A model generated the notes under the pieces. The model ran no database searches. It was not told where the DNA came from and saw nothing but the letters and a program-made list of their open reading frames with translations. A stretch of DNA of 64,000 nt from Myxococcota bacterium (GTDB taxonomy: Bacteria; Myxococcota; XYA12-FULL-58-9; JALHOP01). Within the stretch, counting starts at the first letter, position 1. Each line of letters opens with the position of its first letter. This document shows, in pieces, positions 1 to 64,000 of this stretch. Made by a program: the position numbers and the translations under genes. The stretch spans positions 1 to 64,000 of the forward strand of contig JBGGMJ010000082.1 of NCBI GenBank assembly GCA_041288095.1. The letters are read 5' to 3'.

Positions 1-327
1 GAGCTGTCGCTCTCGGCGACGAGCAAGGTCGTCGCCTTCGAGAATGGCGCCGTGAATACCTTCACCATCGACCCGCGCGACCACGGCTTGGAGATGGCAC
101 CACAGGAGAGTGTTCGCGGCGGCGGTCCCAAAGAGAACGCGTCGATGCTCCGCGAGGTGCTCGAAGGCAAACGCCCCGGGCCCCTGACCGACATCGTGCT
201 GCTCAACGCGGGCGCCGCTCTGTTCATCGCCGGCGCTGCGACCTCGCTGCGGAAGGGAATCGAAGCGGCGCGAGAGACGTTGGTGAATGGCAGCGCGCGC
301 GACTTGCTGGCGCGACTGTCGGCCTGA
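1..327 (+). CDS. trpD: Anthranilate phosphoribosyltransferase, C-terminal part (runs off window start)
   Basis: Frame open from base 1: ELSLS...IDPRDHGL...GGGPKENA...DIVLLNAGAAL...GIEAARETLVNGSA, typical TrpD C-terminus. Confidence 0.9.
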   Translation, partial: ELSLSATSKVVAFENGAVNTFTIDPRDHGLEMAPQESVRGGGPKENASMLREVLEGKRPGPLTDIVLLNAGAALFIAGAATSLRKGIEAARETLVNGSARDLLARLSA

Positions 328-361
328 AAAAAGAAACGCGCCGGGATTAGCGGCGCGTTTC
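327..361 (-). terminator. Intrinsic terminator for the 415..597 gene (possibly bidirectional)
   Basis: Perfect 11-bp stem GAAACGCGCCG(333-343)/CGGCGCGTTTC(351-361), 7-nt loop, A6 at 327-332 = U-tract on minus strand. Confidence 0.8.
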
Positions 362-414
362 GCGAAAGGTACGTCTGAGCGAGCTGGCCACCGCCAGACC
401 CGGAGGAGGGGTTC

Positions 415-597
415 TCAGTACTCGATGATGATGACGCCTCGATCACTCTTCTCTTTGGCATCCTCATCACGCGACGGTTCGGTCCGGCCGTAGCTGGACC
501 CGTCATGGAGCGGCAGCTCGAGCCGCGGGCGCTCTTGCTTGCGCTTCTCGGCCTCTTCCCGACGCCGGAGCTCCTCGATGATGAAAGCGTCCAACAT
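415..597 (-). CDS. Small hypothetical protein (60 aa), myxobacteria-like
   Basis: AGGAG RBS upstream, terminator downstream; MLDAFIIEELRRRE...ERPRLELP...RGVIIIEY pattern resembles small myxobacterial proteins. Confidence 0.75.
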   Translation of the reverse strand: MLDAFIIEELRRREEAEKRKQERPRLELPLHDGSSYGRTEPSRDEDAKEKSDRGVIIIEY

Positions 598-892
598 GTG
601 CTTCTCCTACCCTCTACGACACGTGGGGCACGCGCCTTCGAGGAGTACTGCCACCAGGAGCGCTATTAAGACATTCCCGTTTAGACGGCGAACGGGCTGT
701 CCCTACTCAATACATCCTGCCTGATCCCAGCGCACTAGCAACTGTTTCGCTGGCGCTGGCCCGAAAAACCCTATCACTACAGCCGTCTAAGTCGTCCCTG
801 ACGATCGTAACGGCACACCCGTCCCCTTTACTTAAGTATCGTAGGCGGTGGGCATAGGTTTCGCAATGTAGGCATGTAGCGCTGACTGCGTC

Positions 893-1315
893 CTAACGGC
901 CTTCGGCGCGCTTTTTGAATCGCTCCAGCGTCTGCGGCAGCGTCAGGCCCAGCAGCCGGTCCTTGACGGACTTCGGGATCAAGCCCTTGAGCTCGACGTC
1001 GAGGACGTACGTAGCGCGGGTCTTCTGGCCCTCAGCCTCGAGCTGCCAGCCACCGCTATTCGAGACCATCATCCCCGCGGAGTCGAGGGTCCAGCGCAGC
1101 GCCGCGGGCGGGTCCTCTTCCAGGCGCAACGTGTACGAGAAGCGCATCATGAGCTCGAGGTCGAAGCGGGCAACGACGACGTTGTCGTGCCGGCTGACGA
1201 TGCTCACCGACGTCATTTCCGGCAAGAACTCCGGATAGCGCTCGTAATCAGTGACGACGCTCCAGACTTTCGCGAGCGGCGCGTCGATGACGATGGTTTC
1301 TTCTGCGCGGCTCAT
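893..1315 (-). CDS. SRPBCC/START family (COQ10/RatA-like) protein
   Basis: IVIDAPLAKVWSVVTDYERYPEFLP motif; NSGGWQLE; start taken at MSRAEE. Confidence 0.85.
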   Translation of the reverse strand: MSRAEETIVIDAPLAKVWSVVTDYERYPEFLPEMTSVSIVSRHDNVVVARFDLELMMRFSYTLRLEEDPPAALRWTLDSAGMMVSNSGGWQLEAEGQKTRATYVLDVELKGLIPKSVKDRLLGLTLPQTLERFKKRAEGR

Positions 1316-1331
1316 CGGCGCGCGGACGCTA

Positions 1332-1589
1332 TCACAAGCGCTTGCCACAGGCGAGGCAGAGCGAGCGGCTTACCGGGTTGCGAACGCCGCATTCGCCGCA
1401 AACGATCCGCTCCTCGGTCGCGGGAGCCTGACGCTTGGTCAGGGTGCGGGCATCGAGCTGCGTCGTCTCGATACCGTCGAGGCGGGGCAGCTCGGGAACC
1501 TCGTCGACCTTGCGGCCGCAGGCGCGACAGGTGTCGGCCTCGATCTTCGGAGACGCACAGTGGGGGCAACGTTGGGTCGGTCGCGGCAT
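1332..1589 (-). CDS. Small double zinc-ribbon protein
   Basis: Four CxxC pairs (CPHC, CRAC, CGEC, CLAC) in 85 aa, directly downstream of recG. Confidence 0.7.
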   Translation of the reverse strand: MPRPTQRCPHCASPKIEADTCRACGRKVDEVPELPRLDGIETTQLDARTLTKRQAPATEERIVCGECGVRNPVSRSLCLACGKRL

Positions 1590-1602
1590 CGTGAGCCTTA
1601 GC

Positions 1603-4035
1603 TTAGCCGATCTGCGCCAGCTCGAGCTTCTGATGCCAGCGCGCTTCCAGAGCTTCACGCAGGCGCGTGTGCTCCGGGCGCCGCAACGCCGGGTCGGCGG
1701 CAAGCAGGGCCTGTGCGTCTTGGCGGGCAGCCGCGAGGATCTTCTGGTCGCGGGCGAGATTTGCGAGCGACAGGAGAGGTAAACCGGATTGCCGCGTGCC
1801 GATGAAGTCACCCGGTCCGCGGATCTCGAGGTCCGCTTCCGCGATCTTGAAGCCGTCGGCGGTCTCTTCCATGACGCCGAGCCGCCGCCAACCGTCGTCG
1901 CTCGAGGTGCCGGAGGTCACGAGCAGACATTCGCTGGCGTGCGCGCCACGACCAACGCGACCGCGGAGTTGATGCAGCTGCGAGAGGCCAAAGCGCTCGG
2001 CGTGCTCGATGACCATCACGGTGGCGTTCGGGACGTCGATGCCGACCTCGACCACGGTGGTGGCGACGAGCACGTCGATCTGCTTGTTCAAGAACGCGCG
2101 CATCACCTGTTCCTTGGCGGTGGCGTCGAGTCGTCCGTGCAACACGCCGAGACGCAAGCCGTGCAGCGCGCCGTTCGCCAGCTCCTCGGCTTCGCTCGTG
2201 ACCGCGCGGACATCGGCCATGCCCTCCTTGTCGGACTCCTCGACCAGCGGGAAGACGACGTAGGCTTGTCGGCCCTGCTCGACCGCGTGACGGATGCGGC
2301 GGTGAACCTGTTCGCGCTGTTTTTCGCGGAAGAGGACGGTCTTCACGGGTGTCCGCCCGGGCGGAAGCTCGTCGATGATCGACACGTCGAGGTCGCCGTA
2401 AACCGTGAGCGCCAAGGTGCGCGGGATCGGCGTCGCCGTCATCACCAGCACGTGCGGCGTCGCGCCGAGTGACTCGCGGCCCTGCTCCAAGATGCGCGCG
2501 CGTTGCAGGACGCCGAAGCGATGCTGCTCGTCGATGATCCCGAGGGCGAGCTTGTTGAAGCGGACATCCGCCTGGATGAGCGCGTGCGTGCCGACGACGA
2601 CCTGAATGTGGCCGCTCGCCAGCTGACCGAGGATCCGCCGCCGCTCGGAGGCGGACACCGAGCCGGTGAGCACATCCACGCGCACACCCGCTTTCGGCAG
2701 GCTCGTGAGCGCCGTACGTGCATGCTGTTCGGCGAGCAGCTCGGTCGGCGCCATGATGGCGACCTGCATGCCGGCGTGAGCAATGGCCGCCGCGGCGGAC
2801 ATGGCGACGGCGGTCTTACCGCTGCCAACGTCGCCTTGGAGAAGCCTGTGCATCGGCAACGGACGCGCCATGTCTTGCTCGAGCTCGCGGAGCACGCGGC
2901 TCTGTGCCTTGGTGAGAGCGAACGGGAAGAGTTGCTTCGCTTCGTCGGCGAGCGTCGCCGGGAAGGTGACCGCCCTGCCCGGCTCGGCGGCCGCCTGGGC
3001 TTTTCGCTGCAAGACCACGAGCTGGAGCAAGAACAGCTCTTCGTAGATGAGACGGCGGTGCCAGGGCGTCGCCATGTCGAGGAGGTCGGTGACTGCGGTC
3101 TCTTTTGGCGGACGGTGCAGAAAACTTACCGACTCACCGAGGCCGGGCAGGCGATGGCGCTCGGCGATGGCGCTCGGGATGCAGTCGCTGAGCTGCTCGG
3201 CAAGCGGCAAGACGTTGTCGATGACGCGGCGGAGCTGCTGCGGCCGCAGGCCCTCGATCTCGCTGTAGATCGGCACCAGCTCGGTCGGCGCGTCGGGCAA
3301 CGGTGCGTCGTCTTCGATGATGCGCGTCTCGGGATGCGCCATCTGCAATTGGCCGCGGAAGCTCTTCACGATGCCCGAGACCTGGACGCGCTTGCCCTTC
3401 TGAAAGCGCTCGGCCCAGTCGGCGCCCAGCGAGCGGAACCAGGTGAGCCGCAGCGTGCCGGACTCGTCCCCGATGGCGACCTCGAGCGAACGCCGGCCGC
3501 GGAAGTTCTTGGCGGACTTGGCGAGAATGGTGCCCTGCACGGTCGCGCCTTCGCCAACCGTGAGGTCGCGGATGCTGCCGCGCAAGCTGCGGTCTTCGTA
3601 ACGACGCGGGAGAAAGCGCAGCAGGTCCTCGACGGTGCTGAGGCCCTTGTCGTTCAAGAGCTTGGCGATGCCCGGCCCAACCCCGCGAACGTACTGAACC
3701 TCGGACGCGAGAGTCAGAACATCGGCTTTCGCCCTTCGGCTCTCGGCCTTCGGTGCTCGGCTCTCGGCAATCGCCTCTCGGCCCTCGGCCTTCGGCTTTC
3801 GCCCCTCCGCAATCGCCTCCACCTCCTCCAACACCCTCCGCACCTTCTCCTTACGAGCCCCCGGCGCCTCCAGCACCCGCAGAATCGTCGCGAGCCTCTG
3901 CTTCGCCCCGCCATCGCGGACAACGGCGGTGAGCCGCGTCGCCGCCGCAATCAAGGTCTTCTCGAGATCCTTGATGCGCTCGACGTTCTCGAAGTCGTTG
4001 CGCGCCGCGAAGGTCAGCGGATTGCGCAGCGGCAT
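1603..4035 (-). CDS. recG: ATP-dependent DNA helicase RecG (start uncertain)
   Basis: RLLQGDVGSGKT, IIDEQHRFG, MTATPIPRTL, QLHQLRGRVGRG, DLEIRGPG; wedge/OB domain. Confidence 0.97.
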   Translation of the reverse strand: MPLRNPLTFAARNDFENVERIKDLEKTLIAAATRLTAVVRDGGAKQRLATILRVLEAPGARKEKVRRVLEEVEAIAEGRKPKAEGREAIAESRAPKAESRRAKADVLTLASEVQYVRGVGPGIAKLLNDKGLSTVEDLLRFLPRRYEDRSLRGSIRDLTVGEGATVQGTILAKSAKNFRGRRSLEVAIGDESGTLRLTWFRSLGADWAERFQKGKRVQVSGIVKSFRGQLQMAHPETRIIEDDAPLPDAPTELVPIYSEIEGLRPQQLRRVIDNVLPLAEQLSDCIPSAIAERHRLPGLGESVSFLHRPPKETAVTDLLDMATPWHRRLIYEELFLLQLVVLQRKAQAAAEPGRAVTFPATLADEAKQLFPFALTKAQSRVLRELEQDMARPLPMHRLLQGDVGSGKTAVAMSAAAAIAHAGMQVAIMAPTELLAEQHARTALTSLPKAGVRVDVLTGSVSASERRRILGQLASGHIQVVVGTHALIQADVRFNKLALGIIDEQHRFGVLQRARILEQGRESLGATPHVLVMTATPIPRTLALTVYGDLDVSIIDELPPGRTPVKTVLFREKQREQVHRRIRHAVEQGRQAYVVFPLVEESDKEGMADVRAVTSEAEELANGALHGLRLGVLHGRLDATAKEQVMRAFLNKQIDVLVATTVVEVGIDVPNATVMVIEHAERFGLSQLHQLRGRVGRGAHASECLLVTSGTSSDDGWRRLGVMEETADGFKIAEADLEIRGPGDFIGTRQSGLPLLSLANLARDQKILAAARQDAQALLAADPALRRPEHTRLREALEARWHQKLELAQIG
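3722..3819. repeat. 14 tandem degenerate 7-bp repeats (consensus TCGGCYY) inside the recG linker
   Basis: tcggctt tcgccct tcggctc tcggcct tcggtgc tcggctc tcggcaa tcgcctc tcggccc tcggcct tcggctt tcgcccc tccgcaa tcgcctc. Confidence 0.9.
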
Positions 4036-4054
4036 CAGGAGCTGCGCCAGCTCC

Positions 4055-4528
4055 TCACTTGAAAGTGATGTCACTGATCTCGACGGTGCGCTGACCACCC
4101 TTGCCGGGGATCTTCACCTCGTCACCGACTTCTTTGCCGATGAGGGCTCGCGCCAGCGGCGAGTTGACGTTGATCTTGCCGTTGTCGACGTCAGCCTCGT
4201 ACTCGCCGAGGATCTGGTACTTCTTGCTCGAGCCGTCGTCGACGTCTTCGATGGTCACGACCGCGCCAAAAACAACGCGCTCGCCCGAGAGCTTCTTCGG
4301 ATCGATCACCTGCGCGCGCGACGCCTTGTCCTCGAGGTCGCGGATCTTGGCCTCGACCAAGCCCTGGCGGTCTTTGGCGGCGTGGTACTCGAAGTTCTCG
4401 GAGAGGTCACCGAGCTCCCGCGCTTCCCCGATTTCCTTGCTGATCTTCGGACGCTCGTGCGTCTTGAGGTTGTGCAGCTCGCTCTTCAGGCGCTCCAGGC
4501 CTTCGGGTGTAATCGGGAAGCTCGACAT
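4055..4528 (-). CDS. greA: Transcription elongation factor GreA
   Basis: ARELGDLSENFEYHAAK, VVFGAVV, INVNSPLARALIGK. Confidence 0.96.
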   Translation of the reverse strand: MSSFPITPEGLERLKSELHNLKTHERPKISKEIGEARELGDLSENFEYHAAKDRQGLVEAKIRDLEDKASRAQVIDPKKLSGERVVFGAVVTIEDVDDGSSKKYQILGEYEADVDNGKINVNSPLARALIGKEVGDEVKIPGKGGQRTVEISDITFK

Positions 4529-4573
4529 GGTGCGGGAACCTATCGCCCCGATTGCGGCACCGCAACCCCAACG

Positions 4574-5962
4574 TCAGGTGAGCCCTGTCACCGGTCCGCC
4601 GGTCGCGAGCTCGGGCTCGCCGAACGTGGTCACATTCTCGTAGCCCATGTAGTGCATGCACGAGACGAGGACGTCGCTGAATCCCTTGGTGCTGGCGTTC
4701 TGCAGGTTCAGATAACGCCCACGGCGGAAGTAGTTGTGCGCGACGCCCGCGAAGATGACCATGTTGTCGTGGTTGCTATGGGCGTAGCCGCGGCCGAGCT
4801 CGTTCCAGTGAACCACCAGCGTGTGATCCCAGAGCGTGCCGTCGCCGTCGTCGGTGTTCTTCAGGAGCTCGTAGAGCTTCACCGTTTGCGACCACAGCTC
4901 GGTGTTGACCCTGCGGATGTCGGCGAACGCCGGCTCGTTGTTCAAGTGCGACAGGTCATGATGCCCCGAGCCCGGGTTCGAAAGACCGAGGTTGGGATAG
5001 GTGCGGTTGTTGGTGTTGCCGCTCCAGTTGAAGTTGACGACCCGCGTGGTGTCGCAGGCAAAGGCCAGGGCGCTGATCTTGAAGAAGAGCTCGCCCATGG
5101 TCGAGTAGTTCGCCGCGGCGTACGGGTCGAGCTGGGTGCCCAGCGCGAACGGCGCGCAGGCGTTGGTCACCTCGGGCAGCACGAGCGAGCGCTCGATGTC
5201 GCGCATGGCGTCGGTGTGCCGATCCAGGCGCGCGCGGTCGGCGGCACCGAGGCGCGTTTTCAACGTGGTGAGCTCGCCGTTCACTAGATCGAGCGCCGAC
5301 TGTTGTTTGGCGATGCGGCGCACGAGCGCGGGATCGGGCGCGTCGCCCGCCTGCAAGTTGCTGAAGAGCGTCGAGTAAAGCGTGTACGGATTGGTGGACG
5401 GGTTCGCGGGAGCCTGCGTTCCGATCGGTCCGTTGTGGGAGTGAACGTTCCAGATGTTGTTCCCGGTGTCGCCGACGCGCATGTAGAGATGGCTGCGCGG
5501 CATCGACGGCACCTGCTCGCGAATGCGGCGGCCGAGCTCGACGTCGATGGTCGGTCCTTGGATGTAGCCGATGAAGTCCGAGGTGCCGCCGATGGGGAAC
5601 GAGCCCGTGCCCGACTTCCAGGGTCCGAGGGCGCTCCCGCCCTGTTGATGGCCGTCCGCGCGCTCGCCATCCGGGAGGCGGCCGTGACGCTTGTCGACGT
5701 TCTCCATGACGATGAGGTCAGAGCGGTACGGCGTCAGCGCCGCGCGCACGCTGTTGAAGGCGAAGCCGGTCTCGGTCGTGTTGGTCATGCGCGCCGTGGG
5801 GTCGTCGCCGTTCGGCTTGAACACGAACATGATACGTCGAGGGCGCGTCGGATCGACGGCCGCGCTAGCGGACAAGGGCGTCATGGCGTCGAGGAACGGC
5901 AGGGCCATCGCCACGCCGGAGGCGCCACGGAGAAAGGCTCGTCGGTTGAGTGGTTTGATCAT
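4574..5962 (-). CDS. DUF1552 family protein
   Basis: NRRAFLRGASGVAMALPFLDAM N-terminus, LAFACDTTRV, HHDLSH, ELGRG..HS; partner of the upstream DUF1592 gene. Confidence 0.88.
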   Translation of the reverse strand: MIKPLNRRAFLRGASGVAMALPFLDAMTPLSASAAVDPTRPRRIMFVFKPNGDDPTARMTNTTETGFAFNSVRAALTPYRSDLIVMENVDKRHGRLPDGERADGHQQGGSALGPWKSGTGSFPIGGTSDFIGYIQGPTIDVELGRRIREQVPSMPRSHLYMRVGDTGNNIWNVHSHNGPIGTQAPANPSTNPYTLYSTLFSNLQAGDAPDPALVRRIAKQQSALDLVNGELTTLKTRLGAADRARLDRHTDAMRDIERSLVLPEVTNACAPFALGTQLDPYAAANYSTMGELFFKISALAFACDTTRVVNFNWSGNTNNRTYPNLGLSNPGSGHHDLSHLNNEPAFADIRRVNTELWSQTVKLYELLKNTDDGDGTLWDHTLVVHWNELGRGYAHSNHDNMVIFAGVAHNYFRRGRYLNLQNASTKGFSDVLVSCMHYMGYENVTTFGEPELATGGPVTGLT

Positions 5963-5972
5963 ACGGCGCTCC

Positions 5973-7613
5973 TCACTTCGCCACCCGGTACAAGAACGCG
6001 TCGGTGCGCGTCAGCGCCGAGATCGCGCCACGGAGATTGTAGCCGCTGGCGATGAAGTCGTTGAGCAGTCGTTCCTGCGAGCATCCGTCCGCCTTGCTCT
6101 CCTTGCGGCCGTAGGCGTAGCGGAAAAGTTGTGTGGCAAAGCAGGCGCGCACCTCGTTGGACTCAGCGAGACGCTCCACCATCTCGGTCGGGCCGCTCAC
6201 CGGGCCGTCGACGTCCGTCAGGCTGATGACGCCGCTCGTGTCCACCTGATTGCCGGCGTCGTCGTGCGTGCGCACACGACCGACCCCATCGATACTCTCG
6301 AAGACCTGGCCGAGCGGATCCATCATCGTGTGACAGGCGTTGCAGGTCACGTTGGTGCGGTGCTCCTCGAGCATTTGACGCTGAGACTGGCCGGGGATGG
6401 TCGGGGGCAGATCGAGCACCGCGTCGTCCGGGGGCGAGCCGACGGTGCCGCAGAGCACATCGGTGCGGATCTTCAAGCCGCGGCGCACGATGGAGGTGCG
6501 GGCCAGCTTGTCGTGCGCGGTCAGCATGCTCGTCTGCATCAGCAGACCAAGGCGCTTCGACGGATCGAGCTCCACGCGAACGAAGGCGTCGCCGCTCACG
6601 CCCGAGACACCATAGTGCTGCGCCAGCGCTTGGTTCATGTACGTGTAGGGAGCGGTGAGCAGCGTGTCGAACGACCCATCCTCCTCCCACATGATGTGGT
6701 TGATGAAGGTCTCGGTCTCACGCCGTAGGAGCTCTGGGAGGGCCGGGCTCAGCGCGCCGTACGTCGCGGCATCGCGCTCAGCAACATTGAAACGGTCGAG
6801 GTCGAGCCACTCCACGAAGAAGTCGAACATGCGGCGAGCTTTGGGGTCCGCGAGCAGCCGGTCCGACTGAGCGGCCACACCCTCGTCGGTGTCGAGCTGA
6901 CCGTTGCGCGCGGCGGCGAGCAGCGCGGCGTCGGGCATCGAGCCCCAGATGAGGTAGGAAAGGCGCGACGCCATCTCGTATCCGCCAATGCGGACAAGAT
7001 TTCCGTCGCTCGGCACGATCTCGACGCGGTGCAGGAATTGCGGCGACTGGAGCACGCCGAAGATCACCCACTCGATACCGCTGCGGAAGTCGTAGCCACC
7101 GGTGCGGGCGGCGTCGTAGCTCTTGGTGAGCACGTCGTTGATCTCGGCCGGCGTCAGCGGCCGCCGATAGGCGCGCTCGCCGAAGCTGGTGATGAAGCGG
7201 CGGGCGCAATCGCGCTCCGCTTCGCCGGTATTGCAACGCACGAGCTCACTGAAACGGCTGGTGACCGCTTCGACGGACAAGACGTCGGCGGCGTCGCTGT
7301 ACTGACGCGCCGTATCGGAAGAGATGGTCAGGAACTCGGCACCGTTGCGATAGCCCAGCGACTCGGTGTCCTCGGCGAAGGTCGCGGTGACCCGAGCCGC
7401 GAGCTCGGGCATGCCCAGCAGGTCGGCGACGGTGAAGCGGTACTCGGTGTTGCTCAGGCGCCGCATGGGCGAAGCCGCGACGCTCGGCGTACCGGTGCAG
7501 AGCGACTGCTGACTGTCGCCGAGCGGACTGATGCCGTCGGCATCGCCGATCTCGCCCTCGCAGGCGCTGGTGGCCAGCAAGATCACGGCGCATGTGGTGA
7601 GGGTGCGGCGCAT
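5973..7613 (-). CDS. DUF1592/DUF1588/DUF1595/DUF1587/DUF1585 lipoprotein
   Basis: Lipobox ATSAC; RRLSNTEYRFTVADLL, RAYRRPL, LQSPQFLHR, ASRLSYLIWGSMPD, CNACH. Confidence 0.9.
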   Translation of the reverse strand: MRRTLTTCAVILLATSACEGEIGDADGISPLGDSQQSLCTGTPSVAASPMRRLSNTEYRFTVADLLGMPELAARVTATFAEDTESLGYRNGAEFLTISSDTARQYSDAADVLSVEAVTSRFSELVRCNTGEAERDCARRFITSFGERAYRRPLTPAEINDVLTKSYDAARTGGYDFRSGIEWVIFGVLQSPQFLHRVEIVPSDGNLVRIGGYEMASRLSYLIWGSMPDAALLAAARNGQLDTDEGVAAQSDRLLADPKARRMFDFFVEWLDLDRFNVAERDAATYGALSPALPELLRRETETFINHIMWEEDGSFDTLLTAPYTYMNQALAQHYGVSGVSGDAFVRVELDPSKRLGLLMQTSMLTAHDKLARTSIVRRGLKIRTDVLCGTVGSPPDDAVLDLPPTIPGQSQRQMLEEHRTNVTCNACHTMMDPLGQVFESIDGVGRVRTHDDAGNQVDTSGVISLTDVDGPVSGPTEMVERLAESNEVRACFATQLFRYAYGRKESKADGCSQERLLNDFIASGYNLRGAISALTRTDAFLYRVAK

Positions 7614-7627
7614 TCGTGGGCCGCTGC

Positions 7628-7644
7628 TGCGATTGGCGTGCCAA
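7628..7644 (-). promoter_or_regulatory. Sigma54 (-24/-12) promoter of the DUF1592-DUF1552 operon
   Basis: Minus strand TTGGCACGCCAATCGCA = TGGCACG-N4-TCGC, exact GG-N10-GC spacing, 14 nt upstream of ATG. Confidence 0.7.
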
Positions 7645-7827
7645 CCGCACATGCGCGTCGTTTCAGCGGAAATACGCTAAAACGCACGCAGCAATGTGTG
7701 GAATGCAAGCCGCAGTCTGTCCACTGCAGGCTACGGCTCGTCGGGGGAAACCATGTGCCGCCAACGCTTGCGCCAGAACAGCGCCCAGCGTAATGGGCCT
7801 GTCGACCTACGAGCACGAGGAAGTCAC

Positions 7828-9018
7828 GTGAAGATTCACGAGTTCCAGGGCAAAGAGATCTTCAGAAAATTCGGCATCCCGGTCCCCAAGGGCAGCGCCG
7901 CCAAGACCCCCGAAGACGCGCAGCGCATTGCCGCCGAGCTCGGGGGTAAGATCGTCGTCAAGTCGCAAATCCACGCTGGTGGCCGCGGCAAGGGCACGCT
8001 CATCGAAAAGCCCGACGTGCGAGGTGTGAAGGTCGTCGCCACCCCACAAGAGGCCGCGGACTACACCAAGCTCCTCCTCGGCAATCACCTGCGCACCAAG
8101 CAGACCGGCCCCGAGGGGCAGAAGGTCAAGCAAGTCCTGGTCGAGCAGGCCAGCGAGATCGCCAAGGAGCTCTACGTCGCCGTCGTCCTCGATCGCGACA
8201 GCAGCCGCGTCACGTTCATCGCCTCGACCGAAGGCGGCATGGACATCGAAGAGGTCGCCGAGAAGACTCCCGACAAGATCATCAAGCAGCCGATCGAGCC
8301 CGCAACCGGCATGATGGCGTTCGCCGGCCGCAAGCTCGCCTACCAGCTGGGCATGACGGGCGACACCGCGAAGCAAGCGGCGGCGCTCTTCGGCAAGCTC
8401 TACGACACGTTCGTCGGCACCGACGCCTCGATGGTCGAAGTGAACCCGCTCATCATCACCAAGAGCGGCGACGTCATGGCCCTCGATGCCAAGCTCGACT
8501 TCGACGAGAACGCCCTCTTCCGTCACAAGGAGATCGCCGCCTACCGCGACGTCGACGAGGAAGATCCCAAGGAGCGCGACGCCAAGGACGCGAACCTCTC
8601 CTACGTGGCGCTCGACGGCAGCATCGGCTGCCTCGTGAACGGCGCCGGCCTCGCGATGGCGACCATGGACATCATCAAGTTCGCGGGCGGCTCGCCGGCG
8701 AACTTCCTCGATGTCGGCGGCGGCGCGACCGCGGCCCAGGTCACCACCGCGTTCAAGATCATCCTCGCGGACAAGAACGTGAAGGCGATTCTGGTGAACA
8801 TCTTCGGCGGCATCGCCAAGTGCGACGTCATCGCCGAGGGCATCGTCACCGCGGCCAAGCAAGTTGGCTTGAAGCTGCCGCTGGTCGTCCGGCTCGAAGG
8901 CACCAACGTCGAGCTCGGCAAGAAGATCCTCGCCGAGAGCGGCCTCGCCATCACCCCGGCGAACGACATGTTGGATGCCGCCACAAAAGCCGTGGCCGCC
9001 GCAGGAGGTAAGAAATGA
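7828..9018 (+). CDS. sucC: Succinyl-CoA synthetase beta subunit (GTG start)
   Basis: [51 protein letters not shown]. Confidence 0.97.
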
Positions 9019-9890
9019 GCGTCCTCGTCGACAAGAACACCCGCCTCCTCATTCAAGGCATCACCGGCCAGGCGGGCTCGTTCCACGCCAAGCAGATGAT
9101 CGAATACGGCACCAACGTGGTCGCCGGTGTCACGCCGGGTAAGGGCGGCGAGAAGTTCGAAAGCAAGGTGCCGCTCTTCGACACCGTTGCCCAAGCCGTG
9201 AAGCAGACCGGCGCCAACGCCACGGTCATCTACGTGCCACCGCCGTTCGCGGCTGACGCGATCATGGAAGCCGCCGAAGCAGGCGTGCCGCTCATCGTCA
9301 CGATCACCGAAGGCATTCCGATTCTCGACATGGTGCGCGTAAAGCGCGCCTTGAAGGACATGCCTGTCCGCTTAATCGGACCGAACTGCCCCGGCATCAT
9401 CACGCCCGGTCAGTGCAAGATCGGCATCATGCCCGGCTTCATCCACAAGCACGGCCGCATCGCCGTCGTCTCGCGCTCGGGCACCCTCACCTACGAGGCG
9501 GTGTACCAGCTCACGCAAATGGGCATGGGCCAGTCGACCTGCATTGGCATCGGTGGTGACCCGGTCAACGGCACCAACTTCGTCGACTGCTTGAAGCTGT
9601 TCAACGACGACCCCGACACCGACGGCGTCATCATGATCGGCGAGATCGGTGGCAACGCCGAGCTCCAGGGCGCCCAGTGGGCCAAGGCCAACATGAAGAA
9701 GCCGATCGCAGGCTTCATCGCGGGCGCCACCGCGCCACCCGGCAAGCGCATGGGTCACGCCGGCGCCATCATCTCGGGCGGCGAAGACACTGCCGAGGGT
9801 AAGTTCGCGGCGATGGAAGCGGCGGGCATCATGACAACGCGTGATCCGTCGAAGCTCGCGGCGACCTTGCAAAAGGCCATGAAGCGCTAG
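9015..9890 (+). CDS. sucD: Succinyl-CoA synthetase alpha subunit
   Basis: [27 protein letters not shown] overlap with sucC. Confidence 0.97.
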
Positions 9891-9908
9891 ACCTCGAGGG
9901 AGGTAGCC

Positions 9909-11072
9909 ATGGAGCTCGTCCAGAGCTTGTCCGCTTTCATGGACAAGCATGTCTACCCCAACGAGGATGCGTTTGCCCGGCACGCGGTCAGCGATCAGCG
10001 CTGGACACCGTGGCCCGGCATGGAGCCATTGAAGGCCGCGGCTCGTTCAGCGAGCCTATGGAATCTCTTCGAAACGTTGTCGAACGCCGAGTACGCCCCG
10101 CTCTGTGAGCTGATGGGTCGCGTGCCCTGGTCCGCCGAGGTCTTCAACTGCTCGGCGCCCGACAGCGGCAACATGGAAGTCCTCGCGCGCTACGGCAGCG
10201 ACGCCCAGAAAGCGCGCTGGCTCACGCCGCTCCGTGAAGGCAAGGTGCGCAGCGCCTTCGCCATGACCGAGCCGGCGGTCGCCTCGAGCGACGCCACCAA
10301 CATCGAGGGCTCGATTGTCCGCGATGGCGAGTCCTACGTGGTGAACGGCCGCAAGTGGTGGACCAGCGGCGCCAACGACCCGCGCTGCGCCTTCTACATC
10401 TTCATGGGTCAGAGCGATCCGGAGAACGTCGACCGTCACCGCAGACAATCGATGATCCTCGTGCCCGCCGATGCGCCCGGCGTGACCGTGCATCGCGCAC
10501 TGCGCGTCTTCGGCTTCGACGACGCACCGCACGGTCACGCCGAGGTCAGCTTCGCCGACGTGCGCGTGCCCGCCGAGAACATGATCCTCGGTGAAGGCCA
10601 GGGCTTTGCGATCGCCCAGGGGCGCTTGGGGCCCGGGCGTATCCACCACTGCATGCGACTCATCGGACTTGCCGAGCGCGCGCTGGAGCGCATGTGCACC
10701 CGCGTCAGCTCGCGCAAGGCGTTCGGTAAGCCCTTGTCCGAGCAGACGGTCACGCTCGAGCGCATCGCCGAGTCCCGGGTCCGCATCGACCAAGCGCGAC
10801 TCCTGGTGCTCGACGCGGCGCGCCAGATCGACGACGCCGGCAACAAGCAGGCGGCGCCCGCCATCGCGGCCATCAAGATCGTCGCTCCTTCCATGGCCTG
10901 TCAGGTGATCGACTGGGCCATCCAGGCGCACGGTGGCGCCGGGCTCTGCGACGACTTCGGACTCGCTTACGCGTATGCGGTGGCGCGCGCCCTGCGTCTC
11001 GCCGACGGGCCCGACGAGGTCCATCGCAATCAGCTCGCGATCATGGAGCTCAAGAAGCAATCGCGACATTGA
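9909..11072 (+). CDS. Acyl-CoA dehydrogenase (ACAD10/11-like)
   Basis: [53 protein letters not shown]. Confidence 0.93.
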
Positions 11073-11171
11073 GGTCACGGCGGCGGCGCGCACCCAAGTG
11101 GTGCAACTTGCCACCGCGTCACGCGCGGTGCCGTCGAGGAAAAACCCATGTGTGACGCGGCCGCGCCGAGT

Positions 11172-11186
11172 TGGCCCGCGCCTTGC
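11172..11186 (+). promoter_or_regulatory. Putative sigma54 promoter for the small Cys-rich lipoprotein
   Basis: TGGCCCGCGCCTTGC, GG-N10-GC, about 50 nt upstream of ATG 11238. Confidence 0.55.
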
Positions 11187-11237
11187 TCTCTCCCTTGTCA
11201 GACCGCTGTTGCGGTCACGAATGGGGGATTGAAGAAT

Positions 11238-11522
11238 ATGCGTTACGCTGTGTTGGCCGTCGCCGCTGCCTTGAGCATTTCGGTGGTTGGCTGTGGCGCC
11301 GAAGAAGAGATTGATTGCTTCAAGATTTGTAAACACTACGACGACTGCGTCGATTCCAACTATGACGTGAGCGCTTGCCAGGACCGCTGCGAGGACGACT
11401 CGGACAACGTCGCCGGCTATGAAGCCCGTGCCGATGCTTGTGAGTCGTGCATCGACGGCGACACCTCGTGCGTCGAGGCGGGTTTCGCCTGCGCCGATGA
11501 GTGCGCTGGCATCATCCCGTAA
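11238..11522 (+). CDS. Small Cys-rich lipoprotein
   Basis: Signal peptide with lipobox VVGC; 10 further Cys, mostly CxxxC/CxxC, acidic. Confidence 0.8.
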   Translation: MRYAVLAVAAALSISVVGCGAEEEIDCFKICKHYDDCVDSNYDVSACQDRCEDDSDNVAGYEARADACESCIDGDTSCVEAGFACADECAGIIP

Positions 11523-11677
11523 GTCGTTTCGGTAACGGCAAAGGGTTGCCGGCGGTGGTGCGCCCAAGTCTTCGCGCCTCGTCGCCGGTACCCTTCGCCG
11601 CTCAAGTGGCTCTTGACCAAAGGCGAGCCATCGCGCATTGAGCGTCCCAGCTTTTTCAAAAAAAGGGACGCCGCATC

Positions 11678-12112
11678 ATGGCCATCGAACGCACCCTCTC
11701 CATCGTCAAGCCGGACGCCGTCGCCGCCGGTCACATCGGCGACATCCTCGCCATCTTCGAAAAGAACGGCCTCAAGCTCGTCGCCGGCAAGCTCATGTGG
11801 CTCAACCGCCCCAAGGCGCGCGAGTTCTACGCCGTCCACAAAGAGCGTCCCTTCTTCAACAGCCTGGTCGACTTCATGGTGAGCGGCCCCTGCTTCGTCT
11901 CGGTCCTCGAAGGCGACAACGCCATCAAGAAGAACCGTGACCTGATGGGCGCGACCGACCCCGCGAAAGCGGACAAGGGCACCATCCGCAAGCTCTTCGC
12001 CGCCAACATCGAGCGCAACGCCGCCCACGGCAGCGACGGTCCCGACACCGCGAAGGTGGAGATCAGCCACTTCTTCAGTGGCCTCGAGCTCAACGACTAC
12101 GAGCGCTCGTAA
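11678..12112 (+). CDS. ndk: Nucleoside diphosphate kinase
   Basis: [30 protein letters not shown]. Confidence 0.97.
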
Positions 12113-13523
12113 CCCTCCACGGTCCGCGTCGGCGCGGCTCCTGCTCGCGGCAGGGGCCGTCCCGCTTTGCCTCTCCTTGGCGATGGCGTCCGGTGCCTGG
12201 ATAGCCGCTCGCGACTATTGTTTCCATCACGAGGATTTCGGGATCTACGCCGAGGCGCTCGCGCGTCTGTCCTGGCACGACCTGAACCCGTTTCTCACCG
12301 CGAGAGACATCCGGCTCTTCAACGACCACTTCGATCCCATCCTGTTGCTCGCCGCGCCGCTGCGGGTGTTCGGCCCGGCGTGGAAAGTGGCCCTCGGCAC
12401 CGAGTGGTTGTTCATCGCCCTTTCGCTGGTGCCGCTCCTCTGGCTCGCGAAGCAGCGGCGACTATCCGCTTTAGCGGTCATCACCGCGTCCTCCCTCCTC
12501 GTCATCAATCCCGCGGTGAGTCGCGCGCTCAGATTTCCCGTGCATCCGACGGCCTGGGCGATTGCCCCGATGATGGCCATCGTCGCCATGGTGAGCTTGC
12601 GCCGCTACCGACTGCTGCCGCTCGCGCTCGTCGTGCTCTTTGCGTGCAAGGAAGAGTTTCCGTTTTTTGGCGTTGCTCTCGGGCTCGCGCTGCTGAAACA
12701 GGGTGAACGGCGACCGGCGGTCACGGCGCTCGTATTATCCTGCGCCTGGCTCGTCGTCGCCTTCGTGTTGCGTCCGTACCTCGTCGGGCCGACCAGCGCA
12801 TACGCTAGCTCGTTGTTCGCGGACCTGTGGCTCGACCCAGTCGCTTACTTTCGTGATCGGCTCACGGCGAATGGGCTCGGTTCCGGCCTGTGGGACTTCG
12901 CCGCTCCCACCTTGCCCCTGCTCGTGTGGCTCATGCTGCAACGGCGCCGTCCCGATCTCACCCTGTTGATCGCGGCCTTACCGCTCCTCGCCATTCGTTT
13001 TCTCGGTTCGGCTTGGCGTCACCACTACCTTGCGCCGCTCGCGCCGATCCTCGTCGCGCTCTACATCGGAGCGCACGACGAGCGCCCGGTGCCCGCCTAC
13101 CTCTCGTTCATCACCCTCGCGATCACCCTCGCCTTGAATGGAGCGAACGCTCGCTTCGCGCTGGCGCGTTGGGGCGGCGATATTGCCGCGGCCCCTCACT
13201 ACTGCCCCGCGCGTGAGACGCGGCTCGCGACACTCGACGATGCCGTCGACCGACTCGACGCGGAGCGCGACGGCGCCGTGCTGGTTCAAGGCAACCTCTT
13301 CGCGCAGCTCGCGGAGCGCACCGATGTTTACGTCGTCGGGAACTTCCAAGGGGGTCCACGACCCTACCGCTTCGTCTTGCTCGAGAAGCCACCGCTTGGC
13401 GATCCGTATCCTCACTCGCATCACGCCATCGAGGAGCTCATTGTGCGCGCTCGCCGCGACGCCACCAACGTGCTCGCCGACACCGACGGCCTATTCTTCG
13501 CGGAAGGCGCGTTTCGGTTTTGA
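12078..13523 (+). CDS. DUF2079-like integral membrane protein (GT-C-like); true start probably downstream of ndk
   Basis: DFGIY, DHFDPIL, VHP, CKEE motifs with multiple TM helices. Confidence 0.7.
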
Positions 13524-13563
13524 CGCGGGCGCCATTGCGTCGTTCCGGCTAAAACCTCCGCTC

Positions 13564-14022
13564 ATGCGTTGGGCGCTCGTCACCATGGTTCTCGCGGGCG
13601 TCGGTCTCCGCGGCGGCGATGCCATGGCAAGAACGCAACAGGTGATCGCGGACCCGACGCCTCCCGATTTCAAGGAGCTGCTACAGATCCTCTTGCGCCA
13701 GCAGAACCTGAAGCTCGGCAACGCCGTCCATCACGACGGCTGCGTCGCAAGCGAAACCTTGGGCGACTATCTCTCCACCCTCATCGCCAACGGGTCGCAG
13801 GGCGAGGTGCACTCACTCGCCGGCACCTGCGCGACCTACGATCCCAAGAAATCGGTGCTCCACCCACCCCGGATGTTCGATATGTTCTGGGAATGTCGGG
13901 TGCGCGCGACGACCGGCGGCAGCGGGGGGAAAGGCCAGTGGCGCTACGAGCTGGCGGTGCTCGTCGACCAAGCGACGCGAAAAATGGACCCAAAGACGCT
14001 GGCCTGCCCGTCGGGGCCCTGA
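13564..14022 (+). CDS. Hypothetical exported protein
   Basis: Hydrophobic N-terminus, 4 Cys, fills the gap between co-oriented genes. Confidence 0.6.
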   Translation: MRWALVTMVLAGVGLRGGDAMARTQQVIADPTPPDFKELLQILLRQQNLKLGNAVHHDGCVASETLGDYLSTLIANGSQGEVHSLAGTCATYDPKKSVLHPPRMFDMFWECRVRATTGGSGGKGQWRYELAVLVDQATRKMDPKTLACPSGP

Positions 14023-14084
14023 CGTAAAGCCCGTGTCTTCGGTTTGAACCTACACACTGCTTCCGGCTACCCTCAGGCTTCAAC

Positions 14085-15368
14085 ATGACCATCGAGGGCA
14101 AGAAGATCGGGGCCTATTCCGTGATCTCGGAAATCGGCTCCGGCGGCATGGCCGTGGTCTACAAGGCCGAGCAGCCCGCCCTCAACCGGCTGGTCGCGAT
14201 CAAAGAGCTACGCAAAGAGCTCGCCACCGACTTGTCGCTGGTGACCCGCTTCGAGCGCGAAGCCAAGAGCGTCGCCGCGCTCGCGCACCAGAACATCGTC
14301 CACATCTACGATTTCCTGTCGCGCGCCAACTCCATGTACATCGTCATGGAGTTCGTCGAGGGCATCGACGTTTACGATCTGATCGGCCGTGTCGGCCGCT
14401 TGCCGCCCGAGATTGCCTCGATCATCGCGCTGCAAGCCGCGCGCGCCCTCGAATACGCCCACTATCGCGGAGTCGTACACCGCGACTTCAAGCCGTCGAA
14501 TCTGATGATCACGAAGCAAGGCGAAGTGAAGTTGATGGACTTCGGCATCGCCCGTGACATCGCCAACGACGACCTGACGCGGCCCGGCACCGCCATCGGC
14601 ACGCCGGCCTACATGTCGCCCGAGCAGATCATGGGCGAGCGCGTCGACTTCCGCTCCGACATCTTCTCGTTCGGCATCGTGCTCTACCAGATGCTCACGG
14701 GGAAAAAGCCGTTCATCGAGGACGACTCGAAGAGTGTCATGCAGCGCATCTTGAACGAGCCGTACGTGCGGCCGCGCAAGCTCTACCCGGACATCCCGTG
14801 GCGCCTGCAGCGCATCGTCAAAAAGTGCCTCAACAAGGACCCGAACAAGCGCTACCGCACGACCGAGCACTTGCGACGCGACCTCGAGAGCTACGTCGCC
14901 GGCACCGTCCGCATCAACTACGCCGGGCGTCTCGTCATCTTCCTGCTCAATCGCGAGCTCATGAGCGCCAACGAGGCGTCGACGTACGTGCGCGAGGAAG
15001 ACCTGAAGTCGCTGGTGTCGAAGGCGGTCGATACCGGCACCTTGTCGCCGGCGGCGGTGGTCTTGCGCCCGCTCCTGCTCGCCAACACCGCGCTGCTCGC
15101 GGTCTTCGCCGCCTGGGCGGGTATCGTCGATGTCGCCGACCTGGGCATCGAGAACGGCTTCGTGCGCGTGAACGCGGTGCCGTGGGCCGAGGTGATGGTG
15201 AACGGCGAAACTTACGACGTCACGCCCTTCGCCAAGCCCATCGTCTTGCCACCAGGCAGGCACTCGATTGAGTTCCGCAACGATTACTTCGAGCCGCAAC
15301 GCGAGATCGTCGACGTCGAGCCGGGTGTCACGCAGAGCGTCCGCGTGGAGCTGGCGAGGAAGCGATGA
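14085..15368 (+). CDS. Membrane Ser/Thr protein kinase with C-terminal PEGA-like domain
   Basis: IGSGGMAVVY, VAIK, HRDFKPSN, DFGIA, YMSPEQ; TM; VNAVPWAEV...PGRH. Confidence 0.93.
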   Translation: MTIEGKKIGAYSVISEIGSGGMAVVYKAEQPALNRLVAIKELRKELATDLSLVTRFEREAKSVAALAHQNIVHIYDFLSRANSMYIVMEFVEGIDVYDLIGRVGRLPPEIASIIALQAARALEYAHYRGVVHRDFKPSNLMITKQGEVKLMDFGIARDIANDDLTRPGTAIGTPAYMSPEQIMGERVDFRSDIFSFGIVLYQMLTGKKPFIEDDSKSVMQRILNEPYVRPRKLYPDIPWRLQRIVKKCLNKDPNKRYRTTEHLRRDLESYVAGTVRINYAGRLVIFLLNRELMSANEASTYVREEDLKSLVSKAVDTGTLSPAAVVLRPLLLANTALLAVFAAWAGIVDVADLGIENGFVRVNAVPWAEVMVNGETYDVTPFAKPIVLPPGRHSIEFRNDYFEPQREIVDVEPGVTQSVRVELARKR

Positions 15369-16372
15369 GAGCGGCGCTCCCCTGCCTCGCGGTCATGCTC
15401 GCGCTCGCCAGCAACGCGCGCGCCGCCGAGGTGTACCACACGCTGCGCGACGGCGAGACGCTGCAGCAGGTTGCTCGCTACTATTACGGCTCCGGGTGGA
15501 AGGCCTCGTACATCGTCGGCCGCAACGGACTGTCCGCCGAAACGGACGCAAAAGCAGGCAAGACCTACGCCGTGCCCGCCGGCACGACCTACAAGATCCG
15601 CAAGGGCGACTCGCTCGCCTCCATCGCCAAGCGCGAGCTCGGCGACAAGGAGCGCTACCGCTTCATCATGACGGCGAACAACATCACCGACATCAACGAC
15701 CTCGAGGTCGGTCGTGAGCTGCTGATGCCGTTCGTCGTCAAGCACACCGTCGTCGCCAACGAGAGCTTGAGCAGCATATCGAAGCTCTATTTCCACTCGA
15801 CCAAGCAGGTGAAGGTCATCCAGGAATACAACGGCCTGCCCACGTCGGCGGCTGCCCTGGGCGTGAAGCTCCTCATCCCCATCGTCGACAAAGACACGCT
15901 CGACGTGAGGAAGAAATCGCCGATGCCACGAGGCGCCGCCGCGACCGCGACAGCGGACGAGACACCCCCGGAGGAGGCGAAGAGCAAGGACCCACCGCTC
16001 GCCGCGATGCCCAGCGACGAGCCAGGCGACAAGTCGCCGGGAGCGCGCATCCGCCGCGCCGTCAAGCAGTACCACGCTGGCGACTTCGACCAAGCTTGCC
16101 GCGACCTCGAGCGACTGCTCGGCGAGCCCCGACTCGCCCGCGATGACCGCCTGCGGGTCATCGAATATTGCGGCTACTGCGCGGTTGCCTACGGTGACAT
16201 GGGTCCAGCCCGCGACTATTTCCGCCGCTGGCTCGAAATGCGGCCCGACGTTCAGCTCGACCCGGTCTTCACCTCGCCCAAGATCCGCACCGCCGTCGAG
16301 GAAGCCCGCAAGGACATCCAGCGCGCGCGCGGCCCCGAGCAGCCGCCGCCCGTAACCGGCGACCACGACTAG
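15365..16372 (+). CDS. Exported protein with three LysM domains and C-terminal TPR
   Basis: Signal peptide; YHTLRDGETL, YKIRKGDSLASIA, HTVVANESLSSIS; TPR-like helices; ATGA overlap with the kinase. Confidence 0.85.
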   Translation: MRAALPCLAVMLALASNARAAEVYHTLRDGETLQQVARYYYGSGWKASYIVGRNGLSAETDAKAGKTYAVPAGTTYKIRKGDSLASIAKRELGDKERYRFIMTANNITDINDLEVGRELLMPFVVKHTVVANESLSSISKLYFHSTKQVKVIQEYNGLPTSAAALGVKLLIPIVDKDTLDVRKKSPMPRGAAATATADETPPEEAKSKDPPLAAMPSDEPGDKSPGARIRRAVKQYHAGDFDQACRDLERLLGEPRLARDDRLRVIEYCGYCAVAYGDMGPARDYFRRWLEMRPDVQLDPVFTSPKIRTAVEEARKDIQRARGPEQPPPVTGDHD

Positions 16373-16419
16373 GAGCTGGTGGCGCAACGCCTCGCACTCG
16401 TGTTACCACCGGCCCCCAA

Positions 16420-17343
16420 ATGAGTCTGTTGGTCGTAGGCACCGTAGCGTTCGACGCCATCGAAACCCCATTCGGCACGCGTGAGAAGACCGTCGGCGGC
16501 TCGGCGAGCTTCCTCGGTCACGCGGCGTCGTACTTCACGAAGCCCCACCTGGTGAGCGTCATCGGCGACGACTTTCCCGAGGAAGTGCTCGCGAAGTACC
16601 AGGCCCGCGGCATCGACACTCAGGGCATCGAACGCCAAAAAGGCGGCAAGACCTTCTTCTGGAAGGGTCGCTACGACCAGAATCTGAACGTCGCCCACAC
16701 CCTCGAGACCCAGCTCAACGTGCTCGCGACCTTCGAGCCCAAGGTGCCGGCGGCCTATCGCAGCCTTCCCTACGTGATGCTCGGCAACTTCGACCCGGTG
16801 CTGCAACGTCGTGTCGTCGAGCAGCTCTCGGGCACCAAGCTCGTCGCCGCCGACACCATGAACTACTGGATCACCGACCACAACGCCGAGCTGCGCAAGA
16901 CGCTCAAGCACGTACACATGCTCTCGGTGAACGAGGGCGAAGCGCGCATGTTGTCGGGCGAGTGGAACCTGCGCAAGGCAGCGCTCGCTATCGCGGACAT
17001 GGGCCCCAAAATCGTCGTCGTCAAGCGCGGCGAGTACGGCGCGACGCTGTTCACCGAAGACGGCATATTCGTTGCGCCCGCTTTCATGCTCGAGACGGCG
17101 CTCGATCCGACCGGCGCCGGTGACTCGTTCGCGGGCGGCCTCCTCGGCCACGTGGCCCGGCTCGACTCGGTGAAGCCACGCGTCTTGCGCCAAGCCATCG
17201 TCATGGGCAGCTCGCTCGGCTCTTTCGCGGTCGAGGGCTTCGGCCTCGAGCGCTACGACTCGCTCGAGCCCGGCGAGATCCGGGAGCGCTTCGAGCAACT
17301 CCACGCGCTCACGAACTTCGAGACCGCCGGCATTCCCTGGTGA
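16420..17343 (+). CDS. PfkB family carbohydrate/nucleoside kinase
   Basis: GGSA, NEGEA, DPTGAGDSFAGG. Confidence 0.93.
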   Translation: MSLLVVGTVAFDAIETPFGTREKTVGGSASFLGHAASYFTKPHLVSVIGDDFPEEVLAKYQARGIDTQGIERQKGGKTFFWKGRYDQNLNVAHTLETQLNVLATFEPKVPAAYRSLPYVMLGNFDPVLQRRVVEQLSGTKLVAADTMNYWITDHNAELRKTLKHVHMLSVNEGEARMLSGEWNLRKAALAIADMGPKIVVVKRGEYGATLFTEDGIFVAPAFMLETALDPTGAGDSFAGGLLGHVARLDSVKPRVLRQAIVMGSSLGSFAVEGFGLERYDSLEPGEIRERFEQLHALTNFETAGIPW

Positions 17344-17921
17344 CGTTGCCGCAGCCGAAGCGCGGCATCACACCGCGCGACTTCTATCATCAATACATCC
17401 CCGAGCTCTGGGCGGCCTTGGTCGGCCCGGTGCCGGCCCTGGTTGGTGTCACGGCCGGCGTGTCCGTGGCTGGCGACGGTGAGTACGCCATCGCGCTGAC
17501 GGACGCAGGCCTCGCCACGAGCGACGGCAAGCCCGCGGATGCCCTGCTCGTCTTCAACACCGACGTCGCCAGCTGGCGTATCGCCCTGATCGAGCTGTTG
17601 CCGCGCGTGTTGAAGCACATCGAGCCCAAGGTCACGCCCACGAAAGTCGCGCTTCACCTTGGACGCATCGACCTCGGCGGGCTGCGCAAGGCGCCCGGTA
17701 GCCTCACCCTCGTCTTCGAAGACGACGCCGGCGACGAAGCCAAGGTAGTGCTCACGGTCGGCGAGAGTGGCGGCCCCGCGGCGAGCATTCACGTCACCGA
17801 CACCGAGCTCTGGCGGCTCCTCGAGAGCGGCATCAAGCTCTCTCAGCTCGTGCGCAGCCGGGTCAAAGTGAGCGGCGACCTCGGCTATCTGTTGACCTTG
17901 GCAAGGGTCGCCGAAGGCTAA
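17340..17921 (+). CDS. Hypothetical protein, SCP2-like lipid-binding fold
   Basis: GTGA overlap with pfkB; C-terminal RVKVSGDLGYLL resembles SCP2. Confidence 0.55.
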   Translation: MTLPQPKRGITPRDFYHQYIPELWAALVGPVPALVGVTAGVSVAGDGEYAIALTDAGLATSDGKPADALLVFNTDVASWRIALIELLPRVLKHIEPKVTPTKVALHLGRIDLGGLRKAPGSLTLVFEDDAGDEAKVVLTVGESGGPAASIHVTDTELWRLLESGIKLSQLVRSRVKVSGDLGYLLTLARVAEG

Positions 17922-17957
17922 CCTCGTGCGCCGTGCCTGCCTGTCATCCCCAACGGT

Positions 17958-17985
17958 GAAACCTTCCTCCGACTTCCGCCGATAT
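17958..17985 (+). promoter_or_regulatory. Sigma28-like promoter motif
   Basis: GAAAC-N15-GCCGATAT, 8 nt upstream of ATG 17994. Confidence 0.55.
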
Positions 17986-17993
17986 GGCGCTAC

Positions 17994-18851
17994 ATGTCTG
18001 AGGTTCCAACAGCCACTCGTACGTCGTTATCCACCGCTCTCGTTGTAGGGGAGCAGTCTAGATCGCTCGCGGTCGTCAAACCGTTCACGACGCCGGTCGT
18101 CTTCGAGCGCCAGTCGCGGTTCCAGGACCTCATGGAGCTCCGCGGCCAAGAGCCGAAGCCCGAGCTCTTGCGCTATCGCCTGCTGAACCGCCCCGCCTCG
18201 TGGGGTGTGGTGCTCGCCGCCGCGACCGCGGCGATCGGCGCACCGGTTCTCGCGTTCATGGCGCTGCCTCTCTGGATGGCGGCCGTCGGGGCGGGTGGCG
18301 CGCTGGTCGTGGGATCGGCTGTCGGCGCCTTGTTCGAGGCGACCTCGCCGCTGGCGCTCGTGACCCGCCTCAATCACCTCCGCGAAGCCGACCTCAAGTT
18401 CCTGGGCGATCTCTCCGAAGCGAGCCCCATCGAGCAGGCCATCGTCGGTAGCCTGGCGACCCGCTGGGTGAGGCGCATCGACAACCAACGCGTCAACGGT
18501 GAAGCTGCCTATGCAAACCTCGAGGACATCATCGCGCACGCGAAAACGTTGCCCGAGGATGTGCGCCAGCGTGCCGACAAGATGGTGGCGCTGTACGACG
18601 CGACCAACGATCACAACGGCAAGCCGCTCGAGAAGATGACCGACGACCAGGCCCGGAACCTCATCAGCGCCTTCCAGAGCCTGCCGGTCGAGGATCAACC
18701 CGTCGTCGCGCACGAGCTCATGGTCCGCTATTTCAAGGGCGAAGTATCGCGCCACGGCGTCGAGAGTCATCAGAAGGCACGCGATCTCTACCGCGCGCTC
18801 CGCGACGGCATGAAGGCCGTGCCGCCCGTCAGCCTACCGCCGGCGAGCTAG
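17994..18851 (+). CDS. Orphan protein with Ser/Thr-rich N-terminus and bilobed hydrophobic segment
   Basis: No signal peptide; about 45-aa hydrophobic hairpin; helical C-terminus; convergent on the BMC operon. Confidence 0.75.
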   Translation: MSEVPTATRTSLSTALVVGEQSRSLAVVKPFTTPVVFERQSRFQDLMELRGQEPKPELLRYRLLNRPASWGVVLAAATAAIGAPVLAFMALPLWMAAVGAGGALVVGSAVGALFEATSPLALVTRLNHLREADLKFLGDLSEASPIEQAIVGSLATRWVRRIDNQRVNGEAAYANLEDIIAHAKTLPEDVRQRADKMVALYDATNDHNGKPLEKMTDDQARNLISAFQSLPVEDQPVVAHELMVRYFKGEVSRHGVESHQKARDLYRALRDGMKAVPPVSLPPAS

Positions 18852-20353
18852 ACGATGCGGAAGTAGTCTTTGAGGGTGCAGCGACGGCGCCGCGAGAAGT
18901 GGCGCGCGTTGGTGAGACCTTCGCCCGTCGGGCTCGAGATGGTGAACGAGGTGTAGCCCTCGCCGCCCAGACCCAGGCCGGCGTAGGTCGGCGCGTTCTT
19001 GGTGAAGATCGACGTGTTGATGACGCACGCCATGGCGTGCAGCGCCGCGATGTTGCGTGAGTACATGCAGGCGGTGTGACCGTTGCCATGCTCGCAGCGC
19101 ACGGCCATGGCGATGGCTTCGTCGACGTCGCGCACGCGCACGAGCCCAGTCACTGGCGTCAGCAGCTCGAGCTGCACGAACGGGTGATTCTCGGGCACCT
19201 CGGCGTAGGCGATGAGCGTGCCGTTGGGGGCGTTGACGCCAATCTCCTTCAAGATGAGCGCCGCGTCCTTGCCGACGAACTTCTTGTTGGGATGGCCGTC
19301 GACGACGATGAGCTTCTCTAGACGCGTGAGCTCGTCGCCCTTCACTTCGTAGGCGCCGTAGCGCGCCATCGAGCGCTTGAGGTCGTCCGCGATCGAGGAC
19401 ACCGCGATGATTTCCTTCTCGGCGGTGCAGACGATGTTGTTGTCGAGCGAGATGCCTTTGACGAGGCCTTCCGCGGCCTGCTCGATGTCGGCGGTCTCGT
19501 CGACGACGGCTGGCGGATTGCCGGGGCCGGCGGCGATCACCTTCTTGCCGCTGTTCATCGCCTCTTTGACGACACCAGGGCCGCCGGTGACGACCAAGAG
19601 CCGGATACCGGGGTGACGCATCAGCTGCTGCGCGAGCTCGATGGTCGGCTCGGCGGTGCAGCAAATGAGGTTCTCTGGGCCGCCCGCGCTCATAATGGCT
19701 TCGTTGAGGAACTGAACCGTGTAAGCGCTGACTTTTTTAGCGGACGGGTGCGCGTTGAAGATCACCGAGTTGCCGGCGGCGAGCATGCCGATGGCGTTGC
19801 AGATGATGGTCTCGGTGGGGTTCGTGGTCGGCGCGATGGCGCCGATGACGCCGAAGGGCGCGTACTCCTCGAGCATGAGGCCGTCGTCGCCGGTGACCGC
19901 CCACGGGTCGAGAATCTCGGGGCCCGGGGTCTTCTCGGTCACCAGACGGTTCTTGATGAGCTTCTGGTCGTAACGACCGAGGCCGGTCTCCTCGATGGCC
20001 ATGCGCGAGATGTTTTCGAGCTCGCGATAACAGCGCTCGCGCATCGCCGCGATGACGGCGAAGCGGCCTTTGAGGCCCATCGATTGATAGGCGCGGAAAG
20101 CCGCCGTGGCTCCGCTCACCGCTCCGTCGAGGTCGGTGAAGACGCCACGACCGATGCTGCCTTTGCTCGGCGACGAGGAGCCACCCGCGGGACGCGACTG
20201 CAGGTCCTTCTTGAGCGGGTCACAACCGTAGGGAGGATTGACGCTCGCGGGTGCCGGCCGGCGCAGCTGCGTCTCGCGGCTGCCCTCGCTCGCCAGACGC
20301 TCGACGACTCTCTCGACGAGCTCCGAGAGCTTCTCTTCCGAAATGTACGGCAT
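18848..20353 (-). CDS. BMC-associated CoA-acylating aldehyde dehydrogenase (EutE/PduP family)
   Basis: N-terminal encapsulation peptide SEEKLSELVERVVERLA; PTTNPT, TGGPGVV, GPGNPP, DNNIVCTAEKE, GEGYTSFTI. Confidence 0.93.
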   Translation of the reverse strand: MPYISEEKLSELVERVVERLASEGSRETQLRRPAPASVNPPYGCDPLKKDLQSRPAGGSSSPSKGSIGRGVFTDLDGAVSGATAAFRAYQSMGLKGRFAVIAAMRERCYRELENISRMAIEETGLGRYDQKLIKNRLVTEKTPGPEILDPWAVTGDDGLMLEEYAPFGVIGAIAPTTNPTETIICNAIGMLAAGNSVIFNAHPSAKKVSAYTVQFLNEAIMSAGGPENLICCTAEPTIELAQQLMRHPGIRLLVVTGGPGVVKEAMNSGKKVIAAGPGNPPAVVDETADIEQAAEGLVKGISLDNNIVCTAEKEIIAVSSIADDLKRSMARYGAYEVKGDELTRLEKLIVVDGHPNKKFVGKDAALILKEIGVNAPNGTLIAYAEVPENHPFVQLELLTPVTGLVRVRDVDEAIAMAVRCEHGNGHTACMYSRNIAALHAMACVINTSIFTKNAPTYAGLGLGGEGYTSFTISSPTGEGLTNARHFSRRRRCTLKDYFRIV

Positions 20354-20679
20354 CAGCCTTCGCTACCCTTGTGGTAAACGACGCCGCGCTTGTCGCCCAT
20401 GGGCTTTTCGGCGCCTTCGGCGCTGATGATATCGACGATGGCCATGACCACCGCGTCGACCGGACGGTCCTTGGTGACCTTCGTCTGCCGCGCCGAGCTG
20501 CCCGAGCAGTAGAGCACGACATCGCCGAGACCGGCACCGACCGCGTCGGCCGCGACGACATGCGAGCCCTTGGCGCGACCGTCGGGATCGGCGCCTTGCA
20601 GCAAAAGGAGCTTCAAGCCCTCGAGCTCGGCCTCCTTGCGGCTGGCGACGACGGTGCCGATGACGCGCGCGATGAGCAC
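20353..20679 (-). CDS. BMC vertex protein (BMC-P, EutN/CcmL family)
   Basis: [43 protein letters not shown]. Confidence 0.95.
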
Positions 20680-20689
20680 TGGCTAGTCC

Positions 20690-21001
20690 TTACTTCTTGC
20701 CGCCGCCGTTGGCGTCAGTGGCGCCTTTGCGGCCGAGCGGGAGGACGTCGTCGATGTTGACGTGCGGCCGCGGGATGACGTGAACGCTGACCATCTCGCC
20801 GACACGCTCGGCGGCTCGGGCGCCGGCGTCGGTGGCCGCTTTGACGGCCGCGACGTCACCGCGCACGATGGCGGTCACGTAACCACCGCCGATGCGCTCG
20901 TAACCGACGAGCTCGACACGCGCCGCCTTCACCATGGCGTCGGCGGCTTCGACCATCGCCGTGAATCCCTTGGTCTCGATCATGCCCAACGCTTCTGCCA
21001 T
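20690..21001 (-). CDS. BMC hexamer shell protein (BMC-H)
   Basis: [35 protein letters not shown]. Confidence 0.96.
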
Positions 21002-21033
21002 TTTCTCTTCCTCGTGTTGGCGGGCCAGGCCCG

Positions 21034-21660
21034 TCAGTCTTTCGTTTCTTTACCGGTGACACCGCTGATCGCTGCGTTCGCCGCGGCGGCCGCGGCGTCG
21101 ATCTCTGCCTCGGTACCGCCCATGTACAGACGACCGAAGGCACCGAACGTCGTGCACTCGAGCAGTTGCACGTTGGCTGCCTTCTCGGCTTCGTTGGCCG
21201 CGAAAGCGATGTAGGCCGCGGGCACCGTCTCCATGATGAGGAGCGACTCGCCGGGATTGATCATCGACCCCGAGCGCAGCTTGTTGATGACCTGCGCGTG
21301 GTCCGGCTCGATGGAGCGGATGATCTGATTGGTCACGAGCTTGGGCTTCACGCGGTCTTCGGGCTTCAAGCCCAGCTCATCGAGGATTGCCTGACCAGCG
21401 AGTTGCACTTGGCCTTTGTCTTCGGCGTGCAACATCACCATGCCATAGGCGCGCTCGACGACGATGGTCGCCGGGTGGACCTGGGTGCCCTTCAAAGCGC
21501 GGTCGAGCAGGCGGTGGATGCCCATGCCCGGCGCGACTTCGACGAACAAAGCAGCCTCGTACGGCACGGGCCAGAAGCCTCTGCAGGTCGTGCAAACATG
21601 ACCCGTGAGCTGCGGCTGGAGCGCGTCGAGGAAGACGTAGGTGCGGAGTGAAACGCTCAT
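21034..21660 (-). CDS. BMC tandem-domain shell protein (permuted, stacking BMC-T; Haliangium T2/T3-like)
   Basis: [47 protein letters not shown]. Confidence 0.92.
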
Positions 21661-21759
21661 TCGTTGGGCGTGAGCTATAGCCCAAGCCCTGACACCGAAA
21701 CAAGCAGCGTGTCGCGCTCCGAGATCACTTCGTGAGCGCCCGCTAAAGCGGACCAGCCA

Positions 21760-21972
21760 CTAGCGCTCGGCTTCGCCGGCGCCGTCTGGGTTATCCGACG
21801 GCAGGTAGTCAGTCGTGCTTGGGACGCGCTTGAGCTCGGCGCGTGCGATCTTCCAGGCTTGCTGAATGAGCCACGAAATCGACCGGTCTTGGCGGGTCGA
21901 TTCCTTCTGCAGCTCGCTCAGCATGTCGGAAGGAAAATAGAGATTCTGACGTCGCGTTTCGCCCTGGCCCAT
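21760..21972 (-). CDS. TIGR04563-like (MXAN_4361/4362 family) small RHH-type protein
   Basis: RQNLYFPSDMLSELQKESTRQDRSISWLIQQAWKIAR; GGAG RBS. Confidence 0.85.
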   Translation of the reverse strand: MGQGETRRQNLYFPSDMLSELQKESTRQDRSISWLIQQAWKIARAELKRVPSTTDYLPSDNPDGAGEAER

Positions 21973-22050
21973 TGGCTTCACTCCCCGTTGGAATACGTCG
22001 ACGCGGAGCATCCATGCCGCCCCGCCATCAACGCTCGTGGTCGTTTGTCG

Positions 22051-22242
22051 TTACTCGCTGGCCTCGCCGTCGGTGTGGTCGTTGACCGACGGGAAACGCA
22101 TGATTTCGTTGCGCGCGATGCGCCAAGCCTGCTGAACGATCCACGAAAGCGAACGGTCTTGCCGATTCGCTTCGATCTGAATCTCTTTCAGCATGTCTTC
22201 AGGGAAATAGAGGCTCTGCTTGCGCTTATCGGTACGAGACAT
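22051..22242 (-). CDS. TIGR04563-like (MXAN_4361/4362 family) small RHH-type protein
   Basis: DKRKQSLYFPEDMLKEIQIEANRQDRSLSWIVQQAWRIAR. Confidence 0.88.
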   Translation of the reverse strand: MSRTDKRKQSLYFPEDMLKEIQIEANRQDRSLSWIVQQAWRIARNEIMRFPSVNDHTDGEASE

Positions 22243-22295
22243 GAACCGTTGGCTCCGTCTGTCGCGGAAAGAAACTCAACTTCAGCAGCTAGTCG

Positions 22296-22324
22296 GGTCT
22301 AACCCGAGGTCGAACGTGCGTCAA
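22296..22324 (-). promoter_or_regulatory. Possible sigma70 promoter for the RHH pair
   Basis: Minus strand TTGACG-N17-TAGACC. Confidence 0.4.
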
Positions 22325-22532
22325 GCTGGGCTTTTGGAACACCGCGTTGCTTCGCGGCAGTGACGCACGTTGCTCAGATGATTGCCAGAAAAACATTCAG
22401 AGCGACGACAATCGCCGTGAAACCTATCGCCGTCCACAATCGAGCCCGGGGCTCATCCAAGACCGCAACATCAATCATGTGGGTGATGGTGGCATGTAAG
22501 CCCACCACACAAAAAATAATAGGCAGGTCTTT

Positions 22533-24617
22533 GTGTGTTTTTTGGGAGCCGCTGTGCGGGCTTGCTACGATCGTGATGTGACGGAAGCGTGGTCACCGGC
22601 TCCCCCACCGTTTCGCACCATGGTGCTCGTCGGTGGGCTCTTGGGCGCATTCTTGCCGCTCAGGCCTTCGTCCGCCCAGGGCCCGGCCAGTCCGCCAAAG
22701 CAGACAGCAGTTCCTGTCGCTAAAGCGGAGCAAAAGCCGGCGAGGGATGACGACGAGAGTCTGCGCACTCTCGCCCGCGCCGAGGGCTTGCTCGATCTCG
22801 GCCGCGCCGACGCCGCCGCCGACTTGCTCGCGACGCTCGCTCCCGAGGGCCCGCACGCCAGCGCCGCGCGCACGTTGCAATCGTGGGCTCTGCATCAGGC
22901 CGGCCGCGACACCGAGCTCCTGGGGCTGCTCGGGGACGCCGATGAAGAGGGTGAAGACACCATCGGCCGCATCGAGAACCCCGAGCTCCTTTATCTGCGT
23001 GGCTCGGCGAGCCTCGCCGCCGGCCGCGACGCCGCCGCCATCGCGGACCTGCGCCGTCTCTGGTGGGGCGAGTGCGACGGCATCTGGGGCCTCTACGCCT
23101 TGCGCGAGCTCGCCGCCGTGCCGGCGACGTCGGGCGGACCCTACCGGGGCGCCGACCGCGCGGTGATCGAGCGCTTGATGCCGCAAGCGACCCACCGGCT
23201 GACGCGCGCTCAGACCGACATCGACGCGCTCATCAGTGCTCTCGTGGCCAAGGCGCCGCGCGGCAGCATTCTCGCCGCCGAGGCTCGTCATGCGCGTGGC
23301 GTACGCCTGCTCCGTGGCGAAAAGCACGACGAGGCGGCCCGCACCCTGAACGTCGCCTACAGCATGACACGGTATGCCCCGCTCAAGCGCGCCATCACCC
23401 GCAGCCTCGGCGAGGCCGAGCGCCGTCGCGGCAATTACAACGCCGCCATGCGCCACTTCGACAGCGTCGCCGCCAACGCCGATGACCACTTGGCGCACGA
23501 GGCGCTGGCTCTCGCCGGCCAAACCGCCATCGAGTTCCGCCACTACCCCGAGGCTCGCAAGCGCTTCGAAGCGCAGCTCGTCGCCAACCCCACGGGCATT
23601 GCGCGCGAGCAGGCGCTGTGGGGCTTGGGCTGGGTCGCCTTCCGAACCGGCGACTACACGAAGGCGCGCCAGTTCTTCCGCACGCTCTTCACGGAGTCGG
23701 AGTACGGCCCGTTCGCGGCGCAGAGCCTTTATTGGGGCGCGCGCGCCGCGCAAGAGATCGGCGACAACGGCACCGCGGCTCAAGAGCTCGCGTTCCTGAT
23801 CGCCGCCTTCCCGCTCGACTACTATGCCCACCGCGCGGCGCGCCTCACCCAGCACGTCGACATCGCCGACGCCGTCTATCCGTCGGGCCCCATCGCCATC
23901 GACGAAAGCGTCGACTACATCGCCCAGCTCACGCAGGCCGGCATGAGCCGTAGAGCGCTGAAGGCCCTGCCCACGATCGACGCCAAGCTCTCGAAGCTGG
24001 GGCCGCACGAGCTACGCATGCTCGAGAGCGCGCTGCGCGACCTCAACGCCGACAAGTGGCTTGCGCGTGTCCGCTGGCAGCGACAGTCGCGCTTCCCGGA
24101 GAGTCCCGAAGGTCGTGCCGTGCTCGGCCGCGTCTTCCCCAGCCGCATCGTCGAGCTCGCCCGCCGCGTCACCACCGAGACCAAGATGGACTTTCCGCTG
24201 GTCGTCTCGTTGATGCGGCAGGAGAGCGCCTTCAACCCGCGCGCCGTGTCGGGAGTCGGCGCCGTCGGCCTCATGCAGCTCATGATCCCGACGGCACGCG
24301 AGCTCGTCCGCGAAGACAGACGCGGTGGTCTCGACGCCGCCGATCTCTACGACCCCGAGCTCAACATGCGCATCGGCATGAAGTATCTAGGCCGCATGTT
24401 GCGCGCCTTCGGCGGCCGCTCGGAGTACGCTTTGGCGGCCTACAACGCCGGTCCCGGCGCCGTTACCCGCTGGCGCCAGGCTCAGGGTGACCTCCCGGTC
24501 GACATCTTCGTCGAGGAGATCCCGTACGAGGAGACGCGCGCCTACGTCCGCCGCATCCTCGCCGGCATGCGCACCTTCAGCTACGTCGAGGGTGGCTTCC
24601 TGGCCGCCAACAAGTAG
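22533..24617 (+). CDS. TPR-containing soluble lytic transglycosylase (Slt70-like); start may be 22620
   Basis: RQESAFNP, GAVGLMQLM, AAYNAGPG, IPYEETRAYV; TPR helices. Confidence 0.92.
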   Translation: MCFLGAAVRACYDRDVTEAWSPAPPPFRTMVLVGGLLGAFLPLRPSSAQGPASPPKQTAVPVAKAEQKPARDDDESLRTLARAEGLLDLGRADAAADLLATLAPEGPHASAARTLQSWALHQAGRDTELLGLLGDADEEGEDTIGRIENPELLYLRGSASLAAGRDAAAIADLRRLWWGECDGIWGLYALRELAAVPATSGGPYRGADRAVIERLMPQATHRLTRAQTDIDALISALVAKAPRGSILAAEARHARGVRLLRGEKHDEAARTLNVAYSMTRYAPLKRAITRSLGEAERRRGNYNAAMRHFDSVAANADDHLAHEALALAGQTAIEFRHYPEARKRFEAQLVANPTGIAREQALWGLGWVAFRTGDYTKARQFFRTLFTESEYGPFAAQSLYWGARAAQEIGDNGTAAQELAFLIAAFPLDYYAHRAARLTQHVDIADAVYPSGPIAIDESVDYIAQLTQAGMSRRALKALPTIDAKLSKLGPHELRMLESALRDLNADKWLARVRWQRQSRFPESPEGRAVLGRVFPSRIVELARRVTTETKMDFPLVVSLMRQESAFNPRAVSGVGAVGLMQLMIPTARELVREDRRGGLDAADLYDPELNMRIGMKYLGRMLRAFGGRSEYALAAYNAGPGAVTRWRQAQGDLPVDIFVEEIPYEETRAYVRRILAGMRTFSYVEGGFLAANK

Positions 24618-24645
24618 GCAGCGCGTCGAATATCGCCGGTCGGGC

Positions 24646-24673
24646 GCAACTTTCGCTCGCGGCGGGCCGACAA
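24646..24673 (+). promoter_or_regulatory. Sigma28-like promoter motif
   Basis: GCAAC-N15-GCCGACAA upstream of the S41 peptidase gene. Confidence 0.45.
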
Positions 24674-24697
24674 CCACGATGCTAGGTTTGTAGGGGT

Positions 24698-26212
24698 GTG
24701 CCGCCCAGGAGCTGTTGTTACGTGGCTATCGAGGCTTCGATTCGCATCGGTTCGACGACGGCCTCGCCGTGGCAACTGACAGCCCCCGACCCGGTCGCGA
24801 CCTCGCGAAACGCCGGGACGCACCCGGTCGCGGTCGAGCCAAACCGTCGCTACGCCCAGGTTCCGACCGGTCCCGGCCTCATTCTCGCCCCGGCCCCCGA
24901 CGCGCCTGATCCCGATGCCGCCGCTATCGCCGAGAGCCCCGAGGCACGTTTCACCGCGTCCGAGCTCGTCCCGCACCTCGCATGGGTCATGAGCGCCTAC
25001 TACCCAGCGCTCGAGCCCGAGCGCATGCAAGAGGTCATCCTGGCGAGCCTCCAAGGCCTCGCGCGCCTCAAGCCGGAAGTCACCGTCGAGCGTGACGGCA
25101 ACCGCATCGTCATCCGTGACGGCGCCACCACCCAGCGCTTCGCCATGCCCTCGAACGCGGGCTCCTGGGCGAACGCGGCCCAACGGGTCGCTGAGTTGGT
25201 CGCCGGCCCTGTGCCCTCTTTAGCGGGCGCTCGACACGACGCAGTGAGCGATGCTTTCTTCAGCGGCCTCGCCGGCTCTCTCGATGGCTACAGCTGGTAT
25301 CGCAACCGTGCCGCGGCCGCCGAGTTCGCACGCCGCATGGACCACAGCAAGCCGGAGGACGACGTACAGGCCGAGGTTGTCGACGGTGTCGGCGTGTTGC
25401 GCATCCGCACCTTCACCGGCGCCGCCGTCATCGGCGTGCGACGCGCGCTCGAAAGCTGGGGCCTCCTGCCCGAAGGCGCCACGCCTCGAGTCCAAGGGCT
25501 GGTCGTCGACATTATCGACGATGGCGGTGGCGCCAGCGCCGCGGCACGCTCGATCGCCGACATGTTCCTGCGGCGCGGTGTCATTTACCGCACCGAGAGC
25601 AACGAGACGGTGAACGCCGTCAACGAGGAGGCTGACGGCCGCGGGATCCCCGAGCACATCCAGGTCGTGGTCTTGCAGAACGGCGGCACTGCCTCGGCGG
25701 CGGAGATCTTCGCGGGCGCGGTCCAAGAGAATCGCCGGGCCATCGTCCTCGGCACCTCGAGCTATGGCAAGAGCCGCGAGCAGACCGTTCGCCGCGAGCT
25801 CCCCGGTGGCGGGGCCCTGGCGATCTCGACGGCCCTCATTCGCGGACCCTCCGGCCAGACCCACGAGGGCCAGGGCGTCACCCCCAACGCCTGCATCATC
25901 GATACGCGCGTCAGCATGGATGCCGCGTCTCGCGCCGAGCTGCGTCGGCGCGGTGAGCTCGACGCCGGTCCGGACAACCCCCTCCACCGTTTTTGCCCAC
26001 CGCTTCCGAGCCGCGCCGAGGTACGCACACCCGGGCGCCGCCGCATGAGCGACGACGAACATCGTGGCCTGCAGCTCCAGGCGATCGCCTTGCTGCGCGA
26101 CCAGGCCCGCTACCGCTCCCTCCTCGAAGGGGTCGAGCTGGCGCCGCAACCAGCGTTCGTACGGCCGCGCAGCGCCGTGCCCGGCGTACCCTGGTGGGCT
26201 GGTCCTAACTGA
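24698..26212 (+). CDS. Atypical S41 family peptidase lacking PDZ and signal peptide (start probably GTG 24722)
   Basis: GVLRIRTF, VDIIDDGGG, TASAAEIFAGAVQE, SYGK, GVTP. Confidence 0.8.
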   Translation: MPPRSCCYVAIEASIRIGSTTASPWQLTAPDPVATSRNAGTHPVAVEPNRRYAQVPTGPGLILAPAPDAPDPDAAAIAESPEARFTASELVPHLAWVMSAYYPALEPERMQEVILASLQGLARLKPEVTVERDGNRIVIRDGATTQRFAMPSNAGSWANAAQRVAELVAGPVPSLAGARHDAVSDAFFSGLAGSLDGYSWYRNRAAAAEFARRMDHSKPEDDVQAEVVDGVGVLRIRTFTGAAVIGVRRALESWGLLPEGATPRVQGLVVDIIDDGGGASAAARSIADMFLRRGVIYRTESNETVNAVNEEADGRGIPEHIQVVVLQNGGTASAAEIFAGAVQENRRAIVLGTSSYGKSREQTVRRELPGGGALAISTALIRGPSGQTHEGQGVTPNACIIDTRVSMDAASRAELRRRGELDAGPDNPLHRFCPPLPSRAEVRTPGRRRMSDDEHRGLQLQAIALLRDQARYRSLLEGVELAPQPAFVRPRSAVPGVPWWAGPN

Positions 26213-26253
26213 TAGCCGAACCACCGCCGGCGTGGTTTAATGCGGGCCGCATC

Positions 26254-27399
26254 ATGTCCATTCACACCGAGCTCGTCATGAAGGCCCTGGAGTCGCTCGA
26301 CGCGCTCTCGGCGCCGCCACCCGACGGCAAGCCCAACCTCCTGGGCGTGCCCATGGCCGAGCTCGAGCGCTTCTCCGAAGCGGCGGGAGAGCAACGCTAT
26401 CGCGGACGGCAGATTTTCCAGGGCCTGTTCCACCGCCGCGTCCAGTCGTTCGCCGACCTCACCGACATCAGCAAGAAGCTGCGCGAGGCGCTCGAGGCGG
26501 CGTTCGACATCGACCGCCCCAAGGTCGAGCAGGTGCAAGCGTCGACCGACGGCACCCGCAAGTACAAGCTCAAGGCGATCGACGGCTCGATCTTCGAAGC
26601 CGTCTACATCCCCGAGGTGGCGCGTGGCTCGCGCACCAACACGTTGTGCGTCTCGTCGCAAACGGGCTGCGCCGTCGGCTGCAAGTTCTGCTTCACGGCG
26701 TCGCTGAAGCGCAATCGCAACCTCTCGGCCGCGGAGATCGTCGGCCAGGTGCTTGCTGTCCGCGATGACGTTGCGGAGTTCGGCGAGCGCGCCCAAGTCA
26801 CCAACATCGTCTTCATGGGCATGGGCGAGCCGCTCCTGAACTACTCGCAGGTAACGCGCGCCATCGGCATCCTGCTCGACCCGATGGGCGCCGCGTTTCC
26901 GTCGAGGCGCATCACCGTGAGCACCAGCGGCATCGTGCCGCGCATCTACGACCTCGGCCGCGACCTGCCGACGCAGCTCGCCATCTCGCTCAACGCGACG
27001 ACCAACGAGATTCGCCAGCAGGTCATGCCGATCACCAAGAAGTGGCCGCTCGAGGAGCTCATCGCGGCGCTGCGCGCTTACCCGCTGCAGCCACGCCGGC
27101 GCATCACCATCGAATACGTCCTCCTCGGCGGCGTCAACGACAGCATCGAGGACGCGCGACGCCTCCCGCACCTCCTGCGCGACATCCCGGTCAAGGTGAA
27201 CCTCTTGCCGCTCAACGCCCACGACCGCACGGAGCTCAAGACCCCCGAATGGAGCCAGGTCCTCGCCTTCGAGCGCGAGCTCAAACGCCACGGCATGAAC
27301 GCCATCTTGCGCCGGCCCCGGGGCCGCGACATCTCGGCGGCGTGCGGCCAGCTCGGCGAAACCGTGCCTGTCCGCGAAAACGCACCAGCCGCGCCCTAG
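26254..27399 (+). CDS. rlmN: Dual-specificity RNA methyltransferase RlmN
   Basis: CVSSQTGCAVGCKFC, FMGMGEPLLN, DISAACGQL. Confidence 0.96.
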   Translation: MSIHTELVMKALESLDALSAPPPDGKPNLLGVPMAELERFSEAAGEQRYRGRQIFQGLFHRRVQSFADLTDISKKLREALEAAFDIDRPKVEQVQASTDGTRKYKLKAIDGSIFEAVYIPEVARGSRTNTLCVSSQTGCAVGCKFCFTASLKRNRNLSAAEIVGQVLAVRDDVAEFGERAQVTNIVFMGMGEPLLNYSQVTRAIGILLDPMGAAFPSRRITVSTSGIVPRIYDLGRDLPTQLAISLNATTNEIRQQVMPITKKWPLEELIAALRAYPLQPRRRITIEYVLLGGVNDSIEDARRLPHLLRDIPVKVNLLPLNAHDRTELKTPEWSQVLAFERELKRHGMNAILRRPRGRDISAACGQLGETVPVRENAPAAP

Positions 27400-28064
27400 C
27401 CGACCTCGAGCTTGCGCTCGCGAAAGGCCGCGAGCAGCCGCACCTTTGCCTCGGCTTCGAGAACGGCACCGTGCGCCGGCACGACGCGGGCGATGTCGAG
27501 CCGAGCAATCGGCGCCAGCGACGCCGCGAACGCTCGGCGGTCCTTCACCAGCATCATGAGCATGCGGCTGACCGCGAAGCGTCGATAAGCATCCGAGAGC
27601 AGCTTCAAGATGATGGTCGCTCCGACGCCGCCAGCGTCGACGACATTGAAGGCGAGATCGACGACGAGCAGCGACTTCGAGGGCACGTGATAAAGCGCGT
27701 GCTCACGCACCTTCGGCATGCCGGCCAGCGGAAAGACGCGCAGCTCGCTCTCGTGCGGCCATGGGTCTTCGCCGAGCACCGACCAGGTATGCTTCGGACG
27801 CTTGTCGCGTATCCCCGGCGGACCCCAGAGCCGAGCCCGCGGGTGATACTTGGCCGCGAGCGGGCCGCCGTCGGTGTGCCAGAAGCTGGGCGCGATGATG
27901 TCCGTCACCTCGCCGGCGCTCTTGAGCTGGGCTTCGCTCATCATCGAGCCCGGGGAGAACATCACCCTGCCGCCGCTCACCTCGATGACGGTGGTGCGGA
28001 CCGGGAGCTTCATGATGGGCATCTTGGCGACGTCTTCGATGAAGGTCATTCCGGTGGTGGTCAT
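27396..28064 (-). CDS. DUF4336-like MBL-fold protein
   Basis: RTTVIE, IIAPSFWH, HVPSKSLLVVDL, VVPAHG. Confidence 0.7.
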   Translation of the reverse strand: MTTTGMTFIEDVAKMPIMKLPVRTTVIEVSGGRVMFSPGSMMSEAQLKSAGEVTDIIAPSFWHTDGGPLAAKYHPRARLWGPPGIRDKRPKHTWSVLGEDPWPHESELRVFPLAGMPKVREHALYHVPSKSLLVVDLAFNVVDAGGVGATIILKLLSDAYRRFAVSRMLMMLVKDRRAFAASLAPIARLDIARVVPAHGAVLEAEAKVRLLAAFRERKLEVG

Positions 28065-28131
28065 GCCGTGTGCGCTATCAGCGACCGTGCCTCCTGACAA
28101 TCCGCGCCGGCGAGCGTAAACATGCGTCAAA

Positions 28132-29250
28132 ATGTCCCTCGCTGATCAGGTGCGCGACGCTGCCCTCGAGCTGGGCTTCGTGCGCGTCGGTTTCTCGCCG
28201 GTCGAGCCCTTCGCGCGCGGTGCGGACGCTCTAGCGGACTGGCTGGCGCGCGGTCGCCACGGCGAGATGGCCTACATGGCGGAGCACGGCGGACGCGCGG
28301 AGCCGACGACCCTACTCGCCGAGGCCAAGACCTTGATCGTCGTCGCCCTGCCCTACACCCGCGACGTTCCGGAGGCGCCGGCGATGCATGGACGCGTCGC
28401 ACGTTACGCGCTGGGCGGCGATTACCACGCCGTGATGAAGGAGAAGTTGCGCGCGTTAGCGGACAAGCTCGGCACCCTCACTAGCCGCCCAGTGCTCGCC
28501 CGCCCTTGCGTCGACAGCGCGCCCATCCTCGAGCGCGAAGCCGCCGAGCGCGCCGGCGTCGGCTTCATCGCCAAGTCGACGATGAGCATCGTCCCGGGCG
28601 TCGGCAGCTACGTGGTCCTGGGAGAGCTACTCGTCGACCTCGAGCTCGCGCCCAGTACGCCAGAGCGGTCTCGCTGTGGCAGTTGCACCAAGTGCATCGA
28701 AGCCTGCCCCACTGGCGCCATCATCGACGCCCAGGTGCTCGACGCTCGGCGCTGCATCTCGTACCTGACCATCGAGCTGCGCGGCGCAATTCCGCGCGAG
28801 TTACGACCACTCATCGGCACCTGGGTCTACGGCTGCGACATCTGCCAGGAGGTCTGCCCCTTCAACGCCTCGAAGCAGGAGCGCCCACTCGCCCCCGAAA
28901 TGCGGCCACGCTTCACCAGCCTCGATCTGGTGAAGCTCCTGGCCATCCGCAACCGAGAGCACAAGCGCCTCATCAAGAAGAGCGCCATGCGTCGTGTAAG
29001 CCGCGAGCAGCTGGCGCGAAATGCGGCGGTGGCACTGGGCAACTGCAAGGAGCCGACGGCCATTGCGCCTCTCGCCGAGGCCCTCGAGCACCACAAATCA
29101 CCGCTGGTGCGCGGCCACGCCGCCTGGGCCCTCGGCCGCTACAGCAAGGACCACTTAGCCGCGCGCGACGCCTTGGCCGCGGCCGCCTTGCGTGAAACCG
29201 ATGCCGGCGTGCTCGACGAAATCGCCCGGGCCCCTGACATCGTGTCATGA
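28132..29250 (+). CDS. queG: Epoxyqueuosine reductase
   Basis: GRVARYA, VDSAPILER, CGSCTKCIEACP, RCISYLTIE, GCDICQEVCP; HEAT tail. Confidence 0.95.
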   Translation: MSLADQVRDAALELGFVRVGFSPVEPFARGADALADWLARGRHGEMAYMAEHGGRAEPTTLLAEAKTLIVVALPYTRDVPEAPAMHGRVARYALGGDYHAVMKEKLRALADKLGTLTSRPVLARPCVDSAPILEREAAERAGVGFIAKSTMSIVPGVGSYVVLGELLVDLELAPSTPERSRCGSCTKCIEACPTGAIIDAQVLDARRCISYLTIELRGAIPRELRPLIGTWVYGCDICQEVCPFNASKQERPLAPEMRPRFTSLDLVKLLAIRNREHKRLIKKSAMRRVSREQLARNAAVALGNCKEPTAIAPLAEALEHHKSPLVRGHAAWALGRYSKDHLAARDALAAAALRETDAGVLDEIARAPDIVS

Positions 29251-29256
29251 AAACGC

Positions 29257-29283
29257 GCAACACCAGCGCCGGCAAGCCGATGA
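29257..29283 (+). promoter_or_regulatory. Sigma28-like promoter motif
   Basis: GCAAC-N14-GCCGATGA upstream of orphan 29311. Confidence 0.45.
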
Positions 29284-29310
29284 CCACGCTCCCACCACAG
29301 GAGCCAGCCC

Positions 29311-29577
29311 ATGCCGAATCAACTTGGCGACATTCTCAACCGCGTTCTTCCGCGCGGCCTCACCGATAGCGAGACCGACGAGATCATCGCGGCGGTGAAC
29401 GCACCGAAGGCCGATCAGACCCAGCAGCAAGACACACTCCTCGAGCTGCGCGCCCTCAACACGGTCCTCGGCCAGTACCTGGCTTCCGGGAACTCGTACG
29501 CCACCATGGCGAACCATCAGCGCATCGGCGTTTGCCTGCGCCGGCAGGAAATCTCGCCCGCGCTCAAGTGCCGCTAG
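29311..29577 (+). CDS. Small orphan protein (88 aa)
   Basis: AGGAG RBS, GC3-rich codons, fills the gap between queG and xth. Confidence 0.7.
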   Translation: MPNQLGDILNRVLPRGLTDSETDEIIAAVNAPKADQTQQQDTLLELRALNTVLGQYLASGNSYATMANHQRIGVCLRRQEISPALKCR

Positions 29578-29581
29578 CCGG

Positions 29582-30361
29582 TCAGGCGAGCTCGACAATC
29601 ACCGGCGCGTGATCGCTCGGCGGTGTCGGATGTGCTTTCGGATAACGCTCGTCGCGGTCGATCGAGGCCGCGCGGGCGCGCTCCGCAATCACGGACGTCC
29701 CCAACACGAGGTCGATGCGCAGACCGTTGGCGCGCTGGAACCCGAGGTTGCGGTAGTCCCACCACGAGTAGAGGCCGCCCTCCTCGCGCACCTTACGAAA
29801 CACGTCGACGAGCCCGAAGCGCATGAGCGACTGCAACGCCGCGCGGGCCTCGGGGTGATAAAGCACCGTGTGCTCCCACTCGAACGGCCGCGCCACATCG
29901 CGCTCGTCCGGGGCGATGTTGAAATCACCGCACAAGAGCAGGGGTTCGTCGGGCTGGTGATTGGCGGCGAGATACGACTCGAAGCGCTTGAGCCACGCCA
30001 TCTTGTATTGCCACTTGTCCGAGTCGACGGTGCTGCCGTTGGGCACGTAGACGCTCGCGATCCGCACGCCTTGCACCAGCCCGCTCACGTACCGCGCTTG
30101 CGGGTCGTCGGCGCCGTCCGCGAAGCCGATGCGCACGTCCTCGATGGGAGTCTTCGATAGCAGAGCGACGCCGTTGTAGGCCTTCTGACCGTTGAGCGCC
30201 GCGTGGTAGCCGAGCGTGAGCAGCTTCGCCGTGGGAAAGGCGCCGTCGGGGACCTTGGTCTCCTGCAAGCAGAGCACGTCGGGCTGATGCCGCGCCAACG
30301 CCAAGAAGAACCGCTCTTCGCGGGCCTTCACCGAGTTGACGTTCCAGCTGAGCAGCTTCAC
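29582..30361 (-). CDS. xth: Exodeoxyribonuclease III
   Basis: SWNVNS, LQETK, YVPNG, GDFNIA, YSWWDYR, GLRID, SDHAP. Confidence 0.95.
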   Translation of the reverse strand: MKLLSWNVNSVKAREERFFLALARHQPDVLCLQETKVPDGAFPTAKLLTLGYHAALNGQKAYNGVALLSKTPIEDVRIGFADGADDPQARYVSGLVQGVRIASVYVPNGSTVDSDKWQYKMAWLKRFESYLAANHQPDEPLLLCGDFNIAPDERDVARPFEWEHTVLYHPEARAALQSLMRFGLVDVFRKVREEGGLYSWWDYRNLGFQRANGLRIDLVLGTSVIAERARAASIDRDERYPKAHPTPPSDHAPVIVELA

Positions 30362-31752
30362 TTGCGCAACGTGGTTGCCAGCTCTTCGTAGAGGTGAATG
30401 GTCGACTTGGTAACGCGCTCCCAGTCACCGATGTGCTGCGACTCGTCGATACCGTGGATGTACGAATACGGGTCCTCGATGCCGAGCATGATCGCCGGCA
30501 CGCCGCCGAGCGCCTCGCAGAACGGACCGACGAAGGGAATCGATCCACCGGCGCCGAGAATCGTGGGCTCGCGGCCGAAGCCGGCTTGCAGCGAGCGCGC
30601 CGCCGCCTGGAACGCGGGATGCTCCGTCGAGCAATGCCACGCCGGCGACGCCTGGTGTCGGGTCACGGTGACCTGCGCGCCGAACGGGGGGTTCTCCTCG
30701 AGCTTCTTGACCAAAGCGTCTTGCGCCGCCTTGGGATCCTGGTCGGGCACCAAACGCACACCGACGCGGGCCCAGGCGCTCTCGACGAGGATGTTGCGAG
30801 CGTCCGCTCGAGAAGACGCCTGCATGGCGTTGATGGCGATGGTCGGCTTGCGCCAGATCGCCTCGAAGGGGCTCCCCTCGGTGGTGAGCGGGACGCCGTC
30901 GAGGATCCCCGACATCTTGCGGAAGCCGCTCTTGTCGATGGGCAGCTTCTCGAGCGAGGCACGCTCGGCCGCGTTCATCGGCATGACCTTCTCGTAGAAG
31001 CCCGGGAGATCGACGCTGCCGTCGTCCTTGGTAAGGCGCGCGAGGATCTTGCACAGGGCCATGGCGGCGTCGGGCAGCGGACCGCCCCACATGCCGGAGT
31101 GCAGCGGCCCCTTCAGAACCTTCACCTCGACATCGACGGCGGCCATGCCGCGCAGCGAGTTCGTGAGCGACGGGATGCCGGTGTCGATGTTCGCCGTGTC
31201 GGTGATGATGATGGCGTCGGCCTGCAGCCGATCGAGATGCTTATGTAAGAACTTCATCAAGTGCGCCGAGCCGATCTCTTCTTCGCCTTCGATGAGGAAC
31301 TTGAGATTCACCGGGAGCTTGCCGCCGCCGGCCTTGCGCCAGCTGTCGACCGCCGCCGCATGGATCGAGATGCCGACCTTGTCGTCCGAGGTGCCGCGCC
31401 CGTAGAGCCGGCCATTGCGCTCCGTCGGCGTGAAGGGCGGCGAGGTCCACTGCGAAGCATCGCCCGCCGGCTGCACGTCGTGGTGCGCGTACAGAAGTAG
31501 AGTCGGCGCCTTAGGATCAGCGACGACCTCCGCGAAAACGTACGGGTGCGCGTCATCGAGCGGCAGGATCTCGACCTTGTCGAAGCCACGCTTCTTGAGC
31601 AGGTCCGCGGTCGCTTGAGCGGACACCTTCATGTGGCTGTGGTCGAACCCCGGAAAAGAGATGCTCGGGATCGCGACCAGGGCCTTCAGATCTTCCAAGT
31701 AATCGCGGCGGTTTGCGTCAAAATGGGCGGCGGCTTTGGCGGCATTCGACAT
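30358..31752 (-). CDS. M20 family metallopeptidase (dipeptidase-like)
   Basis: YAHHDVQP, YGRGTSDDK, EGEEEIGS, LHSG, GGSIP, HGIDE. Confidence 0.92.
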   Translation of the reverse strand: MSNAAKAAAHFDANRRDYLEDLKALVAIPSISFPGFDHSHMKVSAQATADLLKKRGFDKVEILPLDDAHPYVFAEVVADPKAPTLLLYAHHDVQPAGDASQWTSPPFTPTERNGRLYGRGTSDDKVGISIHAAAVDSWRKAGGGKLPVNLKFLIEGEEEIGSAHLMKFLHKHLDRLQADAIIITDTANIDTGIPSLTNSLRGMAAVDVEVKVLKGPLHSGMWGGPLPDAAMALCKILARLTKDDGSVDLPGFYEKVMPMNAAERASLEKLPIDKSGFRKMSGILDGVPLTTEGSPFEAIWRKPTIAINAMQASSRADARNILVESAWARVGVRLVPDQDPKAAQDALVKKLEENPPFGAQVTVTRHQASPAWHCSTEHPAFQAAARSLQAGFGREPTILGAGGSIPFVGPFCEALGGVPAIMLGIEDPYSYIHGIDESQHIGDWERVTKSTIHLYEELATTLRK

Positions 31753-31832
31753 GCGGGAGGCGTAGCAAGGCGGATACCCGGGCGCAATATGTGGCCAAGA
31801 GGCCACAGGTCATGGTAAGCCCTGTGAATCAC

Positions 31833-33260
31833 ATGGAAACCGATCCGAAGGCAGGCACGACGGGTCCCCTCCCTCGGCCACGCCAGACGACCATCGTCGC
31901 TGATCGCACGCAGATCCAGCTGCAACGGTGCAAGCTCGTCCAAATGACGGGCGGCGCCAAGGGCCGCGAGTTCGAGCTGTCGCGTCGTCGTGTCGTCGTG
32001 GGCTCGAGCGAGAGCTGTGACCTTCGCCTCACCGATAACACCGTTTCGAAAGAACATTTCGCCATCATCCGGGACGAGCAGAGCTACCTGCTGCAAGACC
32101 TGGGCAGCACCAACGGCACCTTCCTCGACAACGCGCGCATCAAAGAGGTCTATCTGCGACCCGGCGCGCTCATCAAAGCCGGCGAGGTCTTCTTCCGCTT
32201 CGAGCCGGTCTACGAGCGCATCGAGCTCGTGCCCTCCGACCGGGCCGACTTCGCGGGCCTACTCGGCGTCTCGTTCCGCATGCGCGAGATCTTCACCGTG
32301 CTCGAGAAGGTGGCCGCGACCGAGGCGACCATCCTCCTGCAAGGTGAGACCGGCACCGGCAAGGGCGCGGTCGCGCGCGCCATCCATCAGGCGTCGCTGC
32401 GCAAAGATCAAAAAATCGTCATCTTCGATTGCGGCGCCATCGCCCCGACGCTCATCGAGAGCGAGCTCTTCGGCCACGAACGCGGTGCTTTCACCGGCGC
32501 CGTGCAGCAACGCAAAGGCGCGCTCGAAGAGGCACAAGGCGGCACGCTCTTCATCGACGAGCTCGCTGAGTTGCCCCTCGAGCTGCAACCGAAGCTCTTG
32601 CGCGCCCTCGAAGAGCGCACCTTCACGCGCGTCGGCAGCAACAAGTCGATGAAGGTCGACTGCCGCGTCATCGCCGCCTCGCAGCGTGACCTCTGGACCG
32701 AAGTGTCCGCCGGCCGTTTCCGCGAAGACCTCTATTTCCGCCTCGCGGTCGTCACCATTCCCCTGCCGCCGCTGCGCGACCGCACCGAAGACATTCCGAT
32801 GCTGGTCGACGGCTTCATGAAGGACATCCCGCACTCGAAGGTGAAGACCTTCGACGAGCTACCGTCCGACATGCAGCGCAAGCTCCTCTCGCACGATTGG
32901 CCGGGCAACATCCGCGAGCTGCGCAACACCGTCGAGCGCATGGCGCTCATGGACGGCGCCGACCCATTCATGCGCCGGCCGCAGCGGCTCGATGGCACCG
33001 TCGCAGGTGCCCCAGGCGGAGCCCCAGCCCCAGGCAGCCCGCCCGCGGCCCCCTCTGGCAACCTCAGCGCCGACTACGACCTGCCCTTCAAAGACGCCAA
33101 GGACAACTTGGTCTCCGCCTTCGAGCGCGAGTACCTGACGCGGCTGTTGTCCCGCACCAGCAACAACATCGCGCGCGCGGCCCGCGAGGCGTCTATTGAC
33201 CGGAAGTACCTCTACACTCTACTCGCGAAGCACGGTCTGTCCGGCAACGACGACTCATGA
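31833..33260 (+). CDS. FHA-domain sigma54 enhancer-binding protein
   Basis: FHA (VSKEH, DLGSTNGT), GETGTGK, GAFTGA, WPGNIREL, Fis-type HTH. Confidence 0.93.
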   Translation: METDPKAGTTGPLPRPRQTTIVADRTQIQLQRCKLVQMTGGAKGREFELSRRRVVVGSSESCDLRLTDNTVSKEHFAIIRDEQSYLLQDLGSTNGTFLDNARIKEVYLRPGALIKAGEVFFRFEPVYERIELVPSDRADFAGLLGVSFRMREIFTVLEKVAATEATILLQGETGTGKGAVARAIHQASLRKDQKIVIFDCGAIAPTLIESELFGHERGAFTGAVQQRKGALEEAQGGTLFIDELAELPLELQPKLLRALEERTFTRVGSNKSMKVDCRVIAASQRDLWTEVSAGRFREDLYFRLAVVTIPLPPLRDRTEDIPMLVDGFMKDIPHSKVKTFDELPSDMQRKLLSHDWPGNIRELRNTVERMALMDGADPFMRRPQRLDGTVAGAPGGAPAPGSPPAAPSGNLSADYDLPFKDAKDNLVSAFEREYLTRLLSRTSNNIARAAREASIDRKYLYTLLAKHGLSGNDDS

Positions 33261-33907
33261 CCATGACAGGACTTCCGCGCTACATCGCCATCGAGGGTCC
33301 GATTGGCGTCGGTAAGACGACGCTCACGCAGAAAATCGCCGAGCGCATCAACGCCAGGGTCGTCCTCGAAGAGTTCTCCGACAACCCGTTCCTGCGTGAC
33401 TTCTATCAGGACAAGGACCGGGTCGCGTTCCAGACGCAGGTCTACTTCCTGGTCGCCCGCTTCAAGCAGCAAGAGGAGCTGCGGCAGCACGACCTGTTCG
33501 CGCGCTCCATCGTCAGCGACTACCTCTTCGCCAAGGACCGCATCTTCGCTTACCTGAACCTCGCCGAAGCCGAGCTCCAGCTCTACGAGCGCATCTACGA
33601 CTTGTTGCGCCCGCGCTTGGTGAAGCCCGACCTCGTGGTCTACCTGCAAGCACGCCCCGACGTCTTGATGAAGCGACTCCGCAAACGCGGACGCGAGATG
33701 GAAGCCTCGGTCGAGGTGCAGTACCTCGATTCGTTGCAGCGCGCGTACAACCAGTTCTTCTTCCACTACGACGAGTCGCCGCTGCTCATCGTCGAGACCA
33801 GCGACATCGACGTGCGGCTCGACGAAGACTTCGATCTGCTCATCGACGCCATGAGGCGCGCGACCCACGGCACCAATCATTTCGTGCCCCGCTCACGCGC
33901 CGGCTGA
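33257..33907 (+). CDS. Deoxynucleoside kinase (dCK/dGK family)
   Basis: IAIEGPIGVGKTT, NPFL..FY, KPDLVVYLQA, RGREME. Confidence 0.92.
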   Translation: MTMTGLPRYIAIEGPIGVGKTTLTQKIAERINARVVLEEFSDNPFLRDFYQDKDRVAFQTQVYFLVARFKQQEELRQHDLFARSIVSDYLFAKDRIFAYLNLAEAELQLYERIYDLLRPRLVKPDLVVYLQARPDVLMKRLRKRGREMEASVEVQYLDSLQRAYNQFFFHYDESPLLIVETSDIDVRLDEDFDLLIDAMRRATHGTNHFVPRSRAG

Positions 33908-33989
33908 GTGTGCCGCTGTGTCGGCAGCCGGATCCAAAGCACCGCCGAGCTGCGCGCATCGATAACCAGACAACTCGTCGGAGATTGTC

Positions 33990-34523
33990 ATGGCCTCTAT
34001 TTCGAATTCGCCCGTCACCACCGCTGACCTACGCGACCGCGCCTGGGACGCCCTCGGCGCCCACTTCCTGTTACCCCGCGACCTAAGCCTCCTTCAGGAA
34101 GGCGTGGCGACCAAGAAGAGCCTCGCGACCGCGAAGGCCGCTCTCGCCGAGACCGAAAAGCTGGCGGCAATGACGGCCCCCGGCGCCGCCGATTCGAGCC
34201 ATCAGTTCGACCGCGTGACCATCACCGTTTGGGGACCGGACCCGTGGAAGGTCACCGTCGCCGGCGACACGGTCGACGCCGTCGTGAACGAGCGCCGGGA
34301 ACGCAAGTACCTCGGCGGTCTGTTCACGCACACCGAGACCAACGACATGAGATCCAAGGGTGAGCGCGCCAACGTCCACGAGTGGGCGTCCAAGGCCGCC
34401 ACCGCCGGGCAGCGCCTGGTCGGCGCCATCGAGTCGCGCCTCGCGGCCCAAAGCGGCATAGAAACGGCGCTCGCCGGTGTCCGCGAACGCGTCGAGCCCG
34501 TGCTGGACCGCATCCGCCGCTGA
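33990..34523 (+). CDS. Orphan protein, paralog A (paralog of 38133..38669)
   Basis: GGAG RBS; shares EKLAAMTAPGAxDSS, VTVxGDxVxA, VGAIExxLAAQxGxETALxGV with 38133. Confidence 0.85.
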   Translation: MASISNSPVTTADLRDRAWDALGAHFLLPRDLSLLQEGVATKKSLATAKAALAETEKLAAMTAPGAADSSHQFDRVTITVWGPDPWKVTVAGDTVDAVVNERRERKYLGGLFTHTETNDMRSKGERANVHEWASKAATAGQRLVGAIESRLAAQSGIETALAGVRERVEPVLDRIRR

Positions 34524-34525
34524 GC

Positions 34526-35551
34526 TTATTCGCCCGGCGCGTGGATACCGTGACGCCGCAGCAAGTCGGCAAGGTGACCTCGGTCCATGTCGGCGAGCCT
34601 TGCCGCCTTCGAGACGTTGCCGTGACAGTGCTCGTAGAGCTGCTTCAAGTAGCTGCGCTCGAAGTACGAGATCACCGCGGCGCGCGCTTTGTTGTAGCTG
34701 ACGATGGCGCCCTCTTCCGTGGTGTTGGCGACGGGGTCCGGCACCGTCCACACCACGCTCGGATTCTCGAGCGCCGCGATGTGGTCGAAGACACCGTCGT
34801 CGCCCATGGTCACCGCGGCGTCGACGAGGTTGCGCAGCTCGCGAACGTTGCCCGGCCAGGAGTAGCCGAGCATCCGCTCCACCGTATCGTCCGGCACCAA
34901 CCGCTCTAGCGGACCGGTGTACCCAGCGCGCCGCGCGAAGTGACGGATGAGCACCGGAATATCCTCGGGGCGGTCGCGCAGCGCCGGTGTTTGCAGCACG
35001 ACGATGGCGAGGCGGTGATAGAGGTCTAGACGGAAGGTCTGCTTGCTGACGTCGGTGCGCAGGTTGCGGTTCGTCGCCGAGACGATGCGGGCCCGCAGTG
35101 CGATGTCGGTGTTGCCACCGATTCGCCGGAAGCTGCCGCGCTCGAGCACGCCGAGGAGCATCGCCTGCGACGCCGGCGGTAGCTCGCCGATCTCGTCGAG
35201 GAATACGGTGCCGTCACCCGCTTGCTCGAACGCGCCCGGGTGTCTGTCCACCGCGCCGGTGAAGGCGCCGCGCTCGTGGCCGAACAGCTCGCTACCGATC
35301 AGTGTCGGCGATAGCGAACCGCAATCGACGACCACGAACGGCTTGGCGGCCCGAGGGCTGAGCTCGTGAATAGCGCGTGCCACCAGCTCCTTGCCCGTGC
35401 CGGACTCGCCAGTGACCAGGATGGGGACCGATGCGCGCGCGCCCTTCTCGATGAGCGCGTGCAGGCGCTGCACTTGGGCGGAAACGCCCTTCAGACCCGC
35501 GAGCTCGGGGCGAGGTATCGTACATGCAGCCAATTCTACAGCGCGGCTCAT
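34526..35551 (-). CDS. Sigma54 activator lacking an N-terminal sensory domain (PspF/HrpR-like architecture)
   Basis: GESGTGKE, GAFTGA, DEIGEL, WPGNVREL, HTH; AAA+ domain begins about 20 aa from the start. Confidence 0.9.
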   Translation of the reverse strand: MSRAVELAACTIPRPELAGLKGVSAQVQRLHALIEKGARASVPILVTGESGTGKELVARAIHELSPRAAKPFVVVDCGSLSPTLIGSELFGHERGAFTGAVDRHPGAFEQAGDGTVFLDEIGELPPASQAMLLGVLERGSFRRIGGNTDIALRARIVSATNRNLRTDVSKQTFRLDLYHRLAIVVLQTPALRDRPEDIPVLIRHFARRAGYTGPLERLVPDDTVERMLGYSWPGNVRELRNLVDAAVTMGDDGVFDHIAALENPSVVWTVPDPVANTTEEGAIVSYNKARAAVISYFERSYLKQLYEHCHGNVSKAARLADMDRGHLADLLRRHGIHAPGE

Positions 35552-35585
35552 GCCTCGTCCCTCACGCCGAAGGTTACGGTGCCTA

Positions 35586-36524
35586 TCAGCCACTGATCTT
35601 GCGCACGACCGCCATAGCGGTGTCGTGCAGGACTTTGGAAATGTTCGACATCATCTGCAGCGTCTGCTGCTGCTTTTGCAGCATGTTCTGCAGATCGACA
35701 TTCGCTAGCTGCGCATCGTCACCAACGGAGTTGAGCTGTGATTCCAGATCGTCGATGAACCCGCTGAGCTCTTCCTTCGTTGGCCAAAGGTCGAGTCCGA
35801 CTTTGTCCTCTCTGATCGGGACCAACCTACCCTCGGCATCGAGCTGCGGGATGGAAGCCCACCGTGACACGGCTTCGGCCGCACCTGGGTAGCGCGGCAG
35901 CCCAAAGTTGGGGTTCGGCCGCCGAACGCCGTCGGCACCGACGATAGAACGATCCATATCGATGGCATCGAGCGGGAACTTGATGGGATTGTTTGCGTTT
36001 TCGCCGTCTTCGGGCGCCCCGGCGTTGTCCGACAGGGCCTTGCGCAGGCCGGTGATGTCGGTGCGGATCTTCTTCTTGAGGTCGTTATAAAAGGCGACCT
36101 TCTGGGCGTAAAAGTTCAGGTCTTCGGTGCTCGAAAGGTACGACTCGCGCAGCACCTGCTGGACGAGATCGTTCACGTCGCGCGTTCCCTTCACGCCCAG
36201 ACGGCCGACGAGCGCGGCGAAGTCATCCCGTGTGGTTTGATCGACCACAGCTGCGGTCGCGAGGCCCGCGGCGAACGCGCGAACTTCCCCGTCGCGGCCA
36301 AGCGCGGGCGGGTGAACGTCCGTGGTGCTCAGGCCATCCACCCGCGCTTGCGTCCGCACAAGCGCCAGCGACACAGGCGCGCGTTGCTCGTGGTCGACGG
36401 AGGCCGGGAGGGACGGCAGCTCACCCGTGTCCGGGATAGCGGTCTGCTCGCGAGCCGAGCCACCAACCTGCGACACGGAGCTGACCAAGCGAGACGAACG
36501 GGTAGATTGGACCTGCGACAGCAT
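35586..36524 (-). CDS. Putative T3SS tip/filament-type (Bsp22/EspA-like) protein
   Basis: GAGGAGG RBS; Ser-rich N-terminus, no signal peptide; C-terminus DDAQLANVDLQNMLQKQQQTLQMMSNISKVLHDTAMAVVRKISG. Confidence 0.6.
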   Translation of the reverse strand: MLSQVQSTRSSRLVSSVSQVGGSAREQTAIPDTGELPSLPASVDHEQRAPVSLALVRTQARVDGLSTTDVHPPALGRDGEVRAFAAGLATAAVVDQTTRDDFAALVGRLGVKGTRDVNDLVQQVLRESYLSSTEDLNFYAQKVAFYNDLKKKIRTDITGLRKALSDNAGAPEDGENANNPIKFPLDAIDMDRSIVGADGVRRPNPNFGLPRYPGAAEAVSRWASIPQLDAEGRLVPIREDKVGLDLWPTKEELSGFIDDLESQLNSVGDDAQLANVDLQNMLQKQQQTLQMMSNISKVLHDTAMAVVRKISG

Positions 36525-36564
36525 GGTGCCTCCTCGAGCAAACGGGGTTTGTACGAAGGGGCAC

Positions 36565-36580
36565 TGCAGGGGTTGGGCCG
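36565..36580 (-). promoter_or_regulatory. Possible sigma54 promoter for the 36524-34526 operon
   Basis: Minus strand CGGCCCAACCCCTGCA, GG-N10-GC, 40 nt upstream of ATG; imperfect consensus. Confidence 0.4.
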
Positions 36581-36727
36581 TCGGACATTTCCGTTGAGAT
36601 TCCGCGTTCGTGCGAGAAACCAGCCTCTCTGTTGCTGGGTCGACCCACCAGGGTCGCTGCCGCATGTTTCATGGCTCGACGCCGCTTCCTTGGCCTCGAC
36701 TCGGCGTCGTCGAGCGTAGAGTGCTCC

Positions 36728-38053
36728 ATGCGCAAGCTCCCCTTCGTCGTCCTCGTAGCGAGCGTGACCGCGTGCGGTGCGCCCGAAGGAGACAATCTCT
36801 CGTCCTGGGCAGTGCGGCTCACGAACGCGTCGCCGTCCGCATCGCAAGCCCAGGTGATCGCGGATCGCATCGGCTCGACCGATCCACTCGACGCGGCCTG
36901 GGGAGCCTACCTGGCCGGCGATTTGGGCCTGACCTCTATGGCGGACGCACTCGTCGGGCTCACGCGGGACGGCCCCCTGCTTCGGGGCGCGGCGCTCGAC
37001 GCGCTGGCTCGAGTCGGTGGCAGCATGCCCGATGCACGCCTGCGAGAGCTCATGCCGTTGGACCCAATGACCGCGATGGCGGTCGCGCTGCAAGAGCCGG
37101 CGGCGCATCGCGACCTCATCTTCGATGCCTTCGTGACCGCGCACGACACGCTGCCTGAAACCGTCGGCGACATGTTGGCCTCGTCGGATCTCGCGACCTG
37201 GCGGGCCTACGCCAACGCCCTTGGCTGGCTCCGCGACCGTGAATTCGCGGCGACCCTGCTGGCCAGCCTCGAAACGTCGATCGATGTCGAGGTCGTTTCA
37301 CCCGGCGATTTCATCGCTGGCTTCGGCTGCCGATGCGGTGGAGCGTTCGGCTCGTCCTGTCACGGCTTTGGCTACCAGCCCTTCACCGCCCTGCCTCCAG
37401 TCGGTACGTGGAGCATCCGCGAGGCGAATGACGACGCCTGCGTCGTACTCCTCCCCGGTCCGACTGACGTGTGTCTTGCGCGCGTCGAGGGGCGCTTCCA
37501 GGAGAGCGTGCGCGAGCGCGCCCTCGGAGGCTTACCTCTGCGTCACTGGGTGAGCAGCATCGGTCACGACGCGGCACTGGCGGCCGTGGATGACTACGGC
37601 GAGGACGACGGCGAGCTGCTCGACCCGCAAGCACCCGAGGAGGTGGAGGCAGTCGACGAGAACGATTTCGACGGCGCCGGTGAGCCCGAGTCTCCCAGCC
37701 CGGAGACGCGCGAAGCCTGCCCGGCCGACGCCACCATCGCGGACGGAAAGCTCGACGCGGTGGAGAGCCCTTTGAACGACGAGCTGCTCGCGTACCTCTC
37801 GGCACTCCAAGGTGAATCGCTCCGTTTCGACGGACGGTTGTCGGTCCGCCACGTCTGGACCGGCGAAGAGGCCTACCGCGCGCGGGTGGAGAGCCTGCGC
37901 GACCGGATTCGCGCGGCGCACGCCACGCTCGGGCGAGCGCTAGCCGACGCCTATCTGCTACCCGACGGCTATCACTCGATGGCCCCATCCATTCAGGTGT
38001 TCGCGACGGACGAACGCACCTGTGGCGCGACCTCGACGTTGCCCCGCCTCTGA
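36728..38053 (+). CDS. Hypothetical lipoprotein
   Basis: MRKLPFVVLVASVTAC lipobox; HEAT-like helices, Gly/Cys segment, acidic insert. Confidence 0.7.
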   Translation: MRKLPFVVLVASVTACGAPEGDNLSSWAVRLTNASPSASQAQVIADRIGSTDPLDAAWGAYLAGDLGLTSMADALVGLTRDGPLLRGAALDALARVGGSMPDARLRELMPLDPMTAMAVALQEPAAHRDLIFDAFVTAHDTLPETVGDMLASSDLATWRAYANALGWLRDREFAATLLASLETSIDVEVVSPGDFIAGFGCRCGGAFGSSCHGFGYQPFTALPPVGTWSIREANDDACVVLLPGPTDVCLARVEGRFQESVRERALGGLPLRHWVSSIGHDAALAAVDDYGEDDGELLDPQAPEEVEAVDENDFDGAGEPESPSPETREACPADATIADGKLDAVESPLNDELLAYLSALQGESLRFDGRLSVRHVWTGEEAYRARVESLRDRIRAAHATLGRALADAYLLPDGYHSMAPSIQVFATDERTCGATSTLPRL

Positions 38054-38081
38054 GAGCGCCAACCGATCACCGGCGAGAACC

Positions 38082-38108
38082 CGAACACGCTGCGCGAGCG
38101 GCCGATAA
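38082..38108 (+). promoter_or_regulatory. Sigma28-like promoter motif (perfect -10)
   Basis: CGAAC-N14-GCCGATAA upstream of 38133. Confidence 0.6.
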
Positions 38109-38132
38109 GGAAGGCCAAGAACGGAGCATCCG

Positions 38133-38669
38133 ATGTTGACGAGTATTGCCAGAAACCGTGACCTCACCGAAGAAGCCCTCACCGCCGCGGCGTTCGAAGC
38201 CCACGACAAGCGCCTGCTCGGCACGCAAGAGGTCAATCAGCTCATTCGTGGCCGGGCGACTCCGGCCGTCCTTCAAAGCGCGAAGCTTGCCCTCGCCGCG
38301 AACGAGAAGCTCGCCGCCATGACCGCGCCGGGGGCTCCGGACAGCAGCGCCACGCTGCAGGCGGCCGCCATCGGGTTCATCGGGCCGAAGGATTTCGCCG
38401 TCACCGTCACGGGCGACAAGGTCGAGGCGGCGAGCAATCGCAACGACGTCACCAAGTTCCTGTTCATCACGCGCACGAACACCAGCTCCCTCCAGATCGA
38501 GACGTCCCGCGCCGACGCGCACGCCGCGGCGACCACGGCCGTCGCCGCCGCCAAGCGTGTGGTTGGGGCCATCGAGGGGCAGCTCGCGGCCCAGGTCGGC
38601 GTCGAGACCGCGCTCTACGGCGTGATGGCGCGCACCGAGTCGTTGATCGAGCGCATCAAGGGGTTCTGA
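38133..38669 (+). CDS. Orphan protein, paralog B (paralog of 33990..34523)
   Basis: GGAG RBS; near-identical length (178 vs 177 aa) and collinear motifs. Confidence 0.85.
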   Translation: MLTSIARNRDLTEEALTAAAFEAHDKRLLGTQEVNQLIRGRATPAVLQSAKLALAANEKLAAMTAPGAPDSSATLQAAAIGFIGPKDFAVTVTGDKVEAASNRNDVTKFLFITRTNTSSLQIETSRADAHAAATTAVAAAKRVVGAIEGQLAAQVGVETALYGVMARTESLIERIKGF

Positions 38670-38675
38670 TGTGCT

Positions 38676-40325
38676 CTAGACGCTGATCGCGCCTTTGCGG
38701 AACTCCGAGGCACCGATCTCGACGTTCACGACCGCCGGCAACGGCGAAGCGAAAGCGCGCTGTAACGCCGCGTCGATGTCCTTGGCGCGCGTCACGTGCT
38801 CGCCGTGGCAGCCGAGTCCCTGCGCGACGATGTCGTAACGGGTCTTGGCGAGCCCGGTGGCGACCGCGCGCTCCTCGCCGTACATGTCGATCTGGCCACG
38901 GCGGATCTGCGTCCAGGCGCCGTCGTTGCCGATGATGCACGTCACTTTGATGCCCTGACGCGCCATGGCTTCGAACTCGAAGCCGTTCAGGCCGAAGGAG
39001 CCGTCGCCCGATACGAGCACCACGTTGTGATCGGGCTTCGCGAGCTTGGCCGCCATAGCGTACCCTGGACCGACACCCAGGGTGCCCAGCGGACCCGGGT
39101 CCATCCACGAACCAACGCCGTTCACGTCGAGGATGTAGGCCGCGGTCGCGACGAAGTCGCCGCCATCGCCGACGACGATGGCCTTCTCACCCAGGTGCGC
39201 GTTCAACCGCGAGCACAGGTACATGGGATTGATCGGGTCACCGCTGTTCGTAAGCTCGGCCTTGTCCTTGCCGACGCGGCGCGCTTCGGCCTCGCGCATG
39301 GTGGCAAGCCAGGCCGACCGGTCGCTGCCCTTCCCGGCGAGCCGCGTTGCCAAGCCTTCGAGCACGAGCCCGGTGTCGCCGACGATGCCGATGTCGACTC
39401 GCCGATTGCGGCCAATCTCGCCGCCGTCGAGGTCGACCTGGATGAGCTTCACGTCCTTGCCGATGGCCTCACCGTAGCCCAGACGGAAATCGAGCGGCGT
39501 CCCGAAGATGACGACGACGTCGGCCTGCGCCAGCGCGTCCTTGCGCGAGCGTGTGAAGCGGCACGGGTCACCGACAGGCATTGCACCGCGCGCCATGCCG
39601 TTCACGAAGGCCGGCATCGGCGACGCTTTCAGGAAAGCCGCGAGCGCCTCACGCTTGTGCGACCAGCGCCACTGCGAGCCGACGATGAGCATCGGCTTCG
39701 CGGCGCCGCGAATCGCCTCGGCGGCGCGGTCGAGCATCGCCGGATCGCCCGCCGTCTTGGCCTCGGTGCGGTATCCGTCATAACGGATGACGTCGTTCTC
39801 GTCGGCGCCCATGATCAGGATATCGAGCGGCATCTCGAGAAATACAGGGCCAGGGACGCCGGTGGTGGCGACGCGGAACGCGGTCTGGATGTATTCGCCG
39901 AGTCGGCGGGTCTCGGGGACCGACACCGACCACTTGGTGATCGGCCGCATGAGCTCGACGTGATTCATGTCCTGCAGCGACCCACGGTCTTGGCCGCCGA
40001 ACTGCGAAAGCATGCGGGCACCCTGACCGCCGATGAGCACCATGGGAACCTGAGCACGCTGCGCGTTCGCTACAGCGGTCACGGCATCGGTCACGCCGGG
40101 ACCCGCGGTCACCGCCGCGACACCCGGTTGCCCGGTGGCGCGCGCCCAGCCGTCGGCCGCGTGCGCCGCGCTCTGCTCGTGACGCGTATCGATGACGCGG
40201 ATGCCGTGCGAGAGGCAGCCGTCGTAGATCATCTGAATGTGCCCGCCGCACAGCGTGAAAAGGTGCGAGACTTTTTCGGCGGCGAGGGCCTGGGCAACGA
40301 TGTGGCCGCCTTGCAAGAACGCCAT
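38676..40325 (-). CDS. TPP-dependent enzyme (acetolactate synthase-like / 2-hydroxyacyl-CoA lyase family)
   Basis: FTLCGGHI, RHEQSAAHAA, TAGPG, GDGSFG...GNDG. Confidence 0.9.
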   Translation of the reverse strand: MAFLQGGHIVAQALAAEKVSHLFTLCGGHIQMIYDGCLSHGIRVIDTRHEQSAAHAADGWARATGQPGVAAVTAGPGVTDAVTAVANAQRAQVPMVLIGGQGARMLSQFGGQDRGSLQDMNHVELMRPITKWSVSVPETRRLGEYIQTAFRVATTGVPGPVFLEMPLDILIMGADENDVIRYDGYRTEAKTAGDPAMLDRAAEAIRGAAKPMLIVGSQWRWSHKREALAAFLKASPMPAFVNGMARGAMPVGDPCRFTRSRKDALAQADVVVIFGTPLDFRLGYGEAIGKDVKLIQVDLDGGEIGRNRRVDIGIVGDTGLVLEGLATRLAGKGSDRSAWLATMREAEARRVGKDKAELTNSGDPINPMYLCSRLNAHLGEKAIVVGDGGDFVATAAYILDVNGVGSWMDPGPLGTLGVGPGYAMAAKLAKPDHNVVLVSGDGSFGLNGFEFEAMARQGIKVTCIIGNDGAWTQIRRGQIDMYGEERAVATGLAKTRYDIVAQGLGCHGEHVTRAKDIDAALQRAFASPLPAVVNVEIGASEFRKGAISV

Positions 40326-40344
40326 AGCGGATTCCCCCGGGGTG

Positions 40345-41085
40345 TTACGCTGCTTGCGGAATCGGCGGCTTCTGCCTCAGCTGCCGCAAGTACTTCACGA
40401 TGGTCCAGATGTTGAGCGCGCCCACCAAGAAGAAGACCACGACAACGACGAGCAAGGTCCCCTGGCCCTCGCCCGGCCGGACTCCGACCTGGATGATGCG
40501 CATGTTGGGGCGCTCTTCGGTGAAGAACTTCGCCTGGTAGCTCGCCAAGAGCTCCTCGTAGGCACGCTCGAGCTTCGGATCGACGGCGCGGCCGGTAACG
40601 GTCAGCTGCGTGACCAGGCCGTACTTCGAGGCGTCCGGCTCGGTCTCGATGAACACGCCGCGGGACCCGAGCAAGCGGAAGTACCAGAACTCGGCCTTGG
40701 TGAAGTTCAGGCCGCGAACGATCTTCTGCTGCATGCCGCGGTGCTCGGTGATGCCGGTGACCTTCACGTACGCGTTGTGCGGGATCTTCGAGGGATCCAT
40801 CTCGGCGACATCGCCCAGCACCATCGGCTCTTCCGGTCCGGTCACCATGTAGACGACGAGGTCGCGATAGCCCCAAAGGAACCAGCCGCAGACGCCGAAG
40901 AACAGCGTCGCGAAGAGGATCTGGCGAGCTCCGCGCGAGCGCATGGCGCGGTAGCGCTCCATCTGCTCCTCGAGGCTCTCCGGCAAAGAATCGATGTCGA
41001 TGTGCTTCGCCGGCTTGGCGGTGCTGTCGAAGTAGTCGAACTCCTTCATCGAGGGATTCGTTGGCGGCGGCTTGGACTGGGACAT
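40345..41085 (-). CDS. Hypothetical membrane protein (2 TM flanking a beta-rich domain)
   Basis: TM helices near residues 55-72 and 215-235. Confidence 0.75.
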   Translation of the reverse strand: MSQSKPPPTNPSMKEFDYFDSTAKPAKHIDIDSLPESLEEQMERYRAMRSRGARQILFATLFFGVCGWFLWGYRDLVVYMVTGPEEPMVLGDVAEMDPSKIPHNAYVKVTGITEHRGMQQKIVRGLNFTKAEFWYFRLLGSRGVFIETEPDASKYGLVTQLTVTGRAVDPKLERAYEELLASYQAKFFTEERPNMRIIQVGVRPGEGQGTLLVVVVVFFLVGALNIWTIVKYLRQLRQKPPIPQAA

Positions 41086-41124
41086 GCCGGCGCAGCCTGC
41101 CTCAATGTCTCGCGCGTTTCAAAC

Positions 41125-41152
41125 GCAACACAGAGGGCCGTGCACCCGAAAA
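41125..41152 (+). promoter_or_regulatory. Degenerate copy of the sigma28-like motif
   Basis: GCAAC-N15-CCCGAAAA upstream of 41187. Confidence 0.35.
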
Positions 41153-41186
41153 TGAGGACCGAAGCGCGCTAACGCCGAGGTTCACG

Positions 41187-41714
41187 ATGGTGACGTTTTT
41201 TCCTCTCAATGACCGAGCTCACCTCTGCAACGTCGCCGACCAGCTAGCCAAGTCCCGGACTTCGCTCGACGATCCAAGCAAGCTTGCCATCATCCTCACC
41301 AAGGGCGGCAAGGTCGTGGTGGCCGGAGCAGACGCCCCCAGCCGGCCTGGCCGCGTCGACTTGCTCGCGGTTGCTCCCGGCGGCACGGAACAGCAGCGCA
41401 TCATCGGCGAGGTCTACCAGGCCATCAAGGCGCCTCTCTTCTCCCTGGTCGCAAAGCTCAGCCTCGCGGGCTCCGCTGCTTGCGGCACCGGGGCGCTGCT
41501 CGCTCTCATGGAAGGCAACTGGCGTCTCAGCCTCACCCTGGCCGTCGTCGGGGTGTGGACCGGCGTCCCAGCGGCCTGCGAATACATGAAACAAGTCGCG
41601 GTCGGCGAGGGTGCGCGCCGCTCCTTGAAAGCGAACGGCGTCGACCTGTCGCAGGTCCACCCGGAGCCCGAGTCGAGCTTCGCCGAGGTCCTGGCCCGCT
41701 CGAGCGTGCCCTAG
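41187..41714 (+). CDS. Orphan protein with bilobed hydrophobic segment
   Basis: GAGG RBS; hairpin LSLAGSAACGTGALLAL...LSLTLAVVGVWTGV; no signal peptide. Confidence 0.7.
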   Translation: MVTFFPLNDRAHLCNVADQLAKSRTSLDDPSKLAIILTKGGKVVVAGADAPSRPGRVDLLAVAPGGTEQQRIIGEVYQAIKAPLFSLVAKLSLAGSAACGTGALLALMEGNWRLSLTLAVVGVWTGVPAACEYMKQVAVGEGARRSLKANGVDLSQVHPEPESSFAEVLARSSVP

Positions 41715-41735
41715 TGAAGCCTCGCCTCGTCCGCT

Positions 41736-41780
41736 AAAAACGAAGCGACCCGCGAGGCTCTCTCGAGCGTCGCGGGTCGT
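41736..41780 (-). terminator. Intrinsic terminator downstream of carD/cdnL
   Basis: Stem CGACCCGCGA/TCGCGGGTCG with inner GCTC/GAGC; A-tract at 41736-41740. Confidence 0.7.
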
Positions 41781-41828
41781 CGTGGGTGTCTTGGTGAGCC
41801 GCCACCTGGGGCGGCATGCTCGGCGTAT

Positions 41829-42329
41829 TTACTGGTTGAAGATCTTCTTGAGCTCGTTCTCGACTTCTTCCTCGTCGCAGTTCTTGGCGACCGCGAGCTC
41901 TTTGATGAGCAGGCCACGGGCGTTGTCCAAGAGCTTGAGCTCGCAGAACGACAGATCCTTGTCGGTCTTGAGCAGATAGAGATCGCGAAGGACTTCCGCC
42001 ACTTCGAAGACCGAGCCGGTCTTGATCTTCTCCATGTACTCACGGTACCGGCGATTCCAGGTCGTGGTGTCGACGCTCAGGTCCTTCTCACGAAGGATCT
42101 TGAACACCTTCTCCACCTTGTCCTTGCCAATGACTTCGCGCAGGCCGACCTGGCGAACGTTGTTGGTCGGGATCATGATTTTCATCCCGTTATCGAGGAT
42201 GCGCAGAATGTAGAACTGCTGGTTGGTCCCGGAGATCTCGCGGTTTTCGATGGCCGTGACTTCACCCACGCCATGGGCTGGGTAAACAGCCTTGTCGCCG
42301 ACTTTGAAGGTCTGTGCTGTCTGCTGCAT
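41829..42329 (-). CDS. carD: CarD/CdnL family RNA polymerase-binding factor
   Basis: FKVGDKAVYPAHGVG, GLR, TWNRRYREYMEKIKTGSVFEVAEVLRDL. Confidence 0.95.
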   Translation of the reverse strand: MQQTAQTFKVGDKAVYPAHGVGEVTAIENREISGTNQQFYILRILDNGMKIMIPTNNVRQVGLREVIGKDKVEKVFKILREKDLSVDTTTWNRRYREYMEKIKTGSVFEVAEVLRDLYLLKTDKDLSFCELKLLDNARGLLIKELAVAKNCDEEEVENELKKIFNQ

Positions 42330-42572
42330 GCGAGATGTCTCCTTGTAGGACCCGGCCGGGCTAAACCGGTCTGGGTTTGGCCATCTTCGCTAGCTTTCGG
42401 CAATGAGCAGCCCCGAGTCTGCGTCAACGCGACGCGACTCGTCTCTGCACACTGGCGACGGCCGTTGAAGGCTGGACCAGATAGCGCCCACTCATGTCCG
42501 TGACGTACTGACTAGAGTGGACGCGAAAACTCGAGCGTCGTTGAGGGACAGAACCCCCAGGAAAGCGCGCGA

Positions 42573-42602
42573 AATTTAGCACGGATTATCGGTCATCGTC
42601 AA
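42573..42602 (-). promoter_or_regulatory. Sigma70 promoter of carD/cdnL with extended -10 and GC-rich discriminator
   Basis: Minus strand TTGACG-N18-TAAATT with TG before -10, followed by TCGCGCGC. Confidence 0.6.
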
Positions 42603-42788
42603 CGCTTATAATGACCCACCAATGACCACCGCTTCGCGCTCGGGAAACCCTTATGAATCGCGTTGCTGGCCTAATGAACGCACGGGGACGTTGATAAATT
42701 CTGATGATCTTTCGTACGCGATGCCCGGCCGGCCTCGCCCGCGATCATCCCTTGCAACGTTGGGGCTGCCGGCGCGAAAACAGGCCCC

Positions 42789-43289
42789 ATGATCATCCGC
42801 CGCACGCTGCCGCTCCTATTCGCCATCGCGGTCACCGTCATGGCGCACGGTGCCCGGGCGCAAGGCATGTTCGATCAAGGCCGCGTCCGCGTCGGAGTCA
42901 TGGTCGGCGCCGTCAGCTCCTTCAACCAGACTTACTTCTTGCTGGGCGCGAGCCTCGGCTACTTCGTCCTACCCGGCCTCGAGGTGGGCGCGAGCTTCGA
43001 CACCTGGCTCGGCAACTCGCCCAACGTCACGCGGGTCGCCCCAGAGCTGCGTTACGTGCTCGACATCGTCGACGTGGTGAAGCCTTACCTGGGCGGTTTC
43101 TATCGCCGCTGGATCGTCGGCGACGGCATACGCGACCTCGATAGCGTGGGCGGCCGGGGCGGGCTCATCTTCGTGCAGGGTCAAAACGCCTTCATCCAGG
43201 CCGGCGCCGTCTACGAACACTACGTCTCGAGCTGCGACGTCGACTGCTCGAATTGGTACCCGGAGATCGGCATCGCCCTGGTTTTCTGA
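42789..43289 (+). CDS. Small outer-membrane beta-barrel protein
   Basis: Signal peptide ending ARA; amphipathic strands; terminal Phe. Confidence 0.75.
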   Translation: MIIRRTLPLLFAIAVTVMAHGARAQGMFDQGRVRVGVMVGAVSSFNQTYFLLGASLGYFVLPGLEVGASFDTWLGNSPNVTRVAPELRYVLDIVDVVKPYLGGFYRRWIVGDGIRDLDSVGGRGGLIFVQGQNAFIQAGAVYEHYVSSCDVDCSNWYPEIGIALVF

Positions 43290-43320
43290 GGGGTACGACG
43301 CCGCGTCACACCGCCTCATC

Positions 43321-43347
43321 GAAACATGTGTTCGTGCGGGTCGATAT
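43321..43347 (+). promoter_or_regulatory. Sigma28-like promoter motif
   Basis: GAAAC-N14-GTCGATAT, 9 nt upstream of ATG 43357. Confidence 0.5.
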
Positions 43348-43356
43348 TCGACTCCA

Positions 43357-43821
43357 ATGGAAACGTCCTCTCTCACGACCTCGACCGCGGTGGTGCCCGT
43401 TCAAGAGCCTTCGGTTCCGGCGCTTCCACCCAGAGAGCCCATGTTCACGCTCGCCAAGGCGCGCGATACGCTCGAACGGTACGATCTCGACGGCAGCCGT
43501 CCAGAGCACGGTGGTAACCGCACTTGGGCGACGGTCAACAACGGTGTGAGTGCGGCTTTGGCCGCGGGTCACTGCTTCCCGGTGGTGTCGTGGTTCTGCG
43601 CTCCCGCTTCCATCACCTTCGGCGGCATCAAAGTGGTCGCCGGCTTGTTCAGCCTGCTCGGCGACGAGGGCGGTATCGCGCGCGGCCTGATGATCAGCGG
43701 CGCCAAGAGCATGGCCCTGGGCGCGTCGGTCTTCCTGCTGCCGGGCGTGAGCGAGGCCTTGAGCATCGCCGCGGCCGTCAAAGACGGCGCCGACGCGGTC
43801 AACGCCTCGGTCGACAAGTAG
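43357..43821 (+). CDS. Orphan protein, Ser/Thr/Pro-rich N-terminus, Gly/Ala-rich hydrophobic helices
   Basis: METSSLTTSTAVVP N-terminus, no signal peptide. Confidence 0.7.
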   Translation: METSSLTTSTAVVPVQEPSVPALPPREPMFTLAKARDTLERYDLDGSRPEHGGNRTWATVNNGVSAALAAGHCFPVVSWFCAPASITFGGIKVVAGLFSLLGDEGGIARGLMISGAKSMALGASVFLLPGVSEALSIAAAVKDGADAVNASVDK

Positions 43822-43827
43822 GACTGC

Positions 43828-45789
43828 CTACTGGCCGGTCTTGCCGGCGAGCCATGCGTCCCGCCGCGCTACCACCGTGGCATCGGCGTCGGGGATGACC
43901 TCGAGCTCGTAAGCCACATTGGGCTTGGCGGCGAGCTTCACCGGCAGGCGCATGATCTCTTCGCGGCGCGCCACCAAGAGCTCGACATCGTCGCCGGCGT
44001 GATAACGCTTCAAGCGGCCTTCGAGATCGCCACCGCGGACGCGGAATTGATCGATGGCGATGAGCTCGTCGTCCGCGTTCAAGCCCGCGAGGAAAGCAGG
44101 CGAGTCGCGCAGCACGGTCTTCACGACGTTGCGCCCGTTGTCGGTCTTGAAGTCGGCGCCGAGCCAGCCGAGGTCCGAGCCCATCCACGGATCACCGCTC
44201 GCGACGCCCTCCCCTTTCTTGGGCGGGGTCGGTGCCTTGAAGCGTAAGCCCACCCAAGCAAGCACCGCGTCGTAGTCGAGCTCTTGCGTCGAGCTGACCG
44301 CGCGCCCGAGCCAGGTCGACATGTCCGTTCCGGCGGTCTCGCTGATGAGGGCGCGGAACTCGTCTTCGGTGTACCCGCATTGGCCGGCGTACTTGGCGTA
44401 GGCGGCGCGCATGACGTCGTCGAGGCTCTTGGCGTTGTTGCTCGCCTTGCGGATCTCGAGGTCGAGGAGCCACGCCACCACCGCGCCCTTGGTGTAGTAG
44501 CTGATCGTCGCGTTGTTCGAGTTTTCGTCGGGCCGGTAGAACTTGATCCAAGCGTCGAACGAGCTGGCGTCGAGCGGCTGCACCTTGCGGCCGGGGCCGT
44601 TCTGCAGGCGCTCGATGTTCTTGCTCATGTGCTTCAAGTACTCGTCGCGCGTCGTCAGGCCGGCGCGGTGCACGAAGAGGTCGTCGTAGTACGAGGTCAC
44701 GCCCTCGACGATCCACAAGCTCGGCGTGTGATTCTCGCGCTCGTAGTCGAACGGCCCGAGTGCGATGGGCCGCAGCCGCTTGATGTTCCAGGTGTGGAAG
44801 AACTCGTGCGCCACTACGGACAACCAGCTGGTGTAGTCCTCGCGGTCGCGGCTCGCCCAGCGGTTGCCCATGAGGACGGTGGAGCTGCCGTGCTCGAGGC
44901 CGCCGCCGCCCGTGTCGTTCAAGATGTTGATGAAGGCAAACTGCGCGTACGGCACCACGCCCCAGAAGGCGTGCTCGGTGGCGACAATCTTCTTCACGTC
45001 GGCGGCGTAGCGCTCGGCGTCCCAGACCGCGCCACCGCCTTGCGTGGCGATCAGATGGCGCTTGCCGGCTTCCTCGAACTCCTGAACCAAGAGGCTGCCG
45101 CCGCTGATGATGGGCGAGTCGACGAGCACGTCGAAGTTGGGCGCGCGGAAACGCAGCGAGCTGCCGTCGGGATGCGGTGGCATGGCGGTCACGGTCTTCT
45201 TCCAGCCGCGATGCGGCACCACGCGCACGTCGTGCGGCCGGGGCTCGCCGCCGGCGATGGTCATGAAGGTCGCGGCGCCGTTCAACAAGGCGAAGTCGCG
45301 CTCGATCCAGTTGTTGCGCACGGTGAGCTCGTGGCCGTAGACGCGATAGCGGACAAGGACGATCTTGGCGCCGTTGGTGGTCACGCGCCAGCGGTTCTTG
45401 GCGGTTTTCACCATCGGTAGAACGGCACCGTCCGCGGTCGACGCCGCCGCGCCCTCGACGTTGCGCGCGTATTCGCGAACCATGTACGAGCCCGGCGTCC
45501 ACACCGGCAGCATGAGCTCCAAGGTGGCGGCACCGTCGGTGGGAAAATGCGCCGCGACGTCCACGTAGTGGGTCTCGGGGTCGTTGAACTGGACGATGTA
45601 CTCGATGGGGTCGCGCTTGGCCGCCTCCGGCCTACCCGCGAGCGGGTCGTAGCACTTGGCGGCATCGATGGACGGTACGCTGACGTTGCTGGGCGACGGG
45701 CCTTCGGCCATTGGAGTCTCCTCGGGCTGCTTGCCGCTCGGCGCACATGCGACGGCGCACAACGATACGATCACGGCAAGGGAACGCAT
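43828..45789 (-). CDS. M61 family aminopeptidase with PDZ domain (lipoprotein)
   Basis: PVWTPGSY, GGLEH, HEFFHTWN, SYYTKG, PDZ; lipobox AVAC. Confidence 0.93.
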   Translation of the reverse strand: MRSLAVIVSLCAVACAPSGKQPEETPMAEGPSPSNVSVPSIDAAKCYDPLAGRPEAAKRDPIEYIVQFNDPETHYVDVAAHFPTDGAATLELMLPVWTPGSYMVREYARNVEGAAASTADGAVLPMVKTAKNRWRVTTNGAKIVLVRYRVYGHELTVRNNWIERDFALLNGAATFMTIAGGEPRPHDVRVVPHRGWKKTVTAMPPHPDGSSLRFRAPNFDVLVDSPIISGGSLLVQEFEEAGKRHLIATQGGGAVWDAERYAADVKKIVATEHAFWGVVPYAQFAFINILNDTGGGGLEHGSSTVLMGNRWASRDREDYTSWLSVVAHEFFHTWNIKRLRPIALGPFDYERENHTPSLWIVEGVTSYYDDLFVHRAGLTTRDEYLKHMSKNIERLQNGPGRKVQPLDASSFDAWIKFYRPDENSNNATISYYTKGAVVAWLLDLEIRKASNNAKSLDDVMRAAYAKYAGQCGYTEDEFRALISETAGTDMSTWLGRAVSSTQELDYDAVLAWVGLRFKAPTPPKKGEGVASGDPWMGSDLGWLGADFKTDNGRNVVKTVLRDSPAFLAGLNADDELIAIDQFRVRGGDLEGRLKRYHAGDDVELLVARREEIMRLPVKLAAKPNVAYELEVIPDADATVVARRDAWLAGKTGQ

Positions 45790-45850
45790 GGCGCGGGTCT
45801 ATAGCAACACCTTGCTGTCTTGATGAAGGCCAGCCTAGTGTCCCGCCCGC

Positions 45851-46423
45851 ATGATTCTCTCCGACCGCGATTTGAAGGCGCGTCTCGCCAAGGGTGATTT
45901 CGTCGTCAAACCGTTCGGCGACCCCGAGCTGCAAATCCAGCCGGCGAGCATCGACCTGCGCCTCGCCAGCGATTTCATCACCTATCGCCTGCCGCACGTC
46001 CCGGTCCTCGACCCCAACGACAACGAGCTGCTCGCCAAGATCACCGAGACCCATCACGTCGCTGACGGCGACGCGTTCATTCTCCACCCGGGCGAGTTCG
46101 CGCTGGGCTCGACCATCGAATGGGTGCGCATTCCCAACGACCTAGTGGCGCGCGTCGAGGGTCGCAGCAGCATCGGCCGCCTCGCCATCGTGGTGCACGC
46201 CACCGCCGGCTTCATCGACCCGGGCTTCGAAGGCCAGATCACACTCGAGCTGTCGAATCTGGGTCGCGTGCCGGTGAAGCTGTATCCGGGCATGCGCATC
46301 AGCCAGATCGTGCTGCACACAATGACCAGCGCCGCCGAGCGTCCGTATGGACCGAAGCGCGGCAGCAAGTATTTCGGCCAGACGGGCCCGGTCACGAGTC
46401 GCATCACCAACGACAAGCGCTAG
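45851..46423 (+). CDS. dcd: dCTP deaminase
   Basis: [38 protein letters not shown]. Confidence 0.95.
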
Positions 46424-47077
46424 ATGCGCGTCGCTTTCTTCGACCTCGATCGCACCTTGGTGCACGGCAACTCCGCGCGCCTCTGGGTGCGGCACGAGTG
46501 GCGGCGTGGCGCTCTGCGCAACCGCATATTCTTGAAGGGGCTCGCGTACCTCGCGGCGTACCGCATGGGCTACGCCGACGTCGAAGATGCGCTGCGTCTC
46601 GGCATCACGACGCTCGCCGGTCAGCGCGAAAGCGAGCTGTCCGCGTTGGCGGTCAGCTTCTACGCGCGCGAGGTGAAGCCGCTCTTGCGTCGCGACGCGC
46701 GCAGCGCCATCGCGCGACATCGGGCCGCGGGTAACAAGCTGGTGCTCTTGACCTCGTCATCGCCCTACTTGTCCAGCGCCGTCACCAGTGATCTCGGTCT
46801 CGACGACTTCTTGTGCACGCGTTTCGAGGTCGACGGCGCCGGCTGCTTCACGGGCCGGGCCCTCGAGCCTGTCTGTTTTGGCGGAGGCAAGGTCCGGCTG
46901 GCGACGAGCTACGTCGAGAAGCAAGGCGTCCATCTCGCCGACTGCGCCTTCTACAGCGACTCGTTCTCGGACCTACCGATGCTCGAAGCGGTCGGCGAGC
47001 CGGTCGTCGTGACACCGGACCCGCGGCTGCGCCGGCATGCGCGAGCGCGCGGCTGGCCGATCGTCACCTGGACCTAG
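46424..47077 (+). CDS. HAD-IB family hydrolase
   Basis: FFDLDRTL, YSDSFSDLPML, PDPRL. Confidence 0.9.
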   Translation: MRVAFFDLDRTLVHGNSARLWVRHEWRRGALRNRIFLKGLAYLAAYRMGYADVEDALRLGITTLAGQRESELSALAVSFYAREVKPLLRRDARSAIARHRAAGNKLVLLTSSSPYLSSAVTSDLGLDDFLCTRFEVDGAGCFTGRALEPVCFGGGKVRLATSYVEKQGVHLADCAFYSDSFSDLPMLEAVGEPVVVTPDPRLRRHARARGWPIVTWT

Positions 47078-47165
47078 TTGTAGGCCTGTTGCCCACACCC
47101 AGAAAGCTCGTTCCCACTTTCCGGGCGTGGCGCGACCAATGGAGTGAGTCGAGGAGGACCCACTC

Positions 47166-48314
47166 ATGAAACGCCTATTTTCGCTGTTCTTGTTGATGAT
47201 TTTCGCCGCTTGCGGAAACCACCCATCGCAGACGCCCAACGCCGGCGATCCGAACGACGAGCATACGCAGAACCAGTTCGACACCTCGGAAGACCCCGCC
47301 GAAGCCAACGCTCCGAGCTGGCGCTACGCCCAACCCCCGCCCGGTACGCCACGCGACCTCAGCCGTGATGAGGACACGCGTGGCGACAGCCGGTCGAAGC
47401 TGGGCTCGAACCAGGCGCCACGCCCCGCGGAGCCCCGCATGGAAGAGCGCGCTCCGGCCCCGACTTCGTCGCCGTCCAGCGCGAACAAGAGCGCGCCCGC
47501 GAAGGACTACGCGAGCTCCGAAGGCGAGGCCGCGCGTGGTCGTGGCGCCGGTGGCGGTGGCGACAAGTCGGACAGCGGCGCCGCCCCGATGGCCAAGCGC
47601 AGCCTGCCGCAACAGCAGGATGACCGTCCCGGCCTGGGCACGACCTGGGGCGAGACCCGCTACTCGGCGGTGAACGAGGTGCACTTCGAGCGCGACGGCG
47701 AGTCGCCGAGCTACACCGCGGTCATGCACTACAACGACCACCGTGGCGCCAGCGCCCTCGCCGGCTACTCGACCTCCAGCCGTAGCGCCGCCATCGGGCT
47801 CGGCTCGGCGCTGACCATGTCGGTCCGCGACGAGTACGGCAACAACCTCTCGGCGGTCCGCGGTAACGGTCGCACCGTCGCCGTCGGCGAAAACGGCCAG
47901 CGCTACACCATCGTCGTCGACAACAATACCAACGAGCGTTTCGAGGTGGTCTTGAGCGTCGATGGTCTCGACGTCCTCGATGGTCGCGAGGCCGCTTATG
48001 GCAAGCGCGGCTATCTCATCGAGCCTTACGGTCACCTCGAGGTCGAGGGCTTCCGCCAGAGCGACGACGCGGTCGCGGCCTTCCGCTTCGGCAGCGTGCG
48101 CGACTCGTATGCCGCCCGCACCGGCCAGGGCCGCAACGTCGGCGTCATCGGCGCCGCGGCCTTCGGTGAGCGTGGCTACCGCGCCCGCCTCCTCGCCTAC
48201 CAGGAGCGCCTGAACGCCATCCGCTACCAGGGTGGCGAGGTCGAGCGCCGCCGCAACGCGGATCCCTTCCCGGGCCGCTACGCGACGCCGCCGCAATGGA
48301 CGGTTGCTCGCTAA
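47166..48314 (+). CDS. Hypothetical lipoprotein
   Basis: GAGGAGG RBS, lipobox FAAC, disordered linker, then GLGTTWGE...SVDGLDV...GFRQS...NVGVIG domain. Confidence 0.8.
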   Translation: MKRLFSLFLLMIFAACGNHPSQTPNAGDPNDEHTQNQFDTSEDPAEANAPSWRYAQPPPGTPRDLSRDEDTRGDSRSKLGSNQAPRPAEPRMEERAPAPTSSPSSANKSAPAKDYASSEGEAARGRGAGGGGDKSDSGAAPMAKRSLPQQQDDRPGLGTTWGETRYSAVNEVHFERDGESPSYTAVMHYNDHRGASALAGYSTSSRSAAIGLGSALTMSVRDEYGNNLSAVRGNGRTVAVGENGQRYTIVVDNNTNERFEVVLSVDGLDVLDGREAAYGKRGYLIEPYGHLEVEGFRQSDDAVAAFRFGSVRDSYAARTGQGRNVGVIGAAAFGERGYRARLLAYQERLNAIRYQGGEVERRRNADPFPGRYATPPQWTVAR

Positions 48315-48356
48315 AACAGACGACTGCCGTGGAACACCACTCGAGGGGTTGTTCAC

Positions 48357-48653
48357 TCAGAGTAGAGTGAGCAGCTCCTCGAGTGCGTTTGGGTCGCCTT
48401 CGACGGTGACGGCGGCAAGGTGGTCGGCGCTGGGATTACCCGTCAGTACTTCGGTGAGCGCCTCCTCGGGACCGGCGATGGTGACGTCCACCTGCCCGCG
48501 CTCGTCGACCGCCAGGCTTTGCACGCCACCGCGGACGAGACCCAAGCCGAGCTCGATCACCCACTGGCCCCGCGGCTCGCAGCGCACACCGATGACCGCG
48601 CCTCGGGGACCCCGCCGCCCAGCCAAGCGCTGGGCCAGCTCGTCCATGAGCAC
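48357..48653 (-). CDS. Small hypothetical protein, SCP2-like
   Basis: DVTIAG...VTVEGDPNAL; start uncertain. Confidence 0.5.
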   Translation of the reverse strand: MLMDELAQRLAGRRGPRGAVIGVRCEPRGQWVIELGLGLVRGGVQSLAVDERGQVDVTIAGPEEALTEVLTGNPSADHLAAVTVEGDPNALEELLTLL

Positions 48654-48682
48654 CGGCAGCGTCAGTACGGTGCTCCCATGGT

Positions 48683-49876
48683 CTAGTTGACCAGCCGCGT
48701 CTCTTCCAGCAGCTGCATGGCGATATCGACCGCCTTCTTGGCCTTCTCGCGCACCTTGTCAGCGGTCTCGACGCCCGACATCGCGCTCTTCTGCGCGTCG
48801 TTGAGCTGGCCAACCTCGGCCTTGAGACGGTCGCGCTCGCCGGCGACCTCTTTGAGCTTGTCGACGAGCTGAGCGATCTTGTCGGTCAGCTCGTTGCGCT
48901 CACCGCCGATGCTCTCGGCCTTCGCTTGCGTGTCGCGCATCTGAGCGCGCGCCGCTTCGGCATCGGCCTGCGCCTTCTGGGCGTCCTGCTGGTACTTGGC
49001 GATCTCGCGCTCGACCTGGGTGAGCTTCTTCTTGGATTCGAGCGCGTCACGGGCGCGAGCGCTCTCGGCGAGCAGGCGGTCGTTGAACGCGACCTCCTTT
49101 TCCTGGGCCTCTTGCTCGAGCTTCTGCACGCGGGCGCGAAGTTGCTTCACCTCGTTGCGCAGGCCGTTGAGCTCGGCGTCGCTCTGCGGATTGCTCTTGG
49201 CCACGCTCGTCGATGGCGCCGGGGACGTGGCCGCTGGAGCGGACTGGGCGCGGCTCGGCGCCGGCTCCGCGATGGAGACACTGGCGCTGTCGGACGAAAA
49301 CAGCTCTTTGGCCCGCTCGGTATCGCGCGACTTGGCGCCGCTGTCTTCGCCCTCGAAGCTGACGTCGAGAAACTCCTCGTCATCGGCCGGCGCTGGAGCT
49401 GGAGCGGCGGCGCGGCGGGTCGCGGGCTGCGGCGCGTTGTTGGGAATCTCGACTTCGAGCTCGTCGATCGAGACTTCGACCTCGTGCGCCGCGGAGCTGG
49501 CGGAGCCGAGCTTCACGTACTGGCCCACGGAGCTCATGATGAGGTCCATGGTGAACGGCTTCTTGATGTAGGCCTCGGCGCGGGTGCGCAGCTTCTTGTG
49601 CTGCTCGAAGGTCTCCTCGGTCGCCTGGCTCGAGGTGAGAATGAGCGGAATGGAAGCCATCCCCCCATCCTTCTTGAGCTTGTTGCAGACCGAATAGCCG
49701 CTGCCGCGCGTCAGCTCGACGCACAGGATGATGAGGTCGGGCTTGTTGGTGCGCACATACTCGAGGCCGTCGGTGCCGTCCGCGGTCACGTGGCTGTCGA
49801 CGCCGCGGGCCGCCAGAGCGTCTCTCAGGGCCTGCGCGACCGCGGGCTCGCTGTCGATGATGAGAACGTTCGCCAT
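48683..49876 (-). CDS. FrzS/AglZ-like pseudo-receiver with C-terminal coiled coil
   Basis: Receiver with Cys at the phospho-Asp site (LIILCVEL), GYSVCNKLKK, QHKKL..AEAYIKKP; acidic linker; long coiled coil. Confidence 0.8.
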   Translation of the reverse strand: MANVLIIDSEPAVAQALRDALAARGVDSHVTADGTDGLEYVRTNKPDLIILCVELTRGSGYSVCNKLKKDGGMASIPLILTSSQATEETFEQHKKLRTRAEAYIKKPFTMDLIMSSVGQYVKLGSASSAAHEVEVSIDELEVEIPNNAPQPATRRAAAPAPAPADDEEFLDVSFEGEDSGAKSRDTERAKELFSSDSASVSIAEPAPSRAQSAPAATSPAPSTSVAKSNPQSDAELNGLRNEVKQLRARVQKLEQEAQEKEVAFNDRLLAESARARDALESKKKLTQVEREIAKYQQDAQKAQADAEAARAQMRDTQAKAESIGGERNELTDKIAQLVDKLKEVAGERDRLKAEVGQLNDAQKSAMSGVETADKVREKAKKAVDIAMQLLEETRLVN

Positions 49877-49994
49877 GGCGCGATTATGTCGCCCAGCCGA
49901 CACAGGGGCAAGGAAAGCCGCAGCCCTGTCGGCAGAAGTTGGCGCGGTAGGCTAATTTGCCCCGTCAGCGGATCCTTGCTACCAAACTCGTTCG

Positions 49995-52244
49995 ATGCCC
50001 CTCGCCATCCATCGTCCGTATCCCGGCGTTGCGCTGGTCGTGACCGATGACGGCTCGGTCCTGTTGGGCGCACCCGCGGACGCCTTCAAGGCAGTGAAGG
50101 CGTACTGCACCAAGCACACGATCCCGTTCCCCAGGATCTTGGTGGCTCCGCGACAGACGCTGGCGCATGCGACGCCGCAGTTCGTGCCCGAGTTTTTCCT
50201 CTACGATTTTCTCTTCGTCTACGGCGCGGCCTTCAAGCCCGACCTCGCCAATGAACGCATGGTCCTGGTCGTCGACTCGCATCGCGAGAAAGGCGAGCGC
50301 GACGCTTTGCGCATGACCCTCCTGGGCCCCACGGCCGCGGAGCTCGAGAGCTATCGCGACAGCCAAGGTCGGCCGGCAATGAGCCAAGCCGACATGGACG
50401 TCCTCTCCGCCATCAGCGGACACATGGCGGTCAAGCGCGGCGGCGCGGTGATGCAAGTCGAGGACATGGTGCGCACCGTCACCTTCGCGGCCGACGGCAG
50501 CGCCAGCTTGTTCGACGGGCGCCTGAAGCTCACTCGCGACGCAGGCAGCGGCATCACGATCAAGGTCGGTGACCAGCAAGAAGTCGTCGACCTGACCGTT
50601 CCAGCGGGCATCACGCCTTTCAACACCCTGCCCACTCCAGCGGCGCCCCTCTTGCCGTTACGCTTCGGCATTCAATCGCTCGGCGTCCGCAGCGGCTTCG
50701 ACCTCACCGGGCCGACCACGGGCTTTCTCTTCTGGGTGAACGGCCGTGGCGTCCTCTTCGACGGGCCAGCGCGCACCCGGAGCCTGCTCGACAGCCAAGG
50801 CATCGCTTTCGCCGACATCGACGCGCTGATCCTCTCGCATTGCCACGAAGATCACATGAACAGCTTCGTGGAGCTGACCACCACGGGCCACCGGCCCCGC
50901 GTCTACACGACGGAAGCCATCTACCGAAGCGCCCTGATCAAGCTCGCCAACTACTTCGACAGCACGCCCGACGAGGTCGCGAAGCTCGTCGACTACCACC
51001 GCGTCACCCCAGGCGAGCCCGTCGAGATTGCCGGCGCCACCTTCGACTTCTTCTACACCGTGCACCCGATCCCGACCCTCGGCGTCGACGTGGGCCTGCG
51101 TGACGAAGCCGGTCAGGCACATCGCATCGTCGTCAGCGGTGACACCATCCACCTCGACGGCCTCGCCAAGATGAGCGAGGCCGGCGTGGTTCCGTCCGAG
51201 ATGGCGGACCGATTGACCCGGCTGGTGCCCGACGAGAAGGTGCCGCGCAGCCTCTTCTTCACCGACGTCGGCGAAGCGCTCATCCACGGCCATCCGAAGG
51301 ACTGGCAGAAGAGCGCCAACCACGTGGTCTACTACCACTGCCCCGACAACGAGCACACGCGCGGGTTCGGGCAGGAGATCGGTACGCCGGGCAAGGTCTA
51401 CACCTTGATCGAGGGGCTGCCTGCCGCCGCTCTCGCTCCGCAACGGATCGTCGCCGCGCTCGGCGAGATGACCTTCTTCGGGCCTGGGTTTTTGGCCGAA
51501 GGTTTGTTTCGCGGCAGACTGCGCGAAGTGCCGGCGGGCGGCGTGCTTGCCACCGCTGGTCAAGCTTCGGGCTTGCGCGACACGCTCACGGTGATCGTCG
51601 CGGGCACCGCGTCGTCGTTGGTGAGCGACGCCACCACCCCCGCCACGGGCCAGGCGCACGTGTTGCGGCCCGGCGACTTCTTCGGAGTCTTCGAGAGCAT
51701 CGACAGCGGCGGCCGCGCCAACGCCACCATCACGGCGATCACTCCGATGGTCGTCATCGACCTCCCGGGCGACCTCGTCGACAACGCTATCGCGGAGAGC
51801 GGCGCCGACGACAGCGTCGACCGCATGCGCACGGTCCGCCCGCTCCTCGACAGCGCGGCGCTGTTCTCGAGCCTGTCGATTCCGGACCGCTCGCTGCTCG
51901 CCAAGAGCGGCATCGAGGAGCGCTATCCGGCCGGCGAGATCATCATGCACCAGGGTCAGATGGCCGATGACTTCTTCGTCCTCGTGCAAGGGGACGTCGA
52001 GCTCAAGCGCGGCGAGCGTTTGGTCGCTCAAGTAGCGGCCGACTCACGCGACAACTTCTTCGGCGAGCAAACCGCCGTCTACTCGAGCAAGGCGCGCGAG
52101 ATCACCGCGCGGGCGCTGACTCCAGCCCGGGTCGTTCGCATCCCCGGGCGTGAGCTGCGCAAGATGTTCTTTACGCGCAGCATGGCGCTGCATCAGACGC
52201 TGGCGCGGACGATGGATGAGCGCACGCGCCGGGCCGGCGCCTAA
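49995..52244 (+). CDS. MBL-fold hydrolase fused to two cNMP-binding domains (putative cyclic nucleotide phosphodiesterase)
   Basis: SHCHEDH, HPIPT, SGDT; cNMP motifs PGDFFG...GRANA and FFGE...AREITA. Confidence 0.8.
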   Translation: MPLAIHRPYPGVALVVTDDGSVLLGAPADAFKAVKAYCTKHTIPFPRILVAPRQTLAHATPQFVPEFFLYDFLFVYGAAFKPDLANERMVLVVDSHREKGERDALRMTLLGPTAAELESYRDSQGRPAMSQADMDVLSAISGHMAVKRGGAVMQVEDMVRTVTFAADGSASLFDGRLKLTRDAGSGITIKVGDQQEVVDLTVPAGITPFNTLPTPAAPLLPLRFGIQSLGVRSGFDLTGPTTGFLFWVNGRGVLFDGPARTRSLLDSQGIAFADIDALILSHCHEDHMNSFVELTTTGHRPRVYTTEAIYRSALIKLANYFDSTPDEVAKLVDYHRVTPGEPVEIAGATFDFFYTVHPIPTLGVDVGLRDEAGQAHRIVVSGDTIHLDGLAKMSEAGVVPSEMADRLTRLVPDEKVPRSLFFTDVGEALIHGHPKDWQKSANHVVYYHCPDNEHTRGFGQEIGTPGKVYTLIEGLPAAALAPQRIVAALGEMTFFGPGFLAEGLFRGRLREVPAGGVLATAGQASGLRDTLTVIVAGTASSLVSDATTPATGQAHVLRPGDFFGVFESIDSGGRANATITAITPMVVIDLPGDLVDNAIAESGADDSVDRMRTVRPLLDSAALFSSLSIPDRSLLAKSGIEERYPAGEIIMHQGQMADDFFVLVQGDVELKRGERLVAQVAADSRDNFFGEQTAVYSSKAREITARALTPARVVRIPGRELRKMFFTRSMALHQTLARTMDERTRRAGA

Positions 52245-52292
52245 TTTACCGCGCCGCGGGGGCGGCGCGAAGGTCCCTCCGCGTGCCGGCGG

Positions 52293-53075
52293 CTACCGCA
52301 TGTTCGCGGTGAGCACCGTCGACAGCTCGCGCTCCGGTAGGTCACTGACCACCGAATAAACCAACCCCTGCGAGTACCACTGCGCCGTCGTGTAGCCGCG
52401 CACTTGGCGGATGAGGACGCGCCGATCGCCGATCTGGTAGCCCGGGATCACCTCGGAGAAGCGTGGATGCGCATCGGGGTACACGAACACGGACATGCGG
52501 CCGCCCGGCAGGTCGTAGCGGACATAGGCGGCTTCGCGGTTGGAGAGGTCGATGACGCGGCCGCCGAGCTCGACCGAGATGGGTTGGTTGCGGACGATGT
52601 CGGGGACGTGGACCGCGAACGGCAGCTTGCCGTGGAAGTACTGCTCGACCTTCACCAGATCGCCCGCGATGACGTCCATCGGCAGGTTGCGGGCGTGGCG
52701 GACGGCGGCTTCTTCGAGGTCTTGAGCTTCGGCGTTGCCGGTCGTGCCCTGCCAGATGAACGACGCCAAAATGGCGGCGGCGGAGACTGCGGGCCATGTG
52801 CGTTGCCAGGCGAGGTGGCGGCGCCTCTCGCGAGCGCAGGCCTGGCCCACCTTGTTACGCAAGCTATCGGGACACTCGTCGACCTCGCCAGCGCGGCGCA
52901 CCGCGAGCCGTAGCTGGCCTTCGCGCTGCAAGTCTGTCCGGCATTGCGGACAGCCGTAGAGGTGATGCTCAACTTCGGACGCTTGTTGGCTATCGAGCTC
53001 CTCATCGAGGAGCCACGGGATCGCCCGTTTCACTTCGTCGCACGTCATCATGCGATTGTCCGACGCAGAGCTCAT
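52293..53075 (-). CDS. Zinc-binding (ZAS/zf-HC2) transmembrane anti-sigma factor
   Basis: C..V...LDEEL, HLYGCPQC, TM helix, periplasmic domain; follows the ECF sigma. Confidence 0.88.
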   Translation of the reverse strand: MSSASDNRMMTCDEVKRAIPWLLDEELDSQQASEVEHHLYGCPQCRTDLQREGQLRLAVRRAGEVDECPDSLRNKVGQACARERRRHLAWQRTWPAVSAAAILASFIWQGTTGNAEAQDLEEAAVRHARNLPMDVIAGDLVKVEQYFHGKLPFAVHVPDIVRNQPISVELGGRVIDLSNREAAYVRYDLPGGRMSVFVYPDAHPRFSEVIPGYQIGDRRVLIRQVRGYTTAQWYSQGLVYSVVSDLPERELSTVLTANMR

Positions 53076-53078
53076 CGC

Positions 53079-53726
53079 TTACCCACTCTTGCGCCGTCTG
53101 AAGGCTTGGAGATCGAGCACTTCGCGTTCCTCTGCTCGTGCCCCCGGTTTGATGATACCCCGCTCGACCGCGAGGCCGGCGAGTTTTTGTTCTAGCAAAC
53201 GGCGTCCGCGATAGAGGCGGCTCATGACCGTGCCGACCGGTACGTCCACCGCCTCGGCGATGTCCTTGTACGGCAGCCCTTCGAGGTCGCAGAGCACCAC
53301 GACGCTGCGGAAATCCTCGGGCAGCGAATCGAGCGCCTTCACGACGTCGTCGGAGAGCATGTGCTCGACGTACGCCGCCTCGGGATGCGCGGCGAGCTGC
53401 CGCGAGGCTTCGCTGCGCAGCTGCGACGCGACGTCTTCTTGGGTCGCTCCCTCGAGGATCTCGCGCTCACGCTTTTGCCGGCGGTAGCGGTGAATGAAGG
53501 TGTGCGTCAGGACCGTGTAGATCCAAGCCTTGAAGTTGGTGCCGCGCTCGAACTTGTCTTGGAAGCGCAGCGCCCGCACGACCGTGTCATGGACCAAGTC
53601 TTCGGCGAGAGCCTTGTCGCGCGTATAGCGCAGCGCGACGCGAAACATCCCGTCTAGGTGCTGCTCGATGAGGGCTTGGAACTCATCGAGTTGCTTGGCT
53701 TTTTTGCCGAAGCCGAGAAAACCCAT
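53079..53726 (-). CDS. ECF sigma factor (SigR/SigH/RpoE1-like)
   Basis: AEDLVHDT, GTNFKAWIY, LPEDFR, PVGTVMSRLYRGR. Confidence 0.93.
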   Translation of the reverse strand: MGFLGFGKKAKQLDEFQALIEQHLDGMFRVALRYTRDKALAEDLVHDTVVRALRFQDKFERGTNFKAWIYTVLTHTFIHRYRRQKREREILEGATQEDVASQLRSEASRQLAAHPEAAYVEHMLSDDVVKALDSLPEDFRSVVVLCDLEGLPYKDIAEAVDVPVGTVMSRLYRGRRLLEQKLAGLAVERGIIKPGARAEEREVLDLQAFRRRKSG

Positions 53727-53734
53727 GTGATAGG

Positions 53735-53760
53735 AACGTGCCTCCCGGTGGGATTATTCC
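53735..53760 (-). promoter_or_regulatory. Autoregulatory SigR/SigH-type promoter
   Basis: Minus strand GGAAT-N18-GTT, ending 8 nt before the ATG. Confidence 0.75.
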
Positions 53761-53797
53761 CGACCCGGGGGCCTACGTCTATGGCTGCCGATCCCGC

Positions 53798-54901
53798 CTA
53801 GATGGCGGGCCGGTATTCGAGCTTGAGGGCCTCGGCGACCGCCTTGTAGGCGATGAAGCCGTTGTGGGTCGTCAGACCTCCCGCAAGGTGCGGATCGCGC
53901 TTGCAGGCCTCGATGGCGCCGAGGTCGGCGAGCTGGATGGCGAAGCGCGAGGTCACATTGGTGAGACCATAGGTCGAGGTGTGCGCCACCGCGCCCGGCA
54001 TGTTGGTCACGCCGTAGTGCAGAACGCCGTCGACCACGTAGGTCGGCGCCTCGTGCGTCGTACCCTTGATGGTCTCGATGCAGCCGCCCTGATCGATGGC
54101 GACGTCGACGATGACCGAGCCGTCTTCCATCTCGGACACGAGCTTGCGCGAGACCAGCGACGGCGCGCGCGCACCCGGGACGAGGACGGCGCCAATCAAC
54201 AGGTCGGCGCGGCGCACTTCCTCCGAGATGGTGTCGGGATTCGAGTGCAAGAGGTTCACACGGCTGCCCAAGATGTCGTCGAGGTACTCGAGGCGCGGAA
54301 CGTTGATGTCGATGATGCTGACGATGGCGCCGAGACCGATGGCGATCTTGGCCGCCGCGAGGCCGACGGTACCGCCGCCGAGGACGACGACGCGACCACG
54401 GCGCACCCCGGGCAGGCCACCAAGCAGGACGCCCTTACCGCCGCGCGCCTTCTCCAGCAGCGTCGCACCGATCTGCGTGCTCATCTTGCCGGCGACGATC
54501 GACATCGGCTGCAAGAGCGGCAACGAGCCGTCCGCGGCGGTGATGGTCTCGTACGCTACGGCGGTCACTTTCTTTTCGATCAACACCGGCGCGAGCTCGG
54601 GCACCGCGGCCAGGTGGAAGTACGTGAAGATGGTTTGCTTCGGCTGGATGAGCCCGTGCTCGGCGACGATCGGCTCCTTCACCTTCATGATCATCTCGCC
54701 GCGCTTCCACACTTCGGCGGCCGAGTTGATGATGGTGGCACCCGCTTCTTCGTAGTGCTTGTCGGTGATGCCGCTGCCGGTGCCCGCGTTGGTCTCGATG
54801 AGGACCTGGTGGCCGCGCGACTTCAGCATGCGCACGCCGGCTGGGGTGATGGCGACGCGGTACTCGTGGACTTTGACTTCCTTCGGCACACCGATGATCA
54901 C
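53798..54901 (-). CDS. ald: Alanine dehydrogenase (GTG start)
   Basis: IGVPKEVK.HEYRV, VKEP, TYFHLA, GGGTVG, DVAIDQGGC, NMPGAV. Confidence 0.96.
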   Translation of the reverse strand: MIIGVPKEVKVHEYRVAITPAGVRMLKSRGHQVLIETNAGTGSGITDKHYEEAGATIINSAAEVWKRGEMIMKVKEPIVAEHGLIQPKQTIFTYFHLAAVPELAPVLIEKKVTAVAYETITAADGSLPLLQPMSIVAGKMSTQIGATLLEKARGGKGVLLGGLPGVRRGRVVVLGGGTVGLAAAKIAIGLGAIVSIIDINVPRLEYLDDILGSRVNLLHSNPDTISEEVRRADLLIGAVLVPGARAPSLVSRKLVSEMEDGSVIVDVAIDQGGCIETIKGTTHEAPTYVVDGVLHYGVTNMPGAVAHTSTYGLTNVTSRFAIQLADLGAIEACKRDPHLAGGLTTHNGFIAYKAVAEALKLEYRPAI

Positions 54902-54953
54902 GGGCGACTCCTGAAATTAGCGCGGGCGATATATAGCGCGGCGTCGCGGGCGT

Positions 54954-56438
54954 CTAGCGTCTTCGGTTCAGGCGATCCAGAGCCTCTTGCAGCTCCTTGC
55001 GCGTCGACGGCTCGCTCGGCCCCGAGGTGCAGCCCTGCTTGGTGAGCCTGTCGAGCTGCGTCGTGATGACCTTGCTCACGTGCTCCTTCATCTGCGGGCT
55101 CTTGTCGGCCATGTCGCTCAGCGCCCGCACCAGGTGCCAGGTGCCCCGCTCCCGCATGAGCGCGGCGACCTTGTCTACTTGCGCCGGCGTCGGATCGGCG
55201 CAGTGCCCGAGCGCGTACGCGGCGCTCGACTGCACGGTCATTTGCTGCGACCGCGTGACGATCGAGGTGAGCACGTCGCACCTGCGGCCCTCCGGCTTCT
55301 GGTTGTCGCGGATCAGCCAATCCATGACCTCTTTCATGGTGCTGTGGTCGCGCAGGTCGGCGGAGTCGGCGTGCTCGAGGTAATCGTAGGCGACCGCCGC
55401 GCGGCGCTCCGGCGGCAAGATGCGTAAGAGGTCGTTCGCGCAATCGTACTTCTTCATGAAGAGCGAATTGCCTTGGCGCAGGCAGCTGGCGACCGCGACG
55501 TCGAGGTTCGGGACGTTGCCTTCCTTGCCGAGAACGTTCGCGATGTCGTCGACGGCTTCGGCGGGAGTACCCGGACTCGCGATGAGGAAGAGCCAGGTGT
55601 CGAGGGCCTCGGCCCGCGACAAGCCGGTGAACGCTTGCGACACACGCGCCAGCGCACCAAGCACCTTGTCGTCGTACTCGTTGCGCATGGCGTAGAGGAG
55701 CACGCGTTGCGTCTGCACGTTGACGCGGGCGACGGGCTCCAGCTCTTGCAGGCAGTGCAGACGCACAGCCGGCGACGGGTCGCGCAAGACACAGCGCTCG
55801 AGGGCTTTGCGGGCGGCGAGCTCGTCGAAGGCCGCCGACGACAGGCCGGTCACCGCCTTGAGGCGATCGCTGTCGTGATTGCGCGGATCGATGAGCGTCG
55901 CCAGCAGCTTCGAAGGCTTCGGCACGTCAGGCGTGGTCAGCTTCGGCCATTGCCAAAGCTGGGGCACCTGCGGCTCGCCGACATCGTTTATCTGTAGCGG
56001 CAAGGCGACCTGACGTAGCTCGGGCGCGAGCAACTGGTTCAAGCGGTTCGCCACCTGATTGGCGAGCTTCTCCATCACGCGCTGCATCTCCTGCATGCCG
56101 CGCTTGCCCACCGGCTCCGTGCCCGAAACGTGGAAGCTCGGCAGGTCCTGCCGCTTGCCGGGACCGAAGGTCATGTAGATGGAGAAGTCTTCGGCTTCCT
56201 CGATGAAGCGGCCCGACACGAGCAGCGTGTAATCGCCCTGCTTCAAGCCGGCGAAGTCGCTCTTCACGAGCTGCATGTCACCGCGCTGCAAAAGCGGACT
56301 GACCGCGGCGTTGTCGAGGATACGCTCGACGTCCTTGAGCTCGATGGGCTTCCACGTCCGGGTCTCGACGCTGACCACGTATTTGACGACCGGCGGTTGG
56401 AACGCCGCGACCAGGGTGGCGAGGATCAGCGCGTTCAT
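54954..56438 (-). CDS. Exported HEAT-repeat-like protein, paralog 2
   Basis: Short signal-like N-terminus; DPSPAVRLHCL; collinear with the upstream gene. Confidence 0.75.
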   Translation of the reverse strand: MNALILATLVAAFQPPVVKYVVSVETRTWKPIELKDVERILDNAAVSPLLQRGDMQLVKSDFAGLKQGDYTLLVSGRFIEEAEDFSIYMTFGPGKRQDLPSFHVSGTEPVGKRGMQEMQRVMEKLANQVANRLNQLLAPELRQVALPLQINDVGEPQVPQLWQWPKLTTPDVPKPSKLLATLIDPRNHDSDRLKAVTGLSSAAFDELAARKALERCVLRDPSPAVRLHCLQELEPVARVNVQTQRVLLYAMRNEYDDKVLGALARVSQAFTGLSRAEALDTWLFLIASPGTPAEAVDDIANVLGKEGNVPNLDVAVASCLRQGNSLFMKKYDCANDLLRILPPERRAAVAYDYLEHADSADLRDHSTMKEVMDWLIRDNQKPEGRRCDVLTSIVTRSQQMTVQSSAAYALGHCADPTPAQVDKVAALMRERGTWHLVRALSDMADKSPQMKEHVSKVITTQLDRLTKQGCTSGPSEPSTRKELQEALDRLNRRR

Positions 56439-57979
56439 CGGCTCCGCTCCTTTCGATCTTGCTCGCGGCGATCTATCTGCTCGAGCTCTTTCTCGAGCCA
56501 AGGGACGTCGGCGGCCTTGTCGTAGTTGCCGGTGGCGCTCATCTCGGCGACGCGGTTCTTGATGAGCGTTCGCAGCTCGGGGTTCTGCTCGTAGAGGCGC
56601 CGCAAGCCGGCGATGCCCGCGCGCTCGCCGCCCGTCTGCACCGACTGCGCCAGCCGCTGCACCAGCTGCTCGCTGGGCACGCCGTAGTCCGCGATAGCGT
56701 CAATCGCCGAATACGAAAGCTCGCGCAGGTAACGCTGCCACAAGACGTCTTCGAGTTGTGGATCGAGCTTGCACGCGGGCTTGAGCACCGCTTCGAAGCC
56801 CCACTGCCAATCGGTGCCGCTCGAGCCTTCACCCTTGCCCGCGCCCCGCAGGTAAGCGGGCGAGTGCTGATTGGTCTCCTTGAGATACGGCCACAAGATG
56901 GCGCGGCGGCGCTTCACATCGAGCGGCTCCATCAGCTCGATGCAGTCGCGATGGGTGCGCTGGTACTGCTCCATCTTGTGCACGGCGGCGAAGCAGCGCG
57001 CGATCGTCGCGTCGAGGTTCGGGACATCGCCCAGCGACTTCAGTGGGCCATGGGCGCGTCCGGTGTTGCCGGTGCGCTCGAGCCAGGCTTGAATCGCTTC
57101 CTGCCGCGACATGCCGCTGAAGTACTCCATCTGGCTGCTCGCCTCCTGCATCACCTTGCTGTCCTTGTCGGTGCGGAAGACGTTGATGACGACACGCTGG
57201 GTGGGGACGAGCTTCCGCGATGACGGACGCAGGCCGATGAGGCACTCCAAGCGCACCTCGGGGTCGGGGTGTTTCGTCGCGCAGTGCTCGAGACCATTGC
57301 GGCGCGACGGCGTGACCAGCGCCTCCGAGATGAGGAGGCGCAGCGTCTGCGCGCGCCGCTCGCTGTTCTTGCCGAAGAGCTCCTGGGTTTCGGCTTGCGG
57401 CGGCTCGGGGACGCGCAGCTCACCCCAGCTCCACGGGATCGTCGGGACCTCGAGCGTTGCTTTCGGATCGTCGGGTTTTGGAGGCGCCGTGTCGAGCGTG
57501 CCGGTGGGGGTGAGCCGCGACAGGGCCGGCTTCAAGACGGCGAGCAGCTGCTCCGCCGCCATGCGCGTCGAGGCTTCGATACGCTTGCGCATCTCATCGA
57601 GCGGGATCTTTCCAATCACCACGGTGCCGGCGGCGCGAAAGCTCCCGACTTCGGCTTTGTCACGCGCTTCGAAGCCCAGCTGGATGGTGTGCGTCTCCGA
57701 CTCGCCGACCATGCGCCCGGAGACGCGGAGCAAGTAGTCGCCGCGCGCGTTCGCGAGGTCCTTGGGCTCGACCTTGGTCAGGCGCAACACGCCGGCACGC
57801 GTAAGCACGTCGAGGGCGGTCTGTTCGATGACGCGCTCGATGTCGCCGCGATTGATCGGCTCCCAGTAAGTCTTCTCTTCTTCGGCGACGTAGATGGCGC
57901 TGACCGCGACGGCGCGCGCCTCGCCTGCCGCGAGCAAGAGGCCCGCGGCGACGAACAATCCCAGGGGGGTCTTGCACAT
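56435..57979 (-). CDS. Exported HEAT-repeat-like protein, paralog 1
   Basis: Signal peptide ending ARA; HPDPEVRLECL; ATGA overlap with paralog 2. Confidence 0.75.
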   Translation of the reverse strand: MCKTPLGLFVAAGLLLAAGEARAVAVSAIYVAEEEKTYWEPINRGDIERVIEQTALDVLTRAGVLRLTKVEPKDLANARGDYLLRVSGRMVGESETHTIQLGFEARDKAEVGSFRAAGTVVIGKIPLDEMRKRIEASTRMAAEQLLAVLKPALSRLTPTGTLDTAPPKPDDPKATLEVPTIPWSWGELRVPEPPQAETQELFGKNSERRAQTLRLLISEALVTPSRRNGLEHCATKHPDPEVRLECLIGLRPSSRKLVPTQRVVINVFRTDKDSKVMQEASSQMEYFSGMSRQEAIQAWLERTGNTGRAHGPLKSLGDVPNLDATIARCFAAVHKMEQYQRTHRDCIELMEPLDVKRRRAILWPYLKETNQHSPAYLRGAGKGEGSSGTDWQWGFEAVLKPACKLDPQLEDVLWQRYLRELSYSAIDAIADYGVPSEQLVQRLAQSVQTGGERAGIAGLRRLYEQNPELRTLIKNRVAEMSATGNYDKAADVPWLEKELEQIDRREQDRKERSR

Positions 57980-57998
57980 GGCCGGCGAGCCTAGCCGA

Positions 57999-59522
57999 TC
58001 ATGGCGAGTCGGAGCGAGCTTCGCTCCGCCACGTGGCGCGCACGCCGTCGCGCAGACCCGCGAGGGCGGCGCTGTCGTAGTAGATGCCACGTGACACGAC
58101 GGCATGGATGCGCCGTGTGTTGGCGATGCTCTCGAGCGGATTGGCGTCGAGGACCACGAGGTCCGCGAGCTTGCCGGGGGCGACGGTGCCCATCTCGCTC
58201 TCGGCAGCGAGGTAGCGCGCCGGATTCACCGTGGCGGCACGCAAGGCTTCGAGCGGCGTGAGCCCGGCTTCGACCAGGAGCTGTAGCTCGCCATGTAGGC
58301 CGGCACCGGCGAGGATGTACGCGTTGCTCTCGTCAGTGCCCGCGAGCAGCGGGACGCCGGCGCGCTGCATGGCGGCGACCAGCGGCACATAGTCGCGGTA
58401 GAGCTGCCGCATCGCCGCATACACCTCGGGTGTTCGGCCTTTGACCAGGGGATTCGCGCTCGGGTCCCAATAGCGGCGCAGCGCCGGCGACACGAACGCG
58501 AAGTCTTCGGGTGACACGAGACCCGAGGGGTCGTCGAGGTAGGCGCCGTGGTGCAGCATCGACAACGTCGGCACGATCCAGGTGCCGTTGGCCTTGAAGC
58601 GCGCGAACAACGCCGCGGCGCGGGCCGGGTCATGGCTCGCGACGGCCTCGATGGTCTGCAGCCGCCGAAACTTCCAGTACGCGGCTCCGTCTGGATTCGA
58701 CGCCATGAACTCGGCCTGTCGCTGCTTGAACGTGTCCGCTTTGGAAGACAGAACGAGCGGCAGGCCGATCAAGTGCTCCATGCTCTTCTGGCCGGCTTCG
58801 CTCGCCTCGGCGATGGTCACCGACTCGGGCACGTGGCCGGCGAACGGCATGCCCAACTTCCTGGTCTCGTCAGCGATGGCGTAGAAGACCTCGCGCGGCA
58901 ACAGCGAGTAGATCTTGATGAAGTCCGCTCCCTCGGCGCGGGCATCACGCACGGCGCGTCGAGCCTCGTCCGCTGTAGCGAGCGCGACCGAATGCGGCCA
59001 GATCACCTTAGGACCGTCGAAGATGTCGCTCGCCATGTGCATGCGGGGACCGACGGCGCGGCCGCTCTCGAAGGCGTCGCGCAGCTCGTAGTGACGGCGG
59101 TCTCCCGGTGCGTCGGGCATCGGTAAGGTGGCGCCCTGGGCGTCGCTCACGAAGTGCCAGTTCGACCACATGAGACGCACTCCGGTGACGCCCCTGGCGA
59201 CGAAGAGCGGCCCGGAAGTCAGGTCGGCGAAATGGACGTGCATGTCCCAAAGGCCCGGGATGACGAACTTGCCCGTGGCGTCGATGGGGACAATGCCGTC
59301 GGGTACGGCGTCGGCCGGCCCCACCTGAGTGATGCGGCCCTCCTCGACGACGACGGCGCGATCACGCAGCAGGCCGCCACTTTCGACATCGACGACGTCG
59401 GCATGCATCAAAGCAAAGCGGCTGGCGTCAGATGCAATGGCCTGGCGCGGCGCCTGGGCGACCTTGGCGCAGGCGCCGAGGAGACAGAGGAGCGGCAGGA
59501 GGCGAGAGGTTTTGGGAGACAT
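57999..59522 (-). CDS. Amidohydrolase family lipoprotein
   Basis: Lipobox LGAC; PGLWDMHVH, FIKIY, GH, EH, AGTD, GKLADLV. Confidence 0.9.
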   Translation of the reverse strand: MSPKTSRLLPLLCLLGACAKVAQAPRQAIASDASRFALMHADVVDVESGGLLRDRAVVVEEGRITQVGPADAVPDGIVPIDATGKFVIPGLWDMHVHFADLTSGPLFVARGVTGVRLMWSNWHFVSDAQGATLPMPDAPGDRRHYELRDAFESGRAVGPRMHMASDIFDGPKVIWPHSVALATADEARRAVRDARAEGADFIKIYSLLPREVFYAIADETRKLGMPFAGHVPESVTIAEASEAGQKSMEHLIGLPLVLSSKADTFKQRQAEFMASNPDGAAYWKFRRLQTIEAVASHDPARAAALFARFKANGTWIVPTLSMLHHGAYLDDPSGLVSPEDFAFVSPALRRYWDPSANPLVKGRTPEVYAAMRQLYRDYVPLVAAMQRAGVPLLAGTDESNAYILAGAGLHGELQLLVEAGLTPLEALRAATVNPARYLAAESEMGTVAPGKLADLVVLDANPLESIANTRRIHAVVSRGIYYDSAALAGLRDGVRATWRSEARSDSP

Positions 59523-59685
59523 GGCCTGACAAGGCCACACTGGAAATCCGCCTGCAAACAAGCAACTCTGACCCTCGAGCAGCCGAGAATAGAGGCAGCT
59601 TTGATTCGATAACGGGGCGGCGTGTATTTGCGTCGCCAGGGTTGTCGAAGATCAGCGAAAAGTCGTGAGATTTGAGGAGCGTTCG

Positions 59686-61056
59686 ATGTCCTTTCGCGTT
59701 GTGGCGCTAGGTAGCTTGCTCGCGGCTCTCGCCGCCTGTAGCGGCAGCAGCAAGGTCGGTCAGTGCAATGCCACCAACGAGTGCCCCGCCGGCGAGGTGT
59801 GCCAGAACAAGGTCTGCGCCCGCACGTGCGACAGCACGACCCCCTGCCCTGGCGGTTACAGCTGCCAGAACGGCCTCTGCGTGACCGGGTCGACCGGAGC
59901 TCCAGAGCTCTCCTCGGTCGCCGGCATGAGCACGGAGATCTGCGATGACGGCGTGCCCTGCATCGGCGCCGGCTTCGTGGTCAGCGGCGCGCACCTCGCG
60001 AACGCTATCTTCACCATCACCGGTCCCGACGCCGCAGCGAACTCGTACGAAATGACGCGCGTGAACGCCACGAGCGACGACAACACGGCGGAGCTCACCC
60101 CGGTCTTCCCGCGCCGCCAGGTCGATCTCGGCGAAGGCACCTACGTCATCACCGCGGTGAACCAATCGGGCACCGGCAACGCCAACGTCCAGCTCTTGCG
60201 CGGCGAGGCCGGCCCGGCGCTCACCGCCGACCAGCTCATCGACCGCATCAACACCGCGTCGACCGGCAAGAAGATCCAGGCGCGCTTCCTCGACGTCGTC
60301 GGGGGCGGCGGCAGCGGCGCGACCGGTACGCTCACCAGCTACGAGAACGGCGGCGCTCCTGTCGACTCGCAACTCCAGCTGCGCGAGATGCGCGTCGTCG
60401 TCAACGGCGGCACCACCAACGCAGCCTCGGTCGCGATCAACGAATCGAAGCTCGAGGAGCTCTGCGCCGACGCCAACGGCTGCTCGATCACCCTGGGCGC
60501 CACGCGCTTCCACGATCAAGCCGTGCCGTCCTACGTCATCGCGGCGCCGCTCAACGGCGGTGAGTGCCGCTTCTACCTCGATCTCGCCAACCACAGCTGG
60601 ACGCTGTCGCAAGACTGCGTCGCGACGTACGGCGTTTACGCCTACAACGGCACCTCGGGCCAATACGAGTTCTCACGTGCTTATCAACGCTACGAGTACT
60701 CGAGCGCCTACGGCTTCGACGGCAGCGGCGCGACCGGCACGTACACCTGCGGCGGCACGCAGGGCGGCGACCTCGACGGCCAGCCGCTCATCGTCGCGAG
60801 CTTCAAGGGCGCGTGCTACTTCGCCGAGGCACCCGCTGATACCGCGGGCGCGCAAACCGGATGCTTCACCGCCGACAACAGCGCGGGGTTCTATCTGACC
60901 GCGTCGCACCCGGCGTGGGACTACCCGGGCTCGTATCCCAAGGCCGACGTCGATGCCGATGGCGACGGCGACCACGATGGAACCGGAGCCCCGGCTCCCC
61001 GCCCCTGGCTTGCTGAGGATGCGCAACGCCAATGCGTGCTCACTATCAAGGACTAG
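59686..61056 (+). CDS. Cys-rich surface lipoprotein
   Basis: GAGGAG RBS, lipobox LAAC, two C-x5-C-x5-C-x4-C modules, Ig-like segment, DVDADGDGDHDG motif. Confidence 0.82.
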   Translation: MSFRVVALGSLLAALAACSGSSKVGQCNATNECPAGEVCQNKVCARTCDSTTPCPGGYSCQNGLCVTGSTGAPELSSVAGMSTEICDDGVPCIGAGFVVSGAHLANAIFTITGPDAAANSYEMTRVNATSDDNTAELTPVFPRRQVDLGEGTYVITAVNQSGTGNANVQLLRGEAGPALTADQLIDRINTASTGKKIQARFLDVVGGGGSGATGTLTSYENGGAPVDSQLQLREMRVVVNGGTTNAASVAINESKLEELCADANGCSITLGATRFHDQAVPSYVIAAPLNGGECRFYLDLANHSWTLSQDCVATYGVYAYNGTSGQYEFSRAYQRYEYSSAYGFDGSGATGTYTCGGTQGGDLDGQPLIVASFKGACYFAEAPADTAGAQTGCFTADNSAGFYLTASHPAWDYPGSYPKADVDADGDGDHDGTGAPAPRPWLAEDAQRQCVLTIKD

Positions 61057-62969
61057 TCGTAACCACCTTGATGGTGTGCGCCGGTGCCGCTTGTGGCGGC
61101 ACCGACGAGACCGCGCGTACCTGCAACGCTACAGCGGAGTGCGAAGACGGTTTCGTTTGCGCCGCCGGCTACTGCATCCTCGAAGATCGCGCCTGCAACT
61201 CCACGGCGCCCTGCCCCGGCGACCTCAATTGTTGCGGCGGTACCTGTAAAGAGGGCGGCTGCTGTCAGGCCGACGTCGAATGCAACGGCGGCTATTGCGT
61301 CGAGGGCGCTTGCGTCGACGGCACCCGCGGCGCCTGTGATTTCGACGGCGAGTGCGGCCAAGGCGCGCAGTGTCTGACGACGATTCGCCAGTGCGTCGAG
61401 TGCATCGCTTCAGCGGACTGTAACCCGGGCTACAGCTGCTCTCCCTCGCATGCCTGTGTCGTCGAGACCGGCTGCAACACCGGTGCGTGCGCGGACATCG
61501 GCAAGGTCTGCGCCCCCGAACAAGGCCAGTGCCGCAATTGCGTCGACGACGCGGAGTGCGGGCGGAAGATCTGCGAGAACGGCAGCTGCGTCGACTGTGT
61601 CGCCAGCAATCAGTGCGGCGGCGACCGCGTCTGCATGGACGGCAGCTGCGTGCGCGGCCAAGGCACGACGTGCAACTCCGACGGCGACTGTGGCGGCCTC
61701 ATCTGTGTCACCACCGGCACGGACAAGACCTGCGAGCCCTGCTTCGACGACTTCGAGTGCCCGGTTGGCGCCGAGTGCATCGACAATCGCTGCTACGCGA
61801 CCGACGGTGAATGCCAAGGCGATGCCGGCTGTGACGTGCCCAACGAGGTTTGCAACTACGACGCCTGCGTCCCGGGCTGCGCCAGCACGGGTTGCCCCAC
61901 CGGCGACATCTGCAATCCCAACACCGGCCGCTGCGTACCCTTCACCGACGGCACCGAAGACCTCGGCGAGCCCTGCGAAACGCACGCCGACTGCATGAGC
62001 AACGTCTGCTGGCCCATCGACGTCTCACCGACCACCGCCGTCCGCCGTTGCGGACAAACCTGCACGTCGACCGACGATTGCCCGACCGGCTTCGTTTGCC
62101 ACGAGCTCGGCGACGGCGGCACCTGTCTACCCGTCGACTTCTACCCCGACGGTGGCCCGCGCAATGTCGCGCCCAACGGCACCTGCACCGACACCTTCGT
62201 GAGTGAGCAGTGCGTCAGCGGTTACTGCAACGACTCCGCGAACAGCTGCTACGAGACTTGCGGCAACGACACCGACTGCAACCCCAGCGGCGCCGGCAAC
62301 GTCTGCGTGATGCGGCGTCAGGTGAACGTCGACAAGGACGGCGACGGTGTCGTGCAGCAGGACGAGGTCGCTTTCACCGCCCTGTGCCAGCCACCCCTTC
62401 CTGGTGACTCCCTCGGGGCCGGCGCGGTGTGCTCCAACGCCGGCGTCACGCCGCAGCAACGTGACCACGACAAGTGCGACAGTGGCTATTGCGCCCAGAC
62501 GCCCGACTCGACCAAGAGCGCGCGTTGCGCCGGAGGCTGCTGCACGCCCTCGGACTGCTCGCCGTCGGCGCCGATCTGCAAACCACTCGATGTCTGGGAC
62601 GGCCTGCGCCAAGGCGTGAGTGAGCCCTACGGCTTCCAGAAGGTTTGCCTCTATCGTGAGTGGAGCGGCGGCAAGCAGCTCGGCGCCACCTGTAACGCGA
62701 ACAGCGAGTGCCTGAGCGAGATCTGCGCCCAGGGCGCGTCCGGCGTGAAGCGCTGCACACAGACCTGCTGCACCAATCTCGATTGTGCGGGCCTCGGCTG
62801 GACCTCGGGATGCAGGCCGCCGTTCTTCGATGCCCTGACCAGCACCGGCGAAGAGTCGGTCGCCGATGCGCAGTTCGAGCAGCTGGTTTACGCCTTGGGG
62901 CGGCAAATCGTCGGCAACGGGTCGACGGGCACGTCGTTCGGGGTGACGCCGATCTGCTTCCCGGAGTAG
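61032..62969 (+). CDS. Very Cys-rich repeat lipoprotein (Dickkopf-like repeats)
   Basis: Lipobox GAAC; many C-x5-C...C repeats; DKDGDGVV motif. Confidence 0.85.
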   Translation: MRAHYQGLVVTTLMVCAGAACGGTDETARTCNATAECEDGFVCAAGYCILEDRACNSTAPCPGDLNCCGGTCKEGGCCQADVECNGGYCVEGACVDGTRGACDFDGECGQGAQCLTTIRQCVECIASADCNPGYSCSPSHACVVETGCNTGACADIGKVCAPEQGQCRNCVDDAECGRKICENGSCVDCVASNQCGGDRVCMDGSCVRGQGTTCNSDGDCGGLICVTTGTDKTCEPCFDDFECPVGAECIDNRCYATDGECQGDAGCDVPNEVCNYDACVPGCASTGCPTGDICNPNTGRCVPFTDGTEDLGEPCETHADCMSNVCWPIDVSPTTAVRRCGQTCTSTDDCPTGFVCHELGDGGTCLPVDFYPDGGPRNVAPNGTCTDTFVSEQCVSGYCNDSANSCYETCGNDTDCNPSGAGNVCVMRRQVNVDKDGDGVVQQDEVAFTALCQPPLPGDSLGAGAVCSNAGVTPQQRDHDKCDSGYCAQTPDSTKSARCAGGCCTPSDCSPSAPICKPLDVWDGLRQGVSEPYGFQKVCLYREWSGGKQLGATCNANSECLSEICAQGASGVKRCTQTCCTNLDCAGLGWTSGCRPPFFDALTSTGEESVADAQFEQLVYALGRQIVGNGSTGTSFGVTPICFPE

Positions 62970-62992
62970 CGGTCCGCGGTTACAGTGCGGCG

Positions 62993-63832
62993 ATGGATTC
63001 GGTGCGCGCCCGTATCAAGGAGCTCTCCCGCGCCGTCGCCGAGGGGCGGCTGGCGCTCGCCGAGATCGCGGCCATTTCGCCGGACGAGCTCGACGCCATC
63101 TACGAAACCGCGGTGATGCGCCTCGATGTCGGTCGCTACGCCGACGCGGCACGCATGCTCGCGTCCCTGGTGGTGCTCTACCCTTTCGCCTGCGAGTACT
63201 GGCGAGCGTACGCTATCGCGCTCAAGCTCCTCGGTGAGACAGCCGCGGCGCAACGCGCTCAAGCGATGGTGCGGTCGCTCGACCCAGGTACACCCGAAGA
63301 GCTGGTGCGTGAGCTGTTGGGGGACCACAAAGTCGATGAGCCCACCAACCCGCGCATCGAGAACAAGCCCGAGATCACCGCCATGGTCGACCTCGGCGAT
63401 ATCTCACCTCGCCGCGGCGCCCCGGGCGAGACCACGGAGCCGCGTATCCAGGTGACACCGGTGCGGCTGGGCGACCACGGCACCACGACGCAATCGATGA
63501 CGGTCCGTCCCGAGATCACGGTGACGGCGGTGCCGAACGCGCCCATGGTCCAGCACGAGCCGACCGAGCGCATCCACTGGCCCATCGAGGAGGAACCGAC
63601 GGCCCTCAATATCCGACCCGGTGTCCCGACCCAGCCGCGTCCCATGAAGCGCGAGCGCAGCGTGACCGCTTTGGTGGACAGGCGGCCCCGACCCATCGAG
63701 AGCGGCGGCGACACGGCGCGCATCGACCGGCGCTTCCGCAGGCGCGTCATGGAGACCGGGCCGGCCGCCGACGATAGCCTCACGGCGGTCATCCGGCGCC
63801 GTAAGGGCCTGCCGCTCGGAGAAGACGCATGA
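62993..63832 (+). CDS. SycD/LcrH-like TPR chaperone domain with Thr-rich disordered tail
   Basis: LAEIAAISPDELDAIYETAV..LDVGRYADA..L..LVVLYP...YW matches class II T3SS chaperone pattern. Confidence 0.65.
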   Translation: MDSVRARIKELSRAVAEGRLALAEIAAISPDELDAIYETAVMRLDVGRYADAARMLASLVVLYPFACEYWRAYAIALKLLGETAAAQRAQAMVRSLDPGTPEELVRELLGDHKVDEPTNPRIENKPEITAMVDLGDISPRRGAPGETTEPRIQVTPVRLGDHGTTTQSMTVRPEITVTAVPNAPMVQHEPTERIHWPIEEEPTALNIRPGVPTQPRPMKRERSVTALVDRRPRPIESGGDTARIDRRFRRRVMETGPAADDSLTAVIRRRKGLPLGEDA

Positions 63833-64000
63833 AAGATCCTGCGCGCTACAAGGCCATCGTCCCCGAGGCGGATCGCAAGCTCTTCGACCCCGATGCTTGG
63901 CTGTCGGCGGCGGTGGCGCTCGATGTCCTGTCGACACGCTTGGGCGCCATCGACCCCAGGGCCCTGTACATCGACGAGGTCGTACGCGCCGCCGTCGAGG
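63829..64000 (+). CDS. Hypothetical protein, partial (runs off window end)
   Basis: ATGA overlap; open frame MKDPARYKAIVPEADRKLFDPDAWLS... Confidence 0.65.
   Translation, partial: MKDPARYKAIVPEADRKLFDPDAWLSAAVALDVLSTRLGAIDPRALYIDEVVRAAVE

Follow-up and report, generated by a model that had tools for sequence, protein, structure and literature searches.

A large unnamed family of helical hairpin proteins whose C-terminal helix is linked by profile chains to type III secretion needle and tip subunits

The hairpin protein described here (P0001, 312 aa) belongs to a very large, unnamed and new family of helical hairpins, organised around a C-terminal helix of the kind found in needle and tip subunits of type III secretion systems (T3SS). 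Its gene occupies positions 35,586 to 36,524 (minus strand, stop codon included) of the window, the whole 64,000-nucleotide stretch of Myxococcota DNA that was analysed. The family comprises 1602 representative clusters and is present in every one of the 22 genomes of the order to which the window belongs, with one to 13 copies in each; the protein is one of these copies, and not the standalone module that was initially proposed. In the explanation that we favour, and to which we give slightly less than an even chance, it is a T3SS-exported member of a tip/filament-class family, accompanied by a self-activating regulator.

Translation of the gene matched exactly the 312-aa product and the C-terminal string quoted in the original prediction. 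A ribosome site, GAGGAGG, precedes the ATG (36,535-36,529). A longer frame of 359 aa, starting from an upstream ATG, was dropped because of a 1-nt indel relative to the ortholog, located upstream of the inner ATG, and because this inner ATG has a strong ribosome site. The AlphaFold2 model (mean pLDDT 74.4) consists of a long central helix (residues 114-166) paired with a C-terminal helix (residues 250-311), in agreement with the central coiled coil announced earlier. Four parts make up the plan common to the family, here all encoded on the minus strand: first a disordered N-terminus, then two helices (N and C) that are separated by a variable insert, the C helix being extremely conserved. The N-terminus (codons 1-72, 36,309-36,524) is rich in Ser, Thr and Gln and disordered (pLDDT <50 for residues 1-72); devoid of a Sec signal, it is a candidate type III export signal. 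In the N helix (codons 114-166, 36,027-36,185), the columns from D116 to R161 of the family alignment are nearly invariant, and most family matches include this helix as their second aligned stretch. The insert at the hairpin tip (codons 167-249, 35,778-36,026) is modelled as a small beta domain of ∼80 residues, with short strands at 193-242, and no recognisable domain was found in it with Pfam or in the model. Finally, the C helix (codons 250-311, 35,592-35,777) stands out by its column identity, 74% on average in its profile, by near-invariant polar residues along ∼45 positions of the family alignment, and by the hhalign and PDB profile matches described below.

To place this helix, three profiles were compared with known proteins: A1 (full-length family), A2 (family C helix) and A5 (C-termini of the 280-540-aa paralog families of the order). 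A2 and A5 match each other over 63 columns (hhalign 98.7%, E 4.6e-16). Searched against PDB sequences, A5 gave 34 matches at E≤10, almost all from T3SS needles or tips, led by 7y6c_F (1.1e-6), a PrgI-SipD fusion (6.7e-5), YscF (8.9e-5) and PscF (0.0093); the C-helices of SipD and IpaD were reached at E 0.02-0.3. A second chain passes through the nearest relatives in the phylum outside the order, which are 74-76-aa proteins encoded by four tandem copies between sctU and sctV in T3SS clusters: A2 matches the 76-aa T3SS-cluster protein (hhalign 93.9%, E 1.6e-7), and the profile of these small proteins matches 7y6c_F in PDB at 0.0021. Two ORFs are moreover matched by both A2 and the canonical needle family PF09392 (G386:C48, 5.8e-9 and 1.6e-4; G401:C172, 1.8e-12 and 0.009). 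Used directly against PDB, A2 obtained a best E of only 0.22, and against four true needle proteins it found nothing (hhalign 0.6%). A5 reached only 12% (E 0.0023) against these four needles, whose 4-row profile is too narrow: PF09392 was found in only one of the 300 genomes sampled from a gammaproteobacterial class, and the search seeded with that needle yielded 3 proteins. The kinship to T3SS needle and tip subunits that had been claimed for the C-terminal helix is therefore supported through the chains leading from A2 to A5 to PDB, and from A2 to the 76-aa proteins. We conclude that, judged from sequence profiles, the C helix appears homologous to the needle C-terminal helix, only transitively.

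Direct searches with the hairpin protein gave no usable match in Pfam (E≤1), NCBIfam, PHROGs or PADLOC, the best being DUF1664 at E 0.046. Among Pfam families, PF09392, PF03433, flagellin and PspA_IM30 (PF04012) were all missing at E≤1, and neither phmmer nor the A1 profile gave any match in PDB at E≤10. The EspA-like part of the description was therefore not borne out, no direct match to EspA or a needle family being found. Fold comparisons were not discriminating either. Foldseek of the model against PDB returned nothing at E≤0.001, and the EspA filament 7khw_A came at rank 37 (E 1.4, TM 0.23/0.34), inseparable from other hairpins. The wide VIA fold search gave as best scores a stressosome protein (Z 9.0), then Mediator and KaiA (8.5), all helical look-alikes. 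A second VIA search was headed by a Vipp1 filament (Z 7.6, rmsd 4.3, 129 residues aligned), tied with many others; prefoldin (Z 6.7) and flagellins (6.0-6.6) also appeared, all in a range common for helical hairpins, and weak rows included PaxB/XaxB, AhlC and MakA. This means that the Foldseek check recommended at the outset cannot separate EspA from Vipp1, flagellin, prefoldin and pore-forming toxins. The one lead towards EspA is a language-model neighbour cluster of the protein, in which EspA accounts for 12% of the members (score 0.93).

The genome of the window encodes a T3SS apparatus, with SctR, SctS, SctT, SctQ, SctO, SctN, SctL, SctJ, SctU and SctV all found on contigs other than that of the window, so the hairpin gene lies away from the T3SS locus, as had been stated. 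No secretin gene was found in this apparatus cluster. FHIPEP, the T3SS export gate, is present in 22/22 genomes of the order, and PF09392 above its cut-off in 0/22; because these genomes are kin, the co-occurrence of family and T3SS within the order comes without contrast. A likely needle protein of the window's genome is a 185-aa product encoded at C92:37386-37943. In genome G322, 16-20 kb separate the family members from sctV, and they are outside any T3SS cluster. Paralogs on contigs C181, C10, C210 and C203 adjoin TPR proteins that match the SycD/LcrH model TIGR02552 (E 3.7e-26, 2.3e-23, 7.3e-4 and 3e-38, respectively). The C203 operon contains a divergent paralog, placed before an SseC-family protein, and an LcrH-type TPR protein (130.6 bits to TIGR02552). 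Small LcrH-like TPR genes were found at most 3 kb from a family member at 10 of 40 Myxococcota-type loci.

Next to the hairpin gene of the window itself, there is neither a chaperone gene nor a translocon operon. The protein designated as the 62993 chaperone in the original prediction (279 aa, 62,993-63,832, plus strand) has a partial SycD/LcrH-like N-terminal TPR and a long tail: its residues 20-105 cover positions 5-90 of the 136 of TIGR02552 (5.3e-10), at 39 bits for a cut-off of 104.8. A lipoprotein-like divergent gene (441 aa, 36,728-38,053, plus strand) shares the intergenic region with the hairpin gene; it has a 63% identical ortholog at the same position in a related genome, and no family match was found for its product. 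Flanking paralogs of 177 and 178 aa were also considered as part of the module, and dropped, as the ortholog locus lacks them and they have neither relatives nor family.

The chaperone neighbours of the paralogs would also be expected if the proteins were polymorphic type III cargo, in which the two helices form a handle for export and chaperone binding, mimicking a needle subunit to gain entry to the secretion channel, and the middle is a payload (effector, adhesin or enzyme), with no polymer formed. The number of copies per genome and the inserts, whose length ranges from ∼30 to >1000 residues across the family, speak in its favour. Some of these inserts are known domains, DUF1521 in 13 and PF26745 in 11 of the 120 relatives listed, as well as EF-hands, and NopE1 and VIC_001052 are type III-secreted proteins with DUF1521 (PMC6506597), a link that speaks for our favoured explanation as well. 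The insert of the window's protein is however only ∼80 residues long and without recognisable domain, short homologs are devoid of payload, and near-invariant polar positions over ∼45 residues of the C helix suit an assembly interface more than a handle. We consider this alternative unlikely.

The distribution of the family beyond the order is broader than that of T3SS. Among 77 related loci, 37 are labelled as belonging to other phyla; their members are short, and their neighbours not conserved. Sec-type N-termini were found in 10 of 27 other-phylum members, the homologs with a Sec signal belonging to Bacteroidota, Gemmatimonadota, Proteobacteria and Armatimonadota, and core-only homologs without payload were seen in Actinomycetota, Acidobacteriota and archaea. 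In a midpoint-rooted tree of 32 core sequences, the copies from outside Myxococcota are spread over several positions. FHIPEP was detected in 0/5 and 4/5 of the non-Myxococcota family-bearing genomes tested, and is thus absent from 6/10, therefore the module works without T3SS somewhere. The co-occurrence of homologs with type III export genes, which the original prediction took as a check, holds in the order (22/22), but fails in these 6 genomes outside Myxococcota.

Such a distribution is what one would expect of a self-assembling or membrane-active hairpin that uses any secretion route, for instance a surface fibre or a protein resembling alpha-pore-forming toxins, which would have expanded in this order and whose likeness to needles would be remote or convergent. 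The Sec-signal and core-only homologs, the genomes lacking FHIPEP and the weak PaxB/XaxB, AhlC and MakA fold rows all fit it. It is countered by the profile chain leading to needle and tip subunits together with the small genes within T3SS clusters, by the SycD/LcrH-type chaperone neighbours, by a hydrophobic N-terminal stretch (Sec signal) in 0/44 Myxococcota-type members, and by examined neighbours in which no transmembrane stretch is predicted. On balance, we regard it as quite unlikely.

The gene that follows the hairpin gene encodes a sensor-less sigma-54 activator (P0002, 341 aa; 34,526-35,551, minus strand, stop codon included). Pfam detects Sigma54_activat (PF00158, 8.9e-61, residues 22-186) and AAA_lid_14; the GAFTGA loop is present, and HTH_8 is matched weakly (E 0.0012, 19.0 bits for a cut-off of 22). 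With an AAA+ domain beginning at residue 22 and no N-terminal domain, it is indeed the GAFTGA activator without input domain that had been described. It begins 35 nt after the hairpin gene stop, and no terminator-like site separates the two genes. A terminator-like hairpin lies past the activator gene (34,467-34,490, minus strand), and its signal is weak, because four such sites occur in the 5-kb region for 2.6 expected. Given the short gap without terminator, the two genes are very probably co-transcribed, as anticipated. The same gene pair is found in one related genome, with an 88% identical activator, and the activator pairing was seen in only 2 of the 4 genomes of the genus. The nearest activator paralogs are ∼485 aa long and 67% identical, with ∼150 extra N-terminal residues that are of FHA type by sequence, which points to a recent origin of the activator from these ∼485-aa FHA activators by loss of the FHA part.

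Upstream of the hairpin gene, the candidate -24/-12 sigma-54 promoter CGGCCCAACCCCTGCA (36,565-36,580, minus strand) has 8 of 11 consensus positions, and 6815 sites in the genome score equally or higher. In the window, GG-N10-GCA was seen 172 times, for 208 expected. The GG and GC of CGGCCCAACCCCTGCA are kept in one ortholog, yet the region as a whole is 85% identical. A consensus scan found no better sigma-54 sites upstream of the paralog operons. The promoter initially proposed is therefore present as a motif, but is no better than chance by count. An unstranded 18-bp near-palindrome around GGGTCGACCC (36,633-36,650), ∼85 bp upstream of the putative transcription start, is a candidate activator binding site: it is inside a block nearly unchanged between the window and the ortholog, with flanks that diverge, and its 12-bp core is the only copy in the genome. 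The activator may bind there.

Sensor-less sigma-54 activators can be controlled by partner proteins, as in the PspF-PspA and HrpS-HrpV pairs, and FlgM-sigma28 and ExsE are examples of secretion-coupled regulators. The complex predicted for the activator and residues 73-312 of the hairpin protein scored 0.53 (runs at 0.53, 0.55 and 0.32), compared to 0.03 for the best of 3 controls. Among solved complexes, 116 of 157 reached the mark for such scores, as did 2 of 215 mismatched pairs, but the solved complexes that reach it at values ≤0.60 number only 18 of the 157, and both of the passing mismatches fall in that range. At least 62% of the contacts are shared between runs, with a partner pLDDT of at least 73 and custom-made alignments. 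Control by partner binding, as proposed earlier, thus receives a positive but weak prediction, and the model weakly suggests that the hairpin protein binds the activator.

These data bear on the idea that the hairpin protein is a cytoplasmic partner of the PspA/HrpV type, which would bind and silence the activator and free it upon an envelope or contact signal, with no export. The sensor-less activator, very probably co-transcribed behind a sigma-54-like promoter, the weakly predicted complex, the PspA-PspF and HrpV-HrpS precedents, and the Vipp1 filaments (PspA family) that head one VIA search, tied with many, are in line with it. Yet the activator is paired with only 2 of many family loci, so regulation cannot be the main role of the family; no PspA_IM30 match was obtained, many homologs are probably Sec-exported according to their N-terminal signal, and neither the needle-type C helix nor the chaperone neighbours of the paralogs would be accounted for. 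We therefore hold this alternative to be very unlikely.

Our favoured explanation, a T3SS-exported tip/filament-class protein with its own regulator, would operate as follows. Family proteins would be exported via their disordered N-terminus, SycD/LcrH-type chaperones holding them in most paralog loci. Once outside, the hairpin would attach to a needle-like axial structure or extend it by polymerisation, with the variable insert at its tip pointing outward, and would so provide an exchangeable tip or filament subunit. The sigma-54 promoter and the upstream palindrome would drive the hairpin gene and the activator on one transcript. As the activator has no FHA input and lies on its own transcript, the unit would switch itself on. 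Until its own export, the hairpin protein may hold the activator back by binding to it. A bolder version, which we consider a long shot, makes the family the missing, flagellin-like axial parts of the 'needle-less' T3SS: subunits would plug into a short needle via the needle-type helix, each paralog presenting a different outward domain, and the window's copy would in addition be an exported anti-activator, signalling to its own sigma-54 switch that secretion has succeeded. In this scenario, the short Sec-exported copies scattered over Bacteroidota, archaea and further phyla would result from capture, and would serve as decoys against predators by capping or poisoning their needles.

A family missed by Pfam and NCBIfam, yet linked by profile chains to needle and tip subunits and found next to LcrH-type chaperones, provides concrete candidate substrates and axial parts for the myxobacterial T3SS, and the tandem 74-76-aa genes within T3SS clusters of other Myxococcota agree with the axial-part reading. 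The operon with its input-less activator is a simple test case for secretion-coupled sigma-54 control. The presence of the module in organisms without type III secretion either limits the T3SS reading or hides a second biology.

Compared to regulatory pairs already known, the activator resembles PspF and HrpS in being made of AAA+ and putative DNA-binding parts only, and in being encoded beside a helical protein that it is weakly predicted to bind. It differs from PspF-PspA and HrpS-HrpV in that the hairpin gene is very probably co-transcribed upstream of the activator, and has no match to the PspA or HrpV families. With the flagellin FliC, the hairpin protein shares conserved terminal helices that form a hairpin around a hypervariable middle, aligned over ∼150 residues at the Z scores given above, which are however those expected for any long hairpin, and it has no flagellin Pfam match. 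In the apparatus of its genome, the ring protein is short and of SctJ type, the ATPase has a C-terminal domain of T3SS type, and flagellar rod, hook or motor families were not among the matches.

The needle subunit SctF (PrgI, MxiH, YscF, PscF; PF09392) is also a helical hairpin, and is related by the profile chains over the ∼40 residues of its C helix. Needles are however only ∼70-90 aa long, whereas the 312-aa hairpin protein has a tip insert and a long disordered N-terminus, belongs to a multi-copy family, is encoded outside the apparatus cluster, and lacks a PF09392 match. Tip and filament proteins SctA (EspA/SseB PF03433, Bsp22, SipD/IpaD/LcrV) resemble the family in being larger proteins with a needle-like coiled coil seated on the needle, and in the occurrence of a family paralog in a chaperone/translocator operon (C203). 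The differences are that PF03433 is not matched, and that the family size, the variety of inserts and the spread beyond T3SS organisms are unparalleled there.

Lastly, the myxobacterial T3SS has been described since 2012 as being without needle, tip and translocon (PMC3459982, PMC12075869). Compared to the 'needle-less' T3SS of Myxococcus and Bradymonabacteria (PMC3459982, PMC12075869, PMC11509652), the order analysed here is alike in having no recognisable SctF (0/22 above the Pfam cut-off) and, in the genome of the window, no secretin in the apparatus cluster. It differs from it by several needle-helix proteins, LcrH-type chaperones and an SseC-family protein, and therefore its system probably has axial or translocon parts.

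P0001, the 312-aa protein, is encoded at 35586-36524 on the minus strand, and translation of this interval shows that the C-terminal string quoted in the original prediction is the true end of the protein. A strong ribosome site, GAGGAGG (36535-36529), lies 5′ of its ATG; a longer frame of 359 aa was rejected as non-coding, with a 1-nt indel relative to the ortholog just upstream. P0002 (341 aa, 34526-35551, minus strand) starts 35 nt past the P0001 stop. It matches Sigma54_activat from residue 22 onward (8.9e-61), with GAFTGA loop and AAA lid present, and has a weak Fis-type helix-turn-helix (19 bits for a cut-off of 22). Domain search and translation thus bear out the claim of a GAFTGA activator lacking an input domain directly downstream of the 312-aa gene. 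No terminator-like site was found between the two genes, and one is present 3′ of the activator. At 1.3 kb from the unit lies a gene (31713-33260, plus strand) for another sigma-54 activator, whose N-terminal domains are of FHA and Yop-YscD_cpl type; it is kept in the ortholog locus.

P0001 had no match in Pfam, NCBIfam, PHROGs, PADLOC or any PDB sequence. Its family nevertheless comprises 1602 representative clusters at E≤0.001 (1014 of these at ≤1e-10) and 880 relatives in 90% clusters; the names given by the sources, among the 120 relatives listed, are all 'hypothetical'. Relatives align to P0001 at an N helix (query ~110-170) and again over the last ~65 residues; across the family, the distance between these two segments ranges from a few tens of residues to over 1000. 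Over 52 diverse members, the C-terminal 66 residues have a mean column identity of 74%. Among the 120 listed relatives, the inserts include DUF1521 in 13, PF26745 in 11, and also EF-hands; DUF1521 is described as a domain of type III-secreted NopE1 and VIC_001052 (PMC6506597). The AlphaFold2 model of P0001 (104-row alignment, mean pLDDT 74.4) has a disordered segment (residues 1-72), two short helices, and two long helices (114-166 and 250-311) with a small beta region between them. Overall, the model shows a hairpin whose tip carries the insert. Fold comparison returned Vipp1 (Z 7.6), prefoldin, flagellins (Z 6.0-6.6), pore-forming toxins and EspA, all at the level usual for long hairpins. 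A public 209-aa protein, P0006, fuses the beginning of a relative of the hairpin protein to the end of the activator, and probably reflects a deletion or faulty assembly of a metagenome contig.

The original prediction likened the tail of P0001 to T3SS needle, tip and filament subunits. This held through a chain of profiles, but not by direct search, where the best match of the family C-helix profile to PDB reached only E 0.22. Sub-threshold matches to the needle model PF09392 were found at the extreme C-termini of further 280-540-aa proteins of this genome and its order, in 19 places and 14 of the 22 genomes of the order (18-27 bits for a cut-off of 29.4), control genomes being silent at that E-value. 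The aligned C-termini of these paralog families match the family profile (hhalign 98.7%, E 4.6e-16, 63 columns), and two ORFs match PF09392 as well as the family profile. Searched against PDB sequences, the same alignment gave 34 matches at E≤10, nearly all of them T3SS needle or tip chains: best were 7y6c_F (1.1e-6), a PrgI-SipD fusion (6.7e-5), YscF (8.9e-5) and PscF (0.0093), followed in order by SipD, MxiH, BsaL-type, IpaD and PrgI. Four genuine needle proteins of an environmental genome served as a control, but this set was too narrow to be informative. At the profile level, then, the family C helix is needle-like via intermediates. In the genome itself, the likeliest needle-type gene encodes 185 aa whose C-terminus is needle-like (E 0.041 to the family C-helix HMM) at C92:37386-37943, minus strand (L107:7386-7943). 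Next comes a gene for a 138-aa TPR protein (C92:36795-37211, minus; L107:6795-7211; LcrH 1.8e-9, CdsG 6.3e-5), then a sigma-70-family gene; the apparatus cluster is on this contig too.

The reading we favour, at somewhat less than an even chance, is that P0001 belongs to the tip/filament class of type III substrates, as one among several interchangeable paralogs. Its needle-type helix would be the docking part and its insert would face outward; this copy would run on a sigma-54 and activator loop of its own, in which the protein may act as an exported brake. An alternative, that the conserved helices are a handle for cargo, has the varied inserts on its side and, against it, the strong conservation of the C helix, which better suits an assembly interface; we hold it to be unlikely.

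Apparatus genes of the genome (SctR/S/T, a FliM/FliN-type SctQ, a YscO-like gene, SctJ, SctU, SctV, an ATPase with an EscN C-terminal domain, and FliH/SctL) sit on other contigs, and the hairpin gene is, as anticipated, away from any T3SS apparatus locus. SctJ is separated from the remaining cluster genes by one for a 340-aa protein with weak matches to the FliG middle, N and C domains (C92:21671-22693, minus; L020:2671-3693), an unusual feature for a non-flagellar system. In a 401-genome sample of the phylum, strong family matches were confined to the window's order (22 of 22 genomes, 1-13 each), with weak matches only (2.5e-8 to 9.5e-6) in 33 of the 379 others. The predicted co-occurrence with type III export genes was found, as all 22 genomes also carry the export-gate marker FHIPEP; since they are kin and offer no contrast, this is compatible with a T3SS link, not proof of it.

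Gene neighbourhoods are more telling. Four paralogs of the same genome, on contigs C181 (55% identical), C10, C210 and C203, adjoin TPR proteins matching the SycD/LcrH chaperone model (3.7e-26, 2.3e-23, 7.3e-4 and 3e-38, the last over the cut-off), and on C203 the order is paralog, chaperone, SseC-family protein. Of 40 Myxococcota-type loci in related genomes, 10 have a small LcrH-like TPR gene no more than 3 kb from a family member, and none of 44 Myxococcota-type members has a Sec-like N-terminus. The translocon-like operon on C203 (33000-45081, L014) encodes a divergent family member of 393 aa, the 379-aa TPR protein (130.6 bits, passing the SycD/LcrH cut-off), the SseC-family protein (8.5e-11) and four large proteins without family match. 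The C181-type operon (C181:24000-43000, L010; L030-L040), found in at least 10 related loci, comprises an LcrH-like TPR gene, a gene for a 242-aa protein, one for a 270-aa coiled-coil protein, the family member and then a 797-aa hydrophilic protein. Downstream of it is a 174-aa protein (C181:29800-30324, minus; L010:5801-6325) made mostly of Met, Gly, Pro and Asn repeats with M-N-P-M-M-M runs, for which no family match was found.

Members also occur beyond the phylum: 37 of 77 related loci of species-representative genomes bear non-Myxococcota labels (our grouping, old Myxococcota synonyms excluded), among them Bacteroidota, three Thorarchaeota, Thermoplasmatota, Actinomycetota, Acidobacteriota, Armatimonadota and Nitrospirota; some of the contigs are ~1 Mb long. 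The proteins in these loci are short (147-270 aa), with Sec-type N-termini in 10 of 27, and their neighbours are not conserved; those of Thorarchaeota have a zinc-ribbon start and lie beside ribosomal and translation genes. The expectation that homologs keep company with type III genes failed in part: FHIPEP was found in none of five non-Myxococcota genomes (Rikenellaceae, Thorarchaeota, Actinomycetes, Bacteroidales, Saprospiraceae), and in four of five proteobacterial genomes bearing the family. The hairpin module therefore works somewhere without type III secretion, which speaks against a purely type III reading. That P0001 itself is an assembling hairpin independent of secretion would suit these distant members, but set against the chaperone-like neighbours of its own paralogs we regard it as rather improbable. 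In a Nitrospirota MAG (L100:8444-13114) and a Chthonomonadales MAG (L098:10073-11095), a short family member lies among genes with T4 gp19 tail-tube domains, and Hcp is encoded at the former locus too. These neighbours are a possible hint that the family is connected with contractile injection systems in those MAGs.

As to regulation, the possible -24/-12 promoter (36580-36565, minus strand) is sensibly placed, with GG and GC kept in the ortholog, but the motif itself is at chance level: 6815 sites of the genome score equally well, and GG-N10-GCA occurs 172 times in the window versus 208 in shuffles, if anything more rarely. A near-palindrome of 18 bp around GGGTCGACCC lies ~85 bp 5′ of the putative start. 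It is unique in the genome, sits in a block that the ortholog keeps nearly identical between diverging flanks, and would be the likely site for the activator. Hairpin (70% identical), activator (88%) and a divergent lipoprotein gene recur together in one related genome. The activator is absent from the other two genomes of the genus, where the best matches are ~485-aa activators with an FHA-type N-terminus, as are its nearest paralogs in its own genome (67% and 62% identical); it is therefore a recent offshoot that has lost its input domain. Two flanking paralogs of 177 and 178 aa (33990-34523 and 38133-38669, both plus strand; 43% identical to each other) were rejected as parts of the unit, being absent from the ortholog locus and without relatives: beyond the query's own entry none was found among 5.8 billion clusters, nor any family match, and their structural likeness to WapI-type immunity clusters is weak (TM 0.45).

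Complex prediction with the activator and hairpin residues 73-312 scored 0.53 (runs 0.53, 0.55 and 0.32; best of three controls 0.03), with contact agreement of at least 62% and partner pLDDT of at least 73 from own alignments. Of 157 solved complexes, 116 attain this mark, as do 2 of 215 mismatches; at ≤0.60 it is attained by only 18 of the 157 and by both passing mismatches. By the tool's own reading, a pass at such a score is more often false than true unless the pairing was already probable. Predicted binding of hairpin and activator thus receives weak support. A cytoplasmic partner of the PspA/HrpV kind would fit such binding and the shared operon, but not the needle-like helix or the rarity of the activator pairing across the family, and we give it little credence.

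We found no literature description of the P0001 family, which is weak evidence of absence, full-text search being blind to a nameless family. Abby and Rocha (2012, PMC3459982), where they treat Myxococcales, describe systems without secretin, SctF, tip or translocon, adding that SctF 'should have been found'. In Herrou et al. (2025, PMC12075869), the 'needleless' T3SS* is reported to work with Tad-pilus tips, and Wang et al. (2024, PMC11509652) assume a needle-less T3SS* for bradymonabacteria as well. PilX, PilY1 and GspH-like pilin genes adjoin the C181-type family operon in 7 related loci, an adjacency that may recall this pilus partnership or may be simple synteny. The weak family matches outside the order proved to be of use as well: in two large Myxococcota genomes they are four tandem genes of 74-76 aa without Pfam hit, lying between sctU and sctV inside T3SS clusters (L151, G654:C1:7123000-7141000, at 7680-11819; L152, G441:C5:29000-42000, at 5675-7190). 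These clusters hold SctQ/R/S/T/U, SctV and an FHA-SctD, with TPR chaperone-like genes flanking and, in one, a 350-aa DUF1521 protein. The tandem proteins match the family C helix (hhalign 93.9%, E 1.6e-7) and the needle-complex chain 7y6c_F (0.0021), and have the look of needle proteins that went unannotated in a group described as needle-less.
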